Shown in pieces: positions 1 through 64,000 of a stretch of DNA of 64,000 nucleotides (position 1 is the first letter of the stretch; the number at the start of each line of letters is the position of its first letter). The notes beneath the pieces are model-generated. The model made no database searches and was not told where the DNA came from. It saw nothing but the letters and a program-made list of their open reading frames with translations. A program made the translations under genes and the position numbers. The DNA is from Escherichia phage vB_EcoM_G9062. Where the stretch lies: sequence record NC_054920.1. The stretch is one strand, 5' to 3'.

Positions 1-2178
1 TTAGGCCGCAAGGGCCTTCATAGTTTTAGCGATTTGGGAAACTTCATCATCACTCAAAGAGTTACGATAACCGATGAAGTCGGAAACAATACGGAATTTC
101 TTGGTAAACTCAGCAACCATTTTATCACTATTTTTTGAAGCATTACGTGATAATTCATCAAAGAGATTAGTTACTGTCCAGATGTCATGACCGATGGTAT
201 CTTTTCCACCATTAAAATATACACCGCGCAATGAACTAACTATATTAGCGAGTCGTGTATATTCTTCAGAAACTTCATCTGTACTGAAGTACTTCATCAT
301 AAAATCTAGTTCAGGATACTTGATAATTTTATCAATATATCGTTGAGCTGAACTTGAATAACCTACGTACTTATCATAATCTACATCATCAAAAGCATCT
401 ACATATAAATCACGCAGAGTTTCAAAAATACATTGGCACTGACCGAGTTCTTTTACCTTTTTCTGCAAAAGCGGACGAATAACATAAAACTCATTAATGC
501 CAATAAGATTAGCCATACGAATCAAAATATTCATAGATGGATGACAAAGAGATGTAGTACCATCCATAGAGAAAATATCAGAACGATGCATATACGCTAC
601 ATACCCAGTAATTTCATCTGCTTCTGATGTGAGCGTAAATAATTCCTCTTTTTCCCAGCGCCCGTCTTTAATTTCAAACTTAAATGCTGTAGCAGCTTTA
701 GGACGAGGAGCTTTACTTTTAACTACCTTTGGAATATAGCTTTTAACTAAAGCTTCAATTTCTGACAAATAATGAATGTTAACTTCATCACTTTCAAACA
801 TCGCCATAATATCAGGAAGCAAATCAATCTGCGATTCTACTTCTGGATTAATAAACAGAAGGCGTTCGTTGTGATGAATATTCAAAGTGTTATTAAATTC
901 ACTATCATCTAACGCATGTGCTAATCCACGGACAATATTAACACGATTTTTAATATTATCAATAACGATATTAATTTTTGTTGTATTAATACCAAACAGA
1001 CGATAACTTGATGCAACGGCTGAAGTTTCATGACTTTGCTTAATGCGTTTCAGTCGAGGGTCAAGATTTACTTCATACACAACTCCCGCGTTGCATAACT
1101 TACTATCAGGTTCAAACATACTCTGCATCTTCTTATATGACAGATTTTTAGTCGTGAATTTGACTGAATTACTAATCATATAATCTCGAGCAGAATACCC
1201 CATCTTCATCAATTCACGATATGTGTGACGAGGAGATGTAGATTCTTTAAATCGTTTTACATCTTCATTAAATGCTTTCTCACTGAGTTCTTTAACTCGT
1301 TCAATAATATTTTTACGAGTGCGATCATCCAGTGAAAGAGCCTCGCGAGATGGAGCAATATCAAGTGAACCCATTGGAAACTTAATGTAATTCACTTCAT
1401 TGCGAATGCTTAGCCAGTTACGGTCTCTAATAACACCATCGATAGGATAAACAATACCGCCATAGATAGCATATAATCCACCACGATCTGGCCAGTATCT
1501 TTCTGGATTTACGCCATAATAATCATCAAAATCCGGAAAATAATCAATTTCGCGGTCAAGACCATTAATGATAGCCAAATCTTTGAACGGTCGCATGATA
1601 TAAGAAACTTCATAAGCAAAGTTTCTAAAGTCTTTTTCTTCAACTGGAACTACGATTTCAATACCAGTTTTATCATCTGGACCCATTTCTTTTACGAATG
1701 TAGGTTTAATCTGTGGGCCATCACCATCCATGTAAGCTACATAACCACGAATTTCACCTTTATGATACGAAGTAATACTAAACGTATCAGTATAACTAAA
1801 CGGAGATTTAGAACCTAAACCAAATCCGCCAATAAAGTCATTAGATTCAGCTTTAGATGAACTGAAGTATGAATTATACAACCCAGGAGAATTATCATCA
1901 CCTTGAATATCAAAATCACTCATACCCGGACCAAAATCTCGACAAACAAATCGTGGGTCTAAACGTCCAGGAACTTGTATGATAAATTTTTCAGGATTTC
2001 CATTGAGAGCATGGGCATCAATCATGTTGGTAATCAATTCACGGACTACTGCGCGAATTTTGTTTGTATACAAATCAGATGATAGAATTTTAAATACTTT
2101 AGGATTTGCTGCGATGCTAAATGCTTTTGATTTAGAACCATTACCAAGAATTGTTTCTTTTTCAGTGGTGATAATCAT
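1..2178 (-). CDS. rIIA: rIIA membrane-associated protein (725 aa)
   Basis: 725 aa as in T4 rIIA; N-terminal GHKL-type ATPase-like motifs; stop codon at positions 1-3 as at a T4-type genome origin. Confidence 0.9.
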
Positions 2179-2188
2179 AATTTCCTCA

Positions 2189-2392
2189 TTAATTCATATT
2201 GCGTTTAATAACTTCAGCAACTTCTAGTAGTTCATCTTTAGTTGCGGTGTCGGATTGAATTTTATCTCTAATATCTTTAAAGCGGTTTTTAAATTCTTCG
2301 GCTTCTCCCATATCGAAAAAGCGTTGAATGATTCTATATTCTCGATGAACTGCTTTATCAAAAAGTTCTAAATTTACTTTATATGATTTCAT
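2189..2392 (-). CDS. small hypothetical protein (67 aa), rIIA.1 position
   Basis: minus-strand ORF between topoisomerase gene and rIIA, directly downstream of an early promoter. Confidence 0.6.
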
Positions 2393-2416
2393 TTCAATAT
2401 CCTCATTTGCCCAATT

Positions 2417-2447
2417 AATTATACCACATCCTTGTGGTAAAGTAAAC
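2417..2447 (-). promoter_or_regulatory. T4-type early promoter
   Basis: minus-strand GTTTAC (2447-2442), 18 nt spacer, TATAAT-like (2423-2418). Confidence 0.5.
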
Positions 2448-4267
2448 TACTGGCTCATCCATTCTTTACGAAGGTCAGCATTATCTCCCATGAGCATTTC
2501 AAAAAGCTCTTTCCAGTTCTCAGGAAGTTTAACAACATCATATACTGGGTTTTGAATCATCTCACGATATTCAGATTTTTCCAAAGAGCCAAGTCCTTTA
2601 ATATAACGGATGCTATGTTTAGGTAGAGCATCTTTGGCACTCTCATATTCAGCGACTGTATAAAACCATTCTTGTTTTTTACCAATCTGAGCGATGATTA
2701 CAGGAGTTTTGACAAAACGAATTCGTCCTTGCTCAAACAATTCTGGCCAATTACTAAAAAATCCAAGCAGAGAAGGATAAATGCTTCCTAGACCATCATG
2801 GTCAGCATCAGTCATAATAGCAATATTATGATAATTCAAGTTTTCAGCTTTTTCACCGAGAACTAATCCAGTGATTGCGCAAATATCAAATAGTTCTTTG
2901 TTTTTAAGCATATCTGCATAAGACATACCCCAACTGTTGAGAACTTTACCGCGCAATGGATAACCACCGTGAAGTTCTTTATCACGAACATCAATAAGAT
3001 ATCCGATAGCCGAATCACCCTCAGTCAAGAAAAGAGTAGTGTCAGCATCTTTACCACAAAGATTCGCTTTGATATGTTTATGAACCTTAGCTTTAGAAGC
3101 CTTTTTAGCTGCTTTAGTTTCTGCTGCTTTTTCTGCCGCCAATTTACGAGCCAAAGCAGCTTCAATAATCGGCATTAGAATTGCTTCATTATTTAGAATA
3201 GCACGTGAAATCTTTTTAGCATCAAGCTGAATATGACTACGAATTTCGCCAAATGGAGAAGTCAAACGCTCTTTAGTTTGAGAATCAAATCGCATGTTTT
3301 TCATATCACGAACAAACATAACGATAGTCAAACATTCTTTAACACGCGCTTTAGTTACATCAATTTTGAACTTACGTTTGATTTGTGGAATAAGGTCTTC
3401 ACAAATATCATCCATAACACAGTCAATGTGATGGCCACCATTCTTAGTGTGAATGTTATTGACGTATGTTAATTGACGAAAACCATCCGGTGAACGACCA
3501 ACCGCAATAGAACAATTTTCTTGTTCTTGAACAATAGCATGCTCATCATATTGGCGTGCATATTTCTTAAAATTGCCCTGAACCTTTTTACCATTAAAGG
3601 TAAATTGAATATCAGGATAAACAACAGCAAGTGTCTGGAGACGATCTAATGTAATGTCAAGATAAACTTGAGATAATTCATTAGTTTCAAATGACATAAA
3701 ATCTGGAATGAAAGTAACACGAGTTCCTTTCCATTTTCCAGGAATAGTTTCCCATGATTTATTTTCCATGCCATTTGAACAACGAACTACAATATTATTT
3801 TGACCATCGCCAGTTTCACCGACAAACATCACAGAAAAAATGTTAGTTAAACTAGAACCAACACCATTCATACCACCGGTGACGCGTTCTTTATCATCAC
3901 CAAAGTTACCACCTGCTTTTGGAATAGTCCACGCAGCAACTGGACCAGGAATTTCTTCACCGGTAGGTGTTTTGACCATCGCTTGTGGAATACCACGACC
4001 GTTATCTTCAACTGTTACTTGATTGTTTTTAATAGTAACATTAATTTTATTTGCGAATTTAAACTTAGTACGAATACCTTCATCTACTGAGTTATCGATA
4101 ATTTCATCAATAAGCTTAACAAGACCAGGTACATACTGAACACTTTCCCATTTACCAAACAGAAAGCGCTCATGCATTTCATTAGCGGAAGAGCCAATGT
4201 ACATGCCGCTACGCTTTTTGATATGTTCAATATCGCTCAGAATTTTAATTTCATTCTTAATCATCAC
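2447..4267 (-). CDS. 39: DNA topoisomerase II large subunit, contiguous GyrB-like ATPase (606 aa)
   Basis: N-terminal GHKL ATPase motifs (GMYIGS, DNGRGIP), GyrB-like C-terminal half; single uninterrupted ORF. Confidence 0.9.
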   Translation of the reverse strand: MMIKNEIKILSDIEHIKKRSGMYIGSSANEMHERFLFGKWESVQYVPGLVKLIDEIIDNSVDEGIRTKFKFANKINVTIKNNQVTVEDNGRGIPQAMVKTPTGEEIPGPVAAWTIPKAGGNFGDDKERVTGGMNGVGSSLTNIFSVMFVGETGDGQNNIVVRCSNGMENKSWETIPGKWKGTRVTFIPDFMSFETNELSQVYLDITLDRLQTLAVVYPDIQFTFNGKKVQGNFKKYARQYDEHAIVQEQENCSIAVGRSPDGFRQLTYVNNIHTKNGGHHIDCVMDDICEDLIPQIKRKFKIDVTKARVKECLTIVMFVRDMKNMRFDSQTKERLTSPFGEIRSHIQLDAKKISRAILNNEAILMPIIEAALARKLAAEKAAETKAAKKASKAKVHKHIKANLCGKDADTTLFLTEGDSAIGYLIDVRDKELHGGYPLRGKVLNSWGMSYADMLKNKELFDICAITGLVLGEKAENLNYHNIAIMTDADHDGLGSIYPSLLGFFSNWPELFEQGRIRFVKTPVIIAQIGKKQEWFYTVAEYESAKDALPKHSIRYIKGLGSLEKSEYREMIQNPVYDVVKLPENWKELFEMLMGDNADLRKEWMSQ

Positions 4268-4316
4268 TTATCCTCGTTTGGTTTCGGGAATATTATACTC
4301 CGGTAATCATAAAGCT

Positions 4317-4334
4317 AAAGGCCCGAAGGCCTTT
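4317..4334 (-). terminator. intercistronic hairpin, C(UUCG)G loop on mRNA
   Basis: plus aaaggcccgaaggccttt; perfect stem with cgaa/uucg loop. Confidence 0.4.
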
Positions 4335-4603
4335 TATTTAAAACGAATAGTCGAATCCTTGAAGAATAGTCCAGAACATACTGTTCCTTCTACTTTCTGC
4401 CCAGTAGGTCCAATAGCACGAAATCCAGTATGTTGGAAATCATTTTCAGAACAACCGAACCAGTTATATCCAGTGATTTCAATATTAGTAAAACCGCTTG
4501 AAGACAAAACTTTGGTTGCATTATCAGCATCAGTACATCCTACTAAAGACACTGCTAATACTAATGCCGCGATAGAACGATTAATATATTTCATAATTTT
4601 CAC
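4334..4603 (-). CDS. small lipoprotein (89 aa)
   Basis: signal peptide with lipobox LVGC. Confidence 0.6.
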   Translation of the reverse strand: MKIMKYINRSIAALVLAVSLVGCTDADNATKVLSSSGFTNIEITGYNWFGCSENDFQHTGFRAIGPTGQKVEGTVCSGLFFKDSTIRFK

Positions 4604-4971
4604 TTAAATTTAATGGCTTGAAGAAGACTAATAATTCTCAAGCGACTTCCTTCATCTTTAACTGTAAAAGAAAGAGGGTCACCAGATTTCATAGTGATAG
4701 TGCATTCAAAAGCAAAACCTTCGGGAACTTCTTCGAAGAAGTCAAATTCTTCATCATAAATTAGAACATTACTCTGAAAACTGTGAAGAATTTTTCCGTC
4801 ATTTCCAGATGCTGTACTAATCATTGTAACATTATTACCTTTCATATCTTCAACGATAAATTCGCTTGTAGATATTACAGCATTAATAGAACCATTCCTA
4901 TAAATAGCAGAAAATAGATATTTCTTTTCTTCACCTTCGCGAATGCGATATTTCTTACCGATTTTAAACAT
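4600..4971 (-). CDS. hypothetical protein (123 aa)
   Basis: minus-strand ORF with overlapping stop/start to neighbours. Confidence 0.5.
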   Translation of the reverse strand: MFKIGKKYRIREGEEKKYLFSAIYRNGSINAVISTSEFIVEDMKGNNVTMISTASGNDGKILHSFQSNVLIYDEEFDFFEEVPEGFAFECTITMKSGDPLSFTVKDEGSRLRIISLLQAIKFK

Positions 4972-4973
4972 AA

Positions 4974-5150
4974 TTACCCTTTAAGTAAGTCGTAAAATCC
5001 GCCATTCACATGCTTAGGGGCAGAGACTAACCGAATAGCAATCCGATGACAATCAGGACATACATCAGTATCTCTTTCAGAAATTTTCTTGATTTTTTCG
5101 TATTCTTTTGCGCAGTCTTTTGATTGACATTTATAATCATAAAGCGGCAT
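4974..5150 (-). CDS. zinc-ribbon small protein (58 aa), not in ORF track
   Basis: my translation MPLYDYKCQSKDCAKEYEKIKKISERDTDVCPDCHRIAIRL..., CxxC...CxxC pattern, fills gap between 4971 and 5153. Confidence 0.45.
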   Translation of the reverse strand: MPLYDYKCQSKDCAKEYEKIKKISERDTDVCPDCHRIAIRLVSAPKHVNGGFYDLLKG

Positions 5151-5152
5151 AA

Positions 5153-5566
5153 TTATTCCTTAAAGTGAGCTTTCAACATCTGATACAAGGACCATGCCTG
5201 TTCATCATTTTCAATAGTAACTTTCATTACAGGGAATTTAGATTGATCAGTTATCGGTGCAGATTCTTCCTGCTCTTCAGCTGCCTGGTATGGATTTTCA
5301 ACTTCATTAAAGAATTCAGCTTCATTCGATGAAAGCCAAATAAAATCTTCATCCAAAATATCTTTACCAGAAGATAGTACTAAATTTCCAGCAAATGACA
5401 TAATTTTAATAGGACGCCCAAGAGCATCCACATCTAAAATTTTAAAAGGATGCATACCTAAACGGCGTGCATAGATTCCGTTATCAGTATGGTCTTTAAT
5501 AAAATTTTCTTGAGCTTGTTTATTTTTAAATTGATACCATTTATTAACTTCAAATTTAATAGCCAT
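5153..5566 (-). CDS. hypothetical protein (137 aa)
   Basis: minus-strand ORF, acidic C-terminal half. Confidence 0.5.
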
Positions 5567-5781
5567 TAATAAATTTCCTTCCAGTAAGTTGTACCATCTT
5601 CAGTGATTTCACGAAATACACCGTAAATTGGTTGTTTATCCCCAACCTTTTCATACACATAAACCGAAGTCAAGTGAGTAAACTTAGCAGTGTGTTCCTT
5701 TTGAACTACTACCAAATCTGGATCGAATAACACATCTTCAAATTCGTCATTAGTGCAGTTCTGAACAATTTTACGTTTCAT
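5566..5781 (-). CDS. hypothetical protein (71 aa)
   Basis: minus-strand ORF, start overlaps stop of upstream gene. Confidence 0.5.
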
Positions 5782-5880
5782 TACAATTTCCTCGTTAATT
5801 GAACATTGGAGCGATGCGTTTCAGAAGAGTAGCAGCACCTTTGGCAAATTTTCCATTTTATTCTCCAAATTATTTTCTAT

Positions 5881-5923
5881 ATCAGTAGTTGATATTGATA
5901 TAGTACCATAATCAACTACTGAT
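5881..5923. repeat. perfect 13-bp inverted repeat with 17-nt spacer
   Basis: atcagtagttgat (5881-5893) and its reverse complement atcaactactgat (5911-5923). Confidence 0.7.
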
Positions 5924-5953
5924 GTATATAGTTTTATGAAAAAATTTTAAACT

Positions 5954-6445
5954 TTATGCATAACGAGCTTTGCTGTAGTGTTTAATCCAACTTTCAGGAA
6001 TGACTTTGTATGTTCCTAAAAATACCGCGTTGTATAACTTAACGCCATCTTCTACCCATTGATCAGTAATGTATGCACACATAGCGCGAGTACGCCGAGG
6101 AAGTGGTTGTCCACCTTCGATAAATTCAAACTCATAAGGAGCAATGAACTTAATAGCTTGACCGAGTTTCCACTTAAAGTCTACACCTACATGCGAAGTA
6201 TCAATCGTTTCAATTCCTTTAGCGGGAACAGCTTTCAAAAACGCAGATTCAAGAAATTTCGCGCGAACATAACCAAACTGAGGTTTAGACTTTCCATCTT
6301 TAGGAATGATACGCACTTTTACTTCAGAATCTTCATCTTTAACGCCGTGTTTAAGCTGAATGCTTACAATTTCGACCAATTTTCCTGCTGCTTTAGAACG
6401 GGATTTATCAGATACACGAGCAATTTCACCAATATTAATAATCAT
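5954..6445 (-). CDS. motB: MotB-like protein (163 aa)
   Basis: length and position match T4 motB as I recall it; shares C-terminal motif with the next ORF. Confidence 0.45.
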   Translation of the reverse strand: MIINIGEIARVSDKSRSKAAGKLVEIVSIQLKHGVKDEDSEVKVRIIPKDGKSKPQFGYVRAKFLESAFLKAVPAKGIETIDTSHVGVDFKWKLGQAIKFIAPYEFEFIEGGQPLPRRTRAMCAYITDQWVEDGVKLYNAVFLGTYKVIPESWIKHYSKARYA

Positions 6446-6490
6446 AGTTATCTCTCACTTGTTAAAAAGATTTTATACTCCACAGGACCA

Positions 6491-6519
6491 TTATACTCTG
6501 GTCCCAAGAGTTTGTAAAC
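6491..6519 (-). promoter_or_regulatory. T4-type early promoter
   Basis: minus-strand GTTTAC (6519-6514), 17 nt spacer, GTATAA. Confidence 0.5.
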
Positions 6520-6521
6520 TA

Positions 6522-7067
6522 TTAATTCAAAATAGCTACCACCGCACTACGAGGTACTACACTAAAATCTCCTGCATGGACAACGTTCAGAAGCTCAACA
6601 CCATCTTCAATCCACTGGTCTGTTACCCAACCACAGATAGGATTATCAAAAGGACGACGGATAGACACAGCAGCACACAATAGGTCTGTAGGGTCTTGTT
6701 CCTCAACTTCTTGGAACAGGATGAACTCATCTTCATAAACCAGGTTTTTCTTTATTTTGTTATTATCTAACCGGCGACCGTGGATGACGTAAGATTTGTC
6801 AAACCACTCACTTTTGGCAAATTCTTCAACAATAAATTCGCCTTCGCCAAAAACATCAGTCAGAGTTTTATGACCAGAAATCAAGGCATTAGTTTTAATT
6901 TTAGGTTCAACCAGTTTGTAGGTTTTGCCGATTTCAATAGCGGTAGTCATAGTAGGTTCCTTAATTTCCAGTGGTTTAACAGGGCATACATAAGTGCTTA
7001 CAACATCAAAATCAATCAGTTTAGCTACCGGATTTGGTATGTATTCAGGATTATAATTAAATTTCAT
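6522..7067 (-). CDS. hypothetical protein (181 aa), paralog of MotB-like ORF
   Basis: shared motif VTDQWIEDGVEL vs ITDQWVEDGVKL. Confidence 0.55.
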   Translation of the reverse strand: MKFNYNPEYIPNPVAKLIDFDVVSTYVCPVKPLEIKEPTMTTAIEIGKTYKLVEPKIKTNALISGHKTLTDVFGEGEFIVEEFAKSEWFDKSYVIHGRRLDNNKIKKNLVYEDEFILFQEVEEQDPTDLLCAAVSIRRPFDNPICGWVTDQWIEDGVELLNVVHAGDFSVVPRSAVVAILN

Positions 7068-7069
7068 AA

Positions 7070-7609
7070 TTATCTCATTTCAATAAAATCTACGAGTTCA
7101 GCATGCGATTTGCGGAACATTACTTGGTGCCCACCAATGATAACTTCATCTTCAGGAACTTCGTATACAGCGAGATAAAATCCTTTAGAAGATAATTCTT
7201 CCCGCTCTTCTCGTGTGAACCATCTCATCATATCATACTCACTAGCGAAAGCAAAATGATAAAGAGCTATAAACCATCCTGGAATATGATATTCTACTCC
7301 AACATAATCTTTCTTGAACTTAGTATTAATTACTATATTAGCGTTTTTAACTAATAGTTTATCTTCGTGTGGTAAAGGAATTCTTTTATTATTATCGCTA
7401 TGATGCATAAAATTAGGTCTGTCATAACCTACGTGTAATAGCCACTCTTCGCTCCATGGATCTATTATACTCCTGTACGGCGTTATTTGAACACAAAGAT
7501 TTCGACGTATTGTTATAGCATCTTCATAATCAAGAATACTAAACGATGATTCAACACGATAAATTTTCATTTTATTATCCTCAGTAGCTATGGTGTTATA
7601 ATACCACAA
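7070..7609 (-). CDS. hypothetical protein (179 aa)
   Basis: minus-strand ORF directly downstream of an early promoter. Confidence 0.5.
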   Translation of the reverse strand: MWYYNTIATEDNKMKIYRVESSFSILDYEDAITIRRNLCVQITPYRSIIDPWSEEWLLHVGYDRPNFMHHSDNNKRIPLPHEDKLLVKNANIVINTKFKKDYVGVEYHIPGWFIALYHFAFASEYDMMRWFTREEREELSSKGFYLAVYEVPEDEVIIGGHQVMFRKSHAELVDFIEMR

Positions 7610-7627
7610 CTAACCGAGGAAGTAAAC
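7597..7627 (-). promoter_or_regulatory. T4-type early promoter
   Basis: minus-strand GTTTAC (7627-7622), 18 nt spacer, TATTAT. Confidence 0.5.
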
Positions 7628-7633
7628 AACTTT

Positions 7634-8317
7634 TTATCGTTTTGTTGGAAGAGATAGAGGATCGCAATCTTCCTCTGATGGAACATCTTCAAGACCCATA
7701 GCATATCGCAAAGCGTACTTCATCATCAGGATGTCTTTCGCACAGTCATGAATAGAATCATGCGCAACGAATCCATCTAAAGTTCCTTTTGGAAGAGGAC
7801 ACGTGGTCATATCACGAACAAGCAGAAGTGCTTCAATTCTGGTACGAATATCACGCTGATTCCAGAATTTACATGGTTCTAACTTAAATGTGTCAAGTTC
7901 ATTCTCAGAAACACCATTAAGACGTTGAATATCACGAATGAGATCGACTAAAATTGGAAAATCAAACGACATTCCACGGCACCAGCCTTGAGATTTCCAA
8001 GGATCGATATTATGTGCATTGATGTAATCATTAAATTTCGCAATACCGTCGATAGTGCTTACATCTTCATCGGACGGTGCAATATTTTTTCGAGCTTCAG
8101 GAGACTGATTTTTCCACCATTCGATAGTGCTTTTAGTAAAAAGACGATGTCCTTTTTGGCTTTTTAAATCAAATTTGATTTTAATGCCGCGTGAAACTAA
8201 TTCATCAAATGTTTCAACTACTTCTGGGTTAGGGTCAAAAGCAATTACAGCTAAATCAATAACAGCTGCTTTTTCACCACTTCCCATTGTTTCAAAATCT
8301 ATAATAAAATCAAACAT
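7634..8317 (-). CDS. dexA: exonuclease A, DnaQ-like 3'-5' exonuclease (227 aa)
   Basis: 227 aa as T4 DexA; N-terminal FDFETMG exonuclease motif. Confidence 0.85.
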   Translation of the reverse strand: MFDFIIDFETMGSGEKAAVIDLAVIAFDPNPEVVETFDELVSRGIKIKFDLKSQKGHRLFTKSTIEWWKNQSPEARKNIAPSDEDVSTIDGIAKFNDYINAHNIDPWKSQGWCRGMSFDFPILVDLIRDIQRLNGVSENELDTFKLEPCKFWNQRDIRTRIEALLLVRDMTTCPLPKGTLDGFVAHDSIHDCAKDILMMKYALRYAMGLEDVPSEEDCDPLSLPTKR

Positions 8318-8592
8318 TAAATTTTCCTCGCTAAATCGCGAATTTGGCCTACAGTATAGTCTTGAATATAAACTTTATTAATAGGTTCATCAATAAATTT
8401 TGCCATAGATTCAATATCTTTTTGCATCTCTTCAAGACTGTATATTATCTTTAAAGCTTTTTCGCGAATAGTAATATTTTCAGGACCAGAATTTTTCTCA
8501 ATGACAGCTTTAACATTTGTCATAAGAGATTTAAACTGACACCAACTTAATTCAATCATTAATAATCGCCTTATAAAGATAGCTAATTTCAC
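8317..8592 (-). CDS. hypothetical protein (91 aa)
   Basis: minus-strand ORF between dexA and dda. Confidence 0.45.
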   Translation of the reverse strand: MKLAIFIRRLLMIELSWCQFKSLMTNVKAVIEKNSGPENITIREKALKIIYSLEEMQKDIESMAKFIDEPINKVYIQDYTVGQIRDLARKI

Positions 8593-8812
8593 CTAAAACA
8601 TAATCACTGATTGTGACAGTTTTCACTTCACCACAAAAGAATTCTAACGCAATTAAATCTCGTTCAATTTCTTCTAATTGAAGCATCAACTTACTAGATT
8701 CAATTTTTACAGTTTCACGATTTTTACTATAAGCTATTTCATAAATTTCGCTCACTTTATCTTGAAGCAGATAAAACTGGTCTTTAGTTATTTCCACGAA
8801 TAGCTTCCTCAA
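8552..8812 (-). CDS. hypothetical protein (86 aa)
   Basis: minus-strand ORF between dexA and dda. Confidence 0.45.
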   Translation of the reverse strand: MRKLFVEITKDQFYLLQDKVSEIYEIAYSKNRETVKIESSKLMLQLEEIERDLIALEFFCGEVKTVTISDYVLGEISYLYKAIIND

Positions 8813-9044
8813 ATTTAATTAGTAATTTACAGACACTTTCATCTAGTGTAATTACCGTATCTGTATTACTGTGATATGATTGTTTTTCAATTCGTTTAAT
8901 TGCTAATATAGTATCACTTATAAGATAAAGCTTATGAAGGAGCTCAGCTCCTGTTACCATAACATCGAGATTATCTTGCTTATTAGTATGCTTCCTTATA
9001 CCATCTATTAGACGATTTAAATATTTTGAATTGATGTTAATCAT
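8784..9044 (-). CDS. hypothetical protein (86 aa)
   Basis: minus-strand ORF between dexA and dda. Confidence 0.45.
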   Translation of the reverse strand: MININSKYLNRLIDGIRKHTNKQDNLDVMVTGAELLHKLYLISDTILAIKRIEKQSYHSNTDTVITLDESVCKLLIKFEEAIRGNN

Positions 9045-9050
9045 ATATCC

Positions 9051-10370
9051 TCACACATAAAATACGTCATAACGACCACGGGTAACACCAACATAAAGAA
9101 GTTGTTGAGCCAATTCAGCATCTGCATAATGAATACAAGGTGTATAGATGAAAGCACGGTCTACAGACATACCCTGCGCTTTATGGAATGTTGATGCAGG
9201 AAGTGCTTTCACTTTACTAAACTGTGATTTAGCATCCCAAAAATCACTCCATGGAGCTTTTCCACCCTTATTCCAGTTTTTATAAGTTTCTGCTGTTTTA
9301 CCTAAAAATAGGTTAAACTTATATAGCTCTTCATCAGATGAAATTATTTTAATCTTTTCACGATAATATTCATCATCGCCGTAAGTTTCTACTGTTAAAT
9401 CCCAATGACGAATTAAGTATTCTCCAGAAACACCACGAGCTTTAACAAATGTTGATGTATACTCTGCTTCTATAATACGAACTAATTGTCCGTTATTAAA
9501 AATAATTTCTGACACAGGCTTTCCATCAATTTTATATGTTTTAATTAATGGTTCCTGCATTACAATAATTTCACCGACAATAAAATCTTTATCAGTTTCA
9601 AAAATCTTTTTACGAATAATGCTATTTAACTTGTCAACAGATTTATTCGTAAATGCCATTACGCGATTTTCAAACAAATCATCTAGAGATTTGACGATTG
9701 AAAAATAATTTACCATAAAATCGCGTAAAGCGGTATCACCAGTAAATCCACGTACTCCATGCCCGTCAACAACTTTATCATAAATCCACTTACCGTTACG
9801 AACGTCAGTAGCTACATCAATAATAGGAGCATTACTGCGTTTAACTTCAGTGAGTTCACACTGATAAAAATCTTTATGTGTAAAGAATGGACTGATATAA
9901 GCAGTATTTTCTCCTGGATCAACAGGTCTAATTTGCTTATTATCACCTATTCCAATTATAGTACACCAAGGTGGAATAGTTGAAAGCAGAATTTTAAATA
10001 GCTTTCTATCATACATTGACACTTCGTCGCAGATTAATACCCTGCATTTAGCTAAATCTGGTACTTCCTTCTGTTCAAAAAGAACGTTTTCTTCATACGT
10101 AACTGGGTTAATTTTAAGAATACTGTGAATAGTACTCGCTTCTTTCCCCGACAGTTTTGAAAGAATCTTTTTAGCTGCATGTGTAGGAGCTGCTAAAATA
10201 ATACCAGTTTCACCCGTAGATATTAAAGCTTCAATGATGAACTTAGTAAGAGTAGTCTTACCAGTACCAGCAGGTCCATTAATAGTTACATGATGTTTCT
10301 TTTCTTTAATAGCCCTCATAACGATGTTAAAGGCATTTTTCTGGCCTTCTGTCAAATCATCAAATGTCAT
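9051..10370 (-). CDS. dda: Dda DNA helicase, SF1 (439 aa)
   Basis: 439 aa as T4 Dda; Walker A GPAGTGKTT; Walker B LICDEVSM. Confidence 0.9.
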   Translation of the reverse strand: MTFDDLTEGQKNAFNIVMRAIKEKKHHVTINGPAGTGKTTLTKFIIEALISTGETGIILAAPTHAAKKILSKLSGKEASTIHSILKINPVTYEENVLFEQKEVPDLAKCRVLICDEVSMYDRKLFKILLSTIPPWCTIIGIGDNKQIRPVDPGENTAYISPFFTHKDFYQCELTEVKRSNAPIIDVATDVRNGKWIYDKVVDGHGVRGFTGDTALRDFMVNYFSIVKSLDDLFENRVMAFTNKSVDKLNSIIRKKIFETDKDFIVGEIIVMQEPLIKTYKIDGKPVSEIIFNNGQLVRIIEAEYTSTFVKARGVSGEYLIRHWDLTVETYGDDEYYREKIKIISSDEELYKFNLFLGKTAETYKNWNKGGKAPWSDFWDAKSQFSKVKALPASTFHKAQGMSVDRAFIYTPCIHYADAELAQQLLYVGVTRGRYDVFYV

Positions 10371-10678
10371 CGGAAAGTCCCTGCAATTGGAATACTAACA
10401 ATACGCCCAGTATCTAGAATTCGTTGATATAATCTTTGTGTATCTACATCAGGCTTAACATGTTTAACTTCTATTTTATTAAACCAAAACTTGCGTGGAG
10501 TCTCAACTAGTCTTGGAATTCCCATACCTAAAGCTAGTTTATATTGGTCTTTGAGAGTAGTAAAAACTCTATCAGCAATCTCTCTTTCAAAAAACACAGC
10601 AGGACGATGTTCATCAAGTGGAACTGGCGCCGTAAATCCGTCTTTGTCTCGGTAAACTATCGCATATACATAAACCAT
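10367..10678 (-). CDS. hypothetical protein (103 aa), dda.1 position
   Basis: ATGA overlap with dda start. Confidence 0.5.
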   Translation of the reverse strand: MVYVYAIVYRDKDGFTAPVPLDEHRPAVFFEREIADRVFTTLKDQYKLALGMGIPRLVETPRKFWFNKIEVKHVKPDVDTQRLYQRILDTGRIVSIPIAGTFR

Positions 10679-10679
10679 A

Positions 10680-11426
10680 TTATCCTCGGATAAGTTTAAA
10701 AATTGAACAATTTAGCGGGTATCCTCTTTTCAGTTTAAGTTTATCAATAAAAGACAAATTTTGATACCGCTCTACACCTTGAATAATTTTATCACACATA
10801 TCATATTGCATTTCTGCTTCTGACAGCTTTTTCACAATTTTCCAATCCGAGCCTTTAAGAAGAACGTTCAATTTAACAACTTCAGCGCCTTCTGCTATGC
10901 GAGAACCATCAATACGTGCTTTAAGTGCTATAATCCTTAGCTTAATGTCAGAGGTCTGTTTTGATTTAGAAAGCTGAGAAATGTGTTCAATTCGGTTTTC
11001 ACGTTTTTTCTGTATAGCTTTAATTTGATTATAAGTCTTTTTGATTTTAGCCCATTTCTTTTCATCTAAATTTAGTTTATGAACTTTTTTCGCAGATGAA
11101 CGACCAATTCGCAAAGCAAATAAATCACGCTTTTCAATCAACTCTTCTAAAGTATAATCAGAACGAAATGTATTATACTTTTTCTTTACTGCAATAACAT
11201 TCCCTTTAATGTATCCAACGTTATTATCAAAACGTTCTAATGATAATTTCTCTCCTTCAATACGATTATCAAAAGGTTCTCCCGAGTAAGCACAAACTTT
11301 TTGATCTAAAATGTTCTTAATGTAATTGAAGTCTAAGTTAAAATCTTTAGAACGTCTTTTTGCAGATGCCTGAGTATGCTCTAGACGACGTTTAATTTTA
11401 CGAATTTGGTTATTAGACAGCTTCAT
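10680..11426 (-). CDS. basic Lys/Arg-rich protein (248 aa), possibly Srd
   Basis: position between dda and modA and size about 29 kDa fit T4 srd from memory; sequence identity not verified. Confidence 0.5.
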   Translation of the reverse strand: MKLSNNQIRKIKRRLEHTQASAKRRSKDFNLDFNYIKNILDQKVCAYSGEPFDNRIEGEKLSLERFDNNVGYIKGNVIAVKKKYNTFRSDYTLEELIEKRDLFALRIGRSSAKKVHKLNLDEKKWAKIKKTYNQIKAIQKKRENRIEHISQLSKSKQTSDIKLRIIALKARIDGSRIAEGAEVVKLNVLLKGSDWKIVKKLSEAEMQYDMCDKIIQGVERYQNLSFIDKLKLKRGYPLNCSIFKLIRG

Positions 11427-11458
11427 ATTTTTCTCACATCTTACGGACGGTTAACTAC

Positions 11459-11492
11459 TTATACTATAACATTTTTACCTTAACTTGTAAAC
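11459..11492 (-). promoter_or_regulatory. T4-type early promoter
   Basis: minus-strand GTTTAC (11492-11487) with TATAGTATA upstream element. Confidence 0.5.
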
Positions 11493-11548
11493 AACTTTAT
11501 GAAAAATGCTTTAAAACTTTCATGGTATAATGAATCTAAGTCCTTCCA

Positions 11549-12151
11549 TTATAGATTAAATCCTTCAAAATCAAGAGTATAGATAGTGTATGTTGAATAC
11601 TTTTTATACTCGTATCTATCCGCAATTCTAAATACACTTCCAGCTGGTATCATTACTTCTTGTTCATCTGAAACTAATTCCATATTACGATAGCGATGGC
11701 TATCCGGAAACTTAAAACTCGGACTATATTCTTTACAACGTAAAGCTTTTATAGCATACTCCTGGAAATTAAACACCATAGGAGCTTTGAATTCAAAAAT
11801 AACTTGTGTGTTGTATTCTAATCCAGAAGCAAAATGTAGAGCTATATTTTTATCATATGAAGCTGATACTACTTTATCAAATGTAATAATATCAATTCCT
11901 TGATTTAACACCTGTTTAGTCTCAACTGGAACACCTCTCCAAAGAGGTTTATCGTTTGGAACCAAACGAGATTTGACTATTTCATTTAACCAAGAATGAT
12001 CGTCTGGTTTATTAGTAATACAATGAATTAAAAGTTCAATTTCAGATAAATTAAATCCTTCAGAAAGTAATTCTTCACGAATAGAAGCACGCACCGATGC
12101 ATCCATTGATTTGATTTTAAAATCTTTTAATTGCATTGCTGAATATTTCAT
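11549..12151 (-). CDS. modA: ADP-ribosyltransferase ModA (200 aa)
   Basis: 200 aa; R/S-x-S/E-x-E ART motifs (RGVP, SASYD, EQEVMIP). Confidence 0.8.
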   Translation of the reverse strand: MKYSAMQLKDFKIKSMDASVRASIREELLSEGFNLSEIELLIHCITNKPDDHSWLNEIVKSRLVPNDKPLWRGVPVETKQVLNQGIDIITFDKVVSASYDKNIALHFASGLEYNTQVIFEFKAPMVFNFQEYAIKALRCKEYSPSFKFPDSHRYRNMELVSDEQEVMIPAGSVFRIADRYEYKKYSTYTIYTLDFEGFNL

Positions 12152-12771
12152 TCAACTACCTCAATATCATACACTTTAAATGTTCCAAATGAATCGTGTA
12201 ATTTTTCTTTTGAAATAGAAGTTATTTTATACTTTCCAATTGGAATCATCCATTCTTGTTCACGTACAATCATCATTAAGTTATCAGTACGTTCTGAATC
12301 TAATCCATCAGTATCTTCATATGTATACTTAAATTCAGTATTAGGAGAAGAAAGTATAATATCGCTGATATGGTCAGAATAATTAAAAGCTTTATCAGTT
12401 TTTAAGCGAAATATTATTTCAGTGAAATACTCAACATAAGAAAAACCACATGCTGTGTGCAAACTAGTAGTAAATGAATCTACTCTGTTCGTTGAAAACA
12501 CTTCTCCGACTTGTAAATCTTTAATGAGTTCTTTTGTCGATTTTGATATACCACGATATAGCTGATAAGGCGATTTAGTTAAATGCTTTTTAACGATTTT
12601 ATTCAACTGCCGATGAAGAGCTTCATTCTTTTTGGCTTCCATACACTGCCAAAGAACTGACTGTTCAAAGTCAGTAAATTTTTCACATACCTTTTTATAC
12701 ATATCATATTGAAAATCAACGCTTTCAGCTTTTATAGATAACTGTTCAACATCTGCAAGATTAATAATCAT
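12148..12771 (-). CDS. modB: ADP-ribosyltransferase ModB (207 aa)
   Basis: 207 aa; ART motifs (YRGIS, FSTNR, EQEWMIP); paralog of ModA; ATGA overlap. Confidence 0.8.
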   Translation of the reverse strand: MIINLADVEQLSIKAESVDFQYDMYKKVCEKFTDFEQSVLWQCMEAKKNEALHRQLNKIVKKHLTKSPYQLYRGISKSTKELIKDLQVGEVFSTNRVDSFTTSLHTACGFSYVEYFTEIIFRLKTDKAFNYSDHISDIILSSPNTEFKYTYEDTDGLDSERTDNLMMIVREQEWMIPIGKYKITSISKEKLHDSFGTFKVYDIEVVE

Positions 12772-12796
12772 GATAGCCTCCGTATACTTCAGAAGC

Positions 12797-12827
12797 TATC
12801 ATATCATCGTTAGGAAGGAAAGTAAAC
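12797..12827 (-). promoter_or_regulatory. T4-type early promoter
   Basis: minus-strand GTTTAC (12827-12822), 17 nt spacer, TATGAT. Confidence 0.45.
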
Positions 12828-12838
12828 AACTTTTTGAA

Positions 12839-13021
12839 TTATTTTGCCCAGGGAGCCCAGGGCGGAGGGTCAAGATGGTATGAAGCTAGTTCTTCTAGAA
12901 GAGCATCTGGGGCTTCAATTCCATAATTCTGTAATACTATACGGTACTCTTTCTTATAATCACTAGAATCATTCTGGATATTCGTAGAATGATTATCTTC
13001 TAACATCTCAAATAAATCCAT
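12839..13021 (-). CDS. hypothetical protein (60 aa)
   Basis: minus-strand ORF; GC-rich 3' end. Confidence 0.45.
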   Translation of the reverse strand: MDLFEMLEDNHSTNIQNDSSDYKKEYRIVLQNYGIEAPDALLEELASYHLDPPPWAPWAK

Positions 13022-13029
13022 ATTAATTC

Positions 13030-13500
13030 CTAGCGATAAAAACCAAAATAACGATTAGCTTCAATAATCTTTCTTTCTTCTTCGGACATTCTCCAGCGTA
13101 GTCCAACATCAAAATGAGCCCAGACCATCTTAACAAATGCATTTATATCTTTAATATCTTCAATAATGAATGATTTACTTTTAGAAGGTTGACTCGCTAA
13201 TTTAACTTTATCGTCTTCAAACAGGTCAAAAAGACCATATTCATGGGCTCTTTTATAGCCTTTAATAGTTAAAGCTTCAGAAGAAGAAAAAGGTGAATCA
13301 GTATTCTGCAAAATATCTTCAGTATGCTTTATAATTAGAATAACATTTTCTGGATATTTTCTTTCTTTTATATCTTTAATTAAAATATCCGGATTTTCTG
13401 CTAAAGGAATAATTAATGAGCATTTTTTACCAAGAGTATTTACTGATTTACCTTCTTTAGACATAAATTCTATTGAATAATGTTTTGCTACTTCAATCAT
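13030..13500 (-). CDS. hypothetical protein (156 aa)
   Basis: minus-strand ORF; a further 49-aa ORF (about 13499-13648) appears coupled upstream. Confidence 0.5.
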
Positions 13501-13653
13501 GCGATTTCCTTTTGCCTACTAATGGACCGTCAGGAATTTTGTTTTCCTGGATATATTTCTCATTTTCTTCCATCATTTTACTACCGATTTTAAGAAGCAA
13601 ATCCATTGCTTCATTTGCTTTAGCTTTAGCCTCTTCTAATATCATATCTCTGT

Positions 13654-13857
13654 TCACGATTTATCCCCATAGATGTCTCTCATTAATTTAAGCGCTGAGC
13701 GTTCTAATTTCTTTTCTTTCTCAGCACTAATCATTGATTTCATCCATTCTTCCGATTCGTTCTGCATTTCTTTATTTGCTTGTTCAACCCAACCATCATC
13801 AATATACATCGAGTTTGGTCTATTGAACCATTCAAGCATCTTCTTCAGAGCTTTCAT
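13654..13857 (-). CDS. hypothetical protein (67 aa)
   Basis: minus-strand ORF. Confidence 0.45.
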
Positions 13858-14329
13858 TTGTTTTACCTAAAACAACAGTAGGAGCATCATCAAATTCATG
13901 AATTTTGAGCAAATTTGGATGTAAACTATTCCATACAGAAGAAATAAAGTATGATAAAGCATCTTCACTCGCAATTATAAATTTATTTCCTTTATCTATT
14001 TTCCAACTATATACTGAATCGTACGAATAAAAAGATAAAGGTTTATTATTATATTGTTCTGCGCTAACATTAATGTATTCTGATTTAGTAAATGCTTCAA
14101 TTGCTCTAAACGGAATATTTGGTACAGTTTCAATAATACCAATCTTTTTAAGTTTTATTTCAGCATCTTCTGGAACTGGCATTGAAACGAAATTTTCTAC
14201 GAGATACATTGGGTCACAATAACCCTTATCAATCATTACTGCTACGGTAATTGGAACGTCTTTAGCAAACGACATACTATTACTGCTAATATACATTTCA
14301 AACAAAATCGCTTCCATAATTTTCCTCAA
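13832..14329 (-). CDS. hypothetical protein (165 aa)
   Basis: minus-strand ORF. Confidence 0.5.
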
Positions 14330-14667
14330 TCACAAGATGTAGATGAACAACTAGAATCACAAGAACTTCCACATGAATCGCCTTCCCATACATGAACAGG
14401 AACATTAGTATCATATGAATCAGAACTAGACTGTGTATTCTGCGTATTAGATGATGTAGTAGGTGTTGACCAGCGCCAAGGATTTTTATAATATTCTTGG
14501 GCTTCTTCATAAGTCATAGTAACTGCTTCTACTGTTCCATCTCCCATATAAACATACTCAACTACAGTTAAAGGAAGGTAGTCATTTGAAATAGGAACTA
14601 CACCTTCCCCAGGAGTCGTAGAGAAAAAATCCGTAAAGAAACTTTTAAACCAATTAAAGATAAACAT
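14326..14667 (-). CDS. hypothetical protein (113 aa) with Cys/Ser-rich C-terminal tail
   Basis: C-terminus [20 protein letters not shown]; ATGA overlap. Confidence 0.5.
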
Positions 14668-14873
14668 TACAAAAAGCCTCTCTTGAATTCGACATGCTTT
14701 TCACCATAATCATATCGAATCTCTGCATTAAATTCGACAGAACCATCTGCGTACATCATAAATGAATGCACAACAACTTCTGTAGACCATGGCTGTAGTT
14801 CATATTTCTTCATTACATGCCGTGAAATGATAATATCTAAATCTTCATTTGGTTTAATCCAACGATTTAACAT
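14667..14873 (-). CDS. hypothetical protein (68 aa)
   Basis: minus-strand ORF directly downstream of an early promoter. Confidence 0.5.
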   Translation of the reverse strand: MLNRWIKPNEDLDIIISRHVMKKYELQPWSTEVVVHSFMMYADGSVEFNAEIRYDYGEKHVEFKRGFL

Positions 14874-14900
14874 AGTGCTCTCCTCTATAAGATAATTCTA

Positions 14901-14929
14901 TTATACCATACTCATTTTGGAAAGTAAAC
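14901..14929 (-). promoter_or_regulatory. T4-type early promoter
   Basis: minus-strand GTTTAC (14929-14924), 16 nt spacer, GTATAA. Confidence 0.5.
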
Positions 14930-14944
14930 CAGTAAAATGAAAAA

Positions 14945-14962
14945 GGACTCCCGAAGGAGTCC
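14945..14962 (-). terminator. hairpin downstream of soc, C(UUCG)G loop, followed by T-run on mRNA
   Basis: plus ggactcccgaaggagtcc flanked by A-run. Confidence 0.55.
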
Positions 14963-14968
14963 TTGAAT

Positions 14969-15214
14969 TTATTCACCAGTTACTTTCCACAAATCTTCAT
15001 TTGCAGCAATCCATTCAGTACGTTGATTTTCTTCATATACTGTAGAATATGCTGCTTTTTCTGAAGGGAATGTCTGGTAATGAGCACCAGAAATTTTGTG
15101 AACGTCAGAATAAAGAGGGAAAGCTACGGAAATTTCCTTTCCTTCAATTTTCTTATTTCCATCTAATTTCTGCTCAAATGTTTTAATATTAACATAACCG
15201 CGAGTACTAGCCAT
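14969..15214 (-). CDS. soc: small outer capsid protein Soc (81 aa)
   Basis: MASTRGYVNIKTFEQKLDGNKK... matches T4 Soc as I recall it. Confidence 0.9.
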   Translation of the reverse strand: MASTRGYVNIKTFEQKLDGNKKIEGKEISVAFPLYSDVHKISGAHYQTFPSEKAAYSTVYEENQRTEWIAANEDLWKVTGE

Positions 15215-15230
15215 GTAATTCTCCTTTTAT

Positions 15231-15440
15231 TTAAATTACATGATTATTTATAATAAATTCTCGCGGAACGTTAAAATACCCGATTTTAGTTAATATAACA
15301 ACATCGCCGTTAATAATTACCAGAGAATAATCTTCTGGAGCATTAAATTTCCAATGGGCTCTAATATTATATCCATCAGAACCAAATGCTCGAGTAGCTG
15401 GTCTCCCAGCTTTTTGCCATGCGTAGAAATCAAATTTCAT
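15231..15440 (-). CDS. hypothetical protein (69 aa)
   Basis: minus-strand ORF between soc and 56, where T4 carries segF. Confidence 0.45.
   Translation of the reverse strand: MKFDFYAWQKAGRPATRAFGSDGYNIRAHWKFNAPEDYSLVIINGDVVILTKIGYFNVPREFIINNHVI
15245..15252 (-). promoter_or_regulatory. late promoter TATAAATA upstream of soc
   Basis: plus tatttata is minus TATAAATA, about 30 nt upstream of soc ATG. Confidence 0.55.
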
Positions 15441-15631
15441 TTTGAATGCTCTATAATTAATTTTAAAGCTTCTTCACTGACAAAAATTTCGTCAGGACCT
15501 TCTATAACTTCAACCATACGAAGTTGATTAGTTAAGAGCTCACATACGAGCTCCTTGTTATAATCTTTAAATAGCTGGTCAATACGTTTCTTATGGGCTT
15601 TCTTGAGCTGACGTTTATTTAAACGAGCCAT
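15437..15631 (-). CDS. hypothetical protein (64 aa)
   Basis: ATGA overlap with preceding ORF. Confidence 0.45.
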   Translation of the reverse strand: MARLNKRQLKKAHKKRIDQLFKDYNKELVCELLTNQLRMVEVIEGPDEIFVSEEALKLIIEHSK

Positions 15632-16164
15632 TAATAGCCTCGGTCTTGACGAGCGAAGTTTTCAGCATTTTTCAGATAATAAAGTTTAAAGATTTCCTCA
15701 GCTGACATTCCAAGAGCAATGAATTTATTCATGAAAAAGTGAAATTGATCAATCAGTTCAAATTTAATTTCAAGTTGATCTTCAGGAGATAAATCTTGAA
15801 TTTTCTTGGATTGCATTTCAGAATAACGTTTCTTCCAAGGTTTCCATACAGCAGAAGCTTCTTTTTCGCCATTACTCATACCGCCAAGAGAAGTATATAA
15901 CTCGCGGGTTTCATCTGCGATATAATCGTCTTGGTTTCGCAACCAAGCAAGAACTTCTCCTGCAGTTTCAAGTGAATCAGGATGACGATTTGTTTCTGGT
16001 TTATCATTAGCCAAACGAATCTGTAAATGCCGCTGCATGTCAAGCATAACCTGCAGTGGGTCAATATTGTGCATAATATTCTCAGCATATGCACGATTTG
16101 CTTTATCAACACCTTCAATCAAATGAGCACATTCATTAAAGTGAGCCATTATTTTTCCTTTCAA
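15631..16164 (-). CDS. 56: dCTP pyrophosphatase gp56
   Basis: size and position match T4 gp56; likely true start at 16149 (MAHFNE) after SD AAAGGA. Confidence 0.75.
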   Translation of the reverse strand: MKGKIMAHFNECAHLIEGVDKANRAYAENIMHNIDPLQVMLDMQRHLQIRLANDKPETNRHPDSLETAGEVLAWLRNQDDYIADETRELYTSLGGMSNGEKEASAVWKPWKKRYSEMQSKKIQDLSPEDQLEIKFELIDQFHFFMNKFIALGMSAEEIFKLYYLKNAENFARQDRGY

Positions 16165-16183
16165 TTCATTAATAAGTTAAATA

Positions 16184-16209
16184 ATTATATCATTTGAATA
16201 TGTAAGCAA
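16184..16209 (-). promoter_or_regulatory. middle promoter (MotA box) for gene 56
   Basis: minus-strand TTGCTTACA (MotA box), 11-12 nt spacer, TATAAT. Confidence 0.5.
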
Positions 16210-17549
<1,340 letters not shown>

Positions 17550-17573
17550 TATATCATCCTCAGCAATTTATTT

Positions 17574-17604
17574 TATAATACCATAACAAGCTGAGAAAGT
17601 AAAC
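17574..17604 (-). promoter_or_regulatory. T4-type early promoter
   Basis: minus-strand GTTTAC (17604-17599), 18 nt spacer, TATTATAA. Confidence 0.5.
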
Positions 17605-17648
17605 AAATTTATGAAATTTGTGATAAATATTAATTTAAAGGAGGACAT

Positions 17649-17849
17649 ATGGCACAAAAATTAATGGCACTTGTTAATGCCATCAAAGGTAATAAGAAAC
17701 GTATAGCTTTTACTATTTCTGCTATGGTAGGAATTTTACTCTGGAACTTTATTTTATCACCAATTGCAATTGCGCATGGTGTTAATATTCCAGTAGTTAC
17801 TCTTGATACATTCGTAGATCTAGCATTTGCTTTAGTTGGGTTAATTTAA
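17649..17849 (+). CDS. small hydrophobic membrane protein (66 aa), only plus-strand gene called
   Basis: strong SD AAAGGAGGA 5 nt before ATG; two predicted hydrophobic helices; near-consensus late box GATAAATA about 18 nt upstream. Confidence 0.5.
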   Translation: MAQKLMALVNAIKGNKKRIAFTISAMVGILLWNFILSPIAIAHGVNIPVVTLDTFVDLAFALVGLI

Positions 17850-18874
17850 ATCTTGGCATATTTAGATAACCGCATTTTAGCCATTAACCCCTGGGCAATA
17901 TTATTTTTCATATATTCCATAATTTGTTCAGGGGTTGCACCTTCCTTTCTAATCATATCATTAACATCTTTTGATTTCCAGGGAGATTTATCCCAAAACA
18001 TAACCCTTTCTCCTACATCAACTAATTTAGTCATTCGCTTGATAGTGTCAGGGTGACGAGGTTCATTATCTAAAACCCACACTCGTCTATCTTTAAATGG
18101 AACAACTTCTAGGTCTAATTGACCACCCGTAATAGCTATACCATTTTCAATAAAAAGTGAATCTATAGGTCCTTCTAGAACATATACATCACCATCTTTA
18201 ACTCGTTCGACTCCATATATTTTTGTTGCCTCAGGATAAGCTTTGATGGTGATATATTTTTGAGGAGCATCTTTCTTTAATGCACGTCCTTGAAAAGACT
18301 CAGCTTTTCCATTAGCATTATAAATTGGAATAACAAGACGAGGCTCAGAAATTTCCTTTTTGTATGTTCCCGGTGCTATGCTATTAACTAATTTAGGCCA
18401 TTCGGTTGTAAACCAAAGATATTTCCATTTATCCTTTGGAATACAACGAGCTTTTACATATTTTATAATTGGATGGTCTTCCGCCAGTTTATCTAATCTA
18501 ACACATGACGGAAGAGATTTAATTATTTTCTTCTCAGGATGTTTAGGAAGTTCTTTAGGTTTTTCTACTGGACGACTTTTACCTTTTTCTTTTCTTATTT
18601 CAAAGATATACTCACGATATAAATCAGGTTCAAACTCCTTTAAATATATTCCGATTGGCGCATGATAGTTACAGTTATAACAATGAATATTTCCTTCATT
18701 ATTATCACCATAATACCATCCACGGGCTTTATTTTGGTCGGTTTTTGAATCTCCACAAACTGGGCATCTAAACCGTAATTTAAAAGTTGAACTATTATTT
18801 ACTTGTGTGAATTTAGGTAAATGAGCTAATGTACGATATGCAAACTCATTATCAATCCAAGGTATTGATGACAT
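17846..18874 (-). CDS. 61: DNA primase gp61 (342 aa)
   Basis: 342 aa; N-terminal zinc ribbon CPVCGDS...CYNCNYH. Confidence 0.9.
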   Translation of the reverse strand: MSSIPWIDNEFAYRTLAHLPKFTQVNNSSTFKLRFRCPVCGDSKTDQNKARGWYYGDNNEGNIHCYNCNYHAPIGIYLKEFEPDLYREYIFEIRKEKGKSRPVEKPKELPKHPEKKIIKSLPSCVRLDKLAEDHPIIKYVKARCIPKDKWKYLWFTTEWPKLVNSIAPGTYKKEISEPRLVIPIYNANGKAESFQGRALKKDAPQKYITIKAYPEATKIYGVERVKDGDVYVLEGPIDSLFIENGIAITGGQLDLEVVPFKDRRVWVLDNEPRHPDTIKRMTKLVDVGERVMFWDKSPWKSKDVNDMIRKEGATPEQIMEYMKNNIAQGLMAKMRLSKYAKI

Positions 18875-18877
18875 TCT

Positions 18878-19042
18878 TTACTCTTCTTTTTCTTTAGATT
18901 CCTCTTTTTTCTTTTTAGGAATCTGTTCAGGACCTTTATTTACTACAGCACCTGACGTTGTTCCAGTGGAGATATTTTCAGGATTACCACCTGAATCTCC
19001 AGCTACCATATCTTCTTTAATAAATTCTTTATATGTTTTCAT
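18878..19042 (-). CDS. small acidic/lysine-rich protein (54 aa), not in ORF track
   Basis: my translation MKTYKEFIKEDMVAGDSGGNPEN...; sits where T4 has 61.1. Confidence 0.45.
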   Translation of the reverse strand: MKTYKEFIKEDMVAGDSGGNPENISTGTTSGAVVNKGPEQIPKKKKEESKEKEE

Positions 19043-19043
19043 A

Positions 19044-19670
19044 TTAACCTCTATTCATAAAAGCATTAAAAATTTGGTCATCAATAGAAACATCTACTTT
19101 AGACTGTTTTTCTGATGGTAATTCATATCCACATATTACAATTTTGTGATCAATATCAAAATACACAGAAGCAATATGATTAATGATGTTTTCAGTAAAG
19201 TCTAAATCAACATCAATATCTTTTTGACCACAGCCCAAAGGATAAATAATGCGAGTAATTCGATTATCTTTAACAAAGATTCCACCGACATACTCTGTGC
19301 TGCGTTTAAAGTCTACACGCCAACGAAATGAAAAATATTCAGGCTCTTTATGAGCTCTGCTCATAGGACACAACGAGTAACTAGAATAAGAGATGTCAAA
19401 TCCTACGCCTTCAATATGAGCCAAAGTATCATGATTAAACCAATTATAATCGTACGCCAAATCCATTAGATTATAATATGTAAAAGGCACCGGATTAACG
19501 TCATTAATCACAAGCATGTAATTAGCAACTGCTATAATTTCATTGTTTTTAACGAATACAAACCGTGATTGATGCGAATGACCTGGACCCGCGTTTTCAC
19601 GATTAATGATATAACACTGGGCACCTTTATATTTGTATGTATCTTTGCACTTGTGCATTTGATAGAGCAT
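19044..19670 (-). CDS. hypothetical protein (208 aa), 61.2 position
   Basis: minus-strand ORF. Confidence 0.55.
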   Translation of the reverse strand: MLYQMHKCKDTYKYKGAQCYIINRENAGPGHSHQSRFVFVKNNEIIAVANYMLVINDVNPVPFTYYNLMDLAYDYNWFNHDTLAHIEGVGFDISYSSYSLCPMSRAHKEPEYFSFRWRVDFKRSTEYVGGIFVKDNRITRIIYPLGCGQKDIDVDLDFTENIINHIASVYFDIDHKIVICGYELPSEKQSKVDVSIDDQIFNAFMNRG

Positions 19671-19963
19671 TATTCACCTACCACTTCAGCGATGATATTT
19701 TTATTATTAAAGTTTTTATCGCAATACAGAACATAATTATACTGCATTACACCACCAGACTTAAGTTGTTTTTGCACTTTAGCTTTCATTTCAGGACGAT
19801 CGCGCTCAACGATATTCATAATATCCGCTTCAATTTGAGTTTCAACTTCAGTCTGATCTGCAGTCATAGACCATTCGCACAAATCTTTGTCATAACCCGC
19901 CATAGCAGGCTGAGCAGCGCAAGAAGATAAAGCAAAAATTGCAGCAAAGATAAATTTTTTCAT
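19670..19963 (-). CDS. sp: periplasmic Spackle protein (97 aa)
   Basis: 97 aa with cleavable signal peptide; position between 61 and 41. Confidence 0.75.
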   Translation of the reverse strand: MKKFIFAAIFALSSCAAQPAMAGYDKDLCEWSMTADQTEVETQIEADIMNIVERDRPEMKAKVQKQLKSGGVMQYNYVLYCDKNFNNKNIIAEVVGE

Positions 19964-20023
19964 GATAATCTCCTCAGTAGTTTATGTTTATATAGTATCT
20001 CAATTTCCAATAAAAGTAAACAG

Positions 20024-20281
20024 TTATTTTAAAACTTCTGCATAATCACATGTTACAAACTGTTTCTCTAACTTGGCGATTTTACGAAAGTATCTTTTGC
20101 ATTGACGAATCTGTCGCTTTGTAGGGCGCACAGCAAACTTAATAAATTCCACTCGACCAAATGGAGGGCTTTCTTCTGCCGGAATATCTAATACTAATTC
20201 CCACGTATCTGCAATAAGTGCTTTGAATTGAGTATTTTTCCTGACATTATACGGAGTAGGTTTAAATAAAACGATATGCAT
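20024..20281 (-). CDS. hypothetical protein (85 aa)
   Basis: minus-strand ORF. Confidence 0.5.
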   Translation of the reverse strand: MHIVLFKPTPYNVRKNTQFKALIADTWELVLDIPAEESPPFGRVEFIKFAVRPTKRQIRQCKRYFRKIAKLEKQFVTCDYAEVLK

Positions 20282-20282
20282 A

Positions 20283-20465
20283 TTATCCTCGGCAATCTAC
20301 TTCACATACTTTCTTGTCATCAATGAAAGCTTTAACTAATGCTTTATTAACTTCAGCATACTGAGTAGTAACCCATTGAACATCATCTTTCATCATTGCG
20401 GTTTCTTTAGTAAACATGCTTTCATTCTTAAACCACCCCATAAAAACTACCTTTACCAATTCCAT
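20283..20465 (-). CDS. dmd: Dmd antitoxin (60 aa)
   Basis: 60 aa MELVKVVFMGWFKNESMF... matches T4 Dmd as I recall it. Confidence 0.8.
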   Translation of the reverse strand: MELVKVVFMGWFKNESMFTKETAMMKDDVQWVTTQYAEVNKALVKAFIDDKKVCEVDCRG

Positions 20466-20494
20466 AACAATCTCCTCATTTAACCAACAAGACT

Positions 20495-20525
20495 ACTATA
20501 CCATAGTCTTGTCAGCTTGTAAACT
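20495..20525 (-). promoter_or_regulatory. T4-type early promoter
   Basis: minus-strand GTTTACA (20525-20519), spacer, GTATAG. Confidence 0.5.
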
Positions 20526-21951
20526 AAAATTTTAATTCATTCGCCAAAGCATCTAACTGAGCTCGAGTGGATTCATTTCTTTGATAGCGATTCTGCTCAG
20601 CCTGAATCTGTTGTGAACCTACTACTTCATTCACTTCAGTTGGAGTAGAATCTTGATCAATTTCTACCCATTTTTGATTTCCTTTTTGAACACCCATCAA
20701 AAACTTATTCCATTTATTCTTATCACCATATCGTGATTTGATTTGCTTAATGAGTTGTTGTTCAGCAGCTGCTAGCTCCTCGGTTTCAATGACCGCAAGC
20801 ATAAAATCGGCTGTTGCTGGAAGACCAGCAGATTCTGCGATATCGCTCATGTTAACATCGGAAGAGTCCCAAGCTTGTTTGCCGACCTGCGCTGCAGTCC
20901 AAAGAACAGTTTCGGTTTCAACAGCAAGAGCACGTAATTCCTCAGCAATGGCTTTAACAGTTGTGTAACTATTTTCTGAGTAAACTCTAATGCGGCAAGA
21001 TTTACAAATACCCAGATAGTCGACAATAATGATTGTTGGAACAAAATTCTTCTTGAGCTTCAATTCGTTTAAAAGTGATCGAAATGTATTAGCGTCTGCT
21101 CCACCAGTAGGATACTGTTTAACGATTAAACGACCAAGAGTAGATTTCTCACGCCATTTTTCCATTTTTCCTTTATACTCAGCGTAAGAAATATGCCCAT
21201 CATCAATGTCATCAAGAGAAACATCAAGCATATTAGCATCAATACGCTTAGCACAGACTTCTTCTGCCATTTCCATGGAAATGTAAAGAACATTATGTCC
21301 GAGCTGCAAATAATCTGCTGCCAATGAACACAATCCTAATGACTTACCAACGTTAACGCCAGCCATTAAAACGTTCAGTGTTCCAGTCTCAGCTCCGCCT
21401 TTAGTAATTTTGTTCAGAATTCTGAGTTTAAATGGAACCTTACGAGCTTTATTCATATAAGATAGCCAACGTGCTTCATAGTCATCCATCCAATCATGGC
21501 CAACGTAGCTATCAAATGAAATTGATAATGCTTGGCGCATGATGTCAGGAATAGCACCTACATCTGGCATTTTCTTATTTCGTTTTTCTGGAGGAAGCTC
21601 AGCATTAGTTTGAATTTCGATTATTTTAGACGTAGCATTAAACATCGCCCTTTGCTGAACATATTTTTCTGTTTCTTTTATTAACCAACTGTGGTCTTCC
21701 GGAGAATCAGCTAGTTTTGAAATAAGTGTTTTTACACCAGAATATTCTGTTTCAGTAAATGAACTATTTTCTAATGCAACATTTAACGCATTAATAGATG
21801 GAACGCTATGATACTCATTGACATGAGATTTAATTAATTTGAATGTATTTTTAGCTGGACCACTTTCAAAATATTCTGAATCCATATATGGCCAAACTTT
21901 TGAAAAATAAGCTTGATCAAATATGAGATGAGAAAGAATAATTTCTACCAC
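20524..21951 (-). CDS. 41: replicative DNA helicase gp41, DnaB-like (475 aa)
   Basis: 475 aa; Walker A GVNVGKS. Confidence 0.9.
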   Translation of the reverse strand: MVEIILSHLIFDQAYFSKVWPYMDSEYFESGPAKNTFKLIKSHVNEYHSVPSINALNVALENSSFTETEYSGVKTLISKLADSPEDHSWLIKETEKYVQQRAMFNATSKIIEIQTNAELPPEKRNKKMPDVGAIPDIMRQALSISFDSYVGHDWMDDYEARWLSYMNKARKVPFKLRILNKITKGGAETGTLNVLMAGVNVGKSLGLCSLAADYLQLGHNVLYISMEMAEEVCAKRIDANMLDVSLDDIDDGHISYAEYKGKMEKWREKSTLGRLIVKQYPTGGADANTFRSLLNELKLKKNFVPTIIIVDYLGICKSCRIRVYSENSYTTVKAIAEELRALAVETETVLWTAAQVGKQAWDSSDVNMSDIAESAGLPATADFMLAVIETEELAAAEQQLIKQIKSRYGDKNKWNKFLMGVQKGNQKWVEIDQDSTPTEVNEVVGSQQIQAEQNRYQRNESTRAQLDALANELKF

Positions 21952-21960
21952 ACTTACTCC

Positions 21961-22323
21961 TTAAAAGAATTTAAACTTTTTCTTTGACCTTTTATTAAAT
22001 GCATCTTGTAGTTGCATTGTAATACATTTTTCTACATGAGGAGCTAACTCAGCTTTTCTTTCTTGGTCAAGAACAGCAAAGTCCATTACGACTTTTCCAT
22101 CAACCCAATCTAATTTTGTCACATACACAATGTGTGTAGAACCATCTTCTAGTTTAATGACAATCTCCTGGATAACATTTTCCATGGCAGATTTAATTAT
22201 CTTAAGAGATTCATTAAAAAGACGTTCTTTTCTTTCTTCTTCCCCCTCCGAAGAGGGGGATTCATCGATAATTTCTAGATCTAAGTCTAAATCATCTTTA
22301 TTCATTAAATTCTTCCATATCAC
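21961..22323 (-). CDS. 40: gp40-like protein (120 aa)
   Basis: size and position between 41 and uvsX. Confidence 0.55.
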   Translation of the reverse strand: MIWKNLMNKDDLDLDLEIIDESPSSEGEEERKERLFNESLKIIKSAMENVIQEIVIKLEDGSTHIVYVTKLDWVDGKVVMDFAVLDQERKAELAPHVEKCITMQLQDAFNKRSKKKFKFF

Positions 22324-23479
22324 TTAACTGTTCGAGGTCAGTTTCTAAATCAGCAGCTGATTTACTTTTACTTTCTGGAGATTTAAATTTTTCAACCTTT
22401 GAGTTAATCAATTCATCAACTTCAGCTTCAACAATTTCATTACTATCAATAGCACCTAACTGATAAGCACGTTTAATAGCATCTCGGAATGGTTGATGCT
22501 TAAATAAAGGACCCCAGAATGTAGTGCAATTGGTATCTTTTGCACGCCAAGATTTTTCTTCGCGAATCATCTCGCCGGTTTCTTCATCAAGAAATTCACG
22601 AGCATACCAGCCATTTTTAGGTTTTACCACAAATCCTAATTCAAGAGCCATATCTAACAATCCAGAATAAGGATCGATGCCACCGTCAAATTTAACATCA
22701 ATAAAGAATTTACTTTTTTCTTTAACGGTACGAGATTTTTCTACATTTAGAACAAATTGATACCCCTGAAGATCAGAACCATCTTTAATCTGGCGCTTAC
22801 CGATAATGAATACAGTATCAGCCGAATACATTACGCCTGTACCACCTGTCATCACGGTTTTACTAAACATTTCAATTGTTTCAATTGTATGGTTAACCGC
22901 AACACATGGAATGTTTTTAATACTAAAATAAGGAGTAACAATACGGAATAATGACTTCAGTGATTTAGCACGAGTCATATCTGCCACAGATTTTTCATTC
23001 AAGGCATCTTCCGTTTCTTTCTTAGAAGCCATATTACCAATTGAGTCGATGAATACTATAACCTTTTCACCACGCTCAATAGCTTCAAGCTGATTCACCA
23101 TATCAATTTTCAGCTGTTCAACTGATTGAATTGGCGTATGAATTACACGTTCCGGGTCAACTCCCATGGATCGCAAATAAGCTGGAGTAATACCAAATTC
23201 GCTATCATAGAATAGACAAACCGCGTCAGGATATTTGTTCAAATATGCCGCAACCATAGTCAAAGACATATTTGATTTAAAGTGTTTAGAAGGCCCTGCG
23301 AAAATAGTTAAACCAGACTGCATACCGCCATCAATCGCACCAGAAATAGCAATATTAAGCATTGGAATTTTTGTACGAATTACATCCTTTTCATTAAAGA
23401 ATTTAGATGTAGTCAGTTCAGCAGTCATTTTAGAAGTGGAAGCTTTAATCAAACGGGATTTTAAATCTGCAATAGACAT
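22298..23479 (-). CDS. uvsX: UvsX recombinase, RecA-like (393 aa)
   Basis: N-terminus MSIADLKSRLIKASTSKMTAELTTSKFFNEKD as T4 UvsX; RecA-fold motifs. Confidence 0.9.
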   Translation of the reverse strand: MSIADLKSRLIKASTSKMTAELTTSKFFNEKDVIRTKIPMLNIAISGAIDGGMQSGLTIFAGPSKHFKSNMSLTMVAAYLNKYPDAVCLFYDSEFGITPAYLRSMGVDPERVIHTPIQSVEQLKIDMVNQLEAIERGEKVIVFIDSIGNMASKKETEDALNEKSVADMTRAKSLKSLFRIVTPYFSIKNIPCVAVNHTIETIEMFSKTVMTGGTGVMYSADTVFIIGKRQIKDGSDLQGYQFVLNVEKSRTVKEKSKFFIDVKFDGGIDPYSGLLDMALELGFVVKPKNGWYAREFLDEETGEMIREEKSWRAKDTNCTTFWGPLFKHQPFRDAIKRAYQLGAIDSNEIVEAEVDELINSKVEKFKSPESKSKSAADLETDLEQLSDMEEFNE

Positions 23480-23556
23480 TCATTTTTTCCATAGGCATCA
23501 TTATATTTTCCTCACTGGTTAAAGATAGAGTAATTATAACACAATAAATTTAGGCA

Positions 23557-24405
23557 TTAATCAACTGCTATTGGATGAATAGCATTAAACTTATGAAATG
23601 CTTCTGATTTTTCTTTACGCGAAACGCACATGCGAAGAACCTTTAATGGCTCGTCTTCTTCACCCAACGATTTTCGTTTTTCAATATTAGAAGTTTTCCA
23701 ACGAGCTTGCTCTGGAAACTCTCTATTGATTTGCTCAAGCGCTCTATTATGTTTAGAATTACTACGAATTGAACTACACCCGCCAGGAGCTTGTGCTTTT
23801 CCAGATACAACTAGATATTTGAACAAGGCCAAATGCGGATAACCTTGATTAATTAAATTGAGAAATGCATACATATCTTCGCATAAATCAATTTTTCCAT
23901 ACCCAATTTGTTCTGTCGTAAGTTTTCCGAGGTCATACCATGTATTCGTGAATCCATATGAATTTTCACGATAATTACCCCAAGATGAAGTAATTTTAAA
24001 AATTGATAGACGAGCATGACCGTGATAATACCCGCAATCCATGGCATCTTCAACATATTGAATCAATTCATAGAACTGTTCACGAGTTAATTGATTAATT
24101 TTATCTACGCGCCGTTTATCGTCTCTCTTTCGTATTGAACTCATACGGATAGTAGTATCATCGTCAATCATCCAGATTCGTTGACCTGCATACATATCAG
24201 TAATTGCTTTACGAGTACCGGCAATTCCATTAACATCATCAGGAATAGTTACAATTTTAGCTCTAGACCCATAGGCATCATAATAAGCTTTTTCTTCGTG
24301 TTCACGCACTATAATATGCGGTTCATAATCAGTCGGAAACATATCAAGGGCAGAAACTGCCCCGACACGTTGATAACTTGGAATTACGAATTGAATCATT
24401 TCCAC
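23557..24405 (-). CDS. GT-A-fold glycosyltransferase (282 aa) at the beta-gt locus
   Basis: N-terminal FVIPSYQR strand and IDDD (DxD) motif typical of GT2-like enzymes; lies between uvsX and 42. Confidence 0.6.
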   Translation of the reverse strand: MEMIQFVIPSYQRVGAVSALDMFPTDYEPHIIVREHEEKAYYDAYGSRAKIVTIPDDVNGIAGTRKAITDMYAGQRIWMIDDDTTIRMSSIRKRDDKRRVDKINQLTREQFYELIQYVEDAMDCGYYHGHARLSIFKITSSWGNYRENSYGFTNTWYDLGKLTTEQIGYGKIDLCEDMYAFLNLINQGYPHLALFKYLVVSGKAQAPGGCSSIRSNSKHNRALEQINREFPEQARWKTSNIEKRKSLGEEDEPLKVLRMCVSRKEKSEAFHKFNAIHPIAVD

Positions 24406-25136
24406 TCACCTTTATAGTCTTTTTTCACAATATGAGTTTCGCCAGTATTCCACCAATGATCAACCAAATAAAAATGACGAGAATATACATGAAGACTTCC
24501 AACATTCCATATAATAGAACCTGCTTTATACTGACGAGTTGAATCGCCTGCATTCAAATCAGATACTAATTTATCTAATACGTATTTTTGCCATGCATAA
24601 TCATTACGGAATCCGAAGACCACGTCATTTGAGCGCATGCTTACTACCGCATTGACTTTCTTATCACGAATCAAGTACTGTACTGTATTAGTACACATGA
24701 AATCTGACATACCATCTTTATTGTAGTCAAATTGCATGGATGGACGAGTATAAATCATGATACCACGTCGAGAATCAGGATTTTGACCAAGTTCAGCTAA
24801 ACACATATCATACTGGGCATAGTTATCTTCTGACCAGATAGCCCAACCATAATTCGAGTTAATTTCGCCTTTAGAAGATGCTACCTGCTGCCAAATCTTT
24901 GGTGTTTCACCTGGAATATCTTTAACAAACAAGCTCTTAGATTTATACCATTCAAGTTCACGCTGAATGTATTCATCATTAAGAGCGCCAAAAATAAACG
25001 GTTCATCTGCTACAAATGATGCGCCAATAATTTCAATAGTTTTAACACCAGTTTTATCAACTACGAAATCTTTTTCTTTTAATGCAAGCCCCAAATGAAG
25101 ACGGATTTCTTCAACTGTCATAGAGTCACTAATCAT
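24396..25136 (-). CDS. 42: dCMP hydroxymethylase gp42 (246 aa)
   Basis: 246 aa; thymidylate-synthase-like. Confidence 0.9.
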   Translation of the reverse strand: MISDSMTVEEIRLHLGLALKEKDFVVDKTGVKTIEIIGASFVADEPFIFGALNDEYIQRELEWYKSKSLFVKDIPGETPKIWQQVASSKGEINSNYGWAIWSEDNYAQYDMCLAELGQNPDSRRGIMIYTRPSMQFDYNKDGMSDFMCTNTVQYLIRDKKVNAVVSMRSNDVVFGFRNDYAWQKYVLDKLVSDLNAGDSTRQYKAGSIIWNVGSLHVYSRHFYLVDHWWNTGETHIVKKDYKGEWK

Positions 25137-25143
25137 TTAAACC

Positions 25144-25293
25144 TCAATTGATACATTCATATTTAACTTGTAACAGTAATAAACTCCAACCTAAAATAAT
25201 AGTTGGAATCATAAGAGGAACCGTTACACTATAGTATATACTTATTATAATCATCAAGATTAAAAGCAACACTGCTATAATTTTGCTTTTCAT
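25144..25293 (-). CDS. small membrane peptide (49 aa), not in ORF track
   Basis: my translation MKSKIIAVLLLILMIIISIYY...; ATG overlaps imm stop (ATGA). Confidence 0.4.
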   Translation of the reverse strand: MKSKIIAVLLLILMIIISIYYSVTVPLMIPTIILGWSLLLLQVKYECIN

Positions 25294-25541
25294 TCCTTCT
25301 CTCTGATGATAATTACCTGATTTGGTTGTGCAGACTTTTTAGTTTCACCCGCAATTGACCAAATAAATGTAATAAACCAACCAATAATTGACCAGTTAAA
25401 CAGTAAAGATGTGAAAAAGATTCCTACTGTCGATTTTGACCCACGCATCAAAGCAATAAACCATGGAAGCATGTATATAATAATAGCCAACACGCCTGAA
25501 ACTAAAACCATAAAAATTGAACCTGCTACTAAAGTTTCCAT
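25290..25541 (-). CDS. imm: superinfection immunity membrane protein Imm (83 aa)
   Basis: 83 aa, two hydrophobic helices, position between 43 and 42. Confidence 0.85.
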   Translation of the reverse strand: METLVAGSIFMVLVSGVLAIIIYMLPWFIALMRGSKSTVGIFFTSLLFNWSIIGWFITFIWSIAGETKKSAQPNQVIIIREKE

Positions 25542-25548
25542 GTTTTCC

Positions 25549-25929
25549 TCACTTAGTCAAATTTTTTACACATGAATTATAAGAATTCACTACATACTCC
25601 ATCGGAGCATTTTTACCGGTACGCCATTGGTAATTATTAGCCCAATTTGCCCAAAGCTCGGCGCAGTAGTTTTCAATTTTTTCTTCGCGTGTAATTACAT
25701 CAGAATTACGATATGCTTGAGCAGATTCATCTGGACGAATAGCCTCGTCAAAATTCGCCTGCATTTGTTCTACTGTCTGTTTTGGAGCTTCTTTATAACA
25801 CTTGACATTAGGATTATAAAACTTGCTTGAACAGTTTACAATTTTTCCTACATCAGACTGATTTACTACCGGTCCTTGAGCTACACAACCAGTAAGACCT
25901 AATGCAATAACCAAAATAGCGATTTTCAT
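25549..25929 (-). CDS. lipoprotein (126 aa)
   Basis: signal peptide with lipobox LTGC. Confidence 0.6.
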   Translation of the reverse strand: MKIAILVIALGLTGCVAQGPVVNQSDVGKIVNCSSKFYNPNVKCYKEAPKQTVEQMQANFDEAIRPDESAQAYRNSDVITREEKIENYCAELWANWANNYQWRTGKNAPMEYVVNSYNSCVKNLTK

Positions 25930-25939
25930 AATAATTTCC

Positions 25940-26176
25940 TCAAATGCAAGTAGTAATTACTCCAGTAGTGCTTATGCAGGTATTACCCATTTGCACACCT
26001 AAAGATCCATTTGTATTCACATGAAGATTATCATCAATTTTAACTGATATTTTACCATTAGTGTGAATAACAGTGCTAGATTCAATCACAGGTTGAGTAT
26101 CATTTTCAACACTAACAAATGGAACTGCTGCTAATGCAACTAAACAAACTGCTAAGCATCCCATAACAATTTTCAT
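25940..26176 (-). CDS. small secreted protein (about 78 aa)
   Basis: likely start MKIVMGCLAVCLVALAA at 26176 after SD GGAG; the longer track ORF runs into the promoter. Confidence 0.5.
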   Translation of the reverse strand: MKIVMGCLAVCLVALAAVPFVSVENDTQPVIESSTVIHTNGKISVKIDDNLHVNTNGSLGVQMGNTCISTTGVITTCI

Positions 26177-26212
26177 TTTATTCTCCAAATCCGTATCAGT
26201 AGTTGATAGTTG

Positions 26213-26243
26213 TATAGTACCATGGAAGAACATTCTTGTAAAC
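26213..26243 (-). promoter_or_regulatory. T4-type early promoter with conserved leader
   Basis: minus-strand GTTTAC (26243-26238), 16 nt spacer, GGTACTATAC, then conserved AACTATCAAC leader. Confidence 0.55.
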
Positions 26244-26330
26244 AGTTTTGTGAAAATTTTTTAGGGAATTCTAAATGTCCAGAATCATCTGTTTTTCATA
26301 AGTATAGATTTATATTACTTGTATGAAAAA

Positions 26331-26346
26331 GGAACCCGGAGGTCCC
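26331..26346 (-). terminator. hairpin downstream of gene 43
   Basis: plus ggaacccggaggtccc; stem with one G-U pair. Confidence 0.3.
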
Positions 26347-26359
26347 TAGATTTATTCTA

Positions 26360-29056
26360 TCAGCCAAACAGGAAGTCTAACGAAGCTTTTTCTTCATAGT
26401 CCATACCTGCCGATTCACACATACCAGCAAGCGGTTTAACAAACGATTTTTGGAACAAAGTTGAGTAGTCAATCCAAGACAGTACATCAGAACGAATTTC
26501 TTTTGGAAGTTCTGTACCCGACGGCCAAGCAATGCACTTATCACCAAATGGATTTCCTTCACGCAATGGAAGAACCATTACCTTATTTCCATCCAAAATT
26601 GGAGCTACACCTAAACCGCTAACAGCTCGACGATAAGTTAGCACACCACGAATATGGAACGGACATTTAAATCCTGGCCAACCTTTATCATCATATTTCG
26701 CTATATCGTTCGCAGTTTTTACTTCAGCAATAACTTTATAGTCAAGTTGACGATATTCTTTCTCGAAGTTCTTGTAATATTCTTGGACAGACTCTTCACC
26801 TTCCTGAAGAATACGACGAATACTTTCTTCGAGAGCTTCTTGGACCGCTTTAGGCGTTGAACTCTGCTGAGTTTCCATACCCATGATTTTTAGATGTGGT
26901 TCAGCAAAACGCTTATCTTCCATATCATAAACGTTCAGAGCATAACGCTTTTTCGCTTTCCAAAATCCACCAACGCCCTTTGAACCAAGTGGAGGGCAAG
27001 AAATAGCTTCACGGTCCATATGCATCAGATGCTCGCGGTTATTCATATAATCACATAACTCACGATATGCAACATCAATCATAGGTTCCATCTTTTTCTT
27101 ACCGAACTGATTCATAAATTCAACCAAATCGTTCTGCTCTTTGAATCGGTCAAGACCAACTTTTTCAATAACTTTATCTACACAAACATATACCGAATCA
27201 GTATCACCTGCTGCAATGAAATCTTCGCCATTAGTTCCGCATACTTTATTCAGATATTCATTAATTTTACGAGCAATCCACTGAATACCAACTTGGCCGA
27301 AAATTGTGATAGCAGTAGCATTTCGCAAATCATAGTAACGGAAATGAATATTACCAAGAGCACCATAAAGACTGTTAATAAGAATTTTACGGTTCAGCTG
27401 ATTTGTGTTAGCAAGTGTAGCCGCTTTTTCACATTCTTCAATCAAACTATTGAGAACAGATTCAGTATAATTCGATAGTTCATTTAAGAAATCATCACTG
27501 AACTTAACATATCGTTCAACTTCTGGTTTAGTTGAACAAGACCCTGCGCCTTTCATAATAATCTTTTTAATAGCTTCGGCATTCATTTCTTCAGCGAACA
27601 TTTTCTTTTTCCAGTCTTTACGCTGGAAAAATACTTTAGCGATTTCCTTTGGAATGATACCTTCTTGGTGCTTATCATACATCCATCCATTCGGAGAGCA
27701 AGAATATTCATCACTTGGCTTAGGAGCTGTTCCTGCGATATATTCATGAATTGGATGAACTTTAAACTGCCCACGAATAGTCTCAGGACTAATGTTAACC
27801 TGACGAATAATGCTAGGATACAGAGACGTCAAGTCAAAACTCATAATGTATCGACGAGCAATCGGTTTAGGTTCAAACACAAATGCACCTGGAAAACTCT
27901 GTTTAACGTGCGAACCTTGTTGAGGAATAACCTTATGTTCACCTTTCAGTGAGTTAAAAATAATAGCATCCCAAGTTTTAATAGGACTCATTACACCAGA
28001 AAAAGGCATTTTAGCGTAATAAGACATACTTAAAACTAGATCGATAAACCCGCGAATTTTATCAATTGCTTGAACTGATTCTACGTCAATGATGTTATAA
28101 CTAATGTATCGTTGATGATTAGTCTCACGAAGTTTATTAATAGGACCATCATACGGTAATTTACCTTTTTTGGTTTCATGTTGAGCAACTGATTCCAAAG
28201 AGAATGACGGCAAATTAGTAAAAGCGAATTTCTTGTACAAATCTAAATAATCAAGAATAGATACGCCATCAATAGAATAAATTTCTTTGCTACCGTACAT
28301 ATTTTGAATTAGTTTAGATTTTACTCGACCGATTGGAGAGAAGCGTTTCATACTACGTTCACCGAGAACCATTTTAACACGATTCATGATATACGGAACG
28401 TCAAATCCCTCAATATTCCAACCAGTAAAAATAGCAGGTCGTTTCTGTTCCCAGAGATTGATATATTCCATGAGCATATCACGCTCATTATCGAATGGCA
28501 TATAAATTACTCGGTCAAGAATTTCTTGAGGAACTTCATCACCACCTTCACAGTCAAGCTTAGCAGCTAACTTTGCATCCCATTTTGATACTGAACCGTA
28601 CATTGAATTCAAAAGGTCGAAAACATAAAAACGATCATCAATTGAATCATAATGAGTGATAGCATCAATTTCATATTCAGCTTTCATTGGATCAGGAAAT
28701 TTATCACCAGTAACCTCAATGTCACAGTTAGCTACACGAACAAATTTTCGGTCATAAACAATTTCTGAACCATACGTATCACTGATATAAGCGAGTTTAA
28801 AATCGTTCATACCAAGAGCTTCGAGACCGATGTCTTCCATTCGCTTCATCCAATCTCGAGCATCTTTCATTGATGGAAATTTTTGAGGAGCGCAATTTTT
28901 ACCATAGATGTCTTTGTACTTTGACTCTTCCTTACAATGTCTAAACATAGTTGGAAGATATTCTACTTCGCGAGTACGTTCCTTTCCATTTTCATCAATA
29001 TAACGTTCAACAATGTTATTTCCGACTGTTTCGATAGAGATATAAAATTCTTTCAT
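26360..29056 (-). CDS. 43: DNA polymerase gp43, family B (898 aa)
   Basis: 898 aa as T4 gp43; exonuclease and polymerase motifs (DIE, YGDTDS). Confidence 0.95.
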   Translation of the reverse strand: MKEFYISIETVGNNIVERYIDENGKERTREVEYLPTMFRHCKEESKYKDIYGKNCAPQKFPSMKDARDWMKRMEDIGLEALGMNDFKLAYISDTYGSEIVYDRKFVRVANCDIEVTGDKFPDPMKAEYEIDAITHYDSIDDRFYVFDLLNSMYGSVSKWDAKLAAKLDCEGGDEVPQEILDRVIYMPFDNERDMLMEYINLWEQKRPAIFTGWNIEGFDVPYIMNRVKMVLGERSMKRFSPIGRVKSKLIQNMYGSKEIYSIDGVSILDYLDLYKKFAFTNLPSFSLESVAQHETKKGKLPYDGPINKLRETNHQRYISYNIIDVESVQAIDKIRGFIDLVLSMSYYAKMPFSGVMSPIKTWDAIIFNSLKGEHKVIPQQGSHVKQSFPGAFVFEPKPIARRYIMSFDLTSLYPSIIRQVNISPETIRGQFKVHPIHEYIAGTAPKPSDEYSCSPNGWMYDKHQEGIIPKEIAKVFFQRKDWKKKMFAEEMNAEAIKKIIMKGAGSCSTKPEVERYVKFSDDFLNELSNYTESVLNSLIEECEKAATLANTNQLNRKILINSLYGALGNIHFRYYDLRNATAITIFGQVGIQWIARKINEYLNKVCGTNGEDFIAAGDTDSVYVCVDKVIEKVGLDRFKEQNDLVEFMNQFGKKKMEPMIDVAYRELCDYMNNREHLMHMDREAISCPPLGSKGVGGFWKAKKRYALNVYDMEDKRFAEPHLKIMGMETQQSSTPKAVQEALEESIRRILQEGEESVQEYYKNFEKEYRQLDYKVIAEVKTANDIAKYDDKGWPGFKCPFHIRGVLTYRRAVSGLGVAPILDGNKVMVLPLREGNPFGDKCIAWPSGTELPKEIRSDVLSWIDYSTLFQKSFVKPLAGMCESAGMDYEEKASLDFLFG

Positions 29057-29059
29057 AGA

Positions 29060-29097
29060 TATTCCTTAGTTTATAGCCCGAGTTATTAGGCTCTTGA
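29060..29097 (-). promoter_or_regulatory. gene 43 translational operator hairpin plus SD
   Basis: mRNA GAGCCUAAUAACUCGGGCUAUAAACUAAGGAAUAUCU before the 43 ATG, as I recall for T4. Confidence 0.5.
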
Positions 29098-29114
29098 TAT
29101 ATTATACTCCAAAT

Positions 29115-29132
29115 AAGGGGCCGAAGCCCCTT
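29115..29132 (-). terminator. intercistronic hairpin, C(UUCG)G loop
   Basis: plus aaggggccgaagcccctt. Confidence 0.45.
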
Positions 29133-29134
29133 GC

Positions 29135-29356
29135 TTAAATTAGTACTATTTGTCGGGTGAAAATTGTCAATCCATCTGCATTAATTGACTTAACGACTGC
29201 AGTAAAGTGTTTTTGTTCTGGGTGAACTAATTTTTGAAATTCTACCTGAAATTTTAGTTGAAGGTTTTCTGGTAAATCGAAAAGTGTTTCTGTTGCAGAA
29301 AGATTATATTTTTCTTTAAGAGACGCCATGTATTCTTGCGGAGTTATAGCAGTCAT
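29135..29356 (-). CDS. hypothetical protein (73 aa) between regA and 43
   Basis: ORF without a clear SD; may not be expressed. Confidence 0.3.
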   Translation of the reverse strand: MTAITPQEYMASLKEKYNLSATETLFDLPENLQLKFQVEFQKLVHPEQKHFTAVVKSINADGLTIFTRQIVLI

Positions 29357-29362
29357 ATTAAT

Positions 29363-29731
29363 TTAATTACCAATCGTATATTTAGGAACGAGTTTCCATT
29401 CATGTTTTTGTTTAAAAGAAATAACTCGGAAGTTATTAGTTAAATCTTTCATAAAAGTTCTTTGACCAGGAACGATTTCAATCAGTCCCCAATCTTCTAA
29501 TAGCCATGCAATCGAATCACGACGAACTTCATCTTCTTCTGTCATTTCAACCTGGCGACCATCCATACGAAGCATTTCTTTAAAATGAACGATATAGTAT
29601 AGTCCTTTTTTCTGAAGAATATGACAGGACTGATACAGAACTTTATCTTTATTATTAGCAATTCCCATACGAGTCAAAGTTTCTTTTACTTTCAGAAAAT
29701 CTTCAGGTTTTTTAAGAGTAATTTCAATCAT
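29363..29731 (-). CDS. regA: translational repressor RegA (122 aa)
   Basis: 122 aa; position between 62 and 43. Confidence 0.9.
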   Translation of the reverse strand: MIEITLKKPEDFLKVKETLTRMGIANNKDKVLYQSCHILQKKGLYYIVHFKEMLRMDGRQVEMTEEDEVRRDSIAWLLEDWGLIEIVPGQRTFMKDLTNNFRVISFKQKHEWKLVPKYTIGN

Positions 29732-29732
29732 T

Positions 29733-30296
29733 TTACCATTCCAATGCTAGTTTTTTGAGTTGTTTCTGTTCTTTTACGTTCTTAGTCACTTCTTTCAAAA
29801 AATCATCCGTGACTAAACCTTTTAGTTCTTTTAATACTAAAGGAAGTTTTCCATTTTTAGTAAGAATTGATTTATAGTTAATTGCATCATTTGTATTAAC
29901 TTGATACCGCTTAGCAAGTAACTTAATAATCAATACTTCGGTGGAATCTTCAACCAGTTTTGCCCATTTACCATATCTTTTACCACGAGGAACTGCAGCC
30001 ATTAGATAATTAAAATGAGCTTCATCACTTAATCCAGAACCGATTAAATTCATAGCATATACAGCTGGCATGCACTCTGGAAATTGTGATAATGCATTTT
30101 CAACCATGAATTTTGAATAATCTTTTTGAGCAATAGAGCATTTAGTTTTATTATTAATAGCTCCAATTATTTCAAAAAATTCATTTTCAGCTTTTTCTTT
30201 AAAAGAATCAGCAGCGGATTGGACAGCTGTCCAATCTTTTGAATACCAAGCAACTTGATGCTCGTTTAATTGAATATCATCTTCAAATAAGCTCAT
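29733..30296 (-). CDS. 62: clamp loader small subunit gp62 (187 aa)
   Basis: 187 aa; adjacent to 44. Confidence 0.85.
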
Positions 30297-30297
30297 A

Positions 30298-31272
30298 TCA
30301 CTTCCACTGCATTTCGCATGCTAATTGAATGAAAAGATAAGCTAAATGCAATTCAGTATTAGCTGCAATACCATGATACTGATTATTTTCGCCTACAATT
30401 TCGTACATACGAATAATACTCTGCGGAGTTACACGTGAATAGATTTCTTCGGCAAGTTTACCAACGAACCACGAATAATCAGCTGCATATTTTGGTGCTA
30501 AAGCTCTGAGTTGTTTAACATCTTTATTTTTGAGAGACTCAAGAACATCATCAATAGCACCACGATCGTTAGTAACCAGTGATAAAATACCAGCATCCAA
30601 AACACCTTTAGATGAATAACTATCGAGCTCGCCAATAGTTTTACGAAAATCAGGAAAATTCTTTTTAACCAAAGCTGCTACAACTTTCATATCAGCTATA
30701 GCAATTCCTTCATGCTTACAGATTTCAGTCAATCGACGAATCATCTGCTTCATCATTTCAATTTTATCTTCATCGGTCGGTTGACCGAACGTAATAACTC
30801 GGCAGCGTGACTGAAGTGGTTTAATAATACCATCAATATTGTTAGCAGTAATAATAATACTACAGTTTGAACTATAAGCTTCCATAAAGGAACGAAGATG
30901 TCGCTGAGATTCTGCTAAACCTGAACGGTCAAATTCATCAATAACGATTACTTTTTGACGACCATCAAATGAAGCGGCGCTGGCAAAATTAGTCAAAGGA
31001 CCACGAACGAAATCAATTTTACAATCTGAACCATTCACAAACATCATATCAGCATTTACATCATGACACAATGCTTTTGCTACAGTTGTTTTACCTGTTC
31101 CTGGAGAAGGAGAATGAAGAATAATATGTGGAATCTTACCTTTACTTGTAATAGATTTAAAGGTTTCTTTATCAAAGGCGGGAAGAATACATTCATCGAT
31201 AGTAGATGGACGATATTTCTGTTCAAGAATGTGTTCTTTTTCATTTACGGTAATCATAATTTCCTCATTCAA
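30298..31272 (-). CDS. 44: clamp loader ATPase gp44, AAA+ (324 aa)
   Basis: Walker [11 protein letters not shown]; Walker B VIVIDEFD; SRC motif. Confidence 0.9.
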
Positions 31273-31290
31273 GTTTTAGTGTAAATTATA

Positions 31291-31305
31291 AAGGGCCGAA
31301 GCCCT
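31291..31305 (-). terminator. intercistronic hairpin, C(UUCG)G loop
   Basis: plus aagggccgaagccct. Confidence 0.4.
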
Positions 31306-31308
31306 CTA

Positions 31309-31995
31309 TTAAAAATCATGGGTAGAATCAGCTTCAAGAGCTACTACATAATTCGCATGTTCACCTTCAAATTTAGCAGCGCCTTGTTTACCTTTTGCCC
31401 AAAGCAGAAGTTTATAATTTCCTGGTTGCATTTTCATATTTGCCATATTGATAATGAAATTAAATGTGTTTTCACCATCATAATCACCAAGAGTCAAAGA
31501 ATATTTAACACGAGTCAAAGCAGAATCTTCTACTTTATTAAAACCGTTAATTACGATTTTACCTTCTTTTACTGTGATAGCAATTGTATCAATCTGCAGA
31601 CCGCGAGATACACGCAACAACTGTTGAAGGTCTTCAGCTTTAATTTCGGTAACAACAGATGCTACCGGGAATGGAATTGGTTTATTAGGAGCAACTACTG
31701 TACTCGGATCGGCTGCTGGCCAAAAAATTGTTGAACGGGCATCAGCAATTTTAATATTTCCATCTTCTGACTGGGAAATTTCTGCATCATCATTAACTAG
31801 CGACAGAATACCGAGAAAACCGTTCAAATCGTAAATTGCTACATCAAAATCAATAACGTCAGAAATATTTGCTTCCGCGTAAGTTGTACCATTAACTGCG
31901 CGAGTCATAATAAATTGACCGGATTTAAGCATAATGCCAGAGTTAATAGTAGCGAAATTTTTAAGCAGAGCAGTAGTATCTTTAGACAGTTTCAT
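31309..31995 (-). CDS. 45: sliding clamp gp45 (228 aa)
   Basis: 228 aa; MKLSKDTTALLKNFATINSGIML... as T4 gp45. Confidence 0.9.
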   Translation of the reverse strand: MKLSKDTTALLKNFATINSGIMLKSGQFIMTRAVNGTTYAEANISDVIDFDVAIYDLNGFLGILSLVNDDAEISQSEDGNIKIADARSTIFWPAADPSTVVAPNKPIPFPVASVVTEIKAEDLQQLLRVSRGLQIDTIAITVKEGKIVINGFNKVEDSALTRVKYSLTLGDYDGENTFNFIINMANMKMQPGNYKLLLWAKGKQGAAKFEGEHANYVVALEADSTHDF

Positions 31996-32016
31996 GTAAT
32001 TTCCTTCAATTCAAAT

Positions 32017-32041
32017 GAGATTTAATTTTATAACTAATTTA
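32017..32041 (-). promoter_or_regulatory. middle promoter (MotA box) for gene 45
   Basis: minus-strand TTGCTTTA, 12 nt spacer, TATAAA. Confidence 0.45.
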
Positions 32042-32050
32042 ATAAAGCAA

Positions 32051-32440
32051 TTAACGATTAAAATCAGCCGCAATTGTTTCCGCAACAATTTGAGCAGCAA
32101 CAATTAGACGTTCATCTGCATTACCGCAATAATCATCTTCAAGACGTTCACCACATGAAGTCATAATAAATTTAGCACCGGCGTTTAGGGATTCTGTAGT
32201 ATGTTTGCGCATTAGTTCAATCCATTTATTACTTACTTCACGATCGATAGCTTCATAATACGCATGACGAGCAGGTGCAGATTTAATTTTGTTCTGAATA
32301 ACTTCCATTGCGTTATCAGAAAGAGACAAAACCCATGCTCGACGAATTTTATTTTGGTTTTGTGGATTTGATTCAGAACGCACGTGTTTTGGCTGAATAT
32401 CTTTTACATCAACAGTATAATTCACAGTAATTTTAGTCAT
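32051..32440 (-). CDS. rpbA: RNA polymerase binding protein RpbA (129 aa)
   Basis: 129 aa and position between 45 and 46. Confidence 0.75.
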
Positions 32441-32449
32441 AATACACCT

Positions 32450-32638
32450 TTAGTCATAATAATCAGTAACAGTCCAAGCTTCATTTCTATTGGACATTAT
32501 TTTTGTATATTCTGCTTTAAATGCATTCCTAAGCATAGATTCAGTAACTATATGCTCTTCATTAGAAAAATTATTTCTCAGAATATATCGTTTTATTTCA
32601 GGAATAGTTAATAGATGCTGTCCGGTTGAATATTCCAT
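32450..32638 (-). CDS. hypothetical protein (62 aa)
   Basis: minus-strand ORF. Confidence 0.45.
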   Translation of the reverse strand: MEYSTGQHLLTIPEIKRYILRNNFSNEEHIVTESMLRNAFKAEYTKIMSNRNEAWTVTDYYD

Positions 32639-32693
32639 GTTTTTCCTCCATAGAGATTATACTCTAATAAATTAAAGCATAATCTCTTATAAA

Positions 32694-34376
32694 TTAAACC
32701 ATTACAGTAAATCGACCAACTTTCTTCATTTGAAGATGCTGACCGTATGCTTGCGGGTCATGGTCTCTATGTGAAATAACAAAAACGTTAGTATTTTTTA
32801 AACTATCTAAAATAGTTGAAATAGCTTTTACACCTTCAACGTCGGTCGCTGAATCAAAAACTTCGTCAAGAATTAACGTGTTTATTTTAACACCTGAAAC
32901 TTTTTCAGCAATATCACGCCAAGTAAATAAAAGAGCAATATCAATTCGTGCTTTTTCACCTTGACTGAATGAAGCATAACTAAAATCTTCGCGACCACGG
33001 GATTTAATTGTCTCATTAAATTCTTCATCTAATGTAAACACATAATCCGCTTCCATTATTTTAAGATAATGGTTAATCTGCTTATTAAATAATGGAATGT
33101 ACTTTTTAATAATAGCACCTTTAATACCAGAATCTTTGAGCATATCAGTCAAAATTCCTCGGTGGTATTTTTCCATTACTAAATTAGTTTTTGTCTTAAC
33201 AATTTTATCAAGTTCTTCTTGAAGCAGTGCTATTTCATCAGCATGGTCAATAAACTCAGAAGATGCTTTTTCTATAGCCGCTTTAACCTTTTTAGCTTTA
33301 TCTACTGCTGCGATCAGAGATTGCTTTTTATTGCGAATATCATTTGCTAACGACTGTTGGGTTTTAATATTATCTCGGTATTCATCAACAAGAACTTTTA
33401 AATTATCACGATGTGTTGAAAGCTGTTCAAACGAATGCGTACATTCAGAAACTTTATCTTTAATTTTAGAAACAACTTTATCACCGGAACTCAATTGTGA
33501 CAAACAGGTTGGACATAATCCACCTTCGTGATACATATTAATGACTTTATTATACGAGTCAATTTTTGATTTAATTAAAACTGCTTCTTGACCGATTTTA
33601 TTAAATGCATCAGTCGGGTCTTCATCTAAAACAATATTAACTAATCTTTCATTAGCTTCTTCTATTTCCGATTTTAGCGTTCTAGCTTCTTTTGCCAAAT
33701 CATCATACATATTTTGCAGACGAGTAAGATTGTCACCCGTTAATTTTTTCTGGCGTTCAACGTTATCATTATATATTTTAATTTGTTGGATAATACTATC
33801 TTTTTTAACGTCAAGCACTTGGTTTTGTGAATTTAATTCACGTATTAGTGCTTTATTAAGCTTATCCATTTCAGCTAATGTTCCTACCTCAAGCAGGTCT
33901 TCCACAAGCTTTCTTCGCGCAGGGGTCGACAAACCCATGAAAGGGGTATACCCTGCTGTACCAAGGACAACAATCTGCTTGAAACTGGCATATGACATTC
34001 CGATAAGCTGTTCAAATTCTGCTTGGAAATCTTTACTGCTGGCAGATTCATTAAGACGTGTACCGTTAACGGTGATTTCAAAAACGTTCGGTTTTTGTCC
34101 TCTTTTGATATAGTACTTTTTCTCATCATATTCCATCCACAGTTCAACTAAAAGTTCTTTCTTATTTGTGCTGTTTATTAATTGACCTTTCTTTACATCA
34201 CGAAATGGCTTGCCAAAAAGCCCAAATGTGATGGCTTCTAACATAGTAGACTTACCACCGCCATTTCGTCCAGTAATAAGAGTTTTTTGAACCTTATCTA
34301 ATTGAATGTCAATAGGATTTCCACCTACTGACATTATATTTTGATACCTAACTCGGTTTAGTTTAAAATTCTTCAC
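32694..34376 (-). CDS. 46: recombination nuclease subunit gp46, Rad50/SbcC-like ATPase (560 aa)
   Basis: Walker A GRNGGGKST; long coiled coil with CPTC zinc hook; C-terminal LILDEVFD. Confidence 0.9.
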   Translation of the reverse strand: MKNFKLNRVRYQNIMSVGGNPIDIQLDKVQKTLITGRNGGGKSTMLEAITFGLFGKPFRDVKKGQLINSTNKKELLVELWMEYDEKKYYIKRGQKPNVFEITVNGTRLNESASSKDFQAEFEQLIGMSYASFKQIVVLGTAGYTPFMGLSTPARRKLVEDLLEVGTLAEMDKLNKALIRELNSQNQVLDVKKDSIIQQIKIYNDNVERQKKLTGDNLTRLQNMYDDLAKEARTLKSEIEEANERLVNIVLDEDPTDAFNKIGQEAVLIKSKIDSYNKVINMYHEGGLCPTCLSQLSSGDKVVSKIKDKVSECTHSFEQLSTHRDNLKVLVDEYRDNIKTQQSLANDIRNKKQSLIAAVDKAKKVKAAIEKASSEFIDHADEIALLQEELDKIVKTKTNLVMEKYHRGILTDMLKDSGIKGAIIKKYIPLFNKQINHYLKIMEADYVFTLDEEFNETIKSRGREDFSYASFSQGEKARIDIALLFTWRDIAEKVSGVKINTLILDEVFDSATDVEGVKAISTILDSLKNTNVFVISHRDHDPQAYGQHLQMKKVGRFTVMV

Positions 34377-34636
34377 AAAAGATTCCTTTTAATGTATCTT
34401 TTAGACCATTCTATCATATCATCATAATCTAAAAAGTATTCATCAAATTCAGCCATGCAAACAACGCCTTGTGCTGTTTTTGATGTAATATAAATTATTC
34501 CAACATATCTAGAATCTTCTTCGGTATAATCAATGTTTGCTATGAATTCATCATTAATGTCAAATGTCGAAAACTTCACAGTATGCATCCTTAATACAAG
34601 ATACGGCCATATCTCGTAATGATTTAGGTGTGTCAT
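34373..34636 (-). CDS. hypothetical protein (87 aa)
   Basis: ATGA overlap with gene 46 start. Confidence 0.45.
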   Translation of the reverse strand: MTHLNHYEIWPYLVLRMHTVKFSTFDINDEFIANIDYTEEDSRYVGIIYITSKTAQGVVCMAEFDEYFLDYDDMIEWSKRYIKRNLL

Positions 34637-34823
34637 TATCTAAAATGTTGAAGTTAAAAGATACAGCCCAGTCAGTGCAGACTGTAACCTTTTTAATACA
34701 ATTATCTTCAACCTCTAACGGTTCAAACCAATATTCAATAATTTCTTTATGCCCAATATCATCTTTTACTTCGCATTCAAAATGCTGACTCATCATAACA
34801 TTTTTAAATTCATCAAAAGTCAT
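34560..34823 (-). CDS. hypothetical protein (87 aa)
   Basis: overlaps neighbour in a different frame; start uncertain. Confidence 0.4.
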   Translation of the reverse strand: MTFDEFKNVMMSQHFECEVKDDIGHKEIIEYWFEPLEVEDNCIKKVTVCTDWAVSFNFNILDNDTPKSLRDMAVSCIKDAYCEVFDI

Positions 34824-35839
34824 TGTGTTGCCTCTACATATAGCTGATTTGCATATTGAATAAGTGCTTCACGGTCAGAATCAGTGATGTCTGGAATTGC
34901 ATTAATATACTCTTCCATTAATGTCTGAAGCGATTGGACTTCAACTTCTTCACTGTCATCTGACTCGACAGAGTTATCAATCTTTGACACAACTCGTAAT
35001 GAATGCACAACTTTCTCTAGTTCAGATTCAAACTTCGTCAGATTTTTGTCTACTTCAGTTACTATAACACGTACTGATAGATTTGTAAAATCTTTATAGT
35101 CAATTTTTCCTTTAAATGGATAATGAATTCTACGATGCCAGGTAGTATTGTTTGGAATAAATTCCATTCGTTCTGTTTCTGTATCAAACATCCAGAACCC
35201 GCGAGGGTCATTCTCGTCACCTGCAGTTAGTGTCCATGGTGTCCCAATATATCTGACGTTAGCAGCCTCAGAGATAGTATGGAAGTGACCAGACCACACT
35301 TCTTTATAAGTCTTAAGGAAATCAGGTTCAAGACCATGAGATTTCATTCCTTTATAAAAATAAAATCCATTCAGTTCCCAGTGACCAACACAAAAAGAAG
35401 CAGATGAAGTTTTGATGTGTTCAAGAATTTCACCAGTATTTTCTTCACACATCCAAGGAATTAAATCAATCAAACATCCGTCAAAATCTACTGTAGTAGG
35501 CTTATCATACACTTTAACATTATGATATTTAGCCAAAAGCTCAGTAGAAGCATTTGGATGCATTACATTTTTGTAGTGGAGATCGTGATTTCCTACAATA
35601 GTATGTAATGTGATTCCAGCGTCATCAAGCATTTGAACTATTTCACGGGCAAACTCCATAGTTTTATGTGTAATTGCTTTTCGCACATCAAAGATATCAC
35701 CATATTGAATCCATACAGTAATTCCATTTTTCTTAGAATATTCTATCGCTTGCTTAATTCCATCAATTTGAATACCGCGAATCCACTCATCATCAGCTTT
35801 AACGCCTAAATGCCAATCACCCAAGTTTAGTATTTTCAT
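34820..35839 (-). CDS. 47: recombination nuclease subunit gp47, Mre11/SbcD-like (339 aa)
   Basis: phosphoesterase motifs DWHLG, GDIFD, GNHD, GHWE. Confidence 0.9.
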   Translation of the reverse strand: MKILNLGDWHLGVKADDEWIRGIQIDGIKQAIEYSKKNGITVWIQYGDIFDVRKAITHKTMEFAREIVQMLDDAGITLHTIVGNHDLHYKNVMHPNASTELLAKYHNVKVYDKPTTVDFDGCLIDLIPWMCEENTGEILEHIKTSSASFCVGHWELNGFYFYKGMKSHGLEPDFLKTYKEVWSGHFHTISEAANVRYIGTPWTLTAGDENDPRGFWMFDTETERMEFIPNNTTWHRRIHYPFKGKIDYKDFTNLSVRVIVTEVDKNLTKFESELEKVVHSLRVVSKIDNSVESDDSEEVEVQSLQTLMEEYINAIPDITDSDREALIQYANQLYVEATQ

Positions 35840-36440
35840 GGTGTCTTTTCCATCCTAATTTAGCTGCTTTTGAAACCAGTTCTTTAATTTTTCCTTTTGT
35901 CCATTCAGGACCAGGAGGTTCATGACATAACATTTGCTTAACTCCGTTATTATACCATTTTTTACCTTTATTATGTGATGAAGCTTTAAATTTATTTGAC
36001 CTTCCTTTTACATAACCTTCTGGAATATAAGGCAAAAAGGCAGATTTTCCTGTTAATGGATCATGTGAATGTATATTTCCTTTACAATTATGAGAACCAT
36101 ATAATGGATGATTTTGTCCTTTATTATCTCTTCCAAATGAACCTTTTGGAGCAGCATATGACATATTAAAGAATAATGGATTTTTAACTGCATCATGCAA
36201 TCGTTGATAATATAACTCGCATTTAATAGCTTCTTCACGCGTATCAAATTCAGCTAAAATGCATGAATCAAATAAGTGAGGATTATCTGAAAGCTCTTTA
36301 TTATAAATTTTCTTATACTTTTTAGATAAAACTGAGCCATGATATCCAGCTAAATGCCTATCTAAAGACGTAGATCCAATATAAAAAGGAGGAAGTTTAT
36401 CTCCGCTATATATTGTTAAATAAGTTATATATTTTTTCAT
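35817..36440 (-). mobile_element. GIY-YIG homing endonuclease-like gene (207 aa)
   Basis: N-terminal KYITYLTIY...PFYIGST and CILAEFDTREEAIKCE (GIY-YIG core); Lys/His-rich DNA-binding tail; overlaps gene 47 start by 23 nt. Confidence 0.65.
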
Positions 36441-36577
36441 ATATCAAGAACCGTCATTGAAATGCAAAATAAAATTATTGAAATAAACCCATCTGGTGTG
36501 CTAAAGAACCCAATCCAACATGCTCTAGTGAATAGATAAAATGCGAGAAAAAGTATCACATATCCAAGAAATATCAT
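36437..36577 (-). CDS. hydrophobic peptide (46 aa) coupled to GIY-YIG gene, not in ORF track
   Basis: my translation MIFLGYVILFLAFYLFTRACW...; stop overlaps GIY-YIG ATG (ATGA); SD GGAG. Confidence 0.35.
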   Translation of the reverse strand: MIFLGYVILFLAFYLFTRACWIGFFSTPDGFISIILFCISMTVLDI

Positions 36578-36600
36578 TATATCAAACTCCGTATAAAGCT

Positions 36601-36618
36601 AAAGGGCCGAAGCCCTTT
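36601..36618 (-). terminator. hairpin downstream of alpha-gt, C(UUCG)G loop
   Basis: plus aaagggccgaagcccttt. Confidence 0.5.
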
Positions 36619-37819
36619 ATTTTGTAATAATGTCAAACTGTTCTTTAAAGCAGAAGCTTGAATCTTGATGTTGATACAAAAATTCATATGCTTTTTCTCG
36701 CTCACGGTCATAAAGAGCTCGGTCAGATGACAGTTCTTTAATACGTTCAAACGTTGATTCCATATCATTTTCATCAAACCAAATGATACCGCTATCATGC
36801 GAGGTCAAAGGAGTATTATCAACACGGAATTTTAAATTTTCGCCAGTAGATTTCCAAAATACCGGAATTGTTCCACATGCACCAAGCTCGAGATGAGTAT
36901 ATTCTAAAGAACGTTGTAGATATTTTTTGTCCAACTTACTCAGCTGATAACCAAAACCGGATTTACTCATGCGTTCAAGCATTTCGCTATTTACATAACG
37001 GTCAAGAATTTGCGTTGGCAAATTAGGAGCAATTTTAATTTGGTCTACTTGATGAAGACGATAATACTCGTATGGAATTCCCTTTTCTTTAATAGGAATG
37101 AACGCTGGAGAACGTTCCAGACCTTCCATAATAGTACTTAGTCCTGCAGGTTTAAGATGTTTTTCATGAAAATCAAACATCTGATAAAAACCTTTCCATG
37201 TAGTCGTACGACCAATCCAACGGTTGATATTCATGTTAATTTCAGAAACATCTTTCCAGTAGGTTGACCGAACCTTCGCAATATCCATAGGAGGCTGAAA
37301 GTTATATACTGTCGGTGCTTCTTCAATATCATCAAACAGAGAAACAGTTTCTGGATACCATTCTTTCATCAGAACTTTATTAAAATCACCATTATCAGAA
37401 TGACTAAAAATAACATCAGCTCGACGAACAGTTTCTTCTAATCCCAAATTTCGACGCAAAGAAAGAGAAGAATGGTCATGTTGATAAACTACAACACGAA
37501 CAGAAGGTTTAATGTTATCAATAATTTTTTTATAGTTATTAATAGTGTCTTCTTCAACCGAAGTAGCAGGAACTGAATTGATAATTAGAATATCACAATC
37601 ATTTACTAGCTTAAGTGTTTTATCATATTCTTTTGCCAATAAAACCGGAATTGAAAATGATTTATAATCATGCGCGCAATTACGAGTAAATGATTTATCT
37701 TTAGCATAAACCAAAGTTACTTCATGACCATTTTTAATAAACCAATCACGTTGCTCGAGTGAGAATTTTGTTACACCACAACCTTCAAGACCTCGAGCCA
37801 TAAAAATACATACTTTCAT
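36617..37819 (-). CDS. agt: DNA alpha-glucosyltransferase (400 aa)
   Basis: 400 aa; N-terminus ICIFMARGLEGCGVTKFSLEQRDWF as T4 alpha-gt. Confidence 0.9.
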   Translation of the reverse strand: MKVCIFMARGLEGCGVTKFSLEQRDWFIKNGHEVTLVYAKDKSFTRNCAHDYKSFSIPVLLAKEYDKTLKLVNDCDILIINSVPATSVEEDTINNYKKIIDNIKPSVRVVVYQHDHSSLSLRRNLGLEETVRRADVIFSHSDNGDFNKVLMKEWYPETVSLFDDIEEAPTVYNFQPPMDIAKVRSTYWKDVSEINMNINRWIGRTTTWKGFYQMFDFHEKHLKPAGLSTIMEGLERSPAFIPIKEKGIPYEYYRLHQVDQIKIAPNLPTQILDRYVNSEMLERMSKSGFGYQLSKLDKKYLQRSLEYTHLELGACGTIPVFWKSTGENLKFRVDNTPLTSHDSGIIWFDENDMESTFERIKELSSDRALYDREREKAYEFLYQHQDSSFCFKEQFDIITK

Positions 37820-37870
37820 TTAATATCCTCTTTGTTTTGGTTTATTTTACCAAAAATTTATAAAGCAATA

Positions 37871-37888
37871 TAGGAGCCGAAGCTCCTA
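37871..37888 (-). terminator. intercistronic hairpin, C(UUCG)G loop
   Basis: plus taggagccgaagctccta. Confidence 0.4.
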
Positions 37889-38077
37889 TCCACATAATAC
37901 GCCATACAGAGGCTCGTTAGAACTTTTAAATTTTATGCGCTTATATTTTATAGTTCCTTCTGCTTTAGCTTTATCATGAGACTCTTTAAAGCGTCTCATC
38001 ATTTCCTCTTGAGAGGAACGAATTTTATTATAATCTATTTCAGAAGTCTGGTGTTCATCTTTCATAACTGCCACCAT
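37886..38077 (-). CDS. hypothetical protein (63 aa)
   Basis: minus-strand ORF between alpha-gt and 55. Confidence 0.45.
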   Translation of the reverse strand: MVAVMKDEHQTSEIDYNKIRSSQEEMMRRFKESHDKAKAEGTIKYKRIKFKSSNEPLYGVLCG

Positions 38078-38268
38078 TTTTTGACTTGATAAGAATCAAC
38101 CCACACTTTCATATTGGGGTCTGCTCTTACAATAGGAGGATTAACTTCTTTAATTGAACTATCATGGTATTCTTTTTCAGAAATTTTCACACAAAGATGA
38201 CCATTCAAAGATTCAGTAAATCCTGCATTAATTTTAAGACGCTTGAATTTTACGTGTGTAAGCATCAA
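38062..38268 (-). CDS. hypothetical protein (68 aa)
   Basis: minus-strand ORF between alpha-gt and 55. Confidence 0.45.
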   Translation of the reverse strand: MMLTHVKFKRLKINAGFTESLNGHLCVKISEKEYHDSSIKEVNPPIVRADPNMKVWVDSYQVKKWWQL

Positions 38269-38551
38269 TCATATCCTCAATCTGCGATCTAGTAGTCTTC
38301 CAAAGAATACTGATGAGTTCATCGTTATATGGCTGTTTCAGAATATCCCGACTTTTCTTGATAGCATATTCGTATTGAGCAAAATTATTGTTTTCAGCTG
38401 CGATCTGAGCGTGCTTATAAAGACGATTCAGTTCGCGTTTGTTTTTAGACAATAACTTATTTGCTTTTCTTTCTGCTTCAAGACGGTTCTTTTCTTCAAT
38501 AGAAGAAATAAGCTTTTCCACTTCATCATTAATTTCGAGTTTATCAGTCAT
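38234..38551 (-). CDS. hypothetical protein (105 aa)
   Basis: minus-strand ORF, coiled-coil character. Confidence 0.45.
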   Translation of the reverse strand: MTDKLEINDEVEKLISSIEEKNRLEAERKANKLLSKNKRELNRLYKHAQIAAENNNFAQYEYAIKKSRDILKQPYNDELISILWKTTRSQIEDMIDAYTRKIQAS

Positions 38552-38552
38552 A

Positions 38553-38771
38553 TTATTTCTCTAATATAAAATAAAAATCATCATCTGTTAAATGATACCT
38601 GTAATTTAATTTTACACCATTAGATTTAAAAGCGGTATCATACGGATTTTCTGGATCAATATCAATGTCAAGAGCTAAAACTTCCCTGAGATACATTTTA
38701 AGTAAATAGGGAATAGCTTCAACTTCAGGTATTTCTTCCAAGAATCCGGAGAGGTTAATCGTTAGCCTCAT
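38553..38771 (-). CDS. hypothetical protein (72 aa)
   Basis: minus-strand ORF. Confidence 0.45.
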
Positions 38772-39318
38772 ATAAAAAATCCAAACTAGGAGAATCGTCT
38801 ACAACACTTTTCTTTTCAGCCCCCGGTGTTCTATAGGTTGATTCTTCGTAATGCGTCATTTTATCGTAGATGTCTTGAATAAAAGTTTCATCTACTAACG
38901 CAACCATATCGTCGTCACGGCTGTCATAGACATTGTGAACGAAGTAACTATATTTCTTTGCAACTTCCTTACGTTCTTTTTTAATACGTTGGACGAATGC
39001 ATTAAAACAAGCTTGAGTTATATACGCATGTGGGTTTTTATATTTCGTTTCATCAAAATTATGAAGCCCCTTAATAGAAGCTTCTATACCATCTGCAATC
39101 ATTTCTTGTTTCCAAGACTGGGTGTATCCTGAAAAGTTGAAACGTTTAGATAAGCCTTCTGCAATAAGCATAATGGCTAATCCGATAGTATCGTTCTGAC
39201 GAACTACTTTATTTGGGTCTTTATTATTTGCTAATTCTGTTTTCCAATCAATAATAGCTTGTAAAAGCTCTTTATTGTTTACGTAATTATATTTAGGCTT
39301 AGTTTCTGACATTTTCAC
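38755..39318 (-). CDS. 55: late transcription sigma factor gp55 (187 aa)
   Basis: size, position after alpha-gt, N-terminus as T4 gp55. Confidence 0.9.
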
Positions 39319-39390
39319 CTCTTAGCTCAATTCATAGATCTATTATATCATAATATTTGAAGATCTATCTTAAAGCATAGAGGATATCAG

Positions 39391-39660
39391 TTATCTAAGT
39401 AAACAGTATGCTTGGAACACTTTTTCCATCATCTTTTTAAATTCATGAATATCTATGTAATGACTAGTTAAATCAGCATGATATAAAAAGTCTAAAAACT
39501 TTTCATGTGTACTAACATATTCACTTTCATTTAATTCAGAAACATGGCTTTCCCAATATCCAACACCAGTCTTATTTGGGAAAAATGAAATTTTCATGTA
39601 TTTGTCAACATAGAAAATGCCATAATTTTCAATAGTAATAGAAATATTAATAAATTTCAT
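39391..39660 (-). CDS. hypothetical protein (89 aa)
   Basis: minus-strand ORF in 55-nrdH small-gene cluster. Confidence 0.45.
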   Translation of the reverse strand: MKFINISITIENYGIFYVDKYMKISFFPNKTGVGYWESHVSELNESEYVSTHEKFLDFLYHADLTSHYIDIHEFKKMMEKVFQAYCLLR

Positions 39661-39872
39661 ACATTCATCAACTTAGCCGCTTCAAGAGCTGCATCTAGTG
39701 AATCAAATTGATCAACATATTCAATCAATTCGCCGTAATTAGCATATAACCACCATTGGCTAAATTCATACTCAAGGATGAATCCGTTTCCTTCAATTTG
39801 AGTTAAACCAATGCCATTTGTATTTACTTCATACCCAGCAAGACGTAAATCGTTAATAAGAGCTTCGTTCAT
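39657..39872 (-). CDS. hypothetical protein (71 aa)
   Basis: ATGA-coupled ORF. Confidence 0.45.
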   Translation of the reverse strand: MNEALINDLRLAGYEVNTNGIGLTQIEGNGFILEYEFSQWWLYANYGELIEYVDQFDSLDAALEAAKLMNV

Positions 39873-39874
39873 AA

Positions 39875-40201
39875 TTATACCTTAGTAATTTTCAGGTCTG
39901 CAAATTTTTTCTTGCGTTGATTTTTCATGCGACGAATAGTTTTATCGGAAATTTCATGCTTTTGATAAGCTTTAGATTCTACACCAAAAGCTTTAACATC
40001 AAATTCTGACAAGATATATTGAACCAACAATTCACGGACAGTATTGCGTCCAATCTTCTGATCATTCTGTTTCATCGTCTGATGAAGCTCTTTTTCCCAT
40101 TTATCCAAAATTTGAGGAGTTACAATATCGCCTTTTTCTAGCAAAGAAACTACTTTATCATATGCGTAAGAATTAATGACGTTTTTAATTTGAATAGTCA
40201 T
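39875..40201 (-). CDS. hypothetical protein (108 aa)
   Basis: minus-strand ORF, basic C-terminus. Confidence 0.45.
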   Translation of the reverse strand: MTIQIKNVINSYAYDKVVSLLEKGDIVTPQILDKWEKELHQTMKQNDQKIGRNTVRELLVQYILSEFDVKAFGVESKAYQKHEISDKTIRRMKNQRKKKFADLKITKV

Positions 40202-40240
40202 ACATTATCCTCAATTACGTTAAAATTTTATTATCCAAAA

Positions 40241-40254
40241 AGGGCCGAAGCCCT
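40241..40254 (-). terminator. intercistronic hairpin, C(UUCG)G loop
   Basis: plus agggccgaagccct. Confidence 0.4.
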
Positions 40255-40454
40255 TAGCTAAACTTTTTGGCACCCTTCCAGCCTTCGTACATCATTGCGA
40301 CTGACAATGACAAAGCTCCTTCACATGCTGCATACTTATTATTCCAGAACCAATTTAGAAAAACTTCATCCTCAATACCATTGTGTTTCATGTTCTGGAA
40401 AAATTTGGCGCGTTCTTCAGCAATTCGCTGCGATAATTTAGATTCAGGATTCAT
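40254..40454 (-). CDS. hypothetical protein (66 aa)
   Basis: minus-strand ORF; a plus-strand alternative overlaps and is judged less likely. Confidence 0.4.
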   Translation of the reverse strand: MNPESKLSQRIAEERAKFFQNMKHNGIEDEVFLNWFWNNKYAACEGALSLSVAMMYEGWKGAKKFS

Positions 40455-40670
40455 TTAAATTTCCCAATTACCATTTTCATCAATAAATTTAATCCAGTCA
40501 TTTACTGACCACTTAGTTGTATCGCCTTTTGGAGTAGCATTTAAAGTATATAGCCCTTGCTTAAAAAGCATTCGTTTGATATTCATATTTTCCTCAGCTG
40601 TAACGATAGCACTCGTTTGATTTACGTTTAGCAACTCGTTGAGAAATATTATAATCAAAATCATCGTCAA
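40455..40670 (-). CDS. hypothetical protein (71 aa or shorter)
   Basis: minus-strand ORF; probable internal start. Confidence 0.4.
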   Translation of the reverse strand: MTMILIIIFLNELLNVNQTSAIVTAEENMNIKRMLFKQGLYTLNATPKGDTTKWSVNDWIKFIDENGNWEI

Positions 40671-40932
40671 TGTAAACTGATTTTTTCAACTTTCTTACTT
40701 CACCACGTAATTGACGATTCAATTCATTCTTAACCTCTGAATCAACACCTCGCATACGTCGCCATTTATCTGAGCGAAAAATGTTTTCAACCATATCTTT
40801 ATGACTTACACCGTCTGGAGCTTTACGCTTTCCAAAATAGTCATAATCACGCACTTTTAAGTCTTTACGACGATACGTTTTACCCATGGAGTTTAATTTC
40901 CTTAGCAACTGAACTAAATACAGCACGGTCAC
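40594..40932 (-). CDS. hypothetical basic protein (112 aa or shorter)
   Basis: minus-strand ORF, Arg/Lys-rich. Confidence 0.4.
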   Translation of the reverse strand: MTVLYLVQLLRKLNSMGKTYRRKDLKVRDYDYFGKRKAPDGVSHKDMVENIFRSDKWRRMRGVDSEVKNELNRQLRGEVRKLKKSVYIDDDFDYNISQRVAKRKSNECYRYS

Positions 40933-41062
40933 AAATCATGTGTTTATGTAACTTAAGTATAATATAGCAAACTTCAAAACTATTTACATGAGTAACACGA
41001 ACAGCATTACCATTAATGAGATAATACTGTCCCTTTTTAATTTCTTTATCAACCACAACCAT
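40880..41062 (-). CDS. hypothetical protein (60 aa)
   Basis: minus-strand ORF directly downstream of an early promoter. Confidence 0.4.
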   Translation of the reverse strand: MVVVDKEIKKGQYYLINGNAVRVTHVNSFEVCYIILKLHKHMICDRAVFSSVAKEIKLHG

Positions 41063-41090
41063 ATCAATTCCTCAAAGGTAATTCATGTGT

Positions 41091-41122
41091 TAATAATACC
41101 ATGGTTTGAACTTGTTGTAAAC
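41091..41122 (-). promoter_or_regulatory. T4-type early promoter
   Basis: minus-strand GTTTAC (41122-41117), 18 nt spacer, TATTAT. Confidence 0.5.
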
Positions 41123-41203
41123 AACTTTGTGAAAATTATTTTAGGGAATGATAAGAAGGGAACGATAGCTTAGAATGGTAATATACAGAATGCGAGAAAG
41201 AAA

Positions 41204-41217
41204 GGCCCAGAGGGCCC
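41204..41217 (-). terminator. intercistronic hairpin
   Basis: plus ggcccagagggccc. Confidence 0.35.
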
Positions 41218-41220
41218 GTC

Positions 41221-41544
41221 TTAATCTTCTATGATATCTCTATCATATCCAAGTGAAATGAGAGTTTCTTTGAAGTGTTTAATGTTCTTTTGTCTGGAAT
41301 CATTAATGAAAATGACTGGATAACGAATGTTAAGAGATGTGAATCCAGCACGTTTAGCAAGAGATACAATCAGTGGACGATCATACTCAATCTTACCATT
41401 ATTTGTAAGAACTTTATAGAAAGTAAAAGGAGCATTGAGCTCCTTTAGAAGTTTTGTAACTGATTGACATCCAGGACAACGACCTACTTCTTCGGGGATG
41501 CCATAGATTTCAATCTTATTCTTTAAGTTCGAGTTTTGTTCCAC
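41221..41544 (-). CDS. nrdH: NrdH-like glutaredoxin (about 100 aa)
   Basis: CPGC redox motif after KIEIYGIP; track ORF extends to 41673 but probable GTG start near 41544. Confidence 0.55.
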   Translation of the reverse strand: MEQNSNLKNKIEIYGIPEEVGRCPGCQSVTKLLKELNAPFTFYKVLTNNGKIEYDRPLIVSLAKRAGFTSLNIRYPVIFINDSRQKNIKHFKETLISLGYDRDIIED

Positions 41545-41827
41545 GAGAAATAATTCCTTGATAAGCCCAGTATGGCGGGTTAACAGAATCCTCACCAGAG
41601 TTTTCTTCAGGAAAATAAACCTGGATAACGAAGCCGGATTCATCAAAGGTGAAATAAGTAGTAGGCAGTTCACCTAACAAATCGGCACGAGCGTTGATTT
41701 CTTCGAGGTCTTGTTCACGTCCAGCCCAGAAGCTTGGGTTCAGACTACATTCATAGAAATAATAGTCATTACCGAACATATCAAAACCATTCCAACTCTC
41801 TACTACATACCGCTCAAAACTAATCAT
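41516..41827 (-). CDS. hypothetical protein (103 aa)
   Basis: minus-strand ORF. Confidence 0.45.
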   Translation of the reverse strand: MISFERYVVESWNGFDMFGNDYYFYECSLNPSFWAGREQDLEEINARADLLGELPTTYFTFDESGFVIQVYFPEENSGEDSVNPPYWAYQGIISRGTKLELKE

Positions 41828-41829
41828 AA

Positions 41830-42045
41830 TTAAGCCTTTTTATCAAGAACAGCATTCAGCTTGTTAGTAATTTTATCCAGACGCTCATTAAACTCACTAG
41901 AAGATAATCCCTTTTCTGGAGAAATTAAACTAATCACGAAAAATATAGCAATAAAAGGAATAAGGAAAATAGCTCCAACTGCCATAAACAGAAAGAATGT
42001 TACAGTTGTAAGAAAATCAGCTAAACCTTTACGAAATTTATACAT
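41830..42045 (-). CDS. small membrane protein (71 aa)
   Basis: central hydrophobic stretch FLFMAVGAIFLIPFIAIFFVISLI. Confidence 0.5.
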   Translation of the reverse strand: MYKFRKGLADFLTTVTFFLFMAVGAIFLIPFIAIFFVISLISPEKGLSSSEFNERLDKITNKLNAVLDKKA

Positions 42046-42160
42046 ATTTTACCCTTAATTAATTAACCAAGCATTGATAAGCACTAAACTATATTGGGAA
42101 TAAAATTCTGGACCAAAATGAAAAATCATATCATTTATAGTATCCATAATGTAATTCAGT

Positions 42161-42631
42161 TTAATCATGTTTCCACACCCCATCGGTATTTGACCAAAGT
42201 CGCTGATTATCTGATCCTCGCCACAGCTTTTTAGTCGGAAGATTTTTCTCATACTTCCCATCAATAATAACATCAACATATTTAAGCATTTCTAGCTGTT
42301 TAATATCTTCAAACTTATATCCTGTCCACAACCAAATGCTTTTATTGGGATAAAGATTTTTAATAGTTTGAACCACAGAGTGAATCACGTCTCTGTTATC
42401 AGGATAAAGAGGGTCACCTCCGGTTATAGTTAATCCTTCTATATAATCATTATTCAAACATTCAATCAATTGTTCTAGCGTTTCACCAGTGAATGGAATA
42501 CCATTTCTAGCATTCCATGTTGATTTATTATAACACCCTTCACATTTATGCAAACAACCTGTAACGAAAAGAACGACCCTGCAACCAGGGCCATTCACAA
42601 AATCACAAGGATAAAATCTATCATAATTCAT
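42161..42631 (-). CDS. nrdG: anaerobic ribonucleotide reductase activase NrdG, radical SAM (156 aa)
   Basis: 156 aa; Cys-rich radical SAM region CDFVNGPGCRVVLFVTGCLHKCEGCYN. Confidence 0.9.
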   Translation of the reverse strand: MNYDRFYPCDFVNGPGCRVVLFVTGCLHKCEGCYNKSTWNARNGIPFTGETLEQLIECLNNDYIEGLTITGGDPLYPDNRDVIHSVVQTIKNLYPNKSIWLWTGYKFEDIKQLEMLKYVDVIIDGKYEKNLPTKKLWRGSDNQRLWSNTDGVWKHD

Positions 42632-44445
42632 TGATGCTTAACCCTATGCATGATTTCTTTATTTTTACCGAGATTAAATCCGCGTTCGTTCGGGTTTCCA
42701 AGATATCCGCATGTTCTTCTTATTGTGTTCATCTTTTTAGGATCAGTTTCTCCACAAATAGAACAAACAAATCCGTTTTCAGTAGGAGTCATTTCATGGG
42801 TACTTCCGCATGTAAAACACTTATCTACTGGCATGTTAACACCAAAATAATCTAAATGTTGTACAGCATAATCCCATACAGCCTCAAGACCTTTTAGGTT
42901 ATTTTTCATATCAGGAAGTTCAACATAAGAAATGTGACCACCTGTCGCAATGAAATGATATGGCGCTTCACGAGAAATTTTTTCAAACGGAGTAATATTT
43001 TCTTCTACTGAAACGTGGAAACTATTAGTGTACCAGCCTTTATCGGTAACATCTTTTACACTTCCATATTTTTCTGTATCAAGTTTACAGAAGCGATAAC
43101 AAAGGTTTTCAGCAGGAGTCGAATATAAACTAAAAGCAAATCCAGTTCTTTCAGTCCACTGTTTAAGATGAGCATTCATTTTAGTTAAAATTTCTTGTCC
43201 AATATCACGACCGACAAGAATATTCAATTCGTGAATACCAATGTATCCTAGGGACACTGAACTTCTGCCGTTTTTAAATAACTCAATTATGTCATCATCA
43301 GGTTTAAGACGAACCCCGAATGCACCTTCTTGGTAAAGAATAGGAGCTACAGTTGCTTTAACACCCTTTAAAGAACTAATTCTACGCATCAAGGCTTCAA
43401 AGCACAGATCCATTCGTTCATTAAATAGCTCAACAAATTTCTGTTCATTGAACTGTGTTCCAATATAAGAATCTAATGCGATACGAGGAAGATTCAGTGT
43501 TACAACACCGAGATTATTACGTCCATCAAGAATTTCATTACCAGTCGAATCTTTCCATACGCTCAAGAAACTACGGCAGCCCATCGGAGAAACAGGAATA
43601 GATGAACCAGTGATAGCTTTATTGTTCTTAGCTGAAATAATATCAGGATACATCCTTTTGCTTGCACACTCTAGAGCAAGCTGCTTAATATCATAGTTCG
43701 GATCGTCTTTATAAAGATTAACACCTTCTTCAACGAACATAACAAGCTTAGGGAAAATAGGAGTTATCCCATCACGACCGAGACCTTTAATACGATTTTT
43801 CAGAATTGCTTTCTGAATCATTCGTTCAGTCCAGTCAGTTCCCGTACCAAATGTAATTGTTACAAAAGGTGTTTGCCCGTTTGAACTAAAGAGAGTATTT
43901 ACTTCATATTCATAAGCTTGAAATGCATCGTATACGTCTTTTTCTGTTTTAGATTGAGCATAATTCAACGCATCGGCGATTTGCCATTTTTCTGCATCCT
44001 CAATATGTTTTGCATAGGTGCGTTTAACATAAGGAGAAAGTACTTTATCTACATTCGCAAAAGTCGTTCCGCCGTATTGGTGAGAAGCAACCTGTGCAGT
44101 AATTTGTGCCATAATTGCAGTAGCAACGCCAATTGATTTAGGAGTTTCAATCTGTGCATTACCAAGCTTAAATCCGTTCTCAAGCATTCCTTTTAAATCT
44201 ACTAAACAGCAATTAGTAAATGGAAGAGCAGGGGAATAATCAATATCATGGAAATGAATAATTCCGCTTTCATGCGCTTTCATAATAAAAGACGGGACCA
44301 TATTTTTGGCAATGTGTTTAGACACAATACCAGCCATAAGGTCCCGTTGAGTTGGAAAAACACGAGAATCTTTATTAGCATTCTCGTTTAAAAGGTCTTT
44401 ATTAGTTTTATGAATCAATCCTTCAATTTCTTTTTCAATTGTCAT
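42628..44445 (-). CDS. nrdD: anaerobic ribonucleoside-triphosphate reductase NrdD (605 aa), uninterrupted
   Basis: 605 aa; C-terminal zinc ribbon CFTCGS...CSICG and glycyl-radical motif RRTCGYLG; ATGA overlap with nrdG. Confidence 0.95.
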   Translation of the reverse strand: MTIEKEIEGLIHKTNKDLLNENANKDSRVFPTQRDLMAGIVSKHIAKNMVPSFIMKAHESGIIHFHDIDYSPALPFTNCCLVDLKGMLENGFKLGNAQIETPKSIGVATAIMAQITAQVASHQYGGTTFANVDKVLSPYVKRTYAKHIEDAEKWQIADALNYAQSKTEKDVYDAFQAYEYEVNTLFSSNGQTPFVTITFGTGTDWTERMIQKAILKNRIKGLGRDGITPIFPKLVMFVEEGVNLYKDDPNYDIKQLALECASKRMYPDIISAKNNKAITGSSIPVSPMGCRSFLSVWKDSTGNEILDGRNNLGVVTLNLPRIALDSYIGTQFNEQKFVELFNERMDLCFEALMRRISSLKGVKATVAPILYQEGAFGVRLKPDDDIIELFKNGRSSVSLGYIGIHELNILVGRDIGQEILTKMNAHLKQWTERTGFAFSLYSTPAENLCYRFCKLDTEKYGSVKDVTDKGWYTNSFHVSVEENITPFEKISREAPYHFIATGGHISYVELPDMKNNLKGLEAVWDYAVQHLDYFGVNMPVDKCFTCGSTHEMTPTENGFVCSICGETDPKKMNTIRRTCGYLGNPNERGFNLGKNKEIMHRVKHQ

Positions 44446-44915
44446 TTTAAACTCTTTCTAAGCTGCTTCTTAAATGAAGCTATTAACTGTGTTTTGGTGT
44501 CAGATTCATTATATTCAAATCCTCTTTGAAGCATCTCGGCCATCATTTCCTCTTTTCCTAAACGAGAAAATTCCTTTGATTTATCTCCAACAAAGTTAGG
44601 GTGAATATTATTTTGGGTGTAATCGGATTTTAAATAAGTAAGTAAATTTTCTAACCATTCAAGATAATCAACACCTTGTCCCTTTAAGCCAGAACGATTA
44701 AATTTATGCTTCATTTGACCTTCTGCGGCATTGCAGAGATTACAAAGCAATCCACGTATCTTTCCTGCTTTTGGTCCATTTAATTCATGGTCATGATCAA
44801 GATGATTAGCTTGAACATCAGGATTTAGTTCTCGTTGGCAAATTAAACATTTACCGTTTTGTGCATCATAAAATTTCTGTTTTTCTTCTTTATATAATTT
44901 GCCAGTCAATAACAT
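44442..44915 (-). CDS. 49: endonuclease VII, Holliday junction resolvase (157 aa)
   Basis: 157 aa; zinc motif CLICQ...H...LCNLCN. Confidence 0.9.
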   Translation of the reverse strand: MLLTGKLYKEEKQKFYDAQNGKCLICQRELNPDVQANHLDHDHELNGPKAGKIRGLLCNLCNAAEGQMKHKFNRSGLKGQGVDYLEWLENLLTYLKSDYTQNNIHPNFVGDKSKEFSRLGKEEMMAEMLQRGFEYNESDTKTQLIASFKKQLRKSLK

Positions 44916-44954
44916 AATAAACCCTTACCTTAAATAGATAAGGGTATTTATTAT

Positions 44955-45243
44955 TTTTAAGTATTGTAAAACATTCGATGCAATCGTTTATACTGTCGAA
45001 TCATCTTTTTAGTAGGACGAGAATAGGTTCCTACGCAAGTGGTCATATGAGGGTCCGTAGAATGTCCTTTAATAAAAAGTTTCCAAACCTTACCGCCATT
45101 TAACTTTTCAGTATAAACCAATTCGGTTTTCATTAAAATGCCTTGTCAGAAAAAGAATTTTGAGTTTTTTCAAGTATTATAAAACATTTGATGCAATCGC
45201 TTATATTGCCGAATCATTTGGTCAGAAAAAGAATTTTGAGTTT
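44955..45243. repeat. nested direct repeats (about 50 bp and 23 bp)
   Basis: 44955-45008 resembles 45166-45220; gtcagaaaaagaattttgagttt occurs at 45146-45168 and 45220-45243. Confidence 0.7.
44957..45133 (-). CDS. small protein (58 aa), not in ORF track, sharing C-terminal tail with next gene
   Basis: my translation MKTELVYTEKLNGGKVWKLF...MIRQYKRLHRMFYNT; tail duplicated in 45170..45673. Confidence 0.4.
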   Translation of the reverse strand: MKTELVYTEKLNGGKVWKLFIKGHSTDPHMTTCVGTYSRPTKKMIRQYKRLHRMFYNT

Positions 45244-45673
45244 CAAGCCATTCAATATATTCTGCCGCAGCTTGCATCAGGTTACCTTCATAATCATCAA
45301 TATCTTTTTTCAATGCCACTTTAGCTAATGCATATGAAATACGTTCACCTTGAAAAGCGGCTTTAGGCTTCTTAACATCTTGGCTAGTTCTCTCTACAAC
45401 TTCCTCGATTTCACCATTTTCAACGGATTCAGTATTCCACAAACACCAATACGTAATTGGCTTATCATAGATGTTAATAATTTTTCCATCAGAAAGTTCA
45501 ATTTCAATAATTCCAGTGTCAGGCTCTATATCATCTTCACATTCTTTTGCAAGTTCACGAACTTTAAAGACAGTACCTGCACTAAGTTCCGGCCAGTAAT
45601 TACACAGCCCTGTATCAGCACGATTAATTCTAAACCACTTATCTACTGTAATCATGTCCCATCTCCATATCAA
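45170..45673 (-). CDS. hypothetical protein (167 aa or shorter)
   Basis: minus-strand ORF between 49 and nrdC, acidic. Confidence 0.5.
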   Translation of the reverse strand: MIWRWDMITVDKWFRINRADTGLCNYWPELSAGTVFKVRELAKECEDDIEPDTGIIEIELSDGKIINIYDKPITYWCLWNTESVENGEIEEVVERTSQDVKKPKAAFQGERISYALAKVALKKDIDDYEGNLMQAAAEYIEWLETQNSFSDQMIRQYKRLHQMFYNT

Positions 45674-45777
45674 TTAAGTCATTTATCGTTGGTTCATTAT
45701 ATACTGTTTCTTCATCAGTGTAAACCGGTTCTTCCGGCTCTGGCTCTACAGTTTCCCATCTAGCCGCCCACCAAGGT

Positions 45778-45972
45778 TTAACCCCGAAGCTTATTAAGTT
45801 CTTCATAATCAACCCAGGATTCTAATCCTGATGGCAGGTCACATTCAATTTCCCAAAGAAGTTCTTCAATTTTATGAAGACGATCTAATTCTTCAACAGG
45901 AATAGTAACCATTGATGGAGCTCTTGCTGCACTAATATCGTATATCATATTTACCCCAGTTTGACCATGCAA
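45778..45972 (-). CDS. hypothetical protein (64 aa)
   Basis: minus-strand ORF. Confidence 0.45.
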   Translation of the reverse strand: MHGQTGVNMIYDISAARAPSMVTIPVEELDRLHKIEELLWEIECDLPSGLESWVDYEELNKLRG

Positions 45973-46166
45973 TCACCGTATTTCCACTTAGAAATAGACT
46001 TTTCACCATTAGAATAATAAACTTCGAGTTTAGCACGATTATTTTTAATTTGAATAACCTTGGCTGTCATTAAAGTTCCATACCCATAGTAAACTGCAAC
46101 TTCATCACCTACATATACCGCGCTTCCGCGGTAATCATGGATATAATCAGTTCCTTCGAGCATCAT
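45951..46166 (-). CDS. hypothetical protein (71 aa)
   Basis: ATGA-coupled to nrdC. Confidence 0.45.
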   Translation of the reverse strand: MMLEGTDYIHDYRGSAVYVGDEVAVYYGYGTLMTAKVIQIKNNRAKLEVYYSNGEKSISKWKYGDCMVKLG

Positions 46167-46426
46167 TTAAAGTATTCCCGCAATTGGTCAAATCCACCAA
46201 TATGACTTCCATCAGGAGCAAATACCTGAGGCATTGTTAAGCCGATTTGAGTATCACGACCTAGTTTAGTCAGAAGCTCAGCGATTTTCTCATCATCAAA
46301 AACACCTTTTTCCGGCATAATGTTGATAAATTCAAACGGCTGTTTCTTCACGGTCAAAAGACGTTTTGCATTATCGCAATACACGCATTTGTGGATGTTG
46401 CTATCATAACCATATACTTTAAACAT
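46163..46426 (-). CDS. nrdC: thioredoxin/glutaredoxin NrdC (87 aa)
   Basis: 87 aa; CVYC redox motif. Confidence 0.8.
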   Translation of the reverse strand: MFKVYGYDSNIHKCVYCDNAKRLLTVKKQPFEFINIMPEKGVFDDEKIAELLTKLGRDTQIGLTMPQVFAPDGSHIGGFDQLREYFK

Positions 46427-46427
46427 A

Positions 46428-46670
46428 TTATTCCTTAATTCCTAATACTTGTTTAAAAGTCTCGTCGTAATCAAGACTTTGGCCTGTTTGTTCTTTATGT
46501 TTGTATATAATATCACTTACTTCTGATAGCATATTTTTATATGAACGAGTTAAAGCAGATTTAAGCACGCTGTATCTATCAGGAAATTTACCGTGTTCAT
46601 TATAATAAGCTATTGCTAATTCACGGACTGCCTTTTCAGCAGCCTCCATATATTCTTTACGCTTTGTCAT
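46428..46670 (-). CDS. hypothetical protein (about 81 aa)
   Basis: probable start [13 protein letters not shown]; the longer track ORF overlaps the upstream gene. Confidence 0.4.
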
Positions 46671-46971
46671 TTTCTTCTCGGTCAAATCGGTGTTTACAAT
46701 GGCGACATTTATAACGAAGATTACTAGTCTGCCAATGGACCAATTGCACCTGTTTAGTTCCACATTCAGGGCAATTAGGAACGTTTTTAGAAGCACGTTC
46801 GCGGCGTTCAACCATGACCATTACAGAATCCCAATTAATAGGGCTGCTATAATCATCACAACCATGAATCTTTCCACGCATTTCCAAATCGTCTTCTTCA
46901 CCGGCCATAATAATTTTAATTAAACTGGAATTACTTGAAGCTGCAATGTCTTCTAATAGACGCTTTTTCAT
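46657..46971 (-). CDS. zinc-ribbon protein (104 aa)
   Basis: CPECG...CRHCKH four-cysteine motif. Confidence 0.5.
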
Positions 46972-47897
46972 TTCAATACCTCAATAGCATTACGTAAACC
47001 ATTTGCTTTTGCATTAAGAGCTTTTAACAATTTGGTGTGTTCTGCAATTTGGGCTTCAACTTCAATCAAACGAGCATTGAGATATTCGCGTTCTTCACTC
47101 AGATTATCAATCTTTTCTACTTTAGGCTCTTTTACAACTGTCTTATATGTATTAGGGTTCTTCAGTTTAATTAGAATGCGTGAACTGTATAACATTGAAC
47201 CATTATCTTCGGTTTCGTCATACATTTCTACTACGTCCATGATTTTTAACATCATGCGGAGTTTATAAGACAACGAACGAATAGTTTTGTTGTGCTTATT
47301 AATTTCTTTAGCTGTCATGGTGCCAAGATTACGTGAGTAATAATAAGGAACCTGGATATTAATTAATACTGATGAACCACCTGGCTTGTGTGTTACTTCA
47401 TCAGCAATAACCCAGTCCTTAACATGAACTGTATTTGTACGGTCATCGCCCGCGGTAAATAGTTTGCGAGCATGCTTAAAAAGCATATTCACTTGGTCAT
47501 TGAATTGACAAGCAAATTTATCAGCAAATTTAGTTTCAGGAATGGTAGAAAACCAATCAGCCAAATGAGTCTTTTTAACATCATTAACAATAGTAAATTC
47601 AACCAAATCGGTTATAGATGTCTCAGATTTAATGAAGCTCGGCTTCATAAAGTTTTTAATGTTCTCATGAGCTACAGTAGAAGATAACATACGAGAACGT
47701 TTAAACCATTCAAGCAAATTGCCTAACGAATGAGAATAAGCGTTTTGAGTATCTTTACAGATATGATTTTCCTGACCAACATATTGAAGGAAATCACGAA
47801 GAATATTATTGATTACTGCTCTGTGCCCGATCTGATAATTACGGTGTTTAGTAATAAGACTGTCAAAATAATCAATATAATGTTTACGAGTTTTCAT
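46968..47897 (-). CDS. coiled-coil family protein, paralog A (309 aa)
   Basis: MKTR N-terminus; conserved central motif; C-terminal heptad coiled coil. Confidence 0.55.
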   Translation of the reverse strand: MKTRKHYIDYFDSLITKHRNYQIGHRAVINNILRDFLQYVGQENHICKDTQNAYSHSLGNLLEWFKRSRMLSSTVAHENIKNFMKPSFIKSETSITDLVEFTIVNDVKKTHLADWFSTIPETKFADKFACQFNDQVNMLFKHARKLFTAGDDRTNTVHVKDWVIADEVTHKPGGSSVLINIQVPYYYSRNLGTMTAKEINKHNKTIRSLSYKLRMMLKIMDVVEMYDETEDNGSMLYSSRILIKLKNPNTYKTVVKEPKVEKIDNLSEEREYLNARLIEVEAQIAEHTKLLKALNAKANGLRNAIEVLK

Positions 47898-47949
47898 ATT
47901 CTTCTCACTTGGTTAATGGTTTATACTCCGAGCCATCCTTGGCTTTAAA

Positions 47950-48951
47950 TTACTTAATTAACTGTAAAGCTTGTTCAAGACGATCAAGACGATTAACGGA
48001 TTCTTCCCAAATCTTTTTAGCCTGCTCATATTCTTTCTGCGCTTTATTAGAAATTTCTAGAACTTCTTTATAAGCTTTTTCTAGTGCAATAACTTCTGGA
48101 CGAATTTCTACTGGTTCAGGCGAATCGTCAAGACATTCCATTAGTTCCTCAAGGGTAGTTTCTTCTTTAGGAGTATTCACAATTTCATCACATTTTTGTT
48201 GGTAAATTTCTTTATCAGTCGGTGAGTACGCACACTTTACTTCACGGAGACTAACTACAATTTTATATCCTTCCCAACCGCATATATTCTTAAAAGGATA
48301 AGTATGAATATTTTCTACTGTTTCCATACAAAGTAATGCGGTCTCTAACTGACGAGTTATATCGCTAGCAATTGAGAAAAATTTATTAATGTTCTTTTGA
48401 TTAGCTTCTGGTGTAAAAAATTCATAATTCACAAAAATAGCTGCTTTATTTTTATCAAGCTCATATTCTTTTATGATAATCATATCAGAAGCCCAAGGAT
48501 GGATTTGACGATAATCACCATAGCATAATTTAGAAGCTGATTTTAGAATTTGCTTCTTGAAAAGTCTAAAATTACTAATCCAACGACGAGTAAAAATATT
48601 CTCAGGGTCTTCTTTATTATTAAGATGATAAGAATTAACATCACCGAACCAACTGTATCCTACTACATCTTTAGTTCGTTTAATTTCTTTCCCAAATTTA
48701 CCAAGAATATCTTGATTAACTAAATATGAAAGAAGACGAGAACCTTTAAAAGTTTCCTTAATATCATCTTTATATTCGCGACTAGAAATTTTATGAACTT
48801 CATGAATAAATTTGCTTGAAGAAACAATACTTGCATCAATATTATTGAGCCATTGATTGATAATGGAAATAACACTATTCTGACTAAACACAGGTTTAAC
48901 TTTATCATCAATAACGCTATTGAATGATTTGATATATTCGTTACGAGTCAT
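47950..48951 (-). CDS. coiled-coil family protein, paralog B (about 334 aa)
   Basis: start MTRNEYIK at 48951 after SD GAGGAG; motif RRWISNFRLFKKQILKSASKL. Confidence 0.55.
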   Translation of the reverse strand: MTRNEYIKSFNSVIDDKVKPVFSQNSVISIINQWLNNIDASIVSSSKFIHEVHKISSREYKDDIKETFKGSRLLSYLVNQDILGKFGKEIKRTKDVVGYSWFGDVNSYHLNNKEDPENIFTRRWISNFRLFKKQILKSASKLCYGDYRQIHPWASDMIIIKEYELDKNKAAIFVNYEFFTPEANQKNINKFFSIASDITRQLETALLCMETVENIHTYPFKNICGWEGYKIVVSLREVKCAYSPTDKEIYQQKCDEIVNTPKEETTLEELMECLDDSPEPVEIRPEVIALEKAYKEVLEISNKAQKEYEQAKKIWEESVNRLDRLEQALQLIK

Positions 48952-48980
48952 ATTAATCTCCTCAGTAGAAAGTAAGAACA

Positions 48981-49009
48981 TTATACCACATCCTTGTGGC
49001 AAAGTAAAC
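48981..49009 (-). promoter_or_regulatory. T4-type early promoter
   Basis: minus-strand GTTTAC (49009-49004), 16 nt spacer, GTATAA. Confidence 0.5.
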
Positions 49010-50028
49010 TAGTTTAGTGCATTTAGTGCATTGTTCAGTTTAGAACGTTGCTTCGTAAGATTTTTGACTTTTTCTTGAGCTTTTTCTAGCATCTTTTCAG
49101 CTTCTAACACTTCATTAGTTGCTTTAACGAGTTCATCATCTACTGCCTTGATAGACTTCTCAATCGCATCCGCGTGCCATTTTTCAACAGGTTTAAGACT
49201 CGGATTTTCAACAGGAAGAAAATTCACTTTGTTGAATTTCCATGTATCTTTATTACCTGAACTATACATCCAAAATTTAGGATCGTTTGATGAGTAATTG
49301 GATAAATTTAAGATATCTTGCACTTCCTGCTTTTTCTCTTGCGGGACTTCGTCCTTTCTCAAAAAATCGTATTTAAATGAAACGATCATATCAAGTTCAT
49401 ACGTTGTTGTATGTTCCCAATTTCGCTCAAAATGAGGTAAAATCTTAGACTGAACCGCGGCAACTACATCCATATACTTAAATGCTTCTGTCAACTGTGA
49501 TTTAAGGCATTCACAAATTGAAAGAGAATTTTTTGTATTAGGTTTAAAGCTAATTCGTGCAGTTCTGTTATTTTCTTTTAATGGTCTTACTTCCATCTGA
49601 AGAGTATAACCATCAAATTTCAGATTCTTTAAGTTAATATCAGAACCTTTTAATCGACTAGCCGTCGACAAAATTTGCTTTAATTGTTTACGGAATAGAG
49701 CAATAAATCTCCACTCAATACGATAATGATTTGGATTAAAAAATCCTGTTGATAAATCAACCTTACTCTGACCAACGCCTTGAACAAATAGAGGATTTTT
49801 ATAATCAATAGTTTTACAGAAATCGGTGAGCTGCTCACGAGCCGTCATTTGTGTAATATACCCCGCTTTACTAAAATGACGTAACCATTCACTGCTATTC
49901 ATATATTTAAAGTGAATATCACGATTAACTTTATCAGGGTCTAAATTATTTTGGCACAAAAATGTCATAACATCACGAGTATAACTGGCATTACGAACCA
50001 TATCTTCAATTTGAGAACGAGTTTTCAT
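49009..50028 (-). CDS. coiled-coil family protein, paralog C (339 aa)
   Basis: MKTR N-terminus; motif IEWRFIALFRKQLKQILSTASRL. Confidence 0.55.
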   Translation of the reverse strand: MKTRSQIEDMVRNASYTRDVMTFLCQNNLDPDKVNRDIHFKYMNSSEWLRHFSKAGYITQMTAREQLTDFCKTIDYKNPLFVQGVGQSKVDLSTGFFNPNHYRIEWRFIALFRKQLKQILSTASRLKGSDINLKNLKFDGYTLQMEVRPLKENNRTARISFKPNTKNSLSICECLKSQLTEAFKYMDVVAAVQSKILPHFERNWEHTTTYELDMIVSFKYDFLRKDEVPQEKKQEVQDILNLSNYSSNDPKFWMYSSGNKDTWKFNKVNFLPVENPSLKPVEKWHADAIEKSIKAVDDELVKATNEVLEAEKMLEKAQEKVKNLTKQRSKLNNALNALN

Positions 50029-50036
50029 GGTGTTCC

Positions 50037-50939
50037 TTAAAATTTAAGTAAATCAACGATTTTAATTAATTTTTCACGCTCAGATTTAGCTTTACTACTC
50101 AATCCAGATAGTCTGAAAATTTCATCATCATATTGCTGAATAGAAATATTTAGCTCTTCAATCTGTTTATTAAAATAATCAATTTGTTCAGAATGTTTTT
50201 CGTTACTACGAACTGGTACAGGTTTTGTAGGCAATTTAGTTGAACTGGATTCATCCGGGCGATAAATTAAAATACAACTTGAACCAATAGGGCATTTTGC
50301 ACCAGATGAATATTCTAATGTTCCGGCTTCTTTTAAAACTTCAAAAGCTAAACAGAGATGATGCCCCATATTGACATAATCTGTAGAGTGAGCTCTGATG
50401 TAATAATCATCTCCACGAGTACTAAATTTAAAGCATTTAAGGTCTTCTGTATTATTGGTCTTAAAAATCATTTGTTTATCTAGACCCTTAGCTAATCGAG
50501 CGCCTAATGCTAATAATCGTCGTTGATTTTCCCACAAATCCTCAATCATTTGATCGAATGATAATTTTGGCATTAGTCGACCATAAAGGTCATATCCTTT
50601 ATTATAATTACGAAGGATTTCACTCGCGTTAATACGAGACAACGCTCCAATTTTATTAAGGGCTTTCATAATGCGATTAGATAAACCCATTCCAGACCCG
50701 TTTGTTCGTTGTAAATGTTTTTCTAATCCAAACCCAATATCAACTTTAAATTTATCTAAAATTTCAGCATGAACGTCTCTGTCAATAACATTCAAATCCA
50801 AAGTTGGGTTAAATCTATGAAAAAATTTATCTGGCTCTCCACGACGAAGTACAGTCCATTCATTCAATTTTTTATTAACTAAAGATTTAATTACTGCATT
50901 GACATTATTAATTACTACTGACATATTTTCCTCACTCAA
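50037..50939 (-). CDS. coiled-coil family protein, paralog D (300 aa)
   Basis: motif WENQRRLLALGARLA; C-terminal coiled coil. Confidence 0.5.
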   Translation of the reverse strand: MSEENMSVVINNVNAVIKSLVNKKLNEWTVLRRGEPDKFFHRFNPTLDLNVIDRDVHAEILDKFKVDIGFGLEKHLQRTNGSGMGLSNRIMKALNKIGALSRINASEILRNYNKGYDLYGRLMPKLSFDQMIEDLWENQRRLLALGARLAKGLDKQMIFKTNNTEDLKCFKFSTRGDDYYIRAHSTDYVNMGHHLCLAFEVLKEAGTLEYSSGAKCPIGSSCILIYRPDESSSTKLPTKPVPVRSNEKHSEQIDYFNKQIEELNISIQQYDDEIFRLSGLSSKAKSEREKLIKIVDLLKF

Positions 50940-51340
50940 TTTTCAATTTTACTAAATACACAGAATATGATGGAACAGACTATATAAGCACCACACACAG
51001 ATTGAACTAATACCATTCCAAAGAACCAAACAATATTATCAAACAATGTCTGTTTTACGTCGAAAGGACGTAAACTTACAGTAATATTATCGCCTTTTTC
51101 TATTGATGAATACATCTCTGGTGAAATATATTCGCTAAATCTATAACCGTCTTTGAGTTCATATACGGCAATAAACGATAAACTAGACCCCTTTCCTTGA
51201 GTTCCTGTAAGGGTATTAACTACAGTAACATCATAATCTTTATAATGCATATAATCATTAATAGCATAATAACCATATGCAACTACTACACATAAACAAC
51301 ATATCAATAAATTCAATCTTTTAATTATCAACTGTTTCAT
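50936..51340 (-). CDS. membrane protein (134 aa)
   Basis: N- and C-terminal hydrophobic helices; ATGA overlap. Confidence 0.5.
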   Translation of the reverse strand: MKQLIIKRLNLLICCLCVVVAYGYYAINDYMHYKDYDVTVVNTLTGTQGKGSSLSFIAVYELKDGYRFSEYISPEMYSSIEKGDNITVSLRPFDVKQTLFDNIVWFFGMVLVQSVCGAYIVCSIIFCVFSKIEN

Positions 51341-51395
51341 AATAATCTCAATTAAAAGGGCTTAGAACCATTATACCATCCTTGGTATAAAGCGG

Positions 51396-51923
51396 TTATG
51401 CGAGTACCGTCTTTAACCGTTCTTCAAACTTCCGAAGAGTATTCTGGCGTTCAGCTCTTTGCTTTTTGTAAGTTTCAATACGCTCTGAAATGAGAGTGTA
51501 TCGTTCATTTACTGATTCTTTCATAAAATCAGGAATTTCACGAGAAGCTTTAATCTCGTCAAATTTATCAATAACTGCTTGCTCTTCAGCAATTAAGTTA
51601 TCATACATCAAAATATCTTTCTTGATGAACTCAATATCTTCTTGAGTTACACGAGATAATTTAGATGCTTTATCCTTTTTGTACTGTTCGTTAGTATCAC
51701 GAGACCAGTGTAATGTACGATTTTTATTCGTATTCTTGTAAATTTCTACAATACCAATCTCATCGATAATAACGATCCAATTCCAACGAGATTTGTAAAT
51801 TTGTCCTCCGTCAACCGTGATTTCACCTCCGATTGAGATGTCATTAAAGAACTTGCTTTGTGCTTCAGATTTAAATTTACCATCGTTGTAATTTACCAGG
51901 TTGAAAATATCTTTAGCGTTCAT
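51396..51923 (-). CDS. hypothetical protein (175 aa)
   Basis: minus-strand ORF with conserved GGAG leader downstream of promoter. Confidence 0.5.
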   Translation of the reverse strand: MNAKDIFNLVNYNDGKFKSEAQSKFFNDISIGGEITVDGGQIYKSRWNWIVIIDEIGIVEIYKNTNKNRTLHWSRDTNEQYKKDKASKLSRVTQEDIEFIKKDILMYDNLIAEEQAVIDKFDEIKASREIPDFMKESVNERYTLISERIETYKKQRAERQNTLRKFEERLKTVLA

Positions 51924-51950
51924 TTTGTGTTCCTCCGTAGTTGATAGTTG

Positions 51951-51981
51951 TATAGTACCACAGAGGAACAGTCTTGTAAAC
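51951..51981 (-). promoter_or_regulatory. T4-type early promoter with conserved leader
   Basis: minus-strand GTTTAC (51981-51976), 16 nt spacer, GGTACTATAC, AACTATCAAC leader. Confidence 0.55.
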
Positions 51982-51983
51982 CA

Positions 51984-52298
51984 CTAAAAGAAACTTCTTT
52001 CACAATTTTTTCCACTGAACCATGCGCTTACCGCTTTCTTAGTCTCAGGAGCAGTGTTATCCATAAACCATTCAAAGGCAGCCTTTTTATGATTCTGGAG
52101 GGCTTCTCGGGCTTTAATCTGCTCACGGTCTATTAACACTAACATATGAGCCTTTCTTGTCACCATGGGCTTCTTATGATTTTTTGAATACTCCCAGTCA
52201 TTTGTCCATCGCATTGTCGTTGCGAACTTAAATACTGCTTCTTTAATTTTAGTTTCGTAAATTTCACGAGCCTTTGAGTATAACATCATTACCTCCAT
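51984..52298 (-). CDS. hypothetical protein (104 aa)
   Basis: minus-strand ORF. Confidence 0.45.
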   Translation of the reverse strand: MEVMMLYSKAREIYETKIKEAVFKFATTMRWTNDWEYSKNHKKPMVTRKAHMLVLIDREQIKAREALQNHKKAAFEWFMDNTAPETKKAVSAWFSGKNCERSFF

Positions 52299-52388
52299 TC
52301 ACCAGTTTAATTCTAGTCATCTTTTTAATGGCAGTCCATATAATCTATTTCTGAACTGCCTTTTTGTCATAGAAGTCCTCTTATGAAT

Positions 52389-53357
52389 TTATTTCAGAAG
52401 AGTAACCTCAGCGATTTCTTCCCAACCGTTTTTGTCGGTCATAATAAAGTCAGCAAGATAAAGAGCAGTACGCAGTGAAACATTGCGTAAACGATTAACA
52501 TTAACTTTCATCCATGATAATGCTTTATAAGTTTCTTCATCAGAAAGACCGCGCTTTTGCATCATGTCGGTTGAAAGAATAACATCTTCAACCCTGACCA
52601 TAATTTCTTCATTAGTGTGAACACCCAAATCTAAATAAACTGAGCGGGACACTAATGCTTGTAAATGTGGAGCAAGTTTAGTACCGCGGTCTAATTCGCG
52701 GTCAATGTCAACGTTTGTGATAAAAACAATCGTTCCTTTAAATTCAAACTCACGGTCAATGCCTTTTTCTTCTAAGTAAGAAGATGCAGTGCTCCAGCAG
52801 ACTTTACGGGTCTCTCCAGTGTCCAGAGCAGCTTTTAGAAGATTAAGAATGTCCATATCAGAGAAAACATCCACATCATCAATCAAAAGGACAGAGTTCT
52901 CTTCACGATTATACCAAAGCTGCTCATAAAGACCAATACCAGAGATTTTACCATTAATGCTTTTATATTCAATGTATCCAATATCGTTTGCTTTATTTAA
53001 AGCTTTATCTAAAGAATACGTTTTACCAATACCTGCTGCGCCAGAGATAATTAATGAACGAATATTTCCATTAATAATACCATTCGTCATCATTCCCATA
53101 ACATTAAATCTTTTATTAATGCGGGTTTTCATATCTTCATATGATTCTTTAACTTCTTCAACTTTTACACCATCATATGAAATATCTGATTTGTAAACCC
53201 AAACACCACGACGTTTACCGTCAATTTCAACAAAAACTTTACCATCTCCTTGTGCATCTACCGGAGCATTATCTGGGAACCATTCGCCTAAGAGCTCAAA
53301 AGTTCCAGAGATTTCTTTACCGAAGTAGATACCCTTATTGATAGTTACAGTTTTCAT
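52389..53357 (-). CDS. P-loop ATPase (about 322 aa)
   Basis: Walker A GAAGIGKTY, Walker B VLLIDDVD; start MKTVTINKG after conserved GGAGAAUAAA leader. Confidence 0.55.
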   Translation of the reverse strand: MKTVTINKGIYFGKEISGTFELLGEWFPDNAPVDAQGDGKVFVEIDGKRRGVWVYKSDISYDGVKVEEVKESYEDMKTRINKRFNVMGMMTNGIINGNIRSLIISGAAGIGKTYSLDKALNKANDIGYIEYKSINGKISGIGLYEQLWYNREENSVLLIDDVDVFSDMDILNLLKAALDTGETRKVCWSTASSYLEEKGIDREFEFKGTIVFITNVDIDRELDRGTKLAPHLQALVSRSVYLDLGVHTNEEIMVRVEDVILSTDMMQKRGLSDEETYKALSWMKVNVNRLRNVSLRTALYLADFIMTDKNGWEEIAEVTLLK

Positions 53358-53391
53358 TTTATTCTCCAATCTCACATTTGTTTTGATAGGG

Positions 53392-53423
53392 TAATAGTAT
53401 CACACTACTACCCTTTTGTAAAC
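53392..53423 (-). promoter_or_regulatory. T4-type early promoter
   Basis: minus-strand GTTTAC (53423-53418) with GATACTATTA element. Confidence 0.45.
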
Positions 53424-53426
53424 AAT

Positions 53427-53690
53427 TTATTTTAACGTTCGCCAAATTTTTACTGCTTCACGGCGAGATACTTCTACAGCTCCAAGTTCTACAGCTTTTT
53501 GGCGTCGGCGAGCGTGTAAGTCATAATGTTTAATGCGTTTATCTTGAAACCAAGAACGTTTCATTCCTATTGCTTCTGCCATTTCATGAAGCTCTTCAAT
53601 ATCTCCATCAGTGAACATATGACAATTTTTAGTTGGATGACCGCGAAGTTTCCATCCATGATTCATTAAAACATCTACGTAAACTGTCAT
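53427..53690 (-). CDS. small conserved protein (87 aa), DUF4031-like
   Basis: pattern VYVD...GWKLRG...HYDL resembles a prophage-associated domain from memory. Confidence 0.4.
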   Translation of the reverse strand: MTVYVDVLMNHGWKLRGHPTKNCHMFTDGDIEELHEMAEAIGMKRSWFQDKRIKHYDLHARRRQKAVELGAVEVSRREAVKIWRTLK

Positions 53691-54007
53691 TGATTCTTCT
53701 CCAAATAAGTTTCGATAATTTTCTGAGCGAGATAAACTGCATTATCTTCAGTTGCATCTTCTAAGAAACTTTCAAAACACTCTGAAATTTCTTCTGTATC
53801 AATCAACTTTTTTACTTCAATTGGTGTAATTTTCATTTTGTTTTTCCGTTTAAGTGTTTGTTTTGATAGTTGTATAGTACCATAAAGCTTTATGCTTGTA
53901 AACAATTTTGTGAAAAATTTTTGAAATAAAAAAAGGGAGCCCGAAGGCTCCCTATCATTTATAATAACTTCGGTGGTTTTCAAGATAAACCCTCTCAAGG
54001 AAGTCAT
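53687..54007 (-). CDS. hypothetical protein (106 aa or shorter)
   Basis: minus-strand ORF; start uncertain. Confidence 0.4.
   Translation of the reverse strand: MTSLRGFILKTTEVIINDREPSGSLFLFQKFFTKLFTSIKLYGTIQLSKQTLKRKNKMKITPIEVKKLIDTEEISECFESFLEDATEDNAVYLAQKIIETYLEKNQ
53873..53903 (-). promoter_or_regulatory. T4-type early promoter with conserved leader
   Basis: minus-strand GTTTAC (53903-53898), spacer, GGTACTATAC, AACTATCAAA leader. Confidence 0.5.
53935..53952 (-). terminator. intercistronic hairpin, C(UUCG)G loop
   Basis: plus gggagcccgaaggctccc. Confidence 0.45.
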
Positions 54008-54941
54008 CCCAAAAACCCATGTCTACTTTTTGCTGCATACCGTTCTTAGAAGCTTCAGTAGATGCTGCTTCTACTTGATCGACCACATCTTCCAAAAACT
54101 CTTGAACCGTTTTAAATGGATGTTTACCCAACTTCACGTCGAGAATAAATGGAGCATCTTGGAGTGGATAAACCAAGTCACCAGTTTTGTAAATTTCCAA
54201 TAGTTGGAGTCCACCACGGCAAGCATGGCTCAGAGCTTTCCAGTCAATACCTTCATTGGCTTCGGCCTTACGAGCACGTTCACCGTATTCAGCATCTAAT
54301 TTGTTCAGTGACTGCTTAAGCTCAATAAGAGAAAGCGTTGTCTGATATTTACGACCCAACACTGTGTAGAACGTCTGTGGGCCTGTTTTCTCATGATTAT
54401 GGAACACCCATTCACAGAATTCGTTTTCTGGAAGACGATGCTTAATATCTTCAACTTTAGTACGACGCTGCTTAATAGAACCATCTTCTTGGTAATCAAC
54501 CCATTGCTCAGGGATTTGATTAACTACTTTCAATACATCACGTAATGCAGCCAAACGAGAACCCTTAACGCCGTATTTAGAAGCTTGCTTACGGACATAT
54601 CCTAAATAGGATTTCATGTTAGTCGTATAAAAACGAGAACGGTTGTCTTGAATAAACTTCCACACATCAGGCAAATCAGATTTAACCACTAGTTCAGGTG
54701 GAGTGTGAAGCATATCTAACGCTACAGTTTCACCATCTGCTGCTAATTTAAAGAAATATTTAAGACTGTATAGTTCATGGTCAATATCATCTTTAGTGTT
54801 TTTAGATGATGTGTTGTTAGTGTTTTTACTCATGTGCTCTTTAACATTTCCGATAAGAATATCACGAGCAGGAGGAACAAAGATTTCTTTAAAATCTACA
54901 TCAGATTCTGGGGGTAGAAGTTCCATAAAGATGACTACCAA
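53955..54941 (-). CDS. hypothetical protein (328 aa or shorter)
   Basis: minus-strand ORF; probable start MELLPPESD. Confidence 0.5.
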   Translation of the reverse strand: MVVIFMELLPPESDVDFKEIFVPPARDILIGNVKEHMSKNTNNTSSKNTKDDIDHELYSLKYFFKLAADGETVALDMLHTPPELVVKSDLPDVWKFIQDNRSRFYTTNMKSYLGYVRKQASKYGVKGSRLAALRDVLKVVNQIPEQWVDYQEDGSIKQRRTKVEDIKHRLPENEFCEWVFHNHEKTGPQTFYTVLGRKYQTTLSLIELKQSLNKLDAEYGERARKAEANEGIDWKALSHACRGGLQLLEIYKTGDLVYPLQDAPFILDVKLGKHPFKTVQEFLEDVVDQVEAASTEASKNGMQQKVDMGFWDDFLERVYLENHRSYYK

Positions 54942-54965
54942 AATAGCTTTTCATTACTGTTTTCA

Positions 54966-55427
54966 TCATTCAGCCTTATATTCAATAACAGGACATACTT
55001 TAGCTTTACGAGCTTTTAAAAATTCAACGATAATCGATTTCTTGGGTTGAATAGGAGGTAAACCTTTATACGCCCTATCAATATTTTCTACGTGTAAAGC
55101 ATAATCCTTTTTCCATTTATAATCTTTATATTTTTCACGCAGTTGTGCAGGAATAACAAATGAACCGATAATAAGTAAAACAAGCAAAATGGCAAGTATA
55201 AATGCTGATGGAATAAGAGTCCATAAACTACCAAAAATAAGCCATTTCTGTATGATTTCTGCGCAGATGATAGTTAGACCTACGAGTATAGTACATCCGA
55301 AAAAAGAAACGAAAAATGTAGGAATAACAATAGACCAAAAATACGCGCACAGTGTCTTAGGTCGTTTCCATTCATCATTAAACATTTTGAATAATTTATA
55401 ATGCCAAGAGTTTTCATTAATAATCAT
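54966..55427 (-). CDS. membrane protein (153 aa)
   Basis: at least three hydrophobic helices. Confidence 0.5.
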   Translation of the reverse strand: MIINENSWHYKLFKMFNDEWKRPKTLCAYFWSIVIPTFFVSFFGCTILVGLTIICAEIIQKWLIFGSLWTLIPSAFILAILLVLLIIGSFVIPAQLREKYKDYKWKKDYALHVENIDRAYKGLPPIQPKKSIIVEFLKARKAKVCPVIEYKAE

Positions 55428-55429
55428 AA

Positions 55430-55951
55430 TTATCCTTTCATTGAAGGTGTAACAGTTGTTAAATACTTAATCATAGCTTCAGCTTCTGATTTTGATAATG
55501 AAATTTCTCCATTGTTTTGACGAATAGAAATAAAATCCGGATGACGGTCACCACCAGCTTTTAAAACACACATATAAGTATCAGTTTCATCTTCAATATT
55601 TGAAATGATTGAAGCAGTTCCACATGAATGTGGTTTTTGATAAATCAATACAGCTTTTCTTCCACCGTTTGACTGTTCATAAACTTTTAACACATCAAAC
55701 AAATCACTTCTTTTATCAATAGCTAAGATGTTGTTTTCATCTTCAATGTTAAATCCTTCGGATACTTCATAAAGCGTTACCCATAAATCACCTATATCGA
55801 TAGTAGCATTTTCCTTTCCATGACTTTCAAGAGCATGACAAATTTTCTTGATTTCATCATAACTCATTTTAATAATATCATCTCCTTGAATAAGGAAGAT
55901 GTCATTTTTAAATTCAACACGAATTAAACCGCTTCCACTTGAAATAAACAT
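55430..55951 (-). CDS. hypothetical protein (173 aa)
   Basis: minus-strand ORF. Confidence 0.5.
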   Translation of the reverse strand: MFISSGSGLIRVEFKNDIFLIQGDDIIKMSYDEIKKICHALESHGKENATIDIGDLWVTLYEVSEGFNIEDENNILAIDKRSDLFDVLKVYEQSNGGRKAVLIYQKPHSCGTASIISNIEDETDTYMCVLKAGGDRHPDFISIRQNNGEISLSKSEAEAMIKYLTTVTPSMKG

Positions 55952-55957
55952 ATTTCC

Positions 55958-56524
55958 TCACTTTGAAATCATAGTTGGAATGGCAGAATCAAGATAAGTC
56001 TTTAGCGCAATAGCTTCGTCTTTTGTAAATGTAACAATATGTGCTCGAAAATCGTCAATTTGGCGAATAGTTAAGACATCTCCTTCTTCATAACATTTTG
56101 ATACATTTAAAACAGTTTCATCATTCTGATCGCACTGATCGCAAGCGTTAGTAATAATAGCATTGCAATTTTTGAGCCATTTTAAACTATGTTTTCTTTC
56201 ATTAGAATAATAAAAATATTTAATCTTAGCTATAAAACTATCCCAATGGATAACTGATAAACACATTGACTCACTTTTAATATTAAATCCTGGGCATGAA
56301 GAATAAAAATGAATTTTGTGCTCATCATTGATGCTTACTATTTTATCAGTATAAGGATATTCAATTTGGATTAAATGAACGATTTCACTAGGCGTAAAAT
56401 ATAGCATATCGTCTTCTTGCGTCAAACGATACATGTTATTTACTTTTTCTATAGCCAATTCACCAAAAAGCGGACTAACTTCTAATACTAATCGTTTCAT
56501 ATTGATTCTCTTCGACTCACTCAC
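55958..56524 (-). CDS. hypothetical protein (188 aa)
   Basis: minus-strand ORF; CDQCDQ motif. Confidence 0.5.
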   Translation of the reverse strand: MSESKRINMKRLVLEVSPLFGELAIEKVNNMYRLTQEDDMLYFTPSEIVHLIQIEYPYTDKIVSINDEHKIHFYSSCPGFNIKSESMCLSVIHWDSFIAKIKYFYYSNERKHSLKWLKNCNAIITNACDQCDQNDETVLNVSKCYEEGDVLTIRQIDDFRAHIVTFTKDEAIALKTYLDSAIPTMISK

Positions 56525-56660
56525 AATTACATACTCCTTTGAATAATATCAATAATGTTGTTCACCAGATTATAAGTAAACATTGGGTAATTATATTGAA
56601 TCATCACATACACAACAAACAAAACTTTCATTCTCTTCTCCTTGACCGTTGACAAGATTA

Positions 56661-56688
56661 CTATACCATAACCTTGTCAACTTGTAAA
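56661..56688 (-). promoter_or_regulatory. T4-type early promoter
   Basis: minus-strand GTTTAC (56688-56683), 15 nt spacer, GGTATAG. Confidence 0.45.
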
Positions 56689-56854
56689 CCATTAAATGAC
56701 GTTTTCAATAAAATTCTGAAGCTTTGTGTGAGCATCAACCATAATTTTCATTTCTTCCTTTGCGAAAGCTGTACCTCTTTCCCGAGCAGAATACTCATAG
56801 TCAGAAACTGCATTAGCATATTCTTCAATTAGCTTCATTAAAAACATTTGCTTT

Positions 56855-57085
56855 TCAGTTTTCATTATTCCACCTAATCATTTCAAGATATTGAACTAAC
56901 TTAGCTTTGGATTTATCCAAATCCTTTTTAGCTGCTTCTATACCGTCGTATGAATATCCTTCACAGTGCTCAACTGCCAATTGATATGAATCTATTTCAA
57001 TATCACGTGCTAATTTAATGATTTTTTCAAACTGTTCACGTGTTAGCATACTAAACTCTCGTATTATGATCAATAATTTCATCAA
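56855..57085 (-). CDS. hypothetical protein (76 aa)
   Basis: minus-strand ORF. Confidence 0.4.
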   Translation of the reverse strand: MMKLLIIIREFSMLTREQFEKIIKLARDIEIDSYQLAVEHCEGYSYDGIEAAKKDLDKSKAKLVQYLEMIRWNNEN

Positions 57086-57290
57086 GAAACATATCTAACG
57101 CTTCTAAAGCATTATCAACTTTAGCTTCAAATTTTTCAATACCTTTATTTGCAATGCCTGCCGAAAACCAAGCAAAGTCACTAAGTTCCTCATCTGCTTT
57201 GCGAATTAAAGCTACCAATTCTTTAATTTTATCTGCTTGTTCAATTCTAGTCATTATTCCACCACATATGAAAGAGAGAATATTGCACAC
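57051..57290 (-). CDS. hypothetical protein (79 aa)
   Basis: minus-strand ORF. Confidence 0.4.
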
Positions 57291-57487
57291 GCCATATGAG
57301 TTGCAGCTTCATCACACATATCATAACGTTTCTTAAGAAGTTCTACAAGTTCTTCACTAGTAACTTCATCCATGTCGACGAAAAAATCACCATTAATGAT
57401 GACGTAGATATTTCCTTCTTGATTGAGTGCTTCAATTTTCATGATGTTCTCCTCTTTATCCGATAGTTGTATAGTACCACAGCTCAA
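57254..57487 (-). CDS. hypothetical protein (77 aa or shorter)
   Basis: minus-strand ORF downstream of promoter. Confidence 0.4.
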
Positions 57488-57500
57488 ACGGAAAGTAAAC
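57470..57500 (-). promoter_or_regulatory. T4-type early promoter with conserved leader
   Basis: minus-strand GTTTAC (57500-57495), 16 nt spacer, GGTACTATAC, AACTATCGG leader. Confidence 0.55.
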
Positions 57501-57516
57501 CGGCAAAATGAAAAAA

Positions 57517-57532
57517 GTCTCCCGAAGGAGAC
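57517..57532 (-). terminator. intercistronic hairpin, C(UUCG)G loop
   Basis: plus gtctcccgaaggagac. Confidence 0.45.
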
Positions 57533-57537
57533 TAATG

Positions 57538-57924
57538 TTATTCGAGGGAAAGAAGATACTTACTCTGGTAAAACATTCCAGTAATATCATCTATCGTGCT
57601 TTGAATGGCTGGAGGCATTTCTTTATAAATGCTGTTAGATTGATCTAGTATGCGATCAATCATTTTAATTGTGTCGGTAGGAAGTTTACTGGCATCTGGA
57701 ATTGAAGGCGTGTATTTTCTACCAGAATACCCCAAATATTGCTCACCAAATTTATCAATCAAATCTGGCAACTCGGAGAAAATAAAATCGTATGCTTTGT
57801 GTCTAGCATAACTTTTAGTTTCAAAATGTGCAGAATGAAAATAAGCTTGTGCAGCCATTAATAAACCTAAGTATTCATCTGCCTTTGAAGGTTTTCCACT
57901 TTGTGAAAAGTCGCTGAATTTCAT
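57538..57924 (-). CDS. hypothetical protein (128 aa)
   Basis: minus-strand ORF. Confidence 0.5.
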
Positions 57925-58214
57925 TCAGTCTCCAATTTAATGTTCATAATTCTAGCGTATGATTGTGCCATCTCCGCGCCTCGCTCTATACATTCAAAAT
58001 CGGAAGAGCACGGGTCATTTTTATAAGTCGTTCGCATAAAACTATAGAACTGTTCAGATGATTCTACGCTTTTGTTTTCAAAAAGCATATAAACGTGTCT
58101 AATACCAGATTCCATAAATTTATCAAAATGAGAATCGACATTCGCTTCAATTGGTGGAGATAAAGCAAATGCTAATCCTAGCATGGCAAATAGTGCCGTT
58201 GCTTTTAAGGCCAT
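57921..58214 (-). CDS. secreted protein (97 aa)
   Basis: N-terminal signal peptide MALKATALFAMLGLAFALS. Confidence 0.5.
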   Translation of the reverse strand: MALKATALFAMLGLAFALSPPIEANVDSHFDKFMESGIRHVYMLFENKSVESSEQFYSFMRTTYKNDPCSSDFECIERGAEMAQSYARIMNIKLETE

Positions 58215-58222
58215 AAAGGCCT
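58208..58222 (-). terminator. intercistronic hairpin
   Basis: plus aggccataaaggcct. Confidence 0.3.
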
Positions 58223-58226
58223 CCTA

Positions 58227-58439
58227 TCATTTTTGTCCTGTATTTACTTTATGCCGATGCACGGCCTTAACTTTATCAAGGTATTTTTCAAAATTTCGCA
58301 ATCTAGTATAGTCTGCCGGAGATTGGTTGAGTGATACTTCTCGACGCAAAGCTGAAATGATATTTCCAACTTCCCTACGAATTTCATCTAATTGAAGAAC
58401 AGTAAGATTGCGAAGTTGCTTTTCAGTTAATTGTAGCAT
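58227..58439 (-). CDS. hypothetical protein (70 aa)
   Basis: minus-strand ORF. Confidence 0.45.
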
Positions 58440-58481
58440 ATATACCCCTTTAGTTAGATAAACCTATTTATAACTTTTGCA

Positions 58482-59063
58482 CTAACCGAGCTTTTTAGTT
58501 AATTCATTCCAATGTTTTCTACACAAAGAAACATAAATTTCATCACCAATACAGATTTGATTACCTTCTTTAACTGGTGTTCCATCTTCCATTAATCGAG
58601 CTGTTATAATAGCTTTTTTACCACAATGACAAACTGCCTTTAGTTCAATAAGTTTATCTGCAATCGCCAAAAGTTCTTTAGAACCTTCAAATAATTTTCC
58701 AGCGAAATCAGTCCTTAGCCCATAAGCCATAACAGGAACATTATATGTATCAACAATTCGACTTAATTGATGCACCTGTTCAGTTTTTAAAAACTGAGCT
58801 TCATCTACAAATACACAATGAATATCTTTTTGTGCTTCAGCCCATTTATAGAACTCAAAAATATCCATATCATCCGTAATAATATTCGCTTCCTGCTTAA
58901 TTCCAATGCGAGAAACGACTTCACAGACAGAATCGCGAGTATCAATAGCAGGCTTAAGAACTAATACACCCATTCCGCGTTCTTTATAATTATGTGCAGC
59001 AGTCAAAAGAGAAGCAGATTTTCCAGCATTCATTGCTGCGTAAGTAAAAATTAAACTCGCCAT
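58482..59063 (-). CDS. tk: thymidine kinase (193 aa)
   Basis: 193 aa; P-loop MNAGKS; C-terminal zinc motif CHCGKKA...C. Confidence 0.9.
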   Translation of the reverse strand: MASLIFTYAAMNAGKSASLLTAAHNYKERGMGVLVLKPAIDTRDSVCEVVSRIGIKQEANIITDDMDIFEFYKWAEAQKDIHCVFVDEAQFLKTEQVHQLSRIVDTYNVPVMAYGLRTDFAGKLFEGSKELLAIADKLIELKAVCHCGKKAIITARLMEDGTPVKEGNQICIGDEIYVSLCRKHWNELTKKLG

Positions 59064-59072
59064 ATCACCTTC

Positions 59073-59258
59073 TTAAAGCATATTCACATAAGCTATTAAT
59101 TCGTTTTCTTTCTTATCAAACCGATCAGCAAATTCTTCTTGCTGTTCGGGAGATAGCGGGCCGTATTCATCATAAAAGGTGTTTGCTTCTGTATGCTCAT
59201 CTAGAAGTTCATGGATAAGCTCAAACAATTTATCTTTTTGTTCTTTACTCAGACTCAT
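59073..59258 (-). CDS. hypothetical protein (61 aa)
   Basis: minus-strand ORF. Confidence 0.45.
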   Translation of the reverse strand: MSLSKEQKDKLFELIHELLDEHTEANTFYDEYGPLSPEQQEEFADRFDKKENELIAYVNML

Positions 59259-59424
59259 ATATTAATTTCCAGGAGTTTTAAAATAATTCGCTTTTGCTTA
59301 AATATTTCCATAGTTAAATGACCAGTATCTTTTTGACCGATTCCAATGGCAAAACCTTTATTGACAGCGAGTTCAATTAAATTATCAAGCTCACGTAACA
59401 CTTCATACTGTAACTCAAAACTAT

Positions 59425-59637
59425 TCATTTCGGTTTACCTTCTTTAACGAAATCTGGATAAGGATAAAATCCCGAATAAAATCCTTCACCTTTATGATTG
59501 ATGCATCCTTTATTAGAACAATAGCACCAATAATCGAAATCACAAGCCATTTCATCGTTGCATAAAGCAAAAACAACTGGCCATTTACACTTTTCACAAT
59601 GGGCATTTTTAAGAATACTAGTTTGGCTCATAACCAT
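59425..59637 (-). CDS. cysteine-rich small protein (70 aa)
   Basis: CEKC...C...C.C...C pattern. Confidence 0.45.
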   Translation of the reverse strand: MVMSQTSILKNAHCEKCKWPVVFALCNDEMACDFDYWCYCSNKGCINHKGEGFYSGFYPYPDFVKEGKPK

Positions 59638-59855
59638 GTAACCTTTAAGCAGTATTCTTCTACATGCTGTTTACGACCTTTCTTATCAATAAAGGTATAT
59701 TCAACGAATGTTCCAATGTAGTCTTTATCTACATCATGCGGACTATTAATTGGACATTTAGTACGGCAAATGCGTTCCCATTGACGAATAATTACTGCCT
59801 TATTCTTTGGGTCATATGGATGTGGATAATGTATATTCATAATAACGGTTCCCAA
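59628..59855 (-). CDS. hypothetical protein (75 aa)
   Basis: minus-strand ORF. Confidence 0.45.
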   Translation of the reverse strand: MGTVIMNIHYPHPYDPKNKAVIIRQWERICRTKCPINSPHDVDKDYIGTFVEYTFIDKKGRKQHVEEYCLKVTWL

Positions 59856-60304
59856 TCAACAATCACAATTTCTAATTTAGAGGAATATGTATCTAAAATC
59901 CCCTCAATAATATCCCAGTTCCCTTTACCTATGCCTGCACCAATCCTAGGCATATAGATTGTAGGTTTAATCAGTTTATTTTCACCAAACTCATTTAATT
60001 CTAACATACAATTCATTAAAGCGGAATACTCAAAATTTGGCCCTGGTTGAAATTGAGTATAAAGGTTGAAGCAATACGCTTTATGAGTCCTAAAATATTT
60101 TTCATAGACTGAGTAAGAACCGAGTTTAGTTACATCACCCCATTCAGTCTGTAATTTATCAGCTTCCAAAATTTTAGGGAAAGCTTTGGTTAATTGACCC
60201 GCTACGCCTGAACCCATAGTATGAAAACAATTGCATCCATGCGCAATATTTTTACCTTCAGCGAAAAGGGCGACAATATCGCCCTTGATATATTTTACAA
60301 TCAT
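59837..60304 (-). CDS. macro-domain protein (155 aa), putative ADP-ribose binding/hydrolase
   Basis: motif IAHGCNCFHTMGSGVAGQL (compare VNAAN...GGGVAGAI) and RIGAGIGKG glycine loop. Confidence 0.55.
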   Translation of the reverse strand: MIVKYIKGDIVALFAEGKNIAHGCNCFHTMGSGVAGQLTKAFPKILEADKLQTEWGDVTKLGSYSVYEKYFRTHKAYCFNLYTQFQPGPNFEYSALMNCMLELNEFGENKLIKPTIYMPRIGAGIGKGNWDIIEGILDTYSSKLEIVIVDWEPLL

Positions 60305-60642
60305 CTAGTACTCAATCCTCGATTATAAGAATCTACCAAACGGTCAACCATTGAATGACAAGCGGCTTTATCTTTCTCCTCCGCAACTGAACATTCTAAG
60401 GTATTCCACTTTTTAGCATATCGTTTTAATAATGTATCGTTTTTGTATCTGCTTGATTTATCTCTTTCTCCGTCTTTATATGCATATATTAATTTCTGCG
60501 CAAATTCAGCTTGGCATGCTTTATTTTTCCCACAATAATCTGCCGCAGTGCGATTTACATATTCTCTAATTTCAGTATATGATGTATCTGCTAACGCAGA
60601 AAATGAAATTAATCCTATACATAAAACCAAAATTTTAGTCAT
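60301..60642 (-). CDS. secreted protein (113 aa)
   Basis: signal peptide MTKILVLCIGLISFSALA; four cysteines. Confidence 0.5.
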   Translation of the reverse strand: MTKILVLCIGLISFSALADTSYTEIREYVNRTAADYCGKNKACQAEFAQKLIYAYKDGERDKSSRYKNDTLLKRYAKKWNTLECSVAEEKDKAACHSMVDRLVDSYNRGLSTR

Positions 60643-61180
60643 TTACTATTTCCAAAAGTTTATTATTTTTAAGGTAATTAGCCTTTTCTAGGACTTCAGA
60701 AGCATATTTAGAACCTGCTTTAACATTCCATCCCGAATTATAAGATGATATTGCTTTTCTTATATCGCCCTTATGTATATTTAACCAATAAGAAAGTTCA
60801 ATGTACGCCCAGGAAGCTGAATTGGATCGTTTATTCAACATTCTTTTTATTTCAGCATCGGTCATATTATAACCAAGTTCCTTAACTCTTGCTCGCATAG
60901 TAGGCAAATAATTTTGGAACATTCCATAAGCGTGATGCTTTGGTTTAGATTTTAAATTAACTCCGCCAGAGCTTTCTTGCCATAAAATAGCAGCCATTAT
61001 ATGACCTAATCCGCTCTTGTGGATATTTTTGTGTGTTTTATATTTTCCATCCTTAGAAAATTGTTCCCCGAATTGATACGCGTAACGCATGTTATCGAGT
61101 TGGACATTACTGAAAGTATGCTCGGAGCTATGTGCCATCATTGAAATGGCCAATAGACCAGCGAGTAGTGCTTTTCTCAT
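60635..61180 (-). CDS. secreted lytic-transglycosylase-like protein (181 aa)
   Basis: signal peptide; SLT-type motifs ILWQESSGG and AYGMFQ. Confidence 0.55.
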   Translation of the reverse strand: MRKALLAGLLAISMMAHSSEHTFSNVQLDNMRYAYQFGEQFSKDGKYKTHKNIHKSGLGHIMAAILWQESSGGVNLKSKPKHHAYGMFQNYLPTMRARVKELGYNMTDAEIKRMLNKRSNSASWAYIELSYWLNIHKGDIRKAISSYNSGWNVKAGSKYASEVLEKANYLKNNKLLEIVND

Positions 61181-61187
61181 GCTTACC

Positions 61188-61649
61188 TCATTGAGTTTTA
61201 ATTACTGCTTTAGAAGCCTTTCCTGGTAAACGACGACTGTTGATAATTGCCATCCTGCATTGAAGTGACGGGTTTTTGAACTTCTCATTAGGCTTACAAA
61301 CCGTAAATCCAAGCCAAAGATTTCCATCTGTGATTTCTAAACGTCCAGGACGATATTCAACCCCATCAATAAAATCCTCGTCAATGTCAGGACGCGGAGG
61401 CATACTCAGGAATTCATTAACTTCTAAAACATGGTCTTTTATTTTATGGAATAATTCAAAAACATATGTCTCATCAATCTCCCGTTGAATTGCACGATCA
61501 AGAAGATGTTGAGAATATTTTAGATGAAACGATGAGACTCCTGCTGCTTTTGATGCCTCACGAATCTCATTGTTAATTTGACGAAACTCCGACTCAAAAT
61601 GACGACGAAGCTTATTTCTACGGATAAAAACTTCTGTATTGATAGTCAT
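61188..61649 (-). CDS. regB: endoribonuclease RegB (153 aa)
   Basis: 153 aa; position between tk region and denV. Confidence 0.85.
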   Translation of the reverse strand: MTINTEVFIRRNKLRRHFESEFRQINNEIREASKAAGVSSFHLKYSQHLLDRAIQREIDETYVFELFHKIKDHVLEVNEFLSMPPRPDIDEDFIDGVEYRPGRLEITDGNLWLGFTVCKPNEKFKNPSLQCRMAIINSRRLPGKASKAVIKTQ

Positions 61650-61673
61650 GTTATTCTCCTCTTAACTGATAGA

Positions 61674-61705
61674 AAAATTATACCACAGTCAAGAGGAAAA
61701 GTAAA
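61674..61705 (-). promoter_or_regulatory. T4-type early promoter
   Basis: minus-strand GTTTAC (61705-61700), spacer, GGTATAAT. Confidence 0.5.
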
Positions 61706-61708
61706 CAG

Positions 61709-62029
61709 TTATTCTTTAAATCTAATCAATTTATTCATAGACTTTGTAACTTCTGCACGAACCTCATGTAAGTTTTTAAGCTGTTCAAGACTTTGCTCAT
61801 AGTAAGCAATTTCATCTTCTTCGAGGCAGTCCTGTGAATCTTCTTTAAGATAACGTGCATAGTCCTGGAAAGCTTTACGGACTACTTCCTGGAAGTCATC
61901 AAGACTTTGAATTTTCTTAGGAGCAACAGATACACGACGAGGGGCAGTATAATACTCATAACCAAACCCTGCGCTTAATTGAGCCATTAGTATTTTTCCT
62001 CTGGTTGGAACACTGCGCGACAAGCCCAC
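61709..62029 (-). CDS. hypothetical protein (106 aa)
   Basis: minus-strand ORF. Confidence 0.45.
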
Positions 62030-62253
62030 ATACTGGCTTCTTTGAGTTTCATTTTAGCAATAGTTAACTGATCGAGGCTTTCGGCGTAATTCTTCGCGAG
62101 TTCATCATCTTCACAGCTATCAAATGCTTCCCAGAATTCATCATATAAAGCATCAAAGATAAGCCCTAAACGAACTTCAGCATCTTTGATAGCATTCACT
62201 TTACTGATTTTATCGTCAGTATGTGGTTTATAACCTTTAATGTCTTCAATCAT
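61987..62253 (-). CDS. hypothetical protein (88 aa)
   Basis: minus-strand ORF. Confidence 0.45.
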
Positions 62254-62467
62254 ATTTTACTTCCTCACCTGTTCCCAAATCATATTCAACTAAACGAATA
62301 GGTTCATGAATGCCATATCCTTGAACAGAAATTTCTGTCGTAGGATAAATTCCATTAATATCACCCATGTTCCATGCTTCGTTAAATTGCTGTTCGCCTG
62401 AATTACTAAACCACTCGGCGAAAGCATTTAGCACATCTTCAGAACCTTCAATAATTATCTTTGCCAT
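62246..62467 (-). CDS. hypothetical protein (73 aa)
   Basis: minus-strand ORF, coupled to downstream gene. Confidence 0.45.
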   Translation of the reverse strand: MAKIIIEGSEDVLNAFAEWFSNSGEQQFNEAWNMGDINGIYPTTEISVQGYGIHEPIRLVEYDLGTGEEVKYD

Positions 62468-62829
62468 TACAAACTCTCGGTGAAGGTACGAGCGATAACG
62501 TCGCGCTGCTGTTCCGGAGTCAGAGAGTTAAAGCGAACTGCATAACCGGATACACGGATGGTCAGCTGCGGATATTTTTCCGGATGCTTAACTGCATCTT
62601 CCAGAGTTTCACGACGCAGAACGTTAACGTTCAGGTGTTGACCACCTTCAATTTTAACTGTAGGCTGTTGCTCAATTTCAATTTCACGGGCATGCAAACC
62701 ATAGAAAATTTCTGGGTCTACAAAAGAGTCCTCTTTAAAGGTTTTAGAGACAATAATTCGTGCTTGAATACCATCTTCAAAATAAATAGTACCTTTATGT
62801 GTGCCTTCAAGAATTTGATATGCTTTCAT
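62467..62829 (-). CDS. autonomous glycyl-radical cofactor, GrcA/YfiD-like (120 aa)
   Basis: C-terminal 60 aa [61 protein letters not shown] matches E. coli GrcA as I recall it; that half is visibly GC-rich. Confidence 0.8.
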
Positions 62830-62835
62830 ATAACC

Positions 62836-63216
62836 TCAATTAGAAAATAAATTTATCCAAGATTGTTCTTTAATTAAAAATGGCTCAGAATCATATGCCA
62901 TTAAACTCTGTGTGATTAGTCCTTTAAAAGGCCCATCAATAAATTCCATGGTAAAATATGGAATTTTATTCATTAGCCGTGCATTAGGAGCCGTGCACAA
63001 AACTCTGCATCCTTTGAATACGCCTTTTTGTAATTTGTATTGCTTGGGATAAAATTCGCTCAAAATGTTATTTTTTGCCAAAATTTCAAAATGATTCACC
63101 AATTTATTTTTAATAGTTTTTGGCGAAAAATAAAGATATTCGAAAAGCTGAGTGTCTGTCATCATTGCATTCCGATTACGAAAAACTGTGGACGAGTAAT
63201 ACCACCAATGCAACAT
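62836..63216 (-). CDS. hypothetical protein (126 aa)
   Basis: minus-strand ORF. Confidence 0.45.
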   Translation of the reverse strand: MLHWWYYSSTVFRNRNAMMTDTQLFEYLYFSPKTIKNKLVNHFEILAKNNILSEFYPKQYKLQKGVFKGCRVLCTAPNARLMNKIPYFTMEFIDGPFKGLITQSLMAYDSEPFLIKEQSWINLFSN

Positions 63217-63749
63217 TTAATATTACAGCAGCAGTGTACAGTGTCAATATGGACACTATAAATCTTATCCATATCAGGAGATTTGACAGGCTCATCAATT
63301 ATATACAAAATTCGCGAAAGCGATAAACCTCTGAACTTGCTTCCTTTATTACCAATAAAACTGCGCACAGAATCAGTAAATAAACGAAAACGTATATCAT
63401 CATTAGAATAACGCGAAAATTCCTTTTTAATATTATCTGCGGAAATTTTAGCGTAAGCTGAAGTATTAGAAAGAACAATAACTGTTCCACCGTCATACAA
63501 CCAATTAGCGGCAAAATTAGTTACTGCAGTTGATTTACCAGATTGACGCCCACCATCTAGTCGAAGTGTACAATACTGTTTAAGTAAGTCTTCAAATGGC
63601 GGGATATATTCGTTTTTACAAATTTCTTCTACTCTAGCATCAGAATGGTGTGTAAAAGCATTCATCAGGGATAGATAAGGACCAGTTAAAAATGTTCTCA
63701 TTTTGTTCTCTCTAGGTTTGGGCCATTCCATGGCGCATGAATTGTCCAT
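63162..63749 (-). CDS. hypothetical P-loop-like protein (195 aa or shorter)
   Basis: GGRQSGKST motif; alternative start MRTFLTGPY at about 63701. Confidence 0.45.
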   Translation of the reverse strand: MDNSCAMEWPKPRENKMRTFLTGPYLSLMNAFTHHSDARVEEICKNEYIPPFEDLLKQYCTLRLDGGRQSGKSTAVTNFAANWLYDGGTVIVLSNTSAYAKISADNIKKEFSRYSNDDIRFRLFTDSVRSFIGNKGSKFRGLSLSRILYIIDEPVKSPDMDKIYSVHIDTVHCCCNIKCCIGGITRPQFFVIGMQ

Positions 63750-63846
63750 TTCTGTATTTACCCATTACCGCACTTGGGCTCGACCTTATTACAGGTTGGC
63801 GGGAATCCCTCACAGAATCATGAGGTCCAGGTTATTCCCATGTTAT

Positions 63847-64000
63847 TTAAATGTAAATATTTTTGCCGTAATACTTATACCAGTGTGGCTTCATTAAAAT
63901 TTTTTCATCGAGTCGTTGTTGACTCAACTTAATAGCTGATTTGCATGGATTATAATCATTTTTCCATTCTACTGGAATATCGCTGATGTCAGGAACTTCA
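63847..64000 (-). CDS. denV: endonuclease V (pyrimidine-dimer glycosylase), C-terminal 51 codons only
   Basis: my translation ...[44 protein letters not shown]; 5' part lies beyond the window. Confidence 0.8.

Follow-up and report, generated by a model that had tools for sequence, protein, structure and literature searches.

A probable Seg-type GIY-YIG homing endonuclease gene between genes 47.1 and 47 of Escherichia phage vB_EcoM_G9062

Introduction

T-even phages differ in gene content mainly because of homing endonuclease genes, which are also chiefly responsible for local marker exclusion among them. The Seg genes of T4 (segE, segA–D and segG among them) are free-standing ORFs of ~200–220 aa located between phage genes, whose products carry an N-terminal GIY-YIG domain with the shared signature YIG...(D)GYxGS, and whose distribution among T-even phages is sporadic. 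Cleavage sites and marker exclusion have been measured for SegF and SegG, which are encoded next to essential DNA-metabolism genes (56 or 32) and presumably cut the adjacent gene of a rival genome, with co-conversion of flanking markers (PMC2988022). The related nuclease I-TevI (1LN0/1MK0) is intron-encoded and joins its catalytic domain to a zinc-finger linker and a helix-turn-helix domain. T4 also harbors mobB, a free-standing endonuclease gene of another family (HNH) located between a-gt and a-gt.2, which shows that the neighbourhood of a-gt is a hot spot for optional endonuclease inserts.

Here we describe an ORF of 207 aa in Escherichia phage vB_EcoM_G9062 (NC_054920.1), within a 64,000-nt stretch of DNA that was analysed as a whole (‘the window’). 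The ORF lies between genes 47 and a-gt, one gene away from the slot that mobB occupies in T4; mobB itself is absent from the window. Like segF and segG, this nuclease gene stands free and lies directly against an essential gene of DNA metabolism, in this case 47; unlike these, it overlaps its neighbour, from which it borrows both a start context and an internal TGA, and whereas cutting by SegF and SegG has been measured, cutting by the 207-aa protein is something that we infer. We consider it probable that this ORF is a free-standing T-even homing endonuclease gene of the Seg type, carried on a 601-bp cassette and targeting the 5′ end of gene 47. It belongs to a well-known type of mobile element, of which it is an unremarkable, uncharacterised example, constituting a separate Seg-like subfamily at a new site, and nothing about it alters the broad view of T-even genome biology. 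The 47.1/47 junction is not among the T4 seg sites listed in Table 1 of PMC2988022, and a literature search found no paper naming or testing the gene, which public records already label ‘putative homing endonuclease’ or, mistakenly, ‘HNH endonuclease’. A Seg-like subfamily at the start of gene 47 would add one more site for skewed inheritance in crosses of T4-like phages, therapeutic or laboratory strains included, with a-gt, 47 and 46 as the neighbouring genes whose inheritance may be affected.

Results and Discussion

Gene order and expression signals at the locus

A first-pass annotation, made from the letters of the sequence and a list of its ORFs, had placed the 207-aa ORF and a 46-aa hydrophobic ORF between gene 47 and a-gt, an arrangement borne out by the ORF list, with all of these genes, and all other features described below, on the minus strand. 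The 207-aa ORF (35817..36440, stop codon included) is assigned as a Seg-like GIY-YIG endonuclease gene on the combined evidence of the ORF list, PHROG, Pfam, fold and profile comparisons. Downstream lies gene 47 (34820..35839; Pfam Metallophos and T4 annotation), which encodes an Mre11/SbcD-like nuclease subunit; upstream lie the 46-aa ORF, corresponding to T4 gene 47.1 (36437..36577; phrog_6693), whose product is a predicted membrane protein with a GRAVY of 1.73, and a-gt (36617..37819; DNA alpha-glucosyltransferase, Pfam AGT E=1.8e-237). The 207-aa ORF had also been said to overlap the start of gene 47, and does so by 23 nt (35817..35839), its TGA stop codon (35817–35819) falling inside GGTGAT, the Gly7-Asp8 codons of phosphoesterase motif I in gp47.

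A GC-rich, terminator-like hairpin just past the a-gt stop (36600..36619) is present in T4 as well and is annotated as a terminator in the records of GiZh, SA20RB and fPS-90. A putative T4 middle-promoter-like sequence, GCTT-N14-TATAAT (36576..36599), overlaps the start of 47.1 and is likewise common to T4; the depositors of SA20RB annotate the same sequence as a middle promoter, and a stricter MotA-box regular expression matches neither there nor anywhere in 35700–37000. No T4 late promoter (TATAAATA) was found within 35700–37000, and a sigma-70 scan returned sites no commoner than in shuffled sequence. These promoter scans gave no sign that the cassette has a promoter of its own.

The 46-aa ORF had been read as a coupled partner of the endonuclease gene. 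Its stop codon does overlap the endonuclease start (TGA/ATG, in ATGA), but the partnership does not stand: the protein is 100% identical to that of the resident T4 gene 47.1, which occurs in phages that lack the endonuclease gene and is coupled in T4 itself to gene 47 via ATGA. The identical ORF occurs in T4, which has no cassette, and we therefore reject 47.1 as part of the mobile unit. The insert between 47.1 and 47 inherited a pre-existing ATGA coupling, so that the chain in a carrier runs from 47.1 to the 207-aa ORF to 47; as read from the sequence, gene 47 is without a good Shine-Dalgarno sequence in this context.

Assignment of the 207-aa protein to the GIY-YIG nucleases

The fold search, the family profile and invariant Tyr, Glu and Asn residues agree in supporting the GIY-YIG assignment initially proposed. 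The Pfam GIY-YIG profile (PF01541) gives 21.4 bits (E=3e-4), below its gathering cutoff of 22.6, and NCBIfam yielded nothing useful for the protein, which matches PHROG 10820 at E=1e-94. PDB searches by sequence, whether the query was the protein or a 39-member profile, turned up no nuclease, and a fold search was therefore used: the best structural matches of the AlphaFold model are I-TevI, UvrC and Eco29kI, and the top three Foldseek matches are to the I-TevI catalytic domain (probability 0.97–1.0). The N-terminal nuclease domain (aa 1–100; 36141..36440) is predicted to fold as strand-strand-helix-helix-strand-helix, the three-stranded antiparallel sheet of the model being flanked by helices as expected for the GIY-YIG superfamily.

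Both motifs singled out on first pass, YITYLTIY...FYIGST and CILAEFDTREEAIKCE, are present in the protein, which also has the Seg signature YIG...(D)GYxGS. Y7 (in TYLTIY) and Y20-I21-G22 are found in 38/38 aligned relatives, with a Y7-to-Y20 spacing of 13 residues, slightly longer than the canonical ~10–11 and giving a longer inter-Tyr hairpin than the 11 residues of I-TevI. E75 and N92 (equivalent to E75 and N90 of I-TevI) are invariant in all 39 relatives, so the catalytic Glu is retained on careful alignment. Position 28, the candidate counterpart of Arg27 of I-TevI, is Arg in this protein and is not strictly conserved across the family, where K or R occupies it in 30 of 39 members (K 21, R 9, N 6, and Q, S and E one each).

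The sequence relationship to the T4 Seg proteins is remote, with six of the seven matched at 10–27 bits by a family profile of the N-terminal domain (SegE 26.8, SegG 20.7, SegB 16.7, SegD 14.7, SegA 13.1 and SegC 10.5 bits); the same profile has no significant match to SegF, I-TevI or I-TevII. Pairwise similarity to T4 Seg proteins is not detectable by tblastn; phrog_10820 is a separate subfamily, and neither a paralogue of the 207-aa gene nor a homologue of a T4 Seg protein (tblastn) was found elsewhere in the window. Among the 39 relatives, 12 match Pfam GIY-YIG (E below 0.01), 19 carry NUMOD3 at a C-terminal position, and one matches Pfam SegE_GIY-YIG. The label ‘HNH endonuclease’, attached to the gene by RefSeq and to phrog_10820, is a misannotation: no HNH Pfam domain is matched at E <=0.1, and the fold is that of a GIY-YIG nuclease. 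The label should read GIY-YIG (Seg-like).

The C-terminal half (aa 101–207; 35820..36140), predicted to consist of two beta-hairpin modules and a short helix, is presumably the DNA-binding and target-specifying region. It had been described as a Lys/His-rich, Seg-type tail; the basic character is real (pI 10), but this half matches no Pfam domain or solved fold and, unlike the Seg group, has no recognisable NUMOD, helix-turn-helix or other known DNA-binding domain.

GIY-YIG nucleases also perform tasks other than homing, as in T4 EndoII, which degrades host DNA, and PD-T4-3, a restriction-like enzyme. A job of either kind is very improbable for the 207-aa protein, which by sequence profile resembles the Seg homing endonucleases and whose relatives carry NUMOD3, a module typical of homing endonucleases; furthermore, the gene is dispensable, being absent from 87% of Tequatrovirus records, and its N-terminal domain family occurs in multiple, dispersed copies among phage contigs, a pattern shared with homing endonuclease genes.

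A 601-bp cassette with a patchy distribution

Alignment with T4 reveals a clean insert of 601 bp (35840..36440); as noted on first pass, this site in T4 is not occupied by a seg gene. The insert is bounded by a 7-bp direct repeat, ATGAAAA, which leaves its boundary ambiguous by 7 nt; the left copy (36434..36440) is the start of the endonuclease ORF and, in T4, the start of gene 47, while the right copy (35833..35839) is the start of gene 47 in the carrier. The cassette is thus inserted exactly between the 47.1 stop and the gene 47 ATG and, since it begins with gene 47’s own ATGAAAA, captured the translational coupling of 47.1 to 47. No stop codon is supplied by the cassette itself; the ORF is closed by the TGA that it reaches within gene 47. 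The GC content of the insert is 30.3%, vs 34–36% in the flanks.

The ORF, which is free-standing (not in an intron or intein), is sporadically present at a fixed site among closely related genomes, as Seg-type genes are. The full insert, with the same 601 bp and ATGAAAA boundaries, is carried by 67 of ~530 Tequatrovirus records (~13%), so this is not a gene common to all T-even genomes; the 47.1/47 junction is uninterrupted in ~465 records, including T2, T6, RB5, RB14, RB27 and RB55, which like T4 lack the ORF. At the identical junction, all six of the intact carriers examined have an insert of 601 bp, compared with 0 bp for each of ten genomes lacking the cassette. The protein occurs at >=95% identity (97–100%) in 66 phage records, 49 of them at >=99%, and the cross-genus dN/dS of 0.11–0.24 suggests purifying selection on the gene; this conservation, together with full-length relatives in other genera, excludes a chance reading frame.

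We propose that homing might proceed as follows. The enzyme would combine a GIY-YIG nuclease domain with a basic C-terminal half responsible for choosing the target. During mixed infection it would cut a cassette-less T-even genome at or near the 47.1/47 junction, at the 5′ end of gene 47, the presumed target gene; recombinational repair of the break from a cassette-bearing genome would then copy the cassette along with a short flank. The carrier itself may be protected because the insertion splits the site, because four silent changes in codons 3–6 of gene 47 alter it, or both.

Carrier genomes have varied flanking haplotypes, including both a-gt allele classes, and no long co-conversion tract common to carriers was seen in these flanks. 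Because haplotypes are already shuffled within tens of bases on either side of the insert, the four silent sites alone go with the cassette.

Not all copies are intact: 124 bp are missing from those of KNP1 and KNP5, and frameshifts interrupt those of ZCEC15, ESh36 and KPV15. Such deleted and frameshifted copies would fit a gene that once encoded a homing endonuclease but has lost its mobility, and is either in decay or retained for some other role, such as setting the translation of gp47 or damaging competitor genomes without copying itself. The position of the ORF within the 47.1-to-47 coupling chain, upstream of a gene 47 lacking a good Shine-Dalgarno sequence, points the same way, as does cross-genus divergence that parallels that of gp47. 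We nevertheless judge this unlikely: most copies are intact, dN/dS is low, the catalytic Glu, Asn and Tyr are invariant, and carriers differ in their flanks. Moreover, in phages that lack the ORF, direct coupling to 47.1 suffices for expression of gene 47, so no regulatory need for it is evident. An active homing endonuclease gene remains the preferred reading.

A conserved slot beside gene 47 in other genera

Full-length relatives at 49–80% identity are present in other genera, and a homologue lies directly 5′ of gene 47 in Gelderlandvirus SEA1, Biquartavirus avDM2, a Mosigvirus-like contig (L025), Jiaodavirus KPV15 and Winklervirus LC53, so that this slot is occupied in six genera in all. 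Among the best 80 IMG/VR relatives, three adjoin gene 47, and these are the only ones that share the C-terminal half.

The slot’s constancy could indicate that the gene is an ancestral resident of the Straboviridae, lost by most T-even lineages, rather than an insertion, and is not currently mobile. Of four other genera checked, three (SEA1, avDM2 and L025) share the 23-nt overlap with gene 47, and cross-genus identity is similar for the endonuclease and for gp47 (80% vs ~77% in the Gelderlandvirus comparison), a rough parallel that also fits long vertical residence. Cassette-less genomes of several genera, however, have an exact ATGA 47.1/47 junction, and repeated loss would have had to be base-perfect, which is possible via ATGAAAA but would be required in many lineages. 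The left boundary also differs by genus: Tequatrovirus carriers have 47.1, no 47.1 was detected in the Mosigvirus-like carrier, and SEA1 has a different upstream ORF. Considering in addition the low GC content of the insert and the presence of carriers on both a-gt allele classes, we regard ancestral residence as improbable, and insertion by a Seg-type element as the better account.

Silent differences at the start of gene 47

In codons 3–6 of gene 47 (35822..35831), the carrier departs from T4 at four synonymous positions, nt 9, 10, 15 and 18 (T4 ATT TTA AAT TTA; carrier ATA CTA AAC TTG), which form a candidate target-site or immunity patch. The changes are found in 8/8 aligned carriers, with P922 reverting at nt 10; a carrier-junction probe matches 65/67 records exactly, and these probe counts suggest that about 65 of the 67 carriers have the same silent changes. 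Comparison with the nearest cassette-less genome gives 15 differences over 600 nt, four of them within nt 9–18, and a binomial estimate for clustering in that 10-nt stretch is ~7e-5. The changes lie 9–18 nt from the insert; an association with the cassette is expected from such proximity alone, and immunity is therefore not proved by it.

The codon 3–6 variant also occurs in a few cassette-less genomes (SHFML-26, BCPEco_001, BCPSen_003, Ec_YwIITB1, UGKSEcP1/2, PBM-1 and EPIMAM01). T2 has the T4-type codons and RB14 intermediate ones, and Bas39/FriedrichMiescher is an example of a carrier. Tentatively, the four silent changes might be the actual immunity determinant, with the cassette-less genomes that bear them representing either resistant alleles or products of precise excision through ATGAAAA; a single genus would then display invasion, decay (KNP5, ZCEC15, ESh36), loss and resistance at one site, with a parallel cycle in five other genera. 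Carriers, cassette-less genomes with T4-type codons, cassette-less genomes with variant codons, and decayed copies together provide a natural test set for target recognition and resistance. The same codon 3–6 cluster separates the Mosigvirus-like carrier from its nearest cassette-less relatives.

Results

A 601-bp insert between 47.1 and gene 47

The genes of this locus all lie on the minus strand, where a-gt (36617-37819; Pfam AGT, E=1.8e-237) is followed by a GC-rich hairpin, a 46-aa hydrophobic ORF (36437-36577), the 207-aa ORF (35817-36440), gene 47 (34820-35839; Metallophos), which encodes an Mre11/SbcD-like nuclease subunit, and then 46.2, 46.1 and 46. The first-pass annotation had this layout right, including the overlaps: the TGA of the 46-aa ORF overlaps the ATG of the 207-aa ORF (ATATGA), which itself extends 23 nt into gene 47. 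Its suggestion that the hydrophobic ORF is a partner of the endonuclease was not borne out, as this ORF is 100% identical in protein sequence to T4 47.1, a 46-aa predicted membrane protein, and is therefore a resident gene and no companion of the endonuclease. A T4 middle-promoter-like sequence (GCTT-N14-TATAAT; 36576-36599, minus strand) is shared with T4 and carries a promoter annotation in the SA20RB phage record, made by its depositors. Its -10 element and the 47.1 ATG overlap; a transcript from this candidate promoter would miss the 47.1 start codon.

T4 coordinates 12-64938 are collinear with the window, whose best public match is Escherichia phage ECO4 (99.1%). In T4, 47.1 directly abuts gene 47 with an ATGA overlap as in the window and no gene between them; as the first-pass annotation indicated, T4 has no seg gene (a free-standing GIY-YIG homing endonuclease gene) at this position. 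Alignment of the junction with T4, proposed in that annotation, gives an insert of 601 bp with clean boundaries, ambiguous only within a 7-bp direct repeat, ATGAAAA, with which gene 47 begins in T4 and both the 207-aa ORF and gene 47 begin in the window. Lacking its own stop codon, the inserted ORF ends at a TGA formed by the gp47 Gly7-Asp8 codons (GGTGAT), part of phosphoesterase motif I, MKILNLGDWHLG. The GC content of the insert is 30.3%, versus 34-36% in its flanks. Taken with the evidence below, the insert is probably a Seg-like homing endonuclease cassette.

Distribution of the cassette

Within Tequatrovirus, the complete locus was found in 67 phage records, and the uninterrupted 47.1/47 junction in ∼465, including T2, T4, T6, RB5, RB14, RB27 and RB55; the gene is absent from 87% of related phages. 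When the junction was compared among eight carriers and ten genomes without the cassette, each of the six intact carriers had an insert of 601 bp at this one junction, and the ten cassette-less genomes had none (0 bp). Decayed copies occur in KNP1 and KNP5, where a 124-bp internal deletion leaves 477 bp, and in ZCEC15 and ESh36, which are frameshifted. The a-gt 3' end is of the T4 type in carrier fPS-90 and of the window type in the others, and gene 47 SNPs are shuffled among genomes with and without the cassette, within tens of bases of the insertion. Two Pseudomonas-named phages also match, vB_PSGBLB0006 over 1701 nt of the locus (98.5%) and PsgM02F over a 48-nt probe only (91.7%); their host labels may reflect contamination or mislabelling.

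Five other genera have a full-length homologue (49-80% identity) directly 5' of gene 47. The homologue overlaps gene 47 by 23 nt in Gelderlandvirus SEA1, Biquartavirus avDM2 and the Mosigvirus-like contig QL01, is frameshifted in Jiaodavirus KPV15, and is separated from gene 47 by 121 nt in Winklervirus LC53. The right end of the cassette is fixed to the gene 47 start across genera; the left neighbour varies, being 47.1 in Tequatrovirus carriers and another small ORF in SEA1, and 47.1 was not detected upstream of the homologue in the Mosigvirus-like carrier. Values of dN/dS between genera (0.11-0.24) indicate purifying selection on the protein. Repeated loss of an ancestral resident gene is a rather improbable source of this distribution: base-perfect presence or absence, the variable left boundary, the low GC of the insert, the varied flanks of carriers and the gene's rarity among related phages all argue against it, as they do against the two alternatives considered below.

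The encoded protein

Sequence evidence alone makes a weak case for a nuclease: the Pfam GIY-YIG match (E=3e-4, 21.4 bits) falls below the 22.6 cutoff, PDB sequence searches with the single sequence and with a profile found nothing, and the 1e-94 match is to PHROG 10820, labelled ‘HNH endonuclease’. The predicted structure gives clear evidence. In an AlphaFold model based on 39 relatives, pLDDT exceeds 90 over roughly the first 90 residues, and the three top PDB hits of this model in Foldseek are the catalytic domain of the intron-encoded GIY-YIG enzyme I-TevI (probability 0.97-1.0). Residues Y7, Y11, Y20-I-G, Y33, G35, S39, A71, E75 and N92 are invariant or nearly so among the 39 relatives. 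The protein therefore has the GIY-YIG fold together with the Tyr, Glu and Asn residues of such enzymes, in line with the GIY-YIG core noted in the first-pass annotation. A candidate for the catalytic Arg is the position equivalent to I-TevI Arg27, which is Arg in the window protein and K/R in only 30 of 39 relatives. The ‘HNH’ label of RefSeq copies and phrog_10820 is wrong, a misannotation propagated despite the GIY-YIG fold and motifs.

Run against the nine T4 GIY-YIG proteins, a profile HMM of the N-terminal domain matched SegE (26.8 bits), SegG (20.7), SegB (16.7), SegD (14.7), SegA (13.1) and SegC (10.5), with a common signature, YIG...(D)GYxGS, and gave no significant score to I-TevI, I-TevII or SegF. 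The C-terminal half, with a pI of 10, is basic; its predicted structure consists of two beta-hairpin modules and a short helix, and it matches no Pfam family or solved fold; many relatives carry NUMOD3 repeats at this position. These Seg and NUMOD3 relationships also count against all three alternatives, among them a GIY-YIG nuclease with no role in homing, which we regard as very unlikely.

The N-terminal domain alone is widespread, with 234 relatives in IMG/VR phage contigs and several copies in some. Of the best 80 loci, no more than three adjoin a gene 47 homologue, and these are the ones in which the C-terminal half is shared as well; a modular enzyme would produce this pattern if that half sets the target. 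The uncultivated phage contigs IMGVR_UViG_3300008266_000538 and IMGVR_UViG_3300008120_000180 each carry at least three copies of the domain at different positions, none adjoining a gene 47 homologue.

Silent changes beside the insert and a proposed mechanism

Gene 47 differs between the window and T4 at 31 of 1020 positions; in its first 123 nt the only differences are at nt 9, 10, 15 and 18, all synonymous (T4 ATT TTA AAT TTA, window ATA CTA AAC TTG). Against the nearest cassette-less contig, four of 15 differences in 600 nt fall within a 10-nt stretch (nt 9-18), for which a binomial estimate is ∼7e-5, the stretch having been picked after it was seen. These variant codons occur in all eight carriers examined, P922 reverting at one site, and a carrier-junction probe, which recovered the same 67 records, 65 of them exactly, suggests that they are exact in 65/67. 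Cassette-less genomes have the T4 codons with few exceptions: SHFML-26, BCPEco_001, BCPSen_003 and Ec_YwIITB1 match the variant exactly, PBM-1, UGKSEcP1, EPIMAM01 and UGKSEcP2 nearly so, and RB14 is intermediate. Such junctions are exactly the sequence expected from cassette deletion through the ATGAAAA repeat, and could equally be pre-existing alleles. In Shigella phage SHFML-26, an 855-nt ‘homing endonuclease’ is annotated after 46.1, where gene 46 normally begins (2994-3078); located one gene further downstream, it possibly represents a second kind of optional endonuclease insert.

Between the Mosigvirus-like carrier and the cassette-less relatives closest to it, differences fall at nt 9, (10), 12, 15 and 18, then not until nt 39; this replicates the cluster independently and in part, over a higher background (11%). 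At 9-18 nt from the insert, the silent sites are expected to be linked to the cassette by proximity alone; their clustering and the replicate suggest a target-site change, short of proof.

T4 Seg enzymes cut DNA and their genes are copied in by recombinational repair, resulting in local marker exclusion (PMC2988022). For the Seg-like cassette, we propose that the gene is translated via the stop/start overlap with 47.1, used in the original arrangement by gene 47, that the C-terminal half binds a putative site at the 47.1/47 junction or the gene 47 5' end of cassette-less genomes, and that the enzyme would cut nearby, recombinational repair then copying the cassette in. Carriers would be protected by the splitting of the site, the four silent changes, or both. 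As a side effect, gene 47 translation in carriers would follow the endonuclease ORF instead of 47.1; in the window sequence, no good Shine-Dalgarno precedes the gene 47 ATG. An immobile or co-opted relic, against which the arguments given for the other alternatives also apply, is unlikely.

Related genes and other optional genes in the window

None of the 15 homing endonuclease genes catalogued in T4 lies at the 47.1/47 site, the nearest being mobB, between a-gt and a-gt.2 (PMC2988022). Public labels already include ‘putative homing endonuclease’ (BASEL phage Bas39) and ‘homing endonuclease’ (LC53, KP185), besides the erroneous ‘HNH endonuclease’, and a literature search found no paper naming or testing the gene; it is an uncharacterised addition to a known class and no surprise to a specialist. 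What it adds is anchoring at the start of an Mre11-like gene conserved across six genera, a cassette whose start and stop codons are borrowed, and a set of natural alleles that offers sensitive, resistant and decayed candidates.

In contrast to T4, the window lacks mobB (HNH endonuclease, T4 37885-38679), and a-gt is followed almost directly by a-gt.2 (37811-37834); with mobB in T4 and the Seg-like gene here, there are therefore two alternative optional endonuclease slots near a-gt. Also missing relative to T4 are the 60.1/mobA insert, segF, segA with beta-gt, mobC, the nrdD intron with I-TevII, and mobD (window positions 2782-2847, 15252-15668, 23467-24414, 42611-42631, 43907-43910 and 54970-55933), and no homologue of the T4 Seg proteins was detectable across the whole window. 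In place of segA and beta-gt there is a 282-aa TAGT-family glycosyltransferase ORF (23557-24405), and in place of mobD there are two ORFs (54966-55951), one a y05I-like putative transcription factor. Between dam and gene 61, an insert of ∼540 bp without T4 counterpart carries a 186-aa ORF (16989-17549, minus strand) that may be another optional nuclease gene, its only matches being weak, below-threshold ones to Pfam DpnII (E=0.0045) and BanI restriction endonuclease.

Follow-up and report, generated by a model that had tools for sequence, protein, structure and literature searches.

A peptide shared by pin and its neighbour upstream of gene 49 in a T4-like phage: probable footprint of a gene fusion and a partial duplication

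Two neighbouring reading frames upstream of gene 49 in a T4-like phage (Tequatrovirus) end with nearly the same peptide, and nested direct repeats lie beneath this likeness. How did one peptide come to close two genes, and to which of them does it belong? The DNA analyzed, a single stretch of 64 kb (the window), carries at this place nrdD, gene 49, ORF58, pin and 49.1, all on the minus strand (Table 1). In the gene direction the order is pin core-A-B, then A'-relic-ORF58 body-B', then the hairpin and gene 49. The counterpart of gene 49 is annotated under that name in T4 and RB32 and, as the downstream neighbour, provided the anchor for the comparison between phages. The 167-aa frame described by the first-pass annotation is pin read from an upstream TTG; with the ATG of the T4 and RB32 annotations the product is 161 aa long. 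The 1 kb around the locus (44700-45700) shares 99.8% identity with phages EC.W14-2 and S2_01 and ∼96% with RB32 and RB33, and 642 phage records match this 1-kb region by BLAST.

Table 1. Genes, repeat units and other elements of the pin-gene 49 interval (positions in the window).
Feature	Position	Strand	Basis or remarks
nrdD	42628-44445	minus	
Gene 49, endonuclease VII, 157 aa	44442-44915	minus	ORF list; PHROG endonuclease VII families, E ∼1e-61
Hairpin ACCCTTA...TAAGGGT	44921-44945	minus	terminator-like scan; directly upstream of the gene 49 start
ORF58, 58 aa	44957-45133	minus	Pfam DUF7279 / phrog_3272
B', native tail copy, final 15 codons and TAA of ORF58	44957-45004	minus	encodes MIRQYKRLHRMFYNT and stop
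X, ORF58 body, codons 1-43	45005-45133	minus	
Relic of the unfused pin 3' end	45133-45144	minus	AAG GCA TTT TAA (K-A-F-stop), now non-coding
A', second copy of the 23-nt unit	45145-45167	minus	AAACTCAAAATTCTTTTTCTGAC; non-coding
Two A's, part of the A-run at the novel junction of B with A'	45168-45169	minus	junction ACTTGAAAAAACTC
pin, 161 aa, Pin core (Inhibitor_I24) plus DUF7279 tail	45170-45655	minus	
B, captured tail, final 15 codons and TGA of pin	45170-45217	minus	encodes MIRQYKRLHQMFYNT and stop
Fusion-junction codon CAA (Gln)	45218-45220	minus	CGA (Arg) in T4 and in unfused Pin
A, coding 23-nt unit	45221-45243	minus	Pin core end (ETQNSFSD)
49.1	45639-45812	minus	

The direct repeats are real, and their coordinates need a correction of 1-2 nt. 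In a repeat search, the 23-bp unit that had been placed at 45146-45168 and 45220-45243 was recovered at 45145-45167 and 45221-45243 as a perfect direct repeat of 23 nt (unit A). The segment of ∼50 bp said to recur with a few mismatches belongs to a second direct repeat of 65 nt with 82% identity (44940-45004 vs. 45153-45217). Its informative core, 15 codons plus a stop, is 48 nt long (44957-45004 vs. 45170-45217; unit B) and is identical at 42 of the 48 positions; the remainder of the 65-nt repeat is weak AT-rich similarity. The two frames do close with a shared peptide, MIRQYKRLHRMFYNT in ORF58 and MIRQYKRLHQMFYNT in pin. When compared with 200 dinucleotide-preserving shuffles of 44000-46500, both repeats lie far above expectation: the longest exact repeat measured 23 nt (shuffle mean 11.5, maximum 17), and the best 48-nt ungapped match had 42 identities (shuffle mean 28, maximum 31). 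At three or fewer mismatches, A and B are each present exactly twice in the 64-kb window, with 0 expected.

The shared peptide is native to the C-terminal helix of ORF58 (...KKMIRQYKRLHRMFYNT) and was captured by pin. pin matches Pfam Inhibitor_I24 (PF10465; 158.1 bits at a cut-off of 27, E 1.6e-46) over residues 4-140 of 161, and its match to phrog_2167 (E 2.8e-62) stops at residue 146 of 161 (152 of the scanned 167-aa TTG-start ORF). The C-terminal 15 residues are outside the Pin family domain in the Pfam and PHROG profiles, and the last 16 residues of Pin match the C-terminus of phrog_3272, the family of ORF58. Pin-like ORFs occur at 37 of the 44 gp49-anchored IMG/VR loci, which span many Tevenvirinae genera; among these loci, no Pin outside the five Tequatrovirus contigs carries the tail. 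Many of the IMG/VR Pins end ...LExQLxFSD(R/K/E)AF, the ORF for the JS10 Pin C-domain ends FSDEAF-stop, and every 148-aa Tequatrovirus Pin among the cluster representatives ends SFSDRAF or SFSDRAL. The sole exception to the absence of a tail outside Tequatrovirus is a contig with a Pin-tail fusion (L058, see below). The tail goes with the ORF58 homologues in the IMG/VR loci, is retained in those of RB69, JS10 and S16, and is covered by both phrog_3272 and DUF7279. The proposal of a duplicated C-terminal module therefore holds in part: a recombination and duplication scar is present, made up of a fusion and a 76-bp partial duplication, but the module that was duplicated is not one of Pin.

In its AF2 model (pLDDT 81.5) ORF58 is predicted to have three strands and a single helix, residues 42-56, so that the captured module would be the whole C-terminal helix of ORF58. 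The C-terminal half of the Pin AF2 model has a pLDDT of ∼50, and the continuation of the last Pin helix by the tail is accordingly a weak prediction. A sequence search of the PDB returned no relatives of Pin or of ORF58.

ORF58 is a real gene under purifying selection. It is a full-length member of the DUF7279 family (PF23945; 62.7 bits at a cut-off of 24.5, residues 7-56) and of phrog_3272 (E 3.4e-34), which include RB32ORF078c, RB69ORF087c, JS10 gp075 and S16 gp48.1; it corresponds to RB32ORF078c and is related to RB69ORF087c. A word-indexed protein search with ORF58 returned 10 clusters only. The gene is found across the Tevenvirinae genera sampled and occupies the conserved place between pin and gene 49; in the window, the last helix of the family is also present as a second copy on Pin. 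Between diverged Tequatrovirus alleles of ORF58, pN/pS is ∼0.1-0.16. Within its tail, the Tequatrovirus copies compared have synonymous differences only (CGA/CGG, CAG/CAA and AAA/AAG), which argues for selection on the protein. The Pin-borne tail is polymorphic for M/K, R/Q and H/N and, in the junction codon, for R/Q, and it also has a fixed R-to-Q change and one synonymous difference; constraint on this copy is relaxed, or altered and diversifying. A DUF7279 paralogue is present at an unrelated locus of the window (20024-20281).

Alignment of the window with T4 and RB32, together with the anchored segments of 15 Tequatrovirus loci, revealed three states of the interval. The length between the same anchors is 267 nt in type i, 130 nt in type ii and 343 nt in type iii; type iii thus exceeds type i by 76 bp and type ii by 213 bp, and types i and ii differ by 137 bp. 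Type i (EcNP1 and BMB16) has the arrangement A-relic-X-B and a Pin of 148 aa, whose stop overlaps the start of ORF58 (TAATG). This Pin ends ...ETQISFSDRAF-stop, and the place homologous to the relic reads GAC CGA GCA TTT TAATG (...D-R-A-F-stop). The order Pin (or its C-terminal part)-ORF58-hairpin-gene 49 is also present in RB69 (Mosigvirus), JS10 (Dhakavirus) and RZ (Gaprivervirus), and on sequence comparison the unfused 148-aa Pin appears to be the ancestral form.

Type ii (T4, T2, T6 and four IMG/VR contigs) has A-B only and encodes the fused 161-aa PinA. The T4 sequence equals that of EcNP1 minus 137 bp (GCATTTTAATG...ACTAAAAAG). Because the frame of ORF58 differs from that of pin, the 137-bp deletion brings the ORF58 tail in frame and gives the 161-aa PinA. 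The comparison with the T4, T2 and T6 interval recommended by the first-pass annotation is informative: all three phages are of type ii, with a single A-B copy. Type iii (the window, RB32, APTC-EC-2A, SG1, ECO4, PYps35T and the IMG/VR contig L010) has the arrangement A-B-A'-relic-X-B', and the window phage carries the fused pin, the relic of the old pin 3' end and an intact ORF58. The gene 49 hairpin is single-copy, lies outside the duplicated units and follows the native tail copy in all three configurations; it is conserved in T4, EcNP1, RB69 and JS10.

The type iii arrangement was found at full length, as a single BLAST piece, in 109 independent GenBank phage records, and an assembly artefact is therefore ruled out. 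ORF58 is present at an identity of at least 80% in 193 records, which, after subtraction of the 109 with the full-length type iii junction, leaves ∼84 of type i; the remaining ∼450 of the 642 records are presumably of type ii, the counts of types i and ii being approximate and obtained indirectly, by subtracting one search from another. The clusters of the 161-aa fused Pin comprise 657 member sequences, and those of the 148-aa Pin 44. Pattern scans of IMG/VR yielded five Tequatrovirus contigs only, four of type ii, one of type iii and none of type i, which are too few for frequencies.

The junctions are defined to the base pair. The fusion junction, between GAC-C(G/A)A and A(T/A)G-ATT, occupies one position throughout, in T4, T6, the IMG/VR contigs and every type iii phage, and all fused tails have Gln (CAA) where all ORF58 copies have Arg (CGA). 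The junction of B with A' (ACTTGAAAAAACTC) is shared without change by six of the seven type iii sequences; PYps35T has one extra A. A fusion junction and a B-A' junction held in common point to a single origin for each. Microhomology-mediated repair was considered and rejected as a poor fit at both places. The fusion junction has 0-1 nt of microhomology. A CTTGAAA heptamer at the end of B recurs at the start of A, but the B-A' product has three extra A's, so that the join lies in or next to a slippery A-run and is not a clean microhomology join.

A' is the leftover of the (E)TQNSFSD codons from the original pin end, and the TAA of the adjoining relic overlaps the ATG of ORF58 (TAATG). The relic reads AAG GCA TTT TAA TG in the window and SG1, and AGG ACA TTT TAA TG in RB32, L010, ECO4 and PYps35T, when compared with CGA GCA TTT TAA TG in type i. 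Through these changes a purine-rich motif, AAGG or AGGA, stands 7-8 nt ahead of the ORF58 ATG (AAGG at 7 nt in the window). Such a Shine-Dalgarno-like motif may compensate for the translational coupling to pin that ORF58 would have lost.

We consider it very probable that two illegitimate-recombination events at the pin/gene 49 boundary of T4-like phages left the nested repeats behind. The ancestor would have been of type i, with a Pin of ∼148 aa ending ...LETQ(I/N)SFSDRAF, its stop overlapping the ORF58 start, followed by the hairpin and gene 49. In the first event, a 137-bp deletion would have taken out the two final codons of pin with the stop, together with codons 1-43 of ORF58, at the same time correcting the frame difference between pin and ORF58 and joining the Pin core to the ORF58 helix; the result would be type ii with its 161-aa PinA. 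In the second event, the fused A-B would have been joined to an unfused locus where its unit A starts, in the A-run beside CTTGAAA, to yield type iii. The product, pin-A-B followed by A'-KAF-stop-ORF58, would be the state in the window. The favoured origin of type iii is unequal or illegitimate recombination of a type ii with a diverged type i phage, since A differs from A', B differs from B', and B matches an EcNP1-type allele. Unit A reads AAATTTC and A' AAAATTC in four of the seven type iii sequences (L010, SG1, ECO4 and PYps35T), and an exact 23-nt identity of A and A' is confined to the lineage of the window, RB32 and APTC. B and B' have 3-6 differences in 48 positions among type iii phages, and the captured tail matches the EcNP1-type ORF58 allele (CGG CAA TAT AAG ... 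TGA), not the resident one (CGA CAG TAT AAA ... TAA). With T4-like mosaicism, however, the allele patterns of A/A' and B/B' could postdate the rearrangement.

The same products would arise if duplication came first, an order that we regard as possible but rather unlikely. A tandem duplication of ∼213 bp (A-relic-ORF58) in a type i phage would be followed by the 137-bp deletion in the upstream copy, which would be harmless because a second ORF58 remained; type iii would then precede, and type ii would form later by homologous B/B' recombination. The spacing from B to B' is exactly 213 bp, the length of type iii minus that of type ii, and by sequence logic B/B' recombination in type iii would yield the exact T4 arrangement. 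The T4 tail is a patchwork in which CAA agrees with the pin copy and TAC with the ORF58 copy, the 3' flank of ORF58 following, and the exact identity of A and A' in the window also fits a duplication. Duplication first is less easily reconciled with the four of seven type iii sequences in which A and A' differ (ATT vs. AAT), or with the 3-6 of 48 differences between B and B', B being nearer to the EcNP1-like ORF58 allele than to the resident one. Moreover, two complete copies of ORF58 were not seen in any genome (only 2 of the 356 matched records have a second match place, which may be a further copy), and type ii is far commoner and more diverse than type iii. Deletion first, followed by recombination of a type ii with a type i phage, is the order that we prefer.

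Once formed, the repeats could themselves recombine. Judging from their sequence, an exchange between A and A' could delete 76 bp and restore an unfused Pin, ending SFSDKAF-stop and overlapping ORF58, and an exchange between B and B' could delete 213 bp and leave a T4-like locus. Among the cluster representatives no unfused Pin ends SFSDKAF or SFSDRTF, as the product of A/A' resolution would, so that resolution of type iii to type i is hypothetical.

Do the repeats have a function of their own? The first-pass annotation had offered a shared 3' recombination cassette as one reading. T4-type phages reportedly carry mobile regulatory cassettes known as PeSLs (promoter-early stem-loop), and the window resembles them in that short direct repeats enclose a small accessory ORF, in an early region that varies. 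Not all Tequatrovirus genomes have ORF58, direct repeats flank it in type iii, and recombination between these repeats would excise it. Unlike PeSLs, however, the repeats of the window are coding sequence of adjacent genes and lack a promoter or stem-loop: a scan detected no promoter-like or terminator-like site or hairpin within 44957-45004, 45145-45167, 45170-45217 or 45221-45243, and the one hairpin present (44921-44945) lies beyond the repeats, in a single copy. Each unit occurs in two copies only in 64 kb, the adjacent genes are the evident source of both repeats, which are coding or a relic of coding sequence, and ORF58 stands without flanking repeats at this locus in type i Tequatrovirus and in Mosigvirus, Dhakavirus and Gaprivervirus. 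The shared 3' cassette is not borne out by these findings; a dispersed, PeSL-like element was rejected on the copy number, the lack of a promoter or stem-loop in the units and the repeat-free ORF58 elsewhere, and a functional mobile cassette that moves ORF58 in and out of genomes is extremely improbable.

A duplicated RNA kept for regulation, such as a long-range structure that controls translation of ORF58 or gene 49, would make the identity of the peptides a by-product; this reading, too, we hold to be very improbable. In T4, an upstream hairpin is said to mask the gene 49 ribosome-binding site on long early transcripts, and such hairpin regulation would speak for a role of the RNA, as would the native upstream context of the ORF58 start that A' keeps. 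Folding of 44900-45260 (minus strand) was, however, not above that of shuffles (z = -0.56), on which ground the regulatory reading was rejected. Besides the gene 49 hairpin, the fold contains no helix in which A is paired with A' or B with B', the synonymous-only change in the ORF58 tail points to selection at the protein level, and T4 lacks the duplication yet has the same gene 49 hairpin.

The repeats are the scar of recombination by an ordinary textbook mechanism and not a new kind of element. Illegitimate recombination in T4 classically gives gene-fusing deletions, such as the rII deletion r1589 that joins rIIA to rIIB, and tandem duplications. The pin locus likewise has an in-frame deletion fusing neighbours and a short partial tandem duplication, with its junction in a homopolymer run or microhomology and with repeats that can recombine out. 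The classical products, in contrast, are laboratory mutants, whereas natural lineages have each of the three states of the pin locus fixed, and what has come to count as 'wild type' in the model phage is the fused form. As for a gene-fusion scar, the repeats are above chance and derive from adjacent sequence, and unduplicated and unfused relatives with precise breakpoints exist.

Two further fusions, in Mosigvirus-like contigs, involve the same two families. In a Mosigvirus-like contig (L058), Pin ends ...EYLERR joined to FHRDFYNVY-stop, an 8-residue tail fusion that is a precise deletion between an ACGTTT in the pin end and an ACGTTT in the ORF087c tail; this deletion marks an independent Pin-tail fusion. 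In two metagenome contigs (L059 and L060), an upstream DUF7279 gene (RB69ORF089c-like) is in frame with the Pin N-terminus through the loss of one T, and the downstream ORF is absent. The extra fusions reflect either a deletion-prone interval or a functional link between DUF7279 and Pin, of which they would be a hint; we regard the link as unlikely. If DUF7279 proteins were functional partners of Pin, which is doubtful, the repeated independent fusions would be 'Rosetta-stone' evidence, and the basic C-terminal helix might bind Pin, the host Lon or another AAA+ protease. T4 PinA would then combine in one chain what was a two-component system, and the unfused Pin would depend on ORF58 to be fully active. 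Neutral deletions in an interval prone to them would explain the fusions equally well. The four nonsynonymous polymorphisms and the fixed Arg-to-Gln change of the Pin-borne tail run counter to a link. Many genera carry a Pin without an adjacent DUF7279 gene.

What, then, does the fusion mean for Pin and its neighbour? T4 PinA is the Inhibitor_I24 inhibitor of E. coli Lon, and the 161-aa pin product of the window is its orthologue, collinear throughout, tail included. The family domain ends at ∼140-146, and the last 15 residues derive in T4 also from the adjacent DUF7279 gene. The RB32 GenBank note for ORF58 ('similar to RB69ORF087c, JS98orf087clike, pin') records the resemblance unexplained, and some records label ORF58 a 'host protease inhibitor'; both labels stem from the shared tail only. 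No paper was found on DUF7279 or RB69ORF087c, and the C-terminus is not a subject of the PinA papers found. Pin-family biochemistry exists for T4 PinA only, that is, for the fused form, and recent Lon work also used T4 PinA (UniProt P07068), the fused form (PMC8835725).

These data indicate that (i) T4 PinA took its last 15 residues from the neighbouring gene, which makes the natural Pin of 148 aa and the DUF7279 protein of 58 aa the relevant controls for structural or mechanistic work on Lon inhibition; and (ii) the natural series of unfused, fused, and fused plus intact donor states, with base-pair-exact junctions, is a teaching and benchmark case for the birth of gene fusions in phages.

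Besides the 161-aa Pin (Lon-protease inhibitor) of the window, which consists of a core and the captured C-terminal tail of ORF58 (58 aa, DUF7279), a Pin-tail fusion was observed in a Mosigvirus-like contig (L058), where the Pin C-terminus reads ...EYLERR/FHRDFYNVY-stop. The fusion originated through a precise deletion with the ACGTTT repeats of the pin end and of the tail of ORF087c, the RB69 relative of ORF58, as endpoints. Its sequence indicates that this is an independent event. The quality of the L058 sequence is uncertain, because the fusion is known from one contig with several odd D-to-G substitutions.

Fusion was also observed at the other end of Pin. In two metagenomic contigs (L059 and L060), an RB69ORF089c-like DUF7279 gene lying upstream is joined in frame to the Pin N-terminus, giving a 191-aa protein; the fusion arises through loss of a single T (TATTGATATG to TATGATATG). 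In L059, the hairpin that precedes the gene 49 start lies directly 3′ of Pin, and the ORF087c homologue is absent; this absence was read in L059 only, as the L060 contig stops just 3′ of pin. RB69 pin is flanked by DUF7279-type genes on both sides, with ORF087c downstream and ORF089c, which bears the tail RPTKRQLRKAKRSHRNFYREY, upstream.

In phage JS10, Pin appears to be split and order-swapped: a 57-aa ORF corresponding to the Pin C-terminal helical part (terminus FSDEAF-stop) is followed by a 100-aa ORF similar to the Pin N-terminal beta domain, and then by the ORF58 homologue. The same arrangement seems to be present in three IMG/VR loci (L013, L016 and L018). A 142-aa ENA protein (P0030) matches Pin over residues 1 to ∼83 and has a Peptidase_S24 (PF00717) match within the rest; its source is one 1.5-kb contig, and it may be a chimeric assembly.

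Features at and away from the pin locus
Feature	Location	Strand	Remarks
Pin-tail fusion	L058 2501-2926		Logan SRR20302901, Mosigvirus-like
DUF7279-Pin N-terminal fusion	L059 2501-3076; L060 1510-2085		ENA metagenomes
RB69ORF089c	L004 960-1076		upstream of RB69 pin; DUF7279-type
Split, order-swapped Pin (apparent)	L005 1029-1686		phage JS10, Dhakavirus
nrdD	window 42628-44445	(-)	one uninterrupted ORF, 605 aa
64-aa ORF + 71-aa DUF7205 ORF	window 45778-46166	(-)	between 49.1 and nrdC
85-aa ORF	window 20024-20281	(-)	DUF7279 member, 72.7 bits

T4 nrdD is split by a group I intron with I-TevII, whereas the window gene is intact, and mobC adjoins nrdD in T4. T4 carries 49.2 and 49.3 at the place of the 64-aa and DUF7205 ORFs. 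The 64-aa ORF gave a weak, below-cut-off Pfam match to the T7 gp5.9 RecBCD inhibitor (E 0.013), and its RB32 homologue is named 'antitoxin from a toxin-antitoxin system' in RefSeq.

The 85-aa DUF7279 ORF, which contains VRPTKRQIRQCKRYFRK, is the second gene downstream of the gene 41 helicase, between a 60-aa ORF and a 97-aa lipoprotein-like ORF. The same genome therefore holds a paralogue of the ORF58 family at an unrelated locus.

Follow-up and report, generated by a model that had tools for sequence, protein, structure and literature searches.

The closest described relative of the locus analyzed here is the T4 early gene nrdC.5, which overcomes Dsr1 from Escherichia coli ECOR17; when provided in trans, it rescues plating on dsr1+ hosts (Srikant et al. 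2022, PMC9391042). Inhibition of OLD and of Septu has been published for its neighbors gp49.2 and nrdC.1, respectively, and nrdC.1 to nrdC.6 are dispensable, as they can be deleted from T4. Two further systems are relevant for comparison. The T4 proteins Ip1, Ip2, and Ip3 are subtype-specific inhibitors of the diversified GmrSD type IV restriction enzymes (PMC12373910), and DSAD1 of an SPbeta phage is described as binding and blocking the SIR2 NADase DSR2. We found no literature on nrdC.3 to nrdC.6, DUF7235, or anti-Dsr1 proteins beyond Srikant et al. 2022. A role is known for one in four of these abundant T-even accessory genes.

The window, i.e., the whole stretch of 64,000 nucleotides of Escherichia phage vB_EcoM_G9062 (NC_054920.1) that was analyzed, is from a Tequatrovirus and shares 99.1% identity with phage YUEEL01. 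The four consecutive open reading frames (ORFs) reported by the first-pass annotation were all located on the minus strand, in the plastic nrdC-tk early region in which it had placed them, and are as follows:

46968-47897, minus strand: paralog A, 309 aa, ortholog of T4 nrdC.3; matches phrog_1435
47950-48951, minus strand: paralog B, 333 aa, ATG at 48951, ortholog of T4 nrdC.4; matches phrog_1435
49009-50028, minus strand: paralog C, 339 aa, ortholog of T4 nrdC.5; matches Pfam DUF7235 (PF23882) with 420 bits, and phrog_2351
50037-50924, minus strand: paralog D, 295 aa, ATG at 50924, ortholog of T4 nrdC.6; matches phrog_2257

The genes lie between nrdC/nrdC.2 and nrdC.7-nrdC.10 in the window as well as in T4, T6, JoYop, RZ, JS98, AV111, IME523, PM2, and Acj61. 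Three of the proteins have the similar starts ascribed to them (MKTR in A and C, MTR in B), and D begins differently. For D, the listed ORF (50037-50939) comprises 300 aa from a TTG; the ATG at 50924 is the more likely start because it is preceded by a GAGGAA Shine-Dalgarno sequence and because close homologs have 295 to 296 aa. The TTG-extended starts of B (49002) and D (50939) were dropped in favor of ATGs with Shine-Dalgarno sequences.

Paralog C matched the PF23882 model over its full length (E 8.3e-126; gathering threshold, 30 bits). No match to this model was obtained for A, B, or D, and C is thus its sole member in the Pfam sense. Pfam and PHROGs distribute the four genes among three separate families (PF26897, PF23882, and PF26899; phrog_1435, phrog_2351, and phrog_2257). 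A, B, C, and D are nevertheless true, albeit very divergent, paralogs, in line with what the first-pass annotation had proposed, and this is borne out at three levels. (i) In blastp, A and B shared 25% identity across 229 aa, and A matched JS98 NrdC.4 in phmmer (1.8e-10); the pairs A-C, A-D, B-C, B-D, and C-D did not reach significance in blastp. (ii) Comparison of the A/B family with the C family by hhalign gave an E value of 7.7e-8 (probability, 94.5%), and of 1.8e-6 without the coiled coil. (iii) A bridge family, composed of single-copy relatives from other genera, was linked by hhalign to C (E 2.4e-16, 98.7%), D (E 2.4e-17, 98.9%), and A/B (E 1.8e-7, 93.8%); with the last 60 residues cut, the respective E values were 1.8e-7, 2.5e-9, and 1.8e-5. 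An exhaustive, library-wide search with the D profile retrieved the bridging proteins P0234, P0236, and P0237 (E 1.9e-7 to 2.6e-5), which match the C and A/B profiles too. Direct hhalign comparisons of D with A/B or C were weak (E 0.003 to 0.018, probability 2.5 to 10%), so that D is assigned to the family through the bridge sequences and through structure. The negative controls, namely, the unrelated neighbors nrdC.8, nrdC.10, nrdC.11, and nrdD, all gave E values of at least 0.05. Judged from bridging sequences and predicted structures, the three separate families of unknown function form one proposed superfamily.

The conserved central motif described previously is real and in register across the profile alignments. 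This motif (motif 2, F..NQ...L..A.RL..GD.R) is preceded by a second conserved motif (motif 1, FK.SR.LS....A...L..F), and both occur in the same order and in one register in all four paralogs and in the bridge proteins. All four proteins also end in a heptad-repeat segment:

47439-47504, minus strand: motif 2 of A, FNDQVNMLFKHARKLFTAGDDR, aa 132-153
48508-48570, minus strand: motif 2 of B, FRLFKKQILKSASKLCYGDYR, aa 128-148
49633-49695, minus strand: motif 2 of C, FRKQLKQILSTASRLKGSDIN, aa 112-132
50475-50537, minus strand: motif 2 of D, LWENQRRLLALGARLAKGLDK
47649-47705, minus strand: motif 1 of A, FKRSRMLSSTVAHENIKNF
48694-48750, 49819-49875, and 50604-50660, minus strand: motif 1 equivalents of B, C, and D, respectively
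46971-47117, minus strand: C-terminal heptad-repeat (coiled-coil) segment of A, last 49 aa
47953-48099, minus strand: C-terminal heptad-repeat segment of B, model helix 285-332
49012-49158, minus strand: C-terminal heptad-repeat segment of C, from the heptad pattern
50040-50186, minus strand: C-terminal heptad-repeat segment of D, model helices 240-271 and 276-294

The claimed coiled coils were confirmed as a 49-residue heptad helix with an identical register when counted from the C terminus. Over the C-terminal 49 residues of the proteins, 86 to 93% of the a/d positions are hydrophobic, versus 17 to 29% elsewhere; 0 to 5 of 2,000 shuffles reached the observed heptad pattern, and the helix ends in L..A[IL]..L[KN] in all four proteins. 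The AlphaFold models of B (mean pLDDT, 83.2) and D (mean pLDDT, 77.6) have long C-terminal helices and present the same order of elements: helix pair, helix pair, hairpin, helix, hairpin, linker, and long helix. In BFVD, each model retrieved the family of the other; PM2, IME523, and PS2 proteins were matched by both, and the B model matched JS10 NrdC.6 (E 5.7e-5). The architecture would thus comprise an N-terminal helical region that varies among strains, a conserved helix pair with motif 1, a second helix pair with motif 2, a beta-hairpin/helix/beta-hairpin domain, a disordered linker, and a heptad helix of about 45 to 50 residues whose pattern suggests a dimer or higher oligomer. As side observations, the nrdC.8 product likewise has a C-terminal heptad helix, and both Foldseek lists include a KPV15 protein of 175 aa.

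The number of copies varies among genera: four in Tequatrovirus, three in Mosigvirus, Dhakavirus, and Gaprivervirus, two in Acinetobacter phage Acj61, and one in Kanagawavirus and Mosugukvirus. The lineages D, C, and A/B are common to four genera, and two further genera carry a single copy at the same locus. Since the identity among the copies is only 12 to 25% and the lineages span genera, the duplication is not recent; the fourfold duplication put forward by the first-pass annotation therefore holds with respect to paralogy but not to its implied recency. In the best explanation, the four genes are ancient tandem paralogs of one Straboviridae-specific family, the NrdC.3-NrdC.6 superfamily. 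The Acj61 pair p120/p121 gave HMM E values of only 0.009 to 0.3, and its probable membership is based on Foldseek and visible motifs. In IME523 and PM2, the 256- to 261-aa genes adjoining the single-copy member showed no similarity. Protein P0225 is a fusion of NrdC.5 (to aa 271) and NrdC.3 (from aa 137), with nrdC.4 deleted and a short FN..VN microhomology at the junction; as the fusion is out of register, its reading as an in-register recombinant between paralogs was rejected. We also discarded nrdC.8 (51396-51923) as a fifth member, since its hhalign matches were at the coiled-coil level only (E 0.05 to 0.23).

The early promoter that had been claimed for B corresponds to a match to the T4 early-promoter consensus:

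48980-49008, minus strand: T4 early-type promoter match (GTTTAC, 17 nt, TG-extended TATAAT), for B and presumably also A

The match is followed in the 3' direction by GAGGAG and then the ATG, and in the record of phage ASO78A (98% identical) this site is labeled a match to the T4 early promoter. C and D had no T4 early-promoter consensus immediately upstream and would be transcribed from promoters farther away in that direction. A terminator-like hairpin (49001-48984) lies in the spacer of the B promoter and probably has no significance. All four proteins would be made early in infection, with B and A served by their own early promoter.

With moderate confidence, we interpret the locus as a family of early, oligomeric proteins that has expanded and that inhibits host immunity. 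NrdC.5 is known to counter Dsr1, which makes A, B, and D good candidate immune inhibitors. According to this proposal, the proteins would bind host immune proteins and inhibit them stoichiometrically: C (NrdC.5) would neutralize the SIR2 NADase Dsr1, and A, B, and D may target other immune proteins or further variants within that sensor family, with specificity provided by variable surfaces and avidity by the coiled coil. What we infer here is that A, B, and D have anti-defense roles, that binding is direct, and that the proteins oligomerize. The first-pass annotation had seen no evident function, which is out of date for C (PMC9391042), and had suggested a role against host defense factors, which holds for one copy (T4 nrdC.5, the product of which is 92.6% identical to C) and is extrapolated to the other three. 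Comparison of A to D with known anti-defense or defense families gave no match, and the PADLOC defense models gave a single match, of B to BrxC at the coiled-coil level (E 0.0047, 13 bits). Apart from the DUF7235 match of C, sequence searches of Pfam, NCBIfam, PADLOC, and PDB gave no informative match, only designed helical repeats and coiled-coil noise.

An alternative with an appreciable, if minor, chance of being correct is that the four genes are paralogous but that immune inhibition is peculiar to NrdC.5; A, B, and D would then have other early roles, for instance in host takeover or regulation, or be redundant or decaying copies. The functional data are indeed confined to nrdC.5, A to C have been lost from phage ACG-C40, a frameshift splits B in phage G8, and BFVD holds short B-like fragments from G8 and T2. 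Furthermore, D (96 to 98% amino acid identity within the genus) is far more conserved than A to C and nearly as conserved as ordinary genes, a pattern that is as compatible with a housekeeping-type function as with an arms race. Against this alternative, none of the four ORFs is disrupted in most of the roughly 650 records, and the region is rich in known anti-defense genes. In addition, gene-wide dN/dS values were 0.05 to 0.29, i.e., 2- to 10-fold above those of conserved neighbors (0.00 to 0.10) and well under 1; this is purifying selection, indicating that the copies are not decaying. These values leave the diversifying selection suggested at first unsupported, as there is no gene-wide positive selection. 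Paralog A shares 61.6% amino acid identity with its T4 counterpart (dS about 1) and 74 to 78% with the Mosigvirus copies; its divergence from T4 is due to an old swapped-in allele and not to rapid change. Variation is clustered at about aa 21 to 60 and 180 to 280, around a conserved core.

The best structural matches of the central alpha/beta domain in the B model were phage tail-terminator proteins, including lambda gpU, T5 p142, Mu, and SaPI1 DUF3168. Dsr1 carries a TPR sensor of the Avs7 type, for which the major capsid protein is the trigger, and a rather unlikely variant is that the family consists of early virion-protein mimics, in which a coiled-coil-multimerized tail-terminator (tube/neck) fold would occupy immune sensor domains or mask their triggers. 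The sensors concerned would recognize conserved late structural proteins, and each paralog would blind a different sensor ahead of the production of these proteins. In that case, the fold of a structural protein would have been reused by phages to build a decoy array that can be enlarged. That the same resemblance reflects a link to virion assembly, with the proteins binding or chaperoning tail or neck proteins instead of host proteins, appears quite improbable. A to D had no match to tail-terminator Pfam families at E ≤ 1 and are located in the early nrdC-tk region, not in the late tail-gene module. Still more doubtful is a role as DNA-binding early proteins with an N-terminal helical part resembling the core-binding (SAM-like) domain of tyrosine recombinases, for which residues 30 to 86 of A provide weak matches to Phage_int_SAM_1 and XerC/XerD N termini (E 0.003 to 0.12). 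Least probable of all is that the genes are unrelated and alike in composition only (AT-rich genome and helical/coiled-coil bias), a view that agrees with the five nonsignificant blastp pairs, the separate Pfam and PHROG families, and the weak direct comparisons of D but is contradicted by bridge links of E 1e-16 to 1e-7 that persist without the coiled coil and keep the motif register, by the control values, by the single, cross-matching topology of the B and D models, and by a D-C-(B)-A gene order that is kept across genera.

Interpreted as an expanded family of immunity inhibitors, the locus can be compared with the known systems as follows. (i) C is the ortholog of T4 NrdC.5 at the same position, and A, B, and D are remote homologs with the same architecture that fall below the DUF7235 model; anti-Dsr1 activity has been shown only for the T4 protein. 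(ii) PHROG and Pfam hold three unrelated families of unknown function, with A and B in the first PHROG, C in the second, and D in the third, whereas the present analysis joins them into one proposed superfamily. Joining these families provides three immune-inhibitor candidates (nrdC.3, nrdC.4, and nrdC.6) together with single-copy relatives elsewhere, a shared scaffold for mapping specificity (the variable segments versus the conserved core), and a natural series of one to four copies for studying the expansion and contraction of counter-defense repertoires. It involves no new principle; T-even phages are already known to have accessory-gene islands and sets of paralogous inhibitors. (iii) DSAD1 is a functional analog of NrdC.5, i.e., a phage protein directed against a defense-associated sirtuin; it differs in its target, DSR2, which senses the tail tube, in sharing no detected or expected similarity with NrdC.5, and in acting by binding, a mode that is only presumed for NrdC.5. 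(iv) Ip1 to Ip3 have no sequence relationship to NrdC.3-NrdC.6 and are small, capsid-packaged, and injected, whereas the latter have 300 to 340 aa and a coiled-coil tail and are made early from the genome. The likeness to Ip1 to Ip3 is one of organization, with a gene content that varies among phages and several related accessory proteins per T-even genome, each matched to a host defense variant.

The window phage is a Tequatrovirus, and comparison with the annotated T4 record identified the four adjacent genes studied here, all of them T4 ORFs already known, as the following orthologues:

A, 46968-47897, minus strand, orthologue of T4 nrdC.3
B, 47950-48951, minus strand, orthologue of T4 nrdC.4
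C, 49009-50028, minus strand, orthologue of T4 nrdC.5
D, 50037-50924, minus strand, orthologue of T4 nrdC.6

They are flanked by nrdC, nrdC.1, and nrdC.2 on one side and by nrdC.7 to nrdC.11 on the other. The 3,972-bp array region matches 655 phage records and shares 99.1% identity with phage YUEEL01. With respect to the mechanical ORF list, two starts were corrected, namely, those of B (ATG at 48951, preceded by GAGGAG) and D (ATG at 50924, preceded by GAGGAA); the latter fits the length of close homologues (295 to 296 amino acids). As noted in the first-pass annotation, three proteins have an N-terminal MKTR (A and C) or MTR (B), which is not present in D. Many GenBank records matching 46968-50939 call all these genes "thioredoxin," and labels within the array of the T6 record include "tail sheath stabilizer." A Pfam scan detected a thioredoxin domain in none of the four proteins, and the "thioredoxin" labels were apparently taken over from the locus names nrdC.x.

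The same annotation had described the four genes as paralogues, an observation that our data confirm and extend. Significant plain pairwise similarity among the four was found for A and B only (25% identity across 229 amino acids by blastp); A also matched NrdC.4 of phage JS98 in phmmer (1.8e-10), and both A and B matched phrog_1435. Apart from this pair, Pfam and PHROGs hold three families apart. Two precomputed labels, PF26899 for the D family and PF26897 for the B family, are missing from the Pfam version scanned, which is why D appeared to have no family in that scan. We then used hhalign to compare family alignments built from homologues in a large protein collection and from other phage loci. 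The A/B family aligned with the C family at 94.5% probability (E value of 7.7e-8) across 172 columns that do not include the coiled coil. D aligned weakly with A/B (E value of 0.018) and C (0.006), and these alignments run through two motifs (FK.SR.LS....A...L..F and, downstream, F..NQ...L..A.RL..GD.R) in the register of the A/B-C alignment. The D profile was searched exhaustively (HMMER) against 1.84 billion representative proteins and retrieved, beyond the D family, the distant proteins P0234, P0236, and P0237 (E values of 1.9e-7 to 2.6e-5), which the C and A/B profiles also match. Together with the single-copy genes that Kanagawavirus IME523 and Mosugukvirus PM2 carry at the locus of the array, they form a bridge family that aligned with C (98.7% probability, 2.4e-16, 247 columns), D (98.9%, 2.4e-17, 202 columns), and A/B (93.8%, 1.8e-7, 107 columns). 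When the last 60 residues were cut from every alignment, the E values were 2.5e-9 (bridge-D), 1.8e-7 (bridge-C), 1.8e-5 (bridge-A/B), and 1.8e-6 (A/B-C), whereas the unrelated neighbors nrdC.8, nrdC.10, nrdC.11, and nrdD, used as controls, gave values of at least 0.05. The similarity is thus due neither to composition, the alternative raised at the outset, nor to the coiled coil alone. In addition, residues 30 to 86 of A repeatedly, though weakly, matched the SAM-like (core-binding) domain at the N terminus of the tyrosine recombinases XerC and XerD (E values of 0.003 to 0.12), far under the family cutoffs.

All four proteins end in a heptad-repeat coiled coil, as initially reported: in the last 49 residues, 86 to 93% of the a/d positions are hydrophobic, compared to 17 to 29% elsewhere, a pattern equaled by only 0 to 5 of 2,000 shuffles. 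The register counted from the C terminus is identical in all four, as is the terminal L..A[IL]..L[KN]. A further candidate, nrdC.8 (51396-51923, 175 amino acids), has a heptad-like C-terminal helix (…RKFEERLKTVLA) and no other homology to A to D, and it was rejected. The AlphaFold2 models of B and D (mean pLDDT of 83.2 and 77.6, respectively) share a common order of N-terminal helices, a motif 1 helix pair, a motif 2 helix pair, a long helix between two beta-hairpins, a low-confidence linker, and a long C-terminal helix; in B only, a three-stranded insert separates the two helix pairs. In Foldseek searches of BFVD, the B model matched NrdC.6 of phage JS10, a D family member (5.7e-5), and the two models had protein matches in common in PM2, IME523, and Serratia phage PS2; further matches were found in T4-like phages of Acinetobacter, Erwinia, Klebsiella, Yersinia, and Citrobacter.

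The order D-C-(B)-A is unchanging across genera, and the copy number depends on the genus: four in Tequatrovirus, three in Mosigvirus (D, C, and A-like) and in Dhakavirus and Gaprivervirus (D, C, and B-like), and one in Kanagawavirus and Mosugukvirus. Acinetobacter phage Acj61 has two, the neighboring p120 (E5E4A1, 330 amino acids) and p121 (E5E4A2, 304 amino acids), located between nrdC and nrdC.10 (3452-5472 of locus L011). Sequence profiles alone did not detect this pair; p120 was a structural match to the B model and p121 to the D model, so that a tandem arrangement is also present in another subfamily, Twarogvirinae. Several rearrangements were observed within Tequatrovirus. (i) A deletion in phage ACG-C40 (L007, 8805-9216) keeps nrdC.6 (D) along with stubs of nrdC.5 (C) and nrdC.3 (A). 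(ii) One metagenomic phage encodes a C/A (NrdC.5/NrdC.3) fusion, P0225, in which B is deleted and the joint is out of register, with an FN..VN microhomology. (iii) nrdC.4 (B) is present as two ORFs (L015, 7950-8982) in IMG/VR contig IMGVR_UViG_2974742932_000001 (probably phage G8), and phages G8 and T2 are represented in BFVD by short nrdC.4-like fragments. Loss of nrdC.1 to nrdC.6 is tolerated by T4 (PMC9825161). Elsewhere in the region, nrdD (42628-44445) is unbroken and encodes 605 amino acids, whereas T4 nrdD has an intron with I-TevII. The gap between nrdC.10 and nrdC.11 holds two small ORFs (87 amino acids, 53427-53690; 106 amino acids, 53687-54007), a position at which T4 has no ORF; at the place matching 53427-54007, ACG-C40 carries an annotated DUF4031 gene.

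Diversifying selection on a four-fold duplication, as first proposed, was not shown by the data, and neither was a recent origin of the copies. With T4, T6, and JoYop as reference phages, dN/dS was 0.16 to 0.29 for A, 0.14 to 0.17 for B, 0.14 to 0.25 for C, and 0.05 to 0.17 for D. These values are above those of nrdD, gene 49, nrdC, and nrdC.8 to nrdC.11 (0.00 to 0.10) yet low, indicating faster evolution under overall purifying selection. A occurs as two very different alleles in one genus; that of the window shares 61 to 63% amino acid identity with T4 and T6 (dS of about 1) and 74 to 78% with Mosigvirus copies. The adjoining nrdC.2 (46657-46971) is mosaic too (95% identity to T4 and 64.7% to T6). 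The divergence of A points to allele exchange rather than rapid divergence and, taken with the mosaicism of nrdC.2, to exchange between genera. Variation among orthologues clusters at about residues 21 to 60 and 180 to 280; the two motifs, the first hairpin, and the coiled-coil end are constant.

The gap between C and B contains GTTTAC-N17-TG.TATAAT (49008-48980), which fits the T4 early-promoter consensus and is annotated likewise in a 98% identical phage, in agreement with the earlier view that B has its own, putative, early promoter. No equally good site was found immediately upstream of A, C, or D; A would be transcribed from the promoter of B, and C and D from promoters further upstream. 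Srikant et al. termed nrdC.5 an early gene (PMC9391042).

Experimental data within the array concern nrdC.5 only. A T4 clone with a deletion no longer plated on ECOR17, plating was regained when the host dsr1 was deleted, cloned dsr1 protected MG1655, and plasmid-expressed nrdC.5 gave back infection (PMC9391042). The anti-defense role suggested at the outset was right in spirit and is documented for this one copy; for A, B, and D, we infer it. PADLOC, NCBIfam, and PDB sequences provided nothing informative for A to D, and we found no later literature on the NrdC.5 mechanism or on nrdC.3 to nrdC.6 paralogy. The central alpha/beta domain of the B model resembles solved phage tail-terminator structures, with modest scores, a striking enrichment for this one protein class, and no sequence-profile support in the Pfam scan. 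The enrichment suggests that this domain may derive from, or mimic, a virion-protein fold, which leads to a novel but unlikely reading of the family as decoys. Taken together, the nrdC.5 data, the counter-defense neighbors, the architecture, and the accessory-gene behavior are best explained by a protein family whose members would act early and as oligomers to inhibit host immunity, with every paralogue directed at its own target or target variant. As to known systems, Dsr1, a SIR2 NADase, carries an Avs7-type TPR sensor, for which a phage major capsid protein is reported as the trigger (PMC12803255), and the nearby gp49.2 and nrdC.1 counter OLD (PMC13096335) and Septu (bioRxiv 10.1101/2025.11.20.689424), respectively. 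Alongside these, what is apparently new is that three families of "unknown" proteins form one superfamily containing a validated Dsr1 antagonist.

Follow-up and report, generated by a model that had tools for sequence, protein, structure and literature searches.

A Tequatrovirus nrdC.10-mobD.1 segment, probably a mosaic of three early units with separate promoters

The window, 64,000 nucleotides of Escherichia phage vB_EcoM_G9062 (NC_054920.1), is 100% identical to MK327936 (Escherichia phage vB_EcoM_G2540), and its genes are colinear with those of T4 and fFiEco06. The interval considered here, positions 52,389 to 56,524, is the nrdC.10-mobD.1 segment of the Tequatrovirus hyperplastic region, probably a mosaic built from three early units, each under its own promoter, and not a functional system. 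The stretch is an already catalogued T4-like segment with no new multi-gene system, and the overall finding is ordinary.

A sequence-only reading had described the interval as a run of early-promoter-driven genes of unknown function, hypervariable and a plausible home for anti-defence functions, in which no system could be defined. All the ORFs it named are present on the minus strand where it had placed them, and each gained family support independently. Its caution about a system was sound: the genes are split over separate transcription units, their linkage is broken in other genera, and none of the seven block proteins matches a PADLOC-DB defence model at E<=0.01. The description "unknown function" fails for the two large genes, nrdC.10 being an AAA+ ATPase and nrdC.11 an RlaP-family nucleotidyltransferase. 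Part of the interval is indeed variable, namely the orf49-DUF4031 cassette and the replacement at mobD, but "hypervariable" fails for the two large genes, with nrdC.10 found in ~1,310 phage records, jumbo phages included. As for anti-defence, the idea is plausible for nrdC.11 alone, through tRNA repair, and speculative for DUF4031, while the neighbourhoods of nrdC.10 point to DNA metabolism.

Gene order and transcription units

The whole nrdC.10-mobD.1 block lies on the minus strand. Gene order and strand match the T4 nrdC.10-nrdC.11-mobD-mobD.1 interval (NC_000866 54343-57828), with DNA identities to T4 of 96.6% for nrdC.10, 95.8% for nrdC.11, terminator and promoter included, and 88% for mobD.1/mobD.2. 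What drives these genes? Sites of the form TTTACA-N17-TACTAT with an upstream TG occur at 53902-53874 and 53422-53394, and further ones at 51980-51952 and 57499-57471, in agreement with the earlier view of the genes as early-promoter-driven; terminator hairpins, both strong, occupy 53953-53934 and 57533-57516. The T4-type early promoter before nrdC.10 (53394..53422, minus strand; TTTACAAAAGGGTAGTAGTGTGATACTAT) forms the right-hand boundary of the cassette and conforms to the T4-group PeSL promoter consensus TTTACW-N17-TAYWAT (PMC4122927). The T4-type early promoter for orf49-DUF4031 (53874..53902, minus strand) is a 29-mer identical to that of T4, where it is the sole promoter of nrdC.10 (L003 11384-11356). 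The intrinsic terminator at 53934..53953 (minus strand; AGGGAGCC-TTCG-GGCTCCCT, then a T-run) ends the mobD.2-nrdC.11 unit, and its hairpin carries a terminator annotation in MK327936. A first unit would comprise mobD.2, mobD.1, the y05I paralog, the membrane protein and nrdC.11, followed by this terminator; the second would be the two-gene cassette of orf49 and DUF4031, and the third nrdC.10.

T4 carries the HNH homing endonuclease mobD where the window has two genes absent from T4, one encoding a membrane protein and the other the second y05I-like protein. The membrane protein (153 aa; 54966..55427, minus strand; phrog_944, membrane protein, E=1e-49) has a single hydrophobic block, residues 25-98, which by hydropathy has room for about three transmembrane helices, the number first proposed for it, and ends in a basic C-terminal tail; homologs of 31-32% identity lie upstream of nrdC.11 in loci L012-L014. 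The 173-aa y05I-like protein (55430..55951, minus strand; PF24449 E=6e-33, PF24448 E=2e-23) is a diverged mobD.1 paralog with 26% identity. mobD.1 itself (y05I family, 180 aa; 55958..56500, minus strand; PF24449 E=4e-39, PF24448 E=1e-21) has 88% DNA identity to T4 mobD.1 and, compared with its T4 and fFiEco06 counterparts, a 9-bp tandem duplication (CDQCDQ) that keeps the frame, at ~56126-56134. Both y05I domains (PF24449 and PF24448) score above cutoff, at 113.9 and 82.9 bits in the 173-aa protein and 133.7 and 77.5 bits in the 180/188-aa protein. The sequence-only reading omitted these two y05I-like paralogs (55430-55951, 55958-56500) as well as the conserved 49-aa ORF (53687-53836).

The two large genes

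The 322-aa product of nrdC.10 (52389..53357, minus strand) is an AAA+ ATPase. Its earlier description as a Walker A/B ATPase is borne out by a match to phrog_1250 (E=7e-166) and by Walker A (GAAGIGKT, residues 106-113) and Walker B (LLIDDVD, residues 157-163) motifs that are both invariant among 28 homologs. Residues 1-62 form a beta-rich N-terminal domain, with an AAA+ core and a helical lid after it. Searched against the PDB with Foldseek, its AF2 model (pLDDT 88.7) gave 181 matches at E<=1e-3, all of them AAA+ (dynein, NSF, RFC/Rad24, RuvB, NtrC), and model and matches together place the alpha/beta core and helical lid of the AAA+ fold in nrdC.10. Core, lid and Walker A/B are shared with AAA+ ATPases having clamp-loader, RuvB, NtrC and MoxR type cores, with a Foldseek probability of 1.0 to many, but the N-terminal beta domain is unique to nrdC.10. 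The sequence falls below every Pfam AAA gathering cutoff (best AAA_14, 22.5 bits versus 27), and the fold matches point to no single AAA+ clade, extending across dynein, NSF, RFC, ORC, RuvB, NtrC and MoxR with E ~1e-5 and TM ~0.4 to all.

nrdC.10 is among the most widely kept T4-like accessory genes and is not hypervariable; ~500 T4-group records carry the window's allele. What might this ATPase act upon? Across 80 viral loci, its homologs are co-oriented near UvsW in 52, UvsY in 34, UvsX in 31 and gp32 in 20. The homologs with such recombination-gene neighbours are spread over many 70%-identity clusters, and in a Vibrio phage the homolog adjoins a topoisomerase II subunit and nrd genes. These gene neighbourhoods point to a role of nrdC.10 in DNA metabolism, where it would most likely remodel a DNA-protein complex in replication or recombination. 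The UvsW/UvsY synteny stems mainly from one broad uncultured clade, is absent in PA5oct, Aeromonas phage B614 and T4 itself, and may represent inherited gene order.

nrdC.11 (53955..54966, minus strand; PF10127) encodes an RlaP-family Pol-beta nucleotidyltransferase and carries a +1 frameshift in the window. The 328-aa protein reported earlier at 53955-54941 does exist as an ORF, but it is not a whole gene; it is the 3' remainder of nrdC.11, whose intact product has 336 aa in T4 and fFiEco06. From the native ATG at 54966 the frame shifts after codon 18 through an extra C in the run 54910-54914, leading to a premature TGA at 54903-54901 and leaving an ORF at 54941/54926-53955. This ORF scores 28.3 bits against PF10127 RlaP (cutoff 23), versus 46.6 and 44.1 bits for the intact orthologs of T4 and fFiEco06. 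In both of those phages the motifs h-G-[GS] and [DE]-h-[DE] are contiguous, whereas the window has no single polypeptide with both: FGSHLYG lies in a 21-codon ORF (54966-54901) and SDVDF in the +1 frame ORF, with the extra C separating them. With its G-S motif cut off from the catalytic D-x-D motif by this base, the window copy is either inactive or mis-sequenced.

Is the frameshift real? There is an even chance that it arose in sequencing or assembly, as a homopolymer error, and that the real phage has an intact 336-aa enzyme; otherwise it would be a true mutation, private to this phage, that inactivates a dispensable gene. The extra base lies within a C5 run, and the 5-C version is found in 1 of 494 related records. 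The remainder of the protein retains 96-97% identity to intact orthologs with no further damage, and another single-base difference from fFiEco06 also falls in a homopolymer, the A-run at 53928. Homopolymer slippage, however, is the commonest real mutation too, and T4 can do without the gene. A programmed +1 shift (CCC-AGA) restoring the nrdC.11 residues is possible in principle but disfavoured, the site not being conserved.

The RlaP family takes its name from an RNA-ligase neighbourhood. In contrast to the characterised Pseudomonas RlaPs, nrdC.11 does not lie beside RtcB or any other RNA ligase, none (RtcB, Rnl) being annotated within 13 kb around it in MK327936 or 18 kb in T4, and its window copy is frameshifted. 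With the RlaPs of Pseudomonas fluorescens and P. aeruginosa, the intact nrdC.11 orthologs share PF10127 and the Pol-beta G-S and D-x-D motifs. The Pseudomonas members of the family add 1-2 NMP to RNA 3' ends, and the 2025 preprint that shows this lists T4 NrdC.11 as a member, although in SSN cluster 5 rather than the cluster 1a of the characterised RlaPs (bioRxiv 10.64898/2025.12.29.696909). By analogy with the Pseudomonas enzymes, NrdC.11 would extend the 3'-OH of a nuclease-trimmed tRNA by one or two nucleotides; the kinase/phosphatase and the RNA ligase of the phage could afterwards make the tRNA functional again, which would counter anticodon nucleases such as RloC. On this analogy, nrdC.11 is the only gene of the block for which a counter-defence role is plausible.

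The orf49-DUF4031 cassette

The cassette pairs an acidic, helical protein of 49 aa, orf49 (53687..53836, minus strand; phrog_6888, E=5.5e-31; 12 D/E versus 5 K/R), with a basic DUF4031 protein of 87 aa (53427..53690, minus strand), the start of which it overlaps by 4 nt. The latter, already recognised as DUF4031-like, matches PF13223 at E=8e-22 (77.7 bits versus a cutoff of 25.6) over profile positions 7-74 of 76. Homologs of orf49 with 37-47% identity overlap the DUF4031 start in the same way in Jiaodavirus and Gelderlandvirus; the pair and its 4-nt overlap are kept in three genera, lying downstream of nrdC.10 in the other two. The segment containing the cassette, 53370-53862 (493 bp), is missing from T4, and the cassette is present in ~150 T4-group records versus the ~500 with the window's nrdC.10 allele.

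How might the cassette have arrived? Promoters stand on both sides of it. The terminator at 53934..53953 and the promoter downstream form a PeSL-type motif, with the hairpin at 53953-53934, the promoter at 53902-53874, a second promoter at 53422-53394 and, between them, the 493-bp segment that T4 lacks. The PeSL mobile regulatory cassettes of T4-type phages (PMC2839356, PMC4122927) likewise have a stem-loop and a TTTACW-N17-TAYWAT promoter beside an ORFan cassette and, like the cassette in the window, come and go between close relatives and change position from genus to genus. Recombination at the window motifs, in contrast, is suggested indirectly, by flanking repeats and indel boundaries. 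A PeSL-type cassette, with its early promoters and stem-loop, would have entered between the promoter that T4 uses for nrdC.10 and the leader of that gene.

Among 148 DUF4031 representatives, D6, H24, D28, H35, Q49, H55-Y56-D57 and R63 are near-invariant. The conserved His/Asp residues suggest an enzyme, most likely a small one of the His/Asp kind with nucleotides or nucleic acid as its substrate. Fold searches of the PDB and BFVD with its AF2 model (pLDDT 93) found no significant match except other DUF4031 proteins, domain fusions gave no clue, and its neighbours vary widely across phages. In 11 of 60 scanned loci, all 11 proteobacterial and with MazG_C co-oriented, DUF4031 is the first gene of a conserved operon that includes a MazG/MazG_C protein; a thymidylate-synthase-like gene lies near these operons. 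The DUF4031-MazG/MazG_C-223-aa operons (e.g. L124, L135, L139) encode a DUF4031 domain that is 35-40% identical to the phage protein. Phage DUF4031, in contrast, has no MazG neighbour and is paired with the acidic orf49, an ORF that the bacterial loci lack.

It is unlikely that DUF4031 is no enzyme but a small DNA-binding regulator, built on a ribbon-helix-helix-like strand-helix element, with acidic orf49 as its antagonist. The protein is indeed basic (17 K/R versus 12 D/E), its acidic partner is translationally coupled to it, and in the bacterial operon it comes first and adjoins an Xre regulator. In a profile search, residues 23-57 weakly match a designed RHH-like protein (E=0.38), but this match is not significant, and near-invariant D, H, H-Y-D and Q on adjacent strands in >140 diverse members look more like a catalytic or metal site.

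The block as a candidate system

Do these genes act together? The earlier leaning was toward a coherent host-takeover or anti-defence island whose genes do so, which we consider very improbable. All the genes are early, co-oriented and laboratory-dispensable, T4 can lose nrdC.11-mobD.3, this region of the genome is plastic, a counter-defence role is plausible for RlaP, and the MazG/MazG-C of the bacterial DUF4031 operon are predicted defence domains. However, three separate promoters and a strong terminator lie inside the block, the cassette is missing from T4 and most relatives, 77 of 80 viral loci, and Aeromonas and Vibrio phages too, have nrdC.10 but no nrdC.11, and PADLOC matches among the block proteins number zero. 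Least probable of all is an RNA-repair module in which nrdC.10, DUF4031 and nrdC.11 serve as ATPase, small phosphoesterase-like enzyme and end-filling nucleotidyltransferase: nrdC.11 is close to nrdC.10 in Tequatrovirus, L012-L014, Gelderlandvirus and Acinetobacter phage Acj61, and DUF4031 has its conserved His/Asp residues, but the genes are parted by a terminator and by promoters of their own, DUF4031 is an optional element with another location in other genera, distant nrdC.10 homologs lie among recombination genes with no nrdC.11 nearby, and direct inspection of the DUF4031 sequence found no H-x-T/S motifs of 2H phosphoesterases.

The block, read as a mosaic of early units, contains a widely kept ATPase, a frameshifted, putative RNA-end-repair enzyme and small swappable gene cassettes.

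Gene content of the nrdC.10-mobD.1 interval

The block at 52389-56524 is an already known mosaic, in which two conserved genes, one for an AAA+ protein and one for an RlaP protein (frameshifted here), are combined with swappable cassettes of the PeSL (promoter-early stem-loop) type. From the annotations of MK327936, fFiEco06 and T4, it corresponds to the minus-strand segment nrdC.10-mobD.1, which has mobD.2-rI-tk on its upstream side and nrdC.9 on its downstream side. The 5-kb region around it matches Escherichia phage vB_EcoM_G2540 (MK327936, Tequatrovirus) at 100% identity and hundreds of T4-group phages at 97-98%. Each gene has already been catalogued in T4-group genomes, and cassette movement has already been described, so the discovery value of the block is small.

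Does the interval encode a defence or takeover system? The sequence-only reading had seen no definable one, and this caution was correct: the block is a mosaic, and PADLOC and NCBIfam scans of all seven block proteins, known defence models included, gave no meaningful match. The ORFs that it listed are all present in the sequence, and its 87-aa DUF4031-like protein matches DUF4031 clearly (PF13223, E=8e-22). Its description of the interval as hypervariable fails for nrdC.10, which is present in about 1,310 phage records. It overlooked the 49-aa orf49, which overlaps the DUF4031 start (phrog_6888), and two y05I-like proteins (173 and 180 aa) with 26% mutual identity. When the PDB was searched by sequence, using individual proteins or profiles as queries, nothing significant was returned for NrdC.10, DUF4031 or NrdC.11; Foldseek of the NrdC.10 model gave an AAA+ assignment. 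A literature search retrieved no functional paper on DUF4031, nrdC.10 or mobD.1/y05I. Rfam and tRNA scans of 51500-57800 yielded nothing beyond a sub-threshold L20-leader match (53921-54082; 27.7 bits against a gathering score of 58.7, E=0.027), which overlaps the nrdC.11 3' end and terminator and was judged to be chance.

At the upstream end of the block, the place of T4's mobD HNH homing endonuclease is taken in this phage by a membrane protein and an extra y05I-like gene. The 153-aa membrane protein contains a single long hydrophobic block (residues 25-98). Diverged homologs lie upstream of nrdC.11 in three viral loci that also carry nrdC.10 (L012-L014), and in Acj61 genes annotated as membrane protein, by annotation only, precede nrdC.11. 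A search for functions of these upstream genes gave nothing beyond Pfam's y05I label, 'putative transcription factor'. The mobD.1 gene has an in-frame 9-bp tandem duplication at 56126-56134 (CTGATCGCA) relative to fFiEco06 and T4, which produces a repeated CDQCDQ in the protein.

Misannotations derived from gene names have spread in GenBank records (comparison loci L002 and L093, hits H2-H25 and H81-H95). Genes nrdC.5-nrdC.11, the AAA+ ATPase included, are entered as 'thioredoxin', mobD.1 and mobD.4 carry the label 'molybdopterin-guanine dinucleotide biosynthesis protein MobD', and the 34-aa mobD.2 is a 'putative nucleotidyltransferase' in MK327936. Outside the block, downstream of tk, a tk.4 homolog (59837-60304) is annotated as a macro-domain protein.

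A frameshifted nrdC.11 and its RlaP relatives

The 328-aa protein of the earlier reading is not a protein of its own, being the remainder of nrdC.11 in the +1 frame. In T4 and fFiEco06, NrdC.11 has 336 aa and the N-terminus MKTV.KSYFGSHLYGTSTPESDVDF; the same start codon is found here at 54966, and the original frame stops at a TGA at 54903-54901, so that the split region spans 54901-54966. Within it, a C-run at 54910-54914 has five C, compared with four in fFiEco06 and CTCC in T4. The frameshift parts two motifs of the Pol-beta fold, G-S and D-x-D, from each other, and the GenBank record annotates a truncated 323-aa remainder as the nrdC.11 gene. Programmed +1 frameshifting at CCC-AGA was considered and rejected, since the site occurs in this record alone: when 61 nt around the extra C served as query, one of 494 phage records, namely this one, matched exactly, and all the others are one base shorter at the site. 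Over 11 kb aligned to fFiEco06, the extra C is the sole single-base indel in coding sequence. It may be a homopolymer sequencing error or a private mutation; nrdC.11 is dispensable in T4 (PMC9825161). The ORF should be read as frameshifted nrdC.11 (RlaP) and not as a new protein, a case in which a single homopolymer base can produce an apparent novel ORF.

NrdC.11 is a member of PF10127 (RlaP), a Pol-beta nucleotidyltransferase family. According to a December 2025 preprint (bioRxiv 10.64898/2025.12.29.696909), two RlaPs from Pseudomonas extend RNA 3'-OH ends by one or two NMPs, favour damaged RNAs and are required for over-trimmed, religated tRNA to regain aminoacylation. Its authors propose that RlaP is an antidote to nucleotide-excising nucleases such as RloC, and they state that the function of T4 NrdC.11, which they place in a separate RlaP cluster, is unknown. 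From the Pseudomonas activity and the RloC-antidote proposal we infer, reasonably though by analogy and not as a result, that NrdC.11 may act in counter-defence tRNA repair together with T4 Pnkp and Rnl1. If T4-group NrdC.11 refills nucleotides cut out by anticodon nucleases (RloC), the classic T4 tRNA-repair pathway of Pnkp and Rnl1 would be complete.

Neighbourhoods of the AAA+ protein NrdC.10

The 322-aa NrdC.10 matches phrog_1250 (E=7e-166), with Pfam AAA scores below cutoff. Its AF2 model (pLDDT 88.7) comprises an N-terminal beta domain, an AAA+ core and a helical lid, and Foldseek returned 181 PDB matches at E<=1e-3, all of them AAA+; as these are scattered over many AAA+ clades, none can be assigned. 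By tblastn, carriers of the family include Tevenvirinae, T4-like phages of Acinetobacter, Aeromonas and Vibrio, and jumbo phages, e.g., PA5oct and Atu_ph07.

Are nrdC.10 and nrdC.11 obligatory partners? Gene neighbourhoods argue against this. Among 80 IMG/VR loci whose homologs are 30-78% identical, nrdC.11 is also carried by three, the closest ones, while co-oriented neighbours in the other loci are a UvsW-type helicase (52), a UvsY-like mediator (34), RecA/UvsX (31) and gp32 (20), spread over many of 30 clusters defined at 70% identity. In a Vibrio Schizotequatrovirus, the homolog has nrdA/B/C on one side and the topoisomerase II medium subunit on the other; it lies between motA and asiA in Aeromonas B614 and two genes from nrdC.11 in Acj61. 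These neighbourhoods lend weak-to-moderate support to a role of NrdC.10 in DNA metabolism. In a broad uncultured phage clade (L016-L091; e.g., L020 at 1004-11309 and L070 at 1795-8260), the homolog sits between UvsY/UvsX/gp32 and UvsW, and in 23 loci of this clade a conserved unannotated 361-aa gene lies directly downstream of it.

The orf49-DUF4031 cassette and bacterial MazG operons

The sole element of the block with real discovery potential is the cassette of acidic orf49 (53687-53836) and the DUF4031 gene (53427-53690), which occupies an insertion relative to T4 at 53370-53862. A promoter at 53902-53874, identical base for base to the T4 nrdC.10 promoter, here drives the cassette genes, and nrdC.10 is driven by another promoter of this type (53422-53394). 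This DUF4031 occurs in about 157 T4-group records, compared with about 501 that have the same nrdC.10 allele. In Jiaodavirus and Gelderlandvirus, too, a small acidic ORF (orf49 identity 37-47%) overlaps DUF4031 by 4 nt; there the pair lies about 1.6-2 kb downstream of nrdC.10 and likewise has early promoters and a stem-loop at its flanks. The layout is the one known as PeSL from hyperplastic regions of T4-type phages (PMC2839356, PMC4122927). An early promoter followed by a conserved leader, ACTATCAAAACAAA, is found in four copies in 6 kb (51941-52000, 53377-53402, 53857-53922 and 57460-57519), and these repeats probably serve as sites of recombination when cassettes are shuffled.

With 7,357 representatives at E<=1e-3, DUF4031 is a large family; in the literature the term turned up in one phage-genome paper only, and in none of a functional kind. 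Residues D6, H24, D28, H35, W47, Q49, H55-Y56-D57 and R63 are 97-100% conserved among 148 representatives. The AF2 model is confident (pLDDT 93); against the PDB, Foldseek found no significant match (best E 0.4), and against BFVD it matched other DUF4031 proteins only. A likeness to LAGLIDADG (TM about 0.35) was rejected as chance, and identity as a 2H-phosphoesterase was rejected because the H-x-T/S motifs are absent. A 'Rosetta stone' search for fusions detected no second Pfam domain in the ten longest of the best 150 representatives.

Neighbourhoods of DUF4031 in phages and prophages are heterogeneous. A survey of 60 bacterial genome loci revealed one recurrent context: in 11 proteobacterial loci from several genera, counted as those with MazG_C co-oriented with DUF4031, the latter heads a three-gene operon, followed by a 430-aa MazG + MazG_C protein (PF18722, E=1e-81) and a 223-aa protein (L124, L125, L127, L132, L135, L138, L139, L141, L147, L148 and L150; about 4600-10000 in each). 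An Xre-HTH gene is divergent from the operon, and the opposite strand encodes a thymidylate-synthase-like 280-aa protein, a papain-like peptidase, an M78 ImmA/IrrE (CapP-like) peptidase and an HTH protein; the surroundings of the operon include a CapP/CapH-like regulator pair. Within this set, median identity is 64% for DUF4031 and 49% for MazG; the linkage is therefore old. MazG and MazG-C are among predicted, unvalidated defence domains (PMC13092281). This context points to nucleotide-centred chemistry or conflict without fixing the function of the phage protein, and the proteobacterial island may represent a conflict or modification system, centred on nucleotides, that has yet to be described.

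A bolder proposal, which we consider unlikely to be correct, treats orf49-DUF4031 as a promoter-flanked mobile two-gene module. Its DUF4031 protein would be an unrecognised His/Asp mini-enzyme fold acting on nucleotides or nucleic acids. It would be kin to the gene that heads MazG/MazG-C operons in bacteria, which are predicted to serve in defence or nucleotide modification, and would either neutralise such systems or alter the nucleotide pool; the acidic 49-aa protein would regulate or inhibit it. As a large family with catalytic-looking residues and a conserved MazG/MazG-C link in Proteobacteria, DUF4031 is a tractable small target for function discovery.
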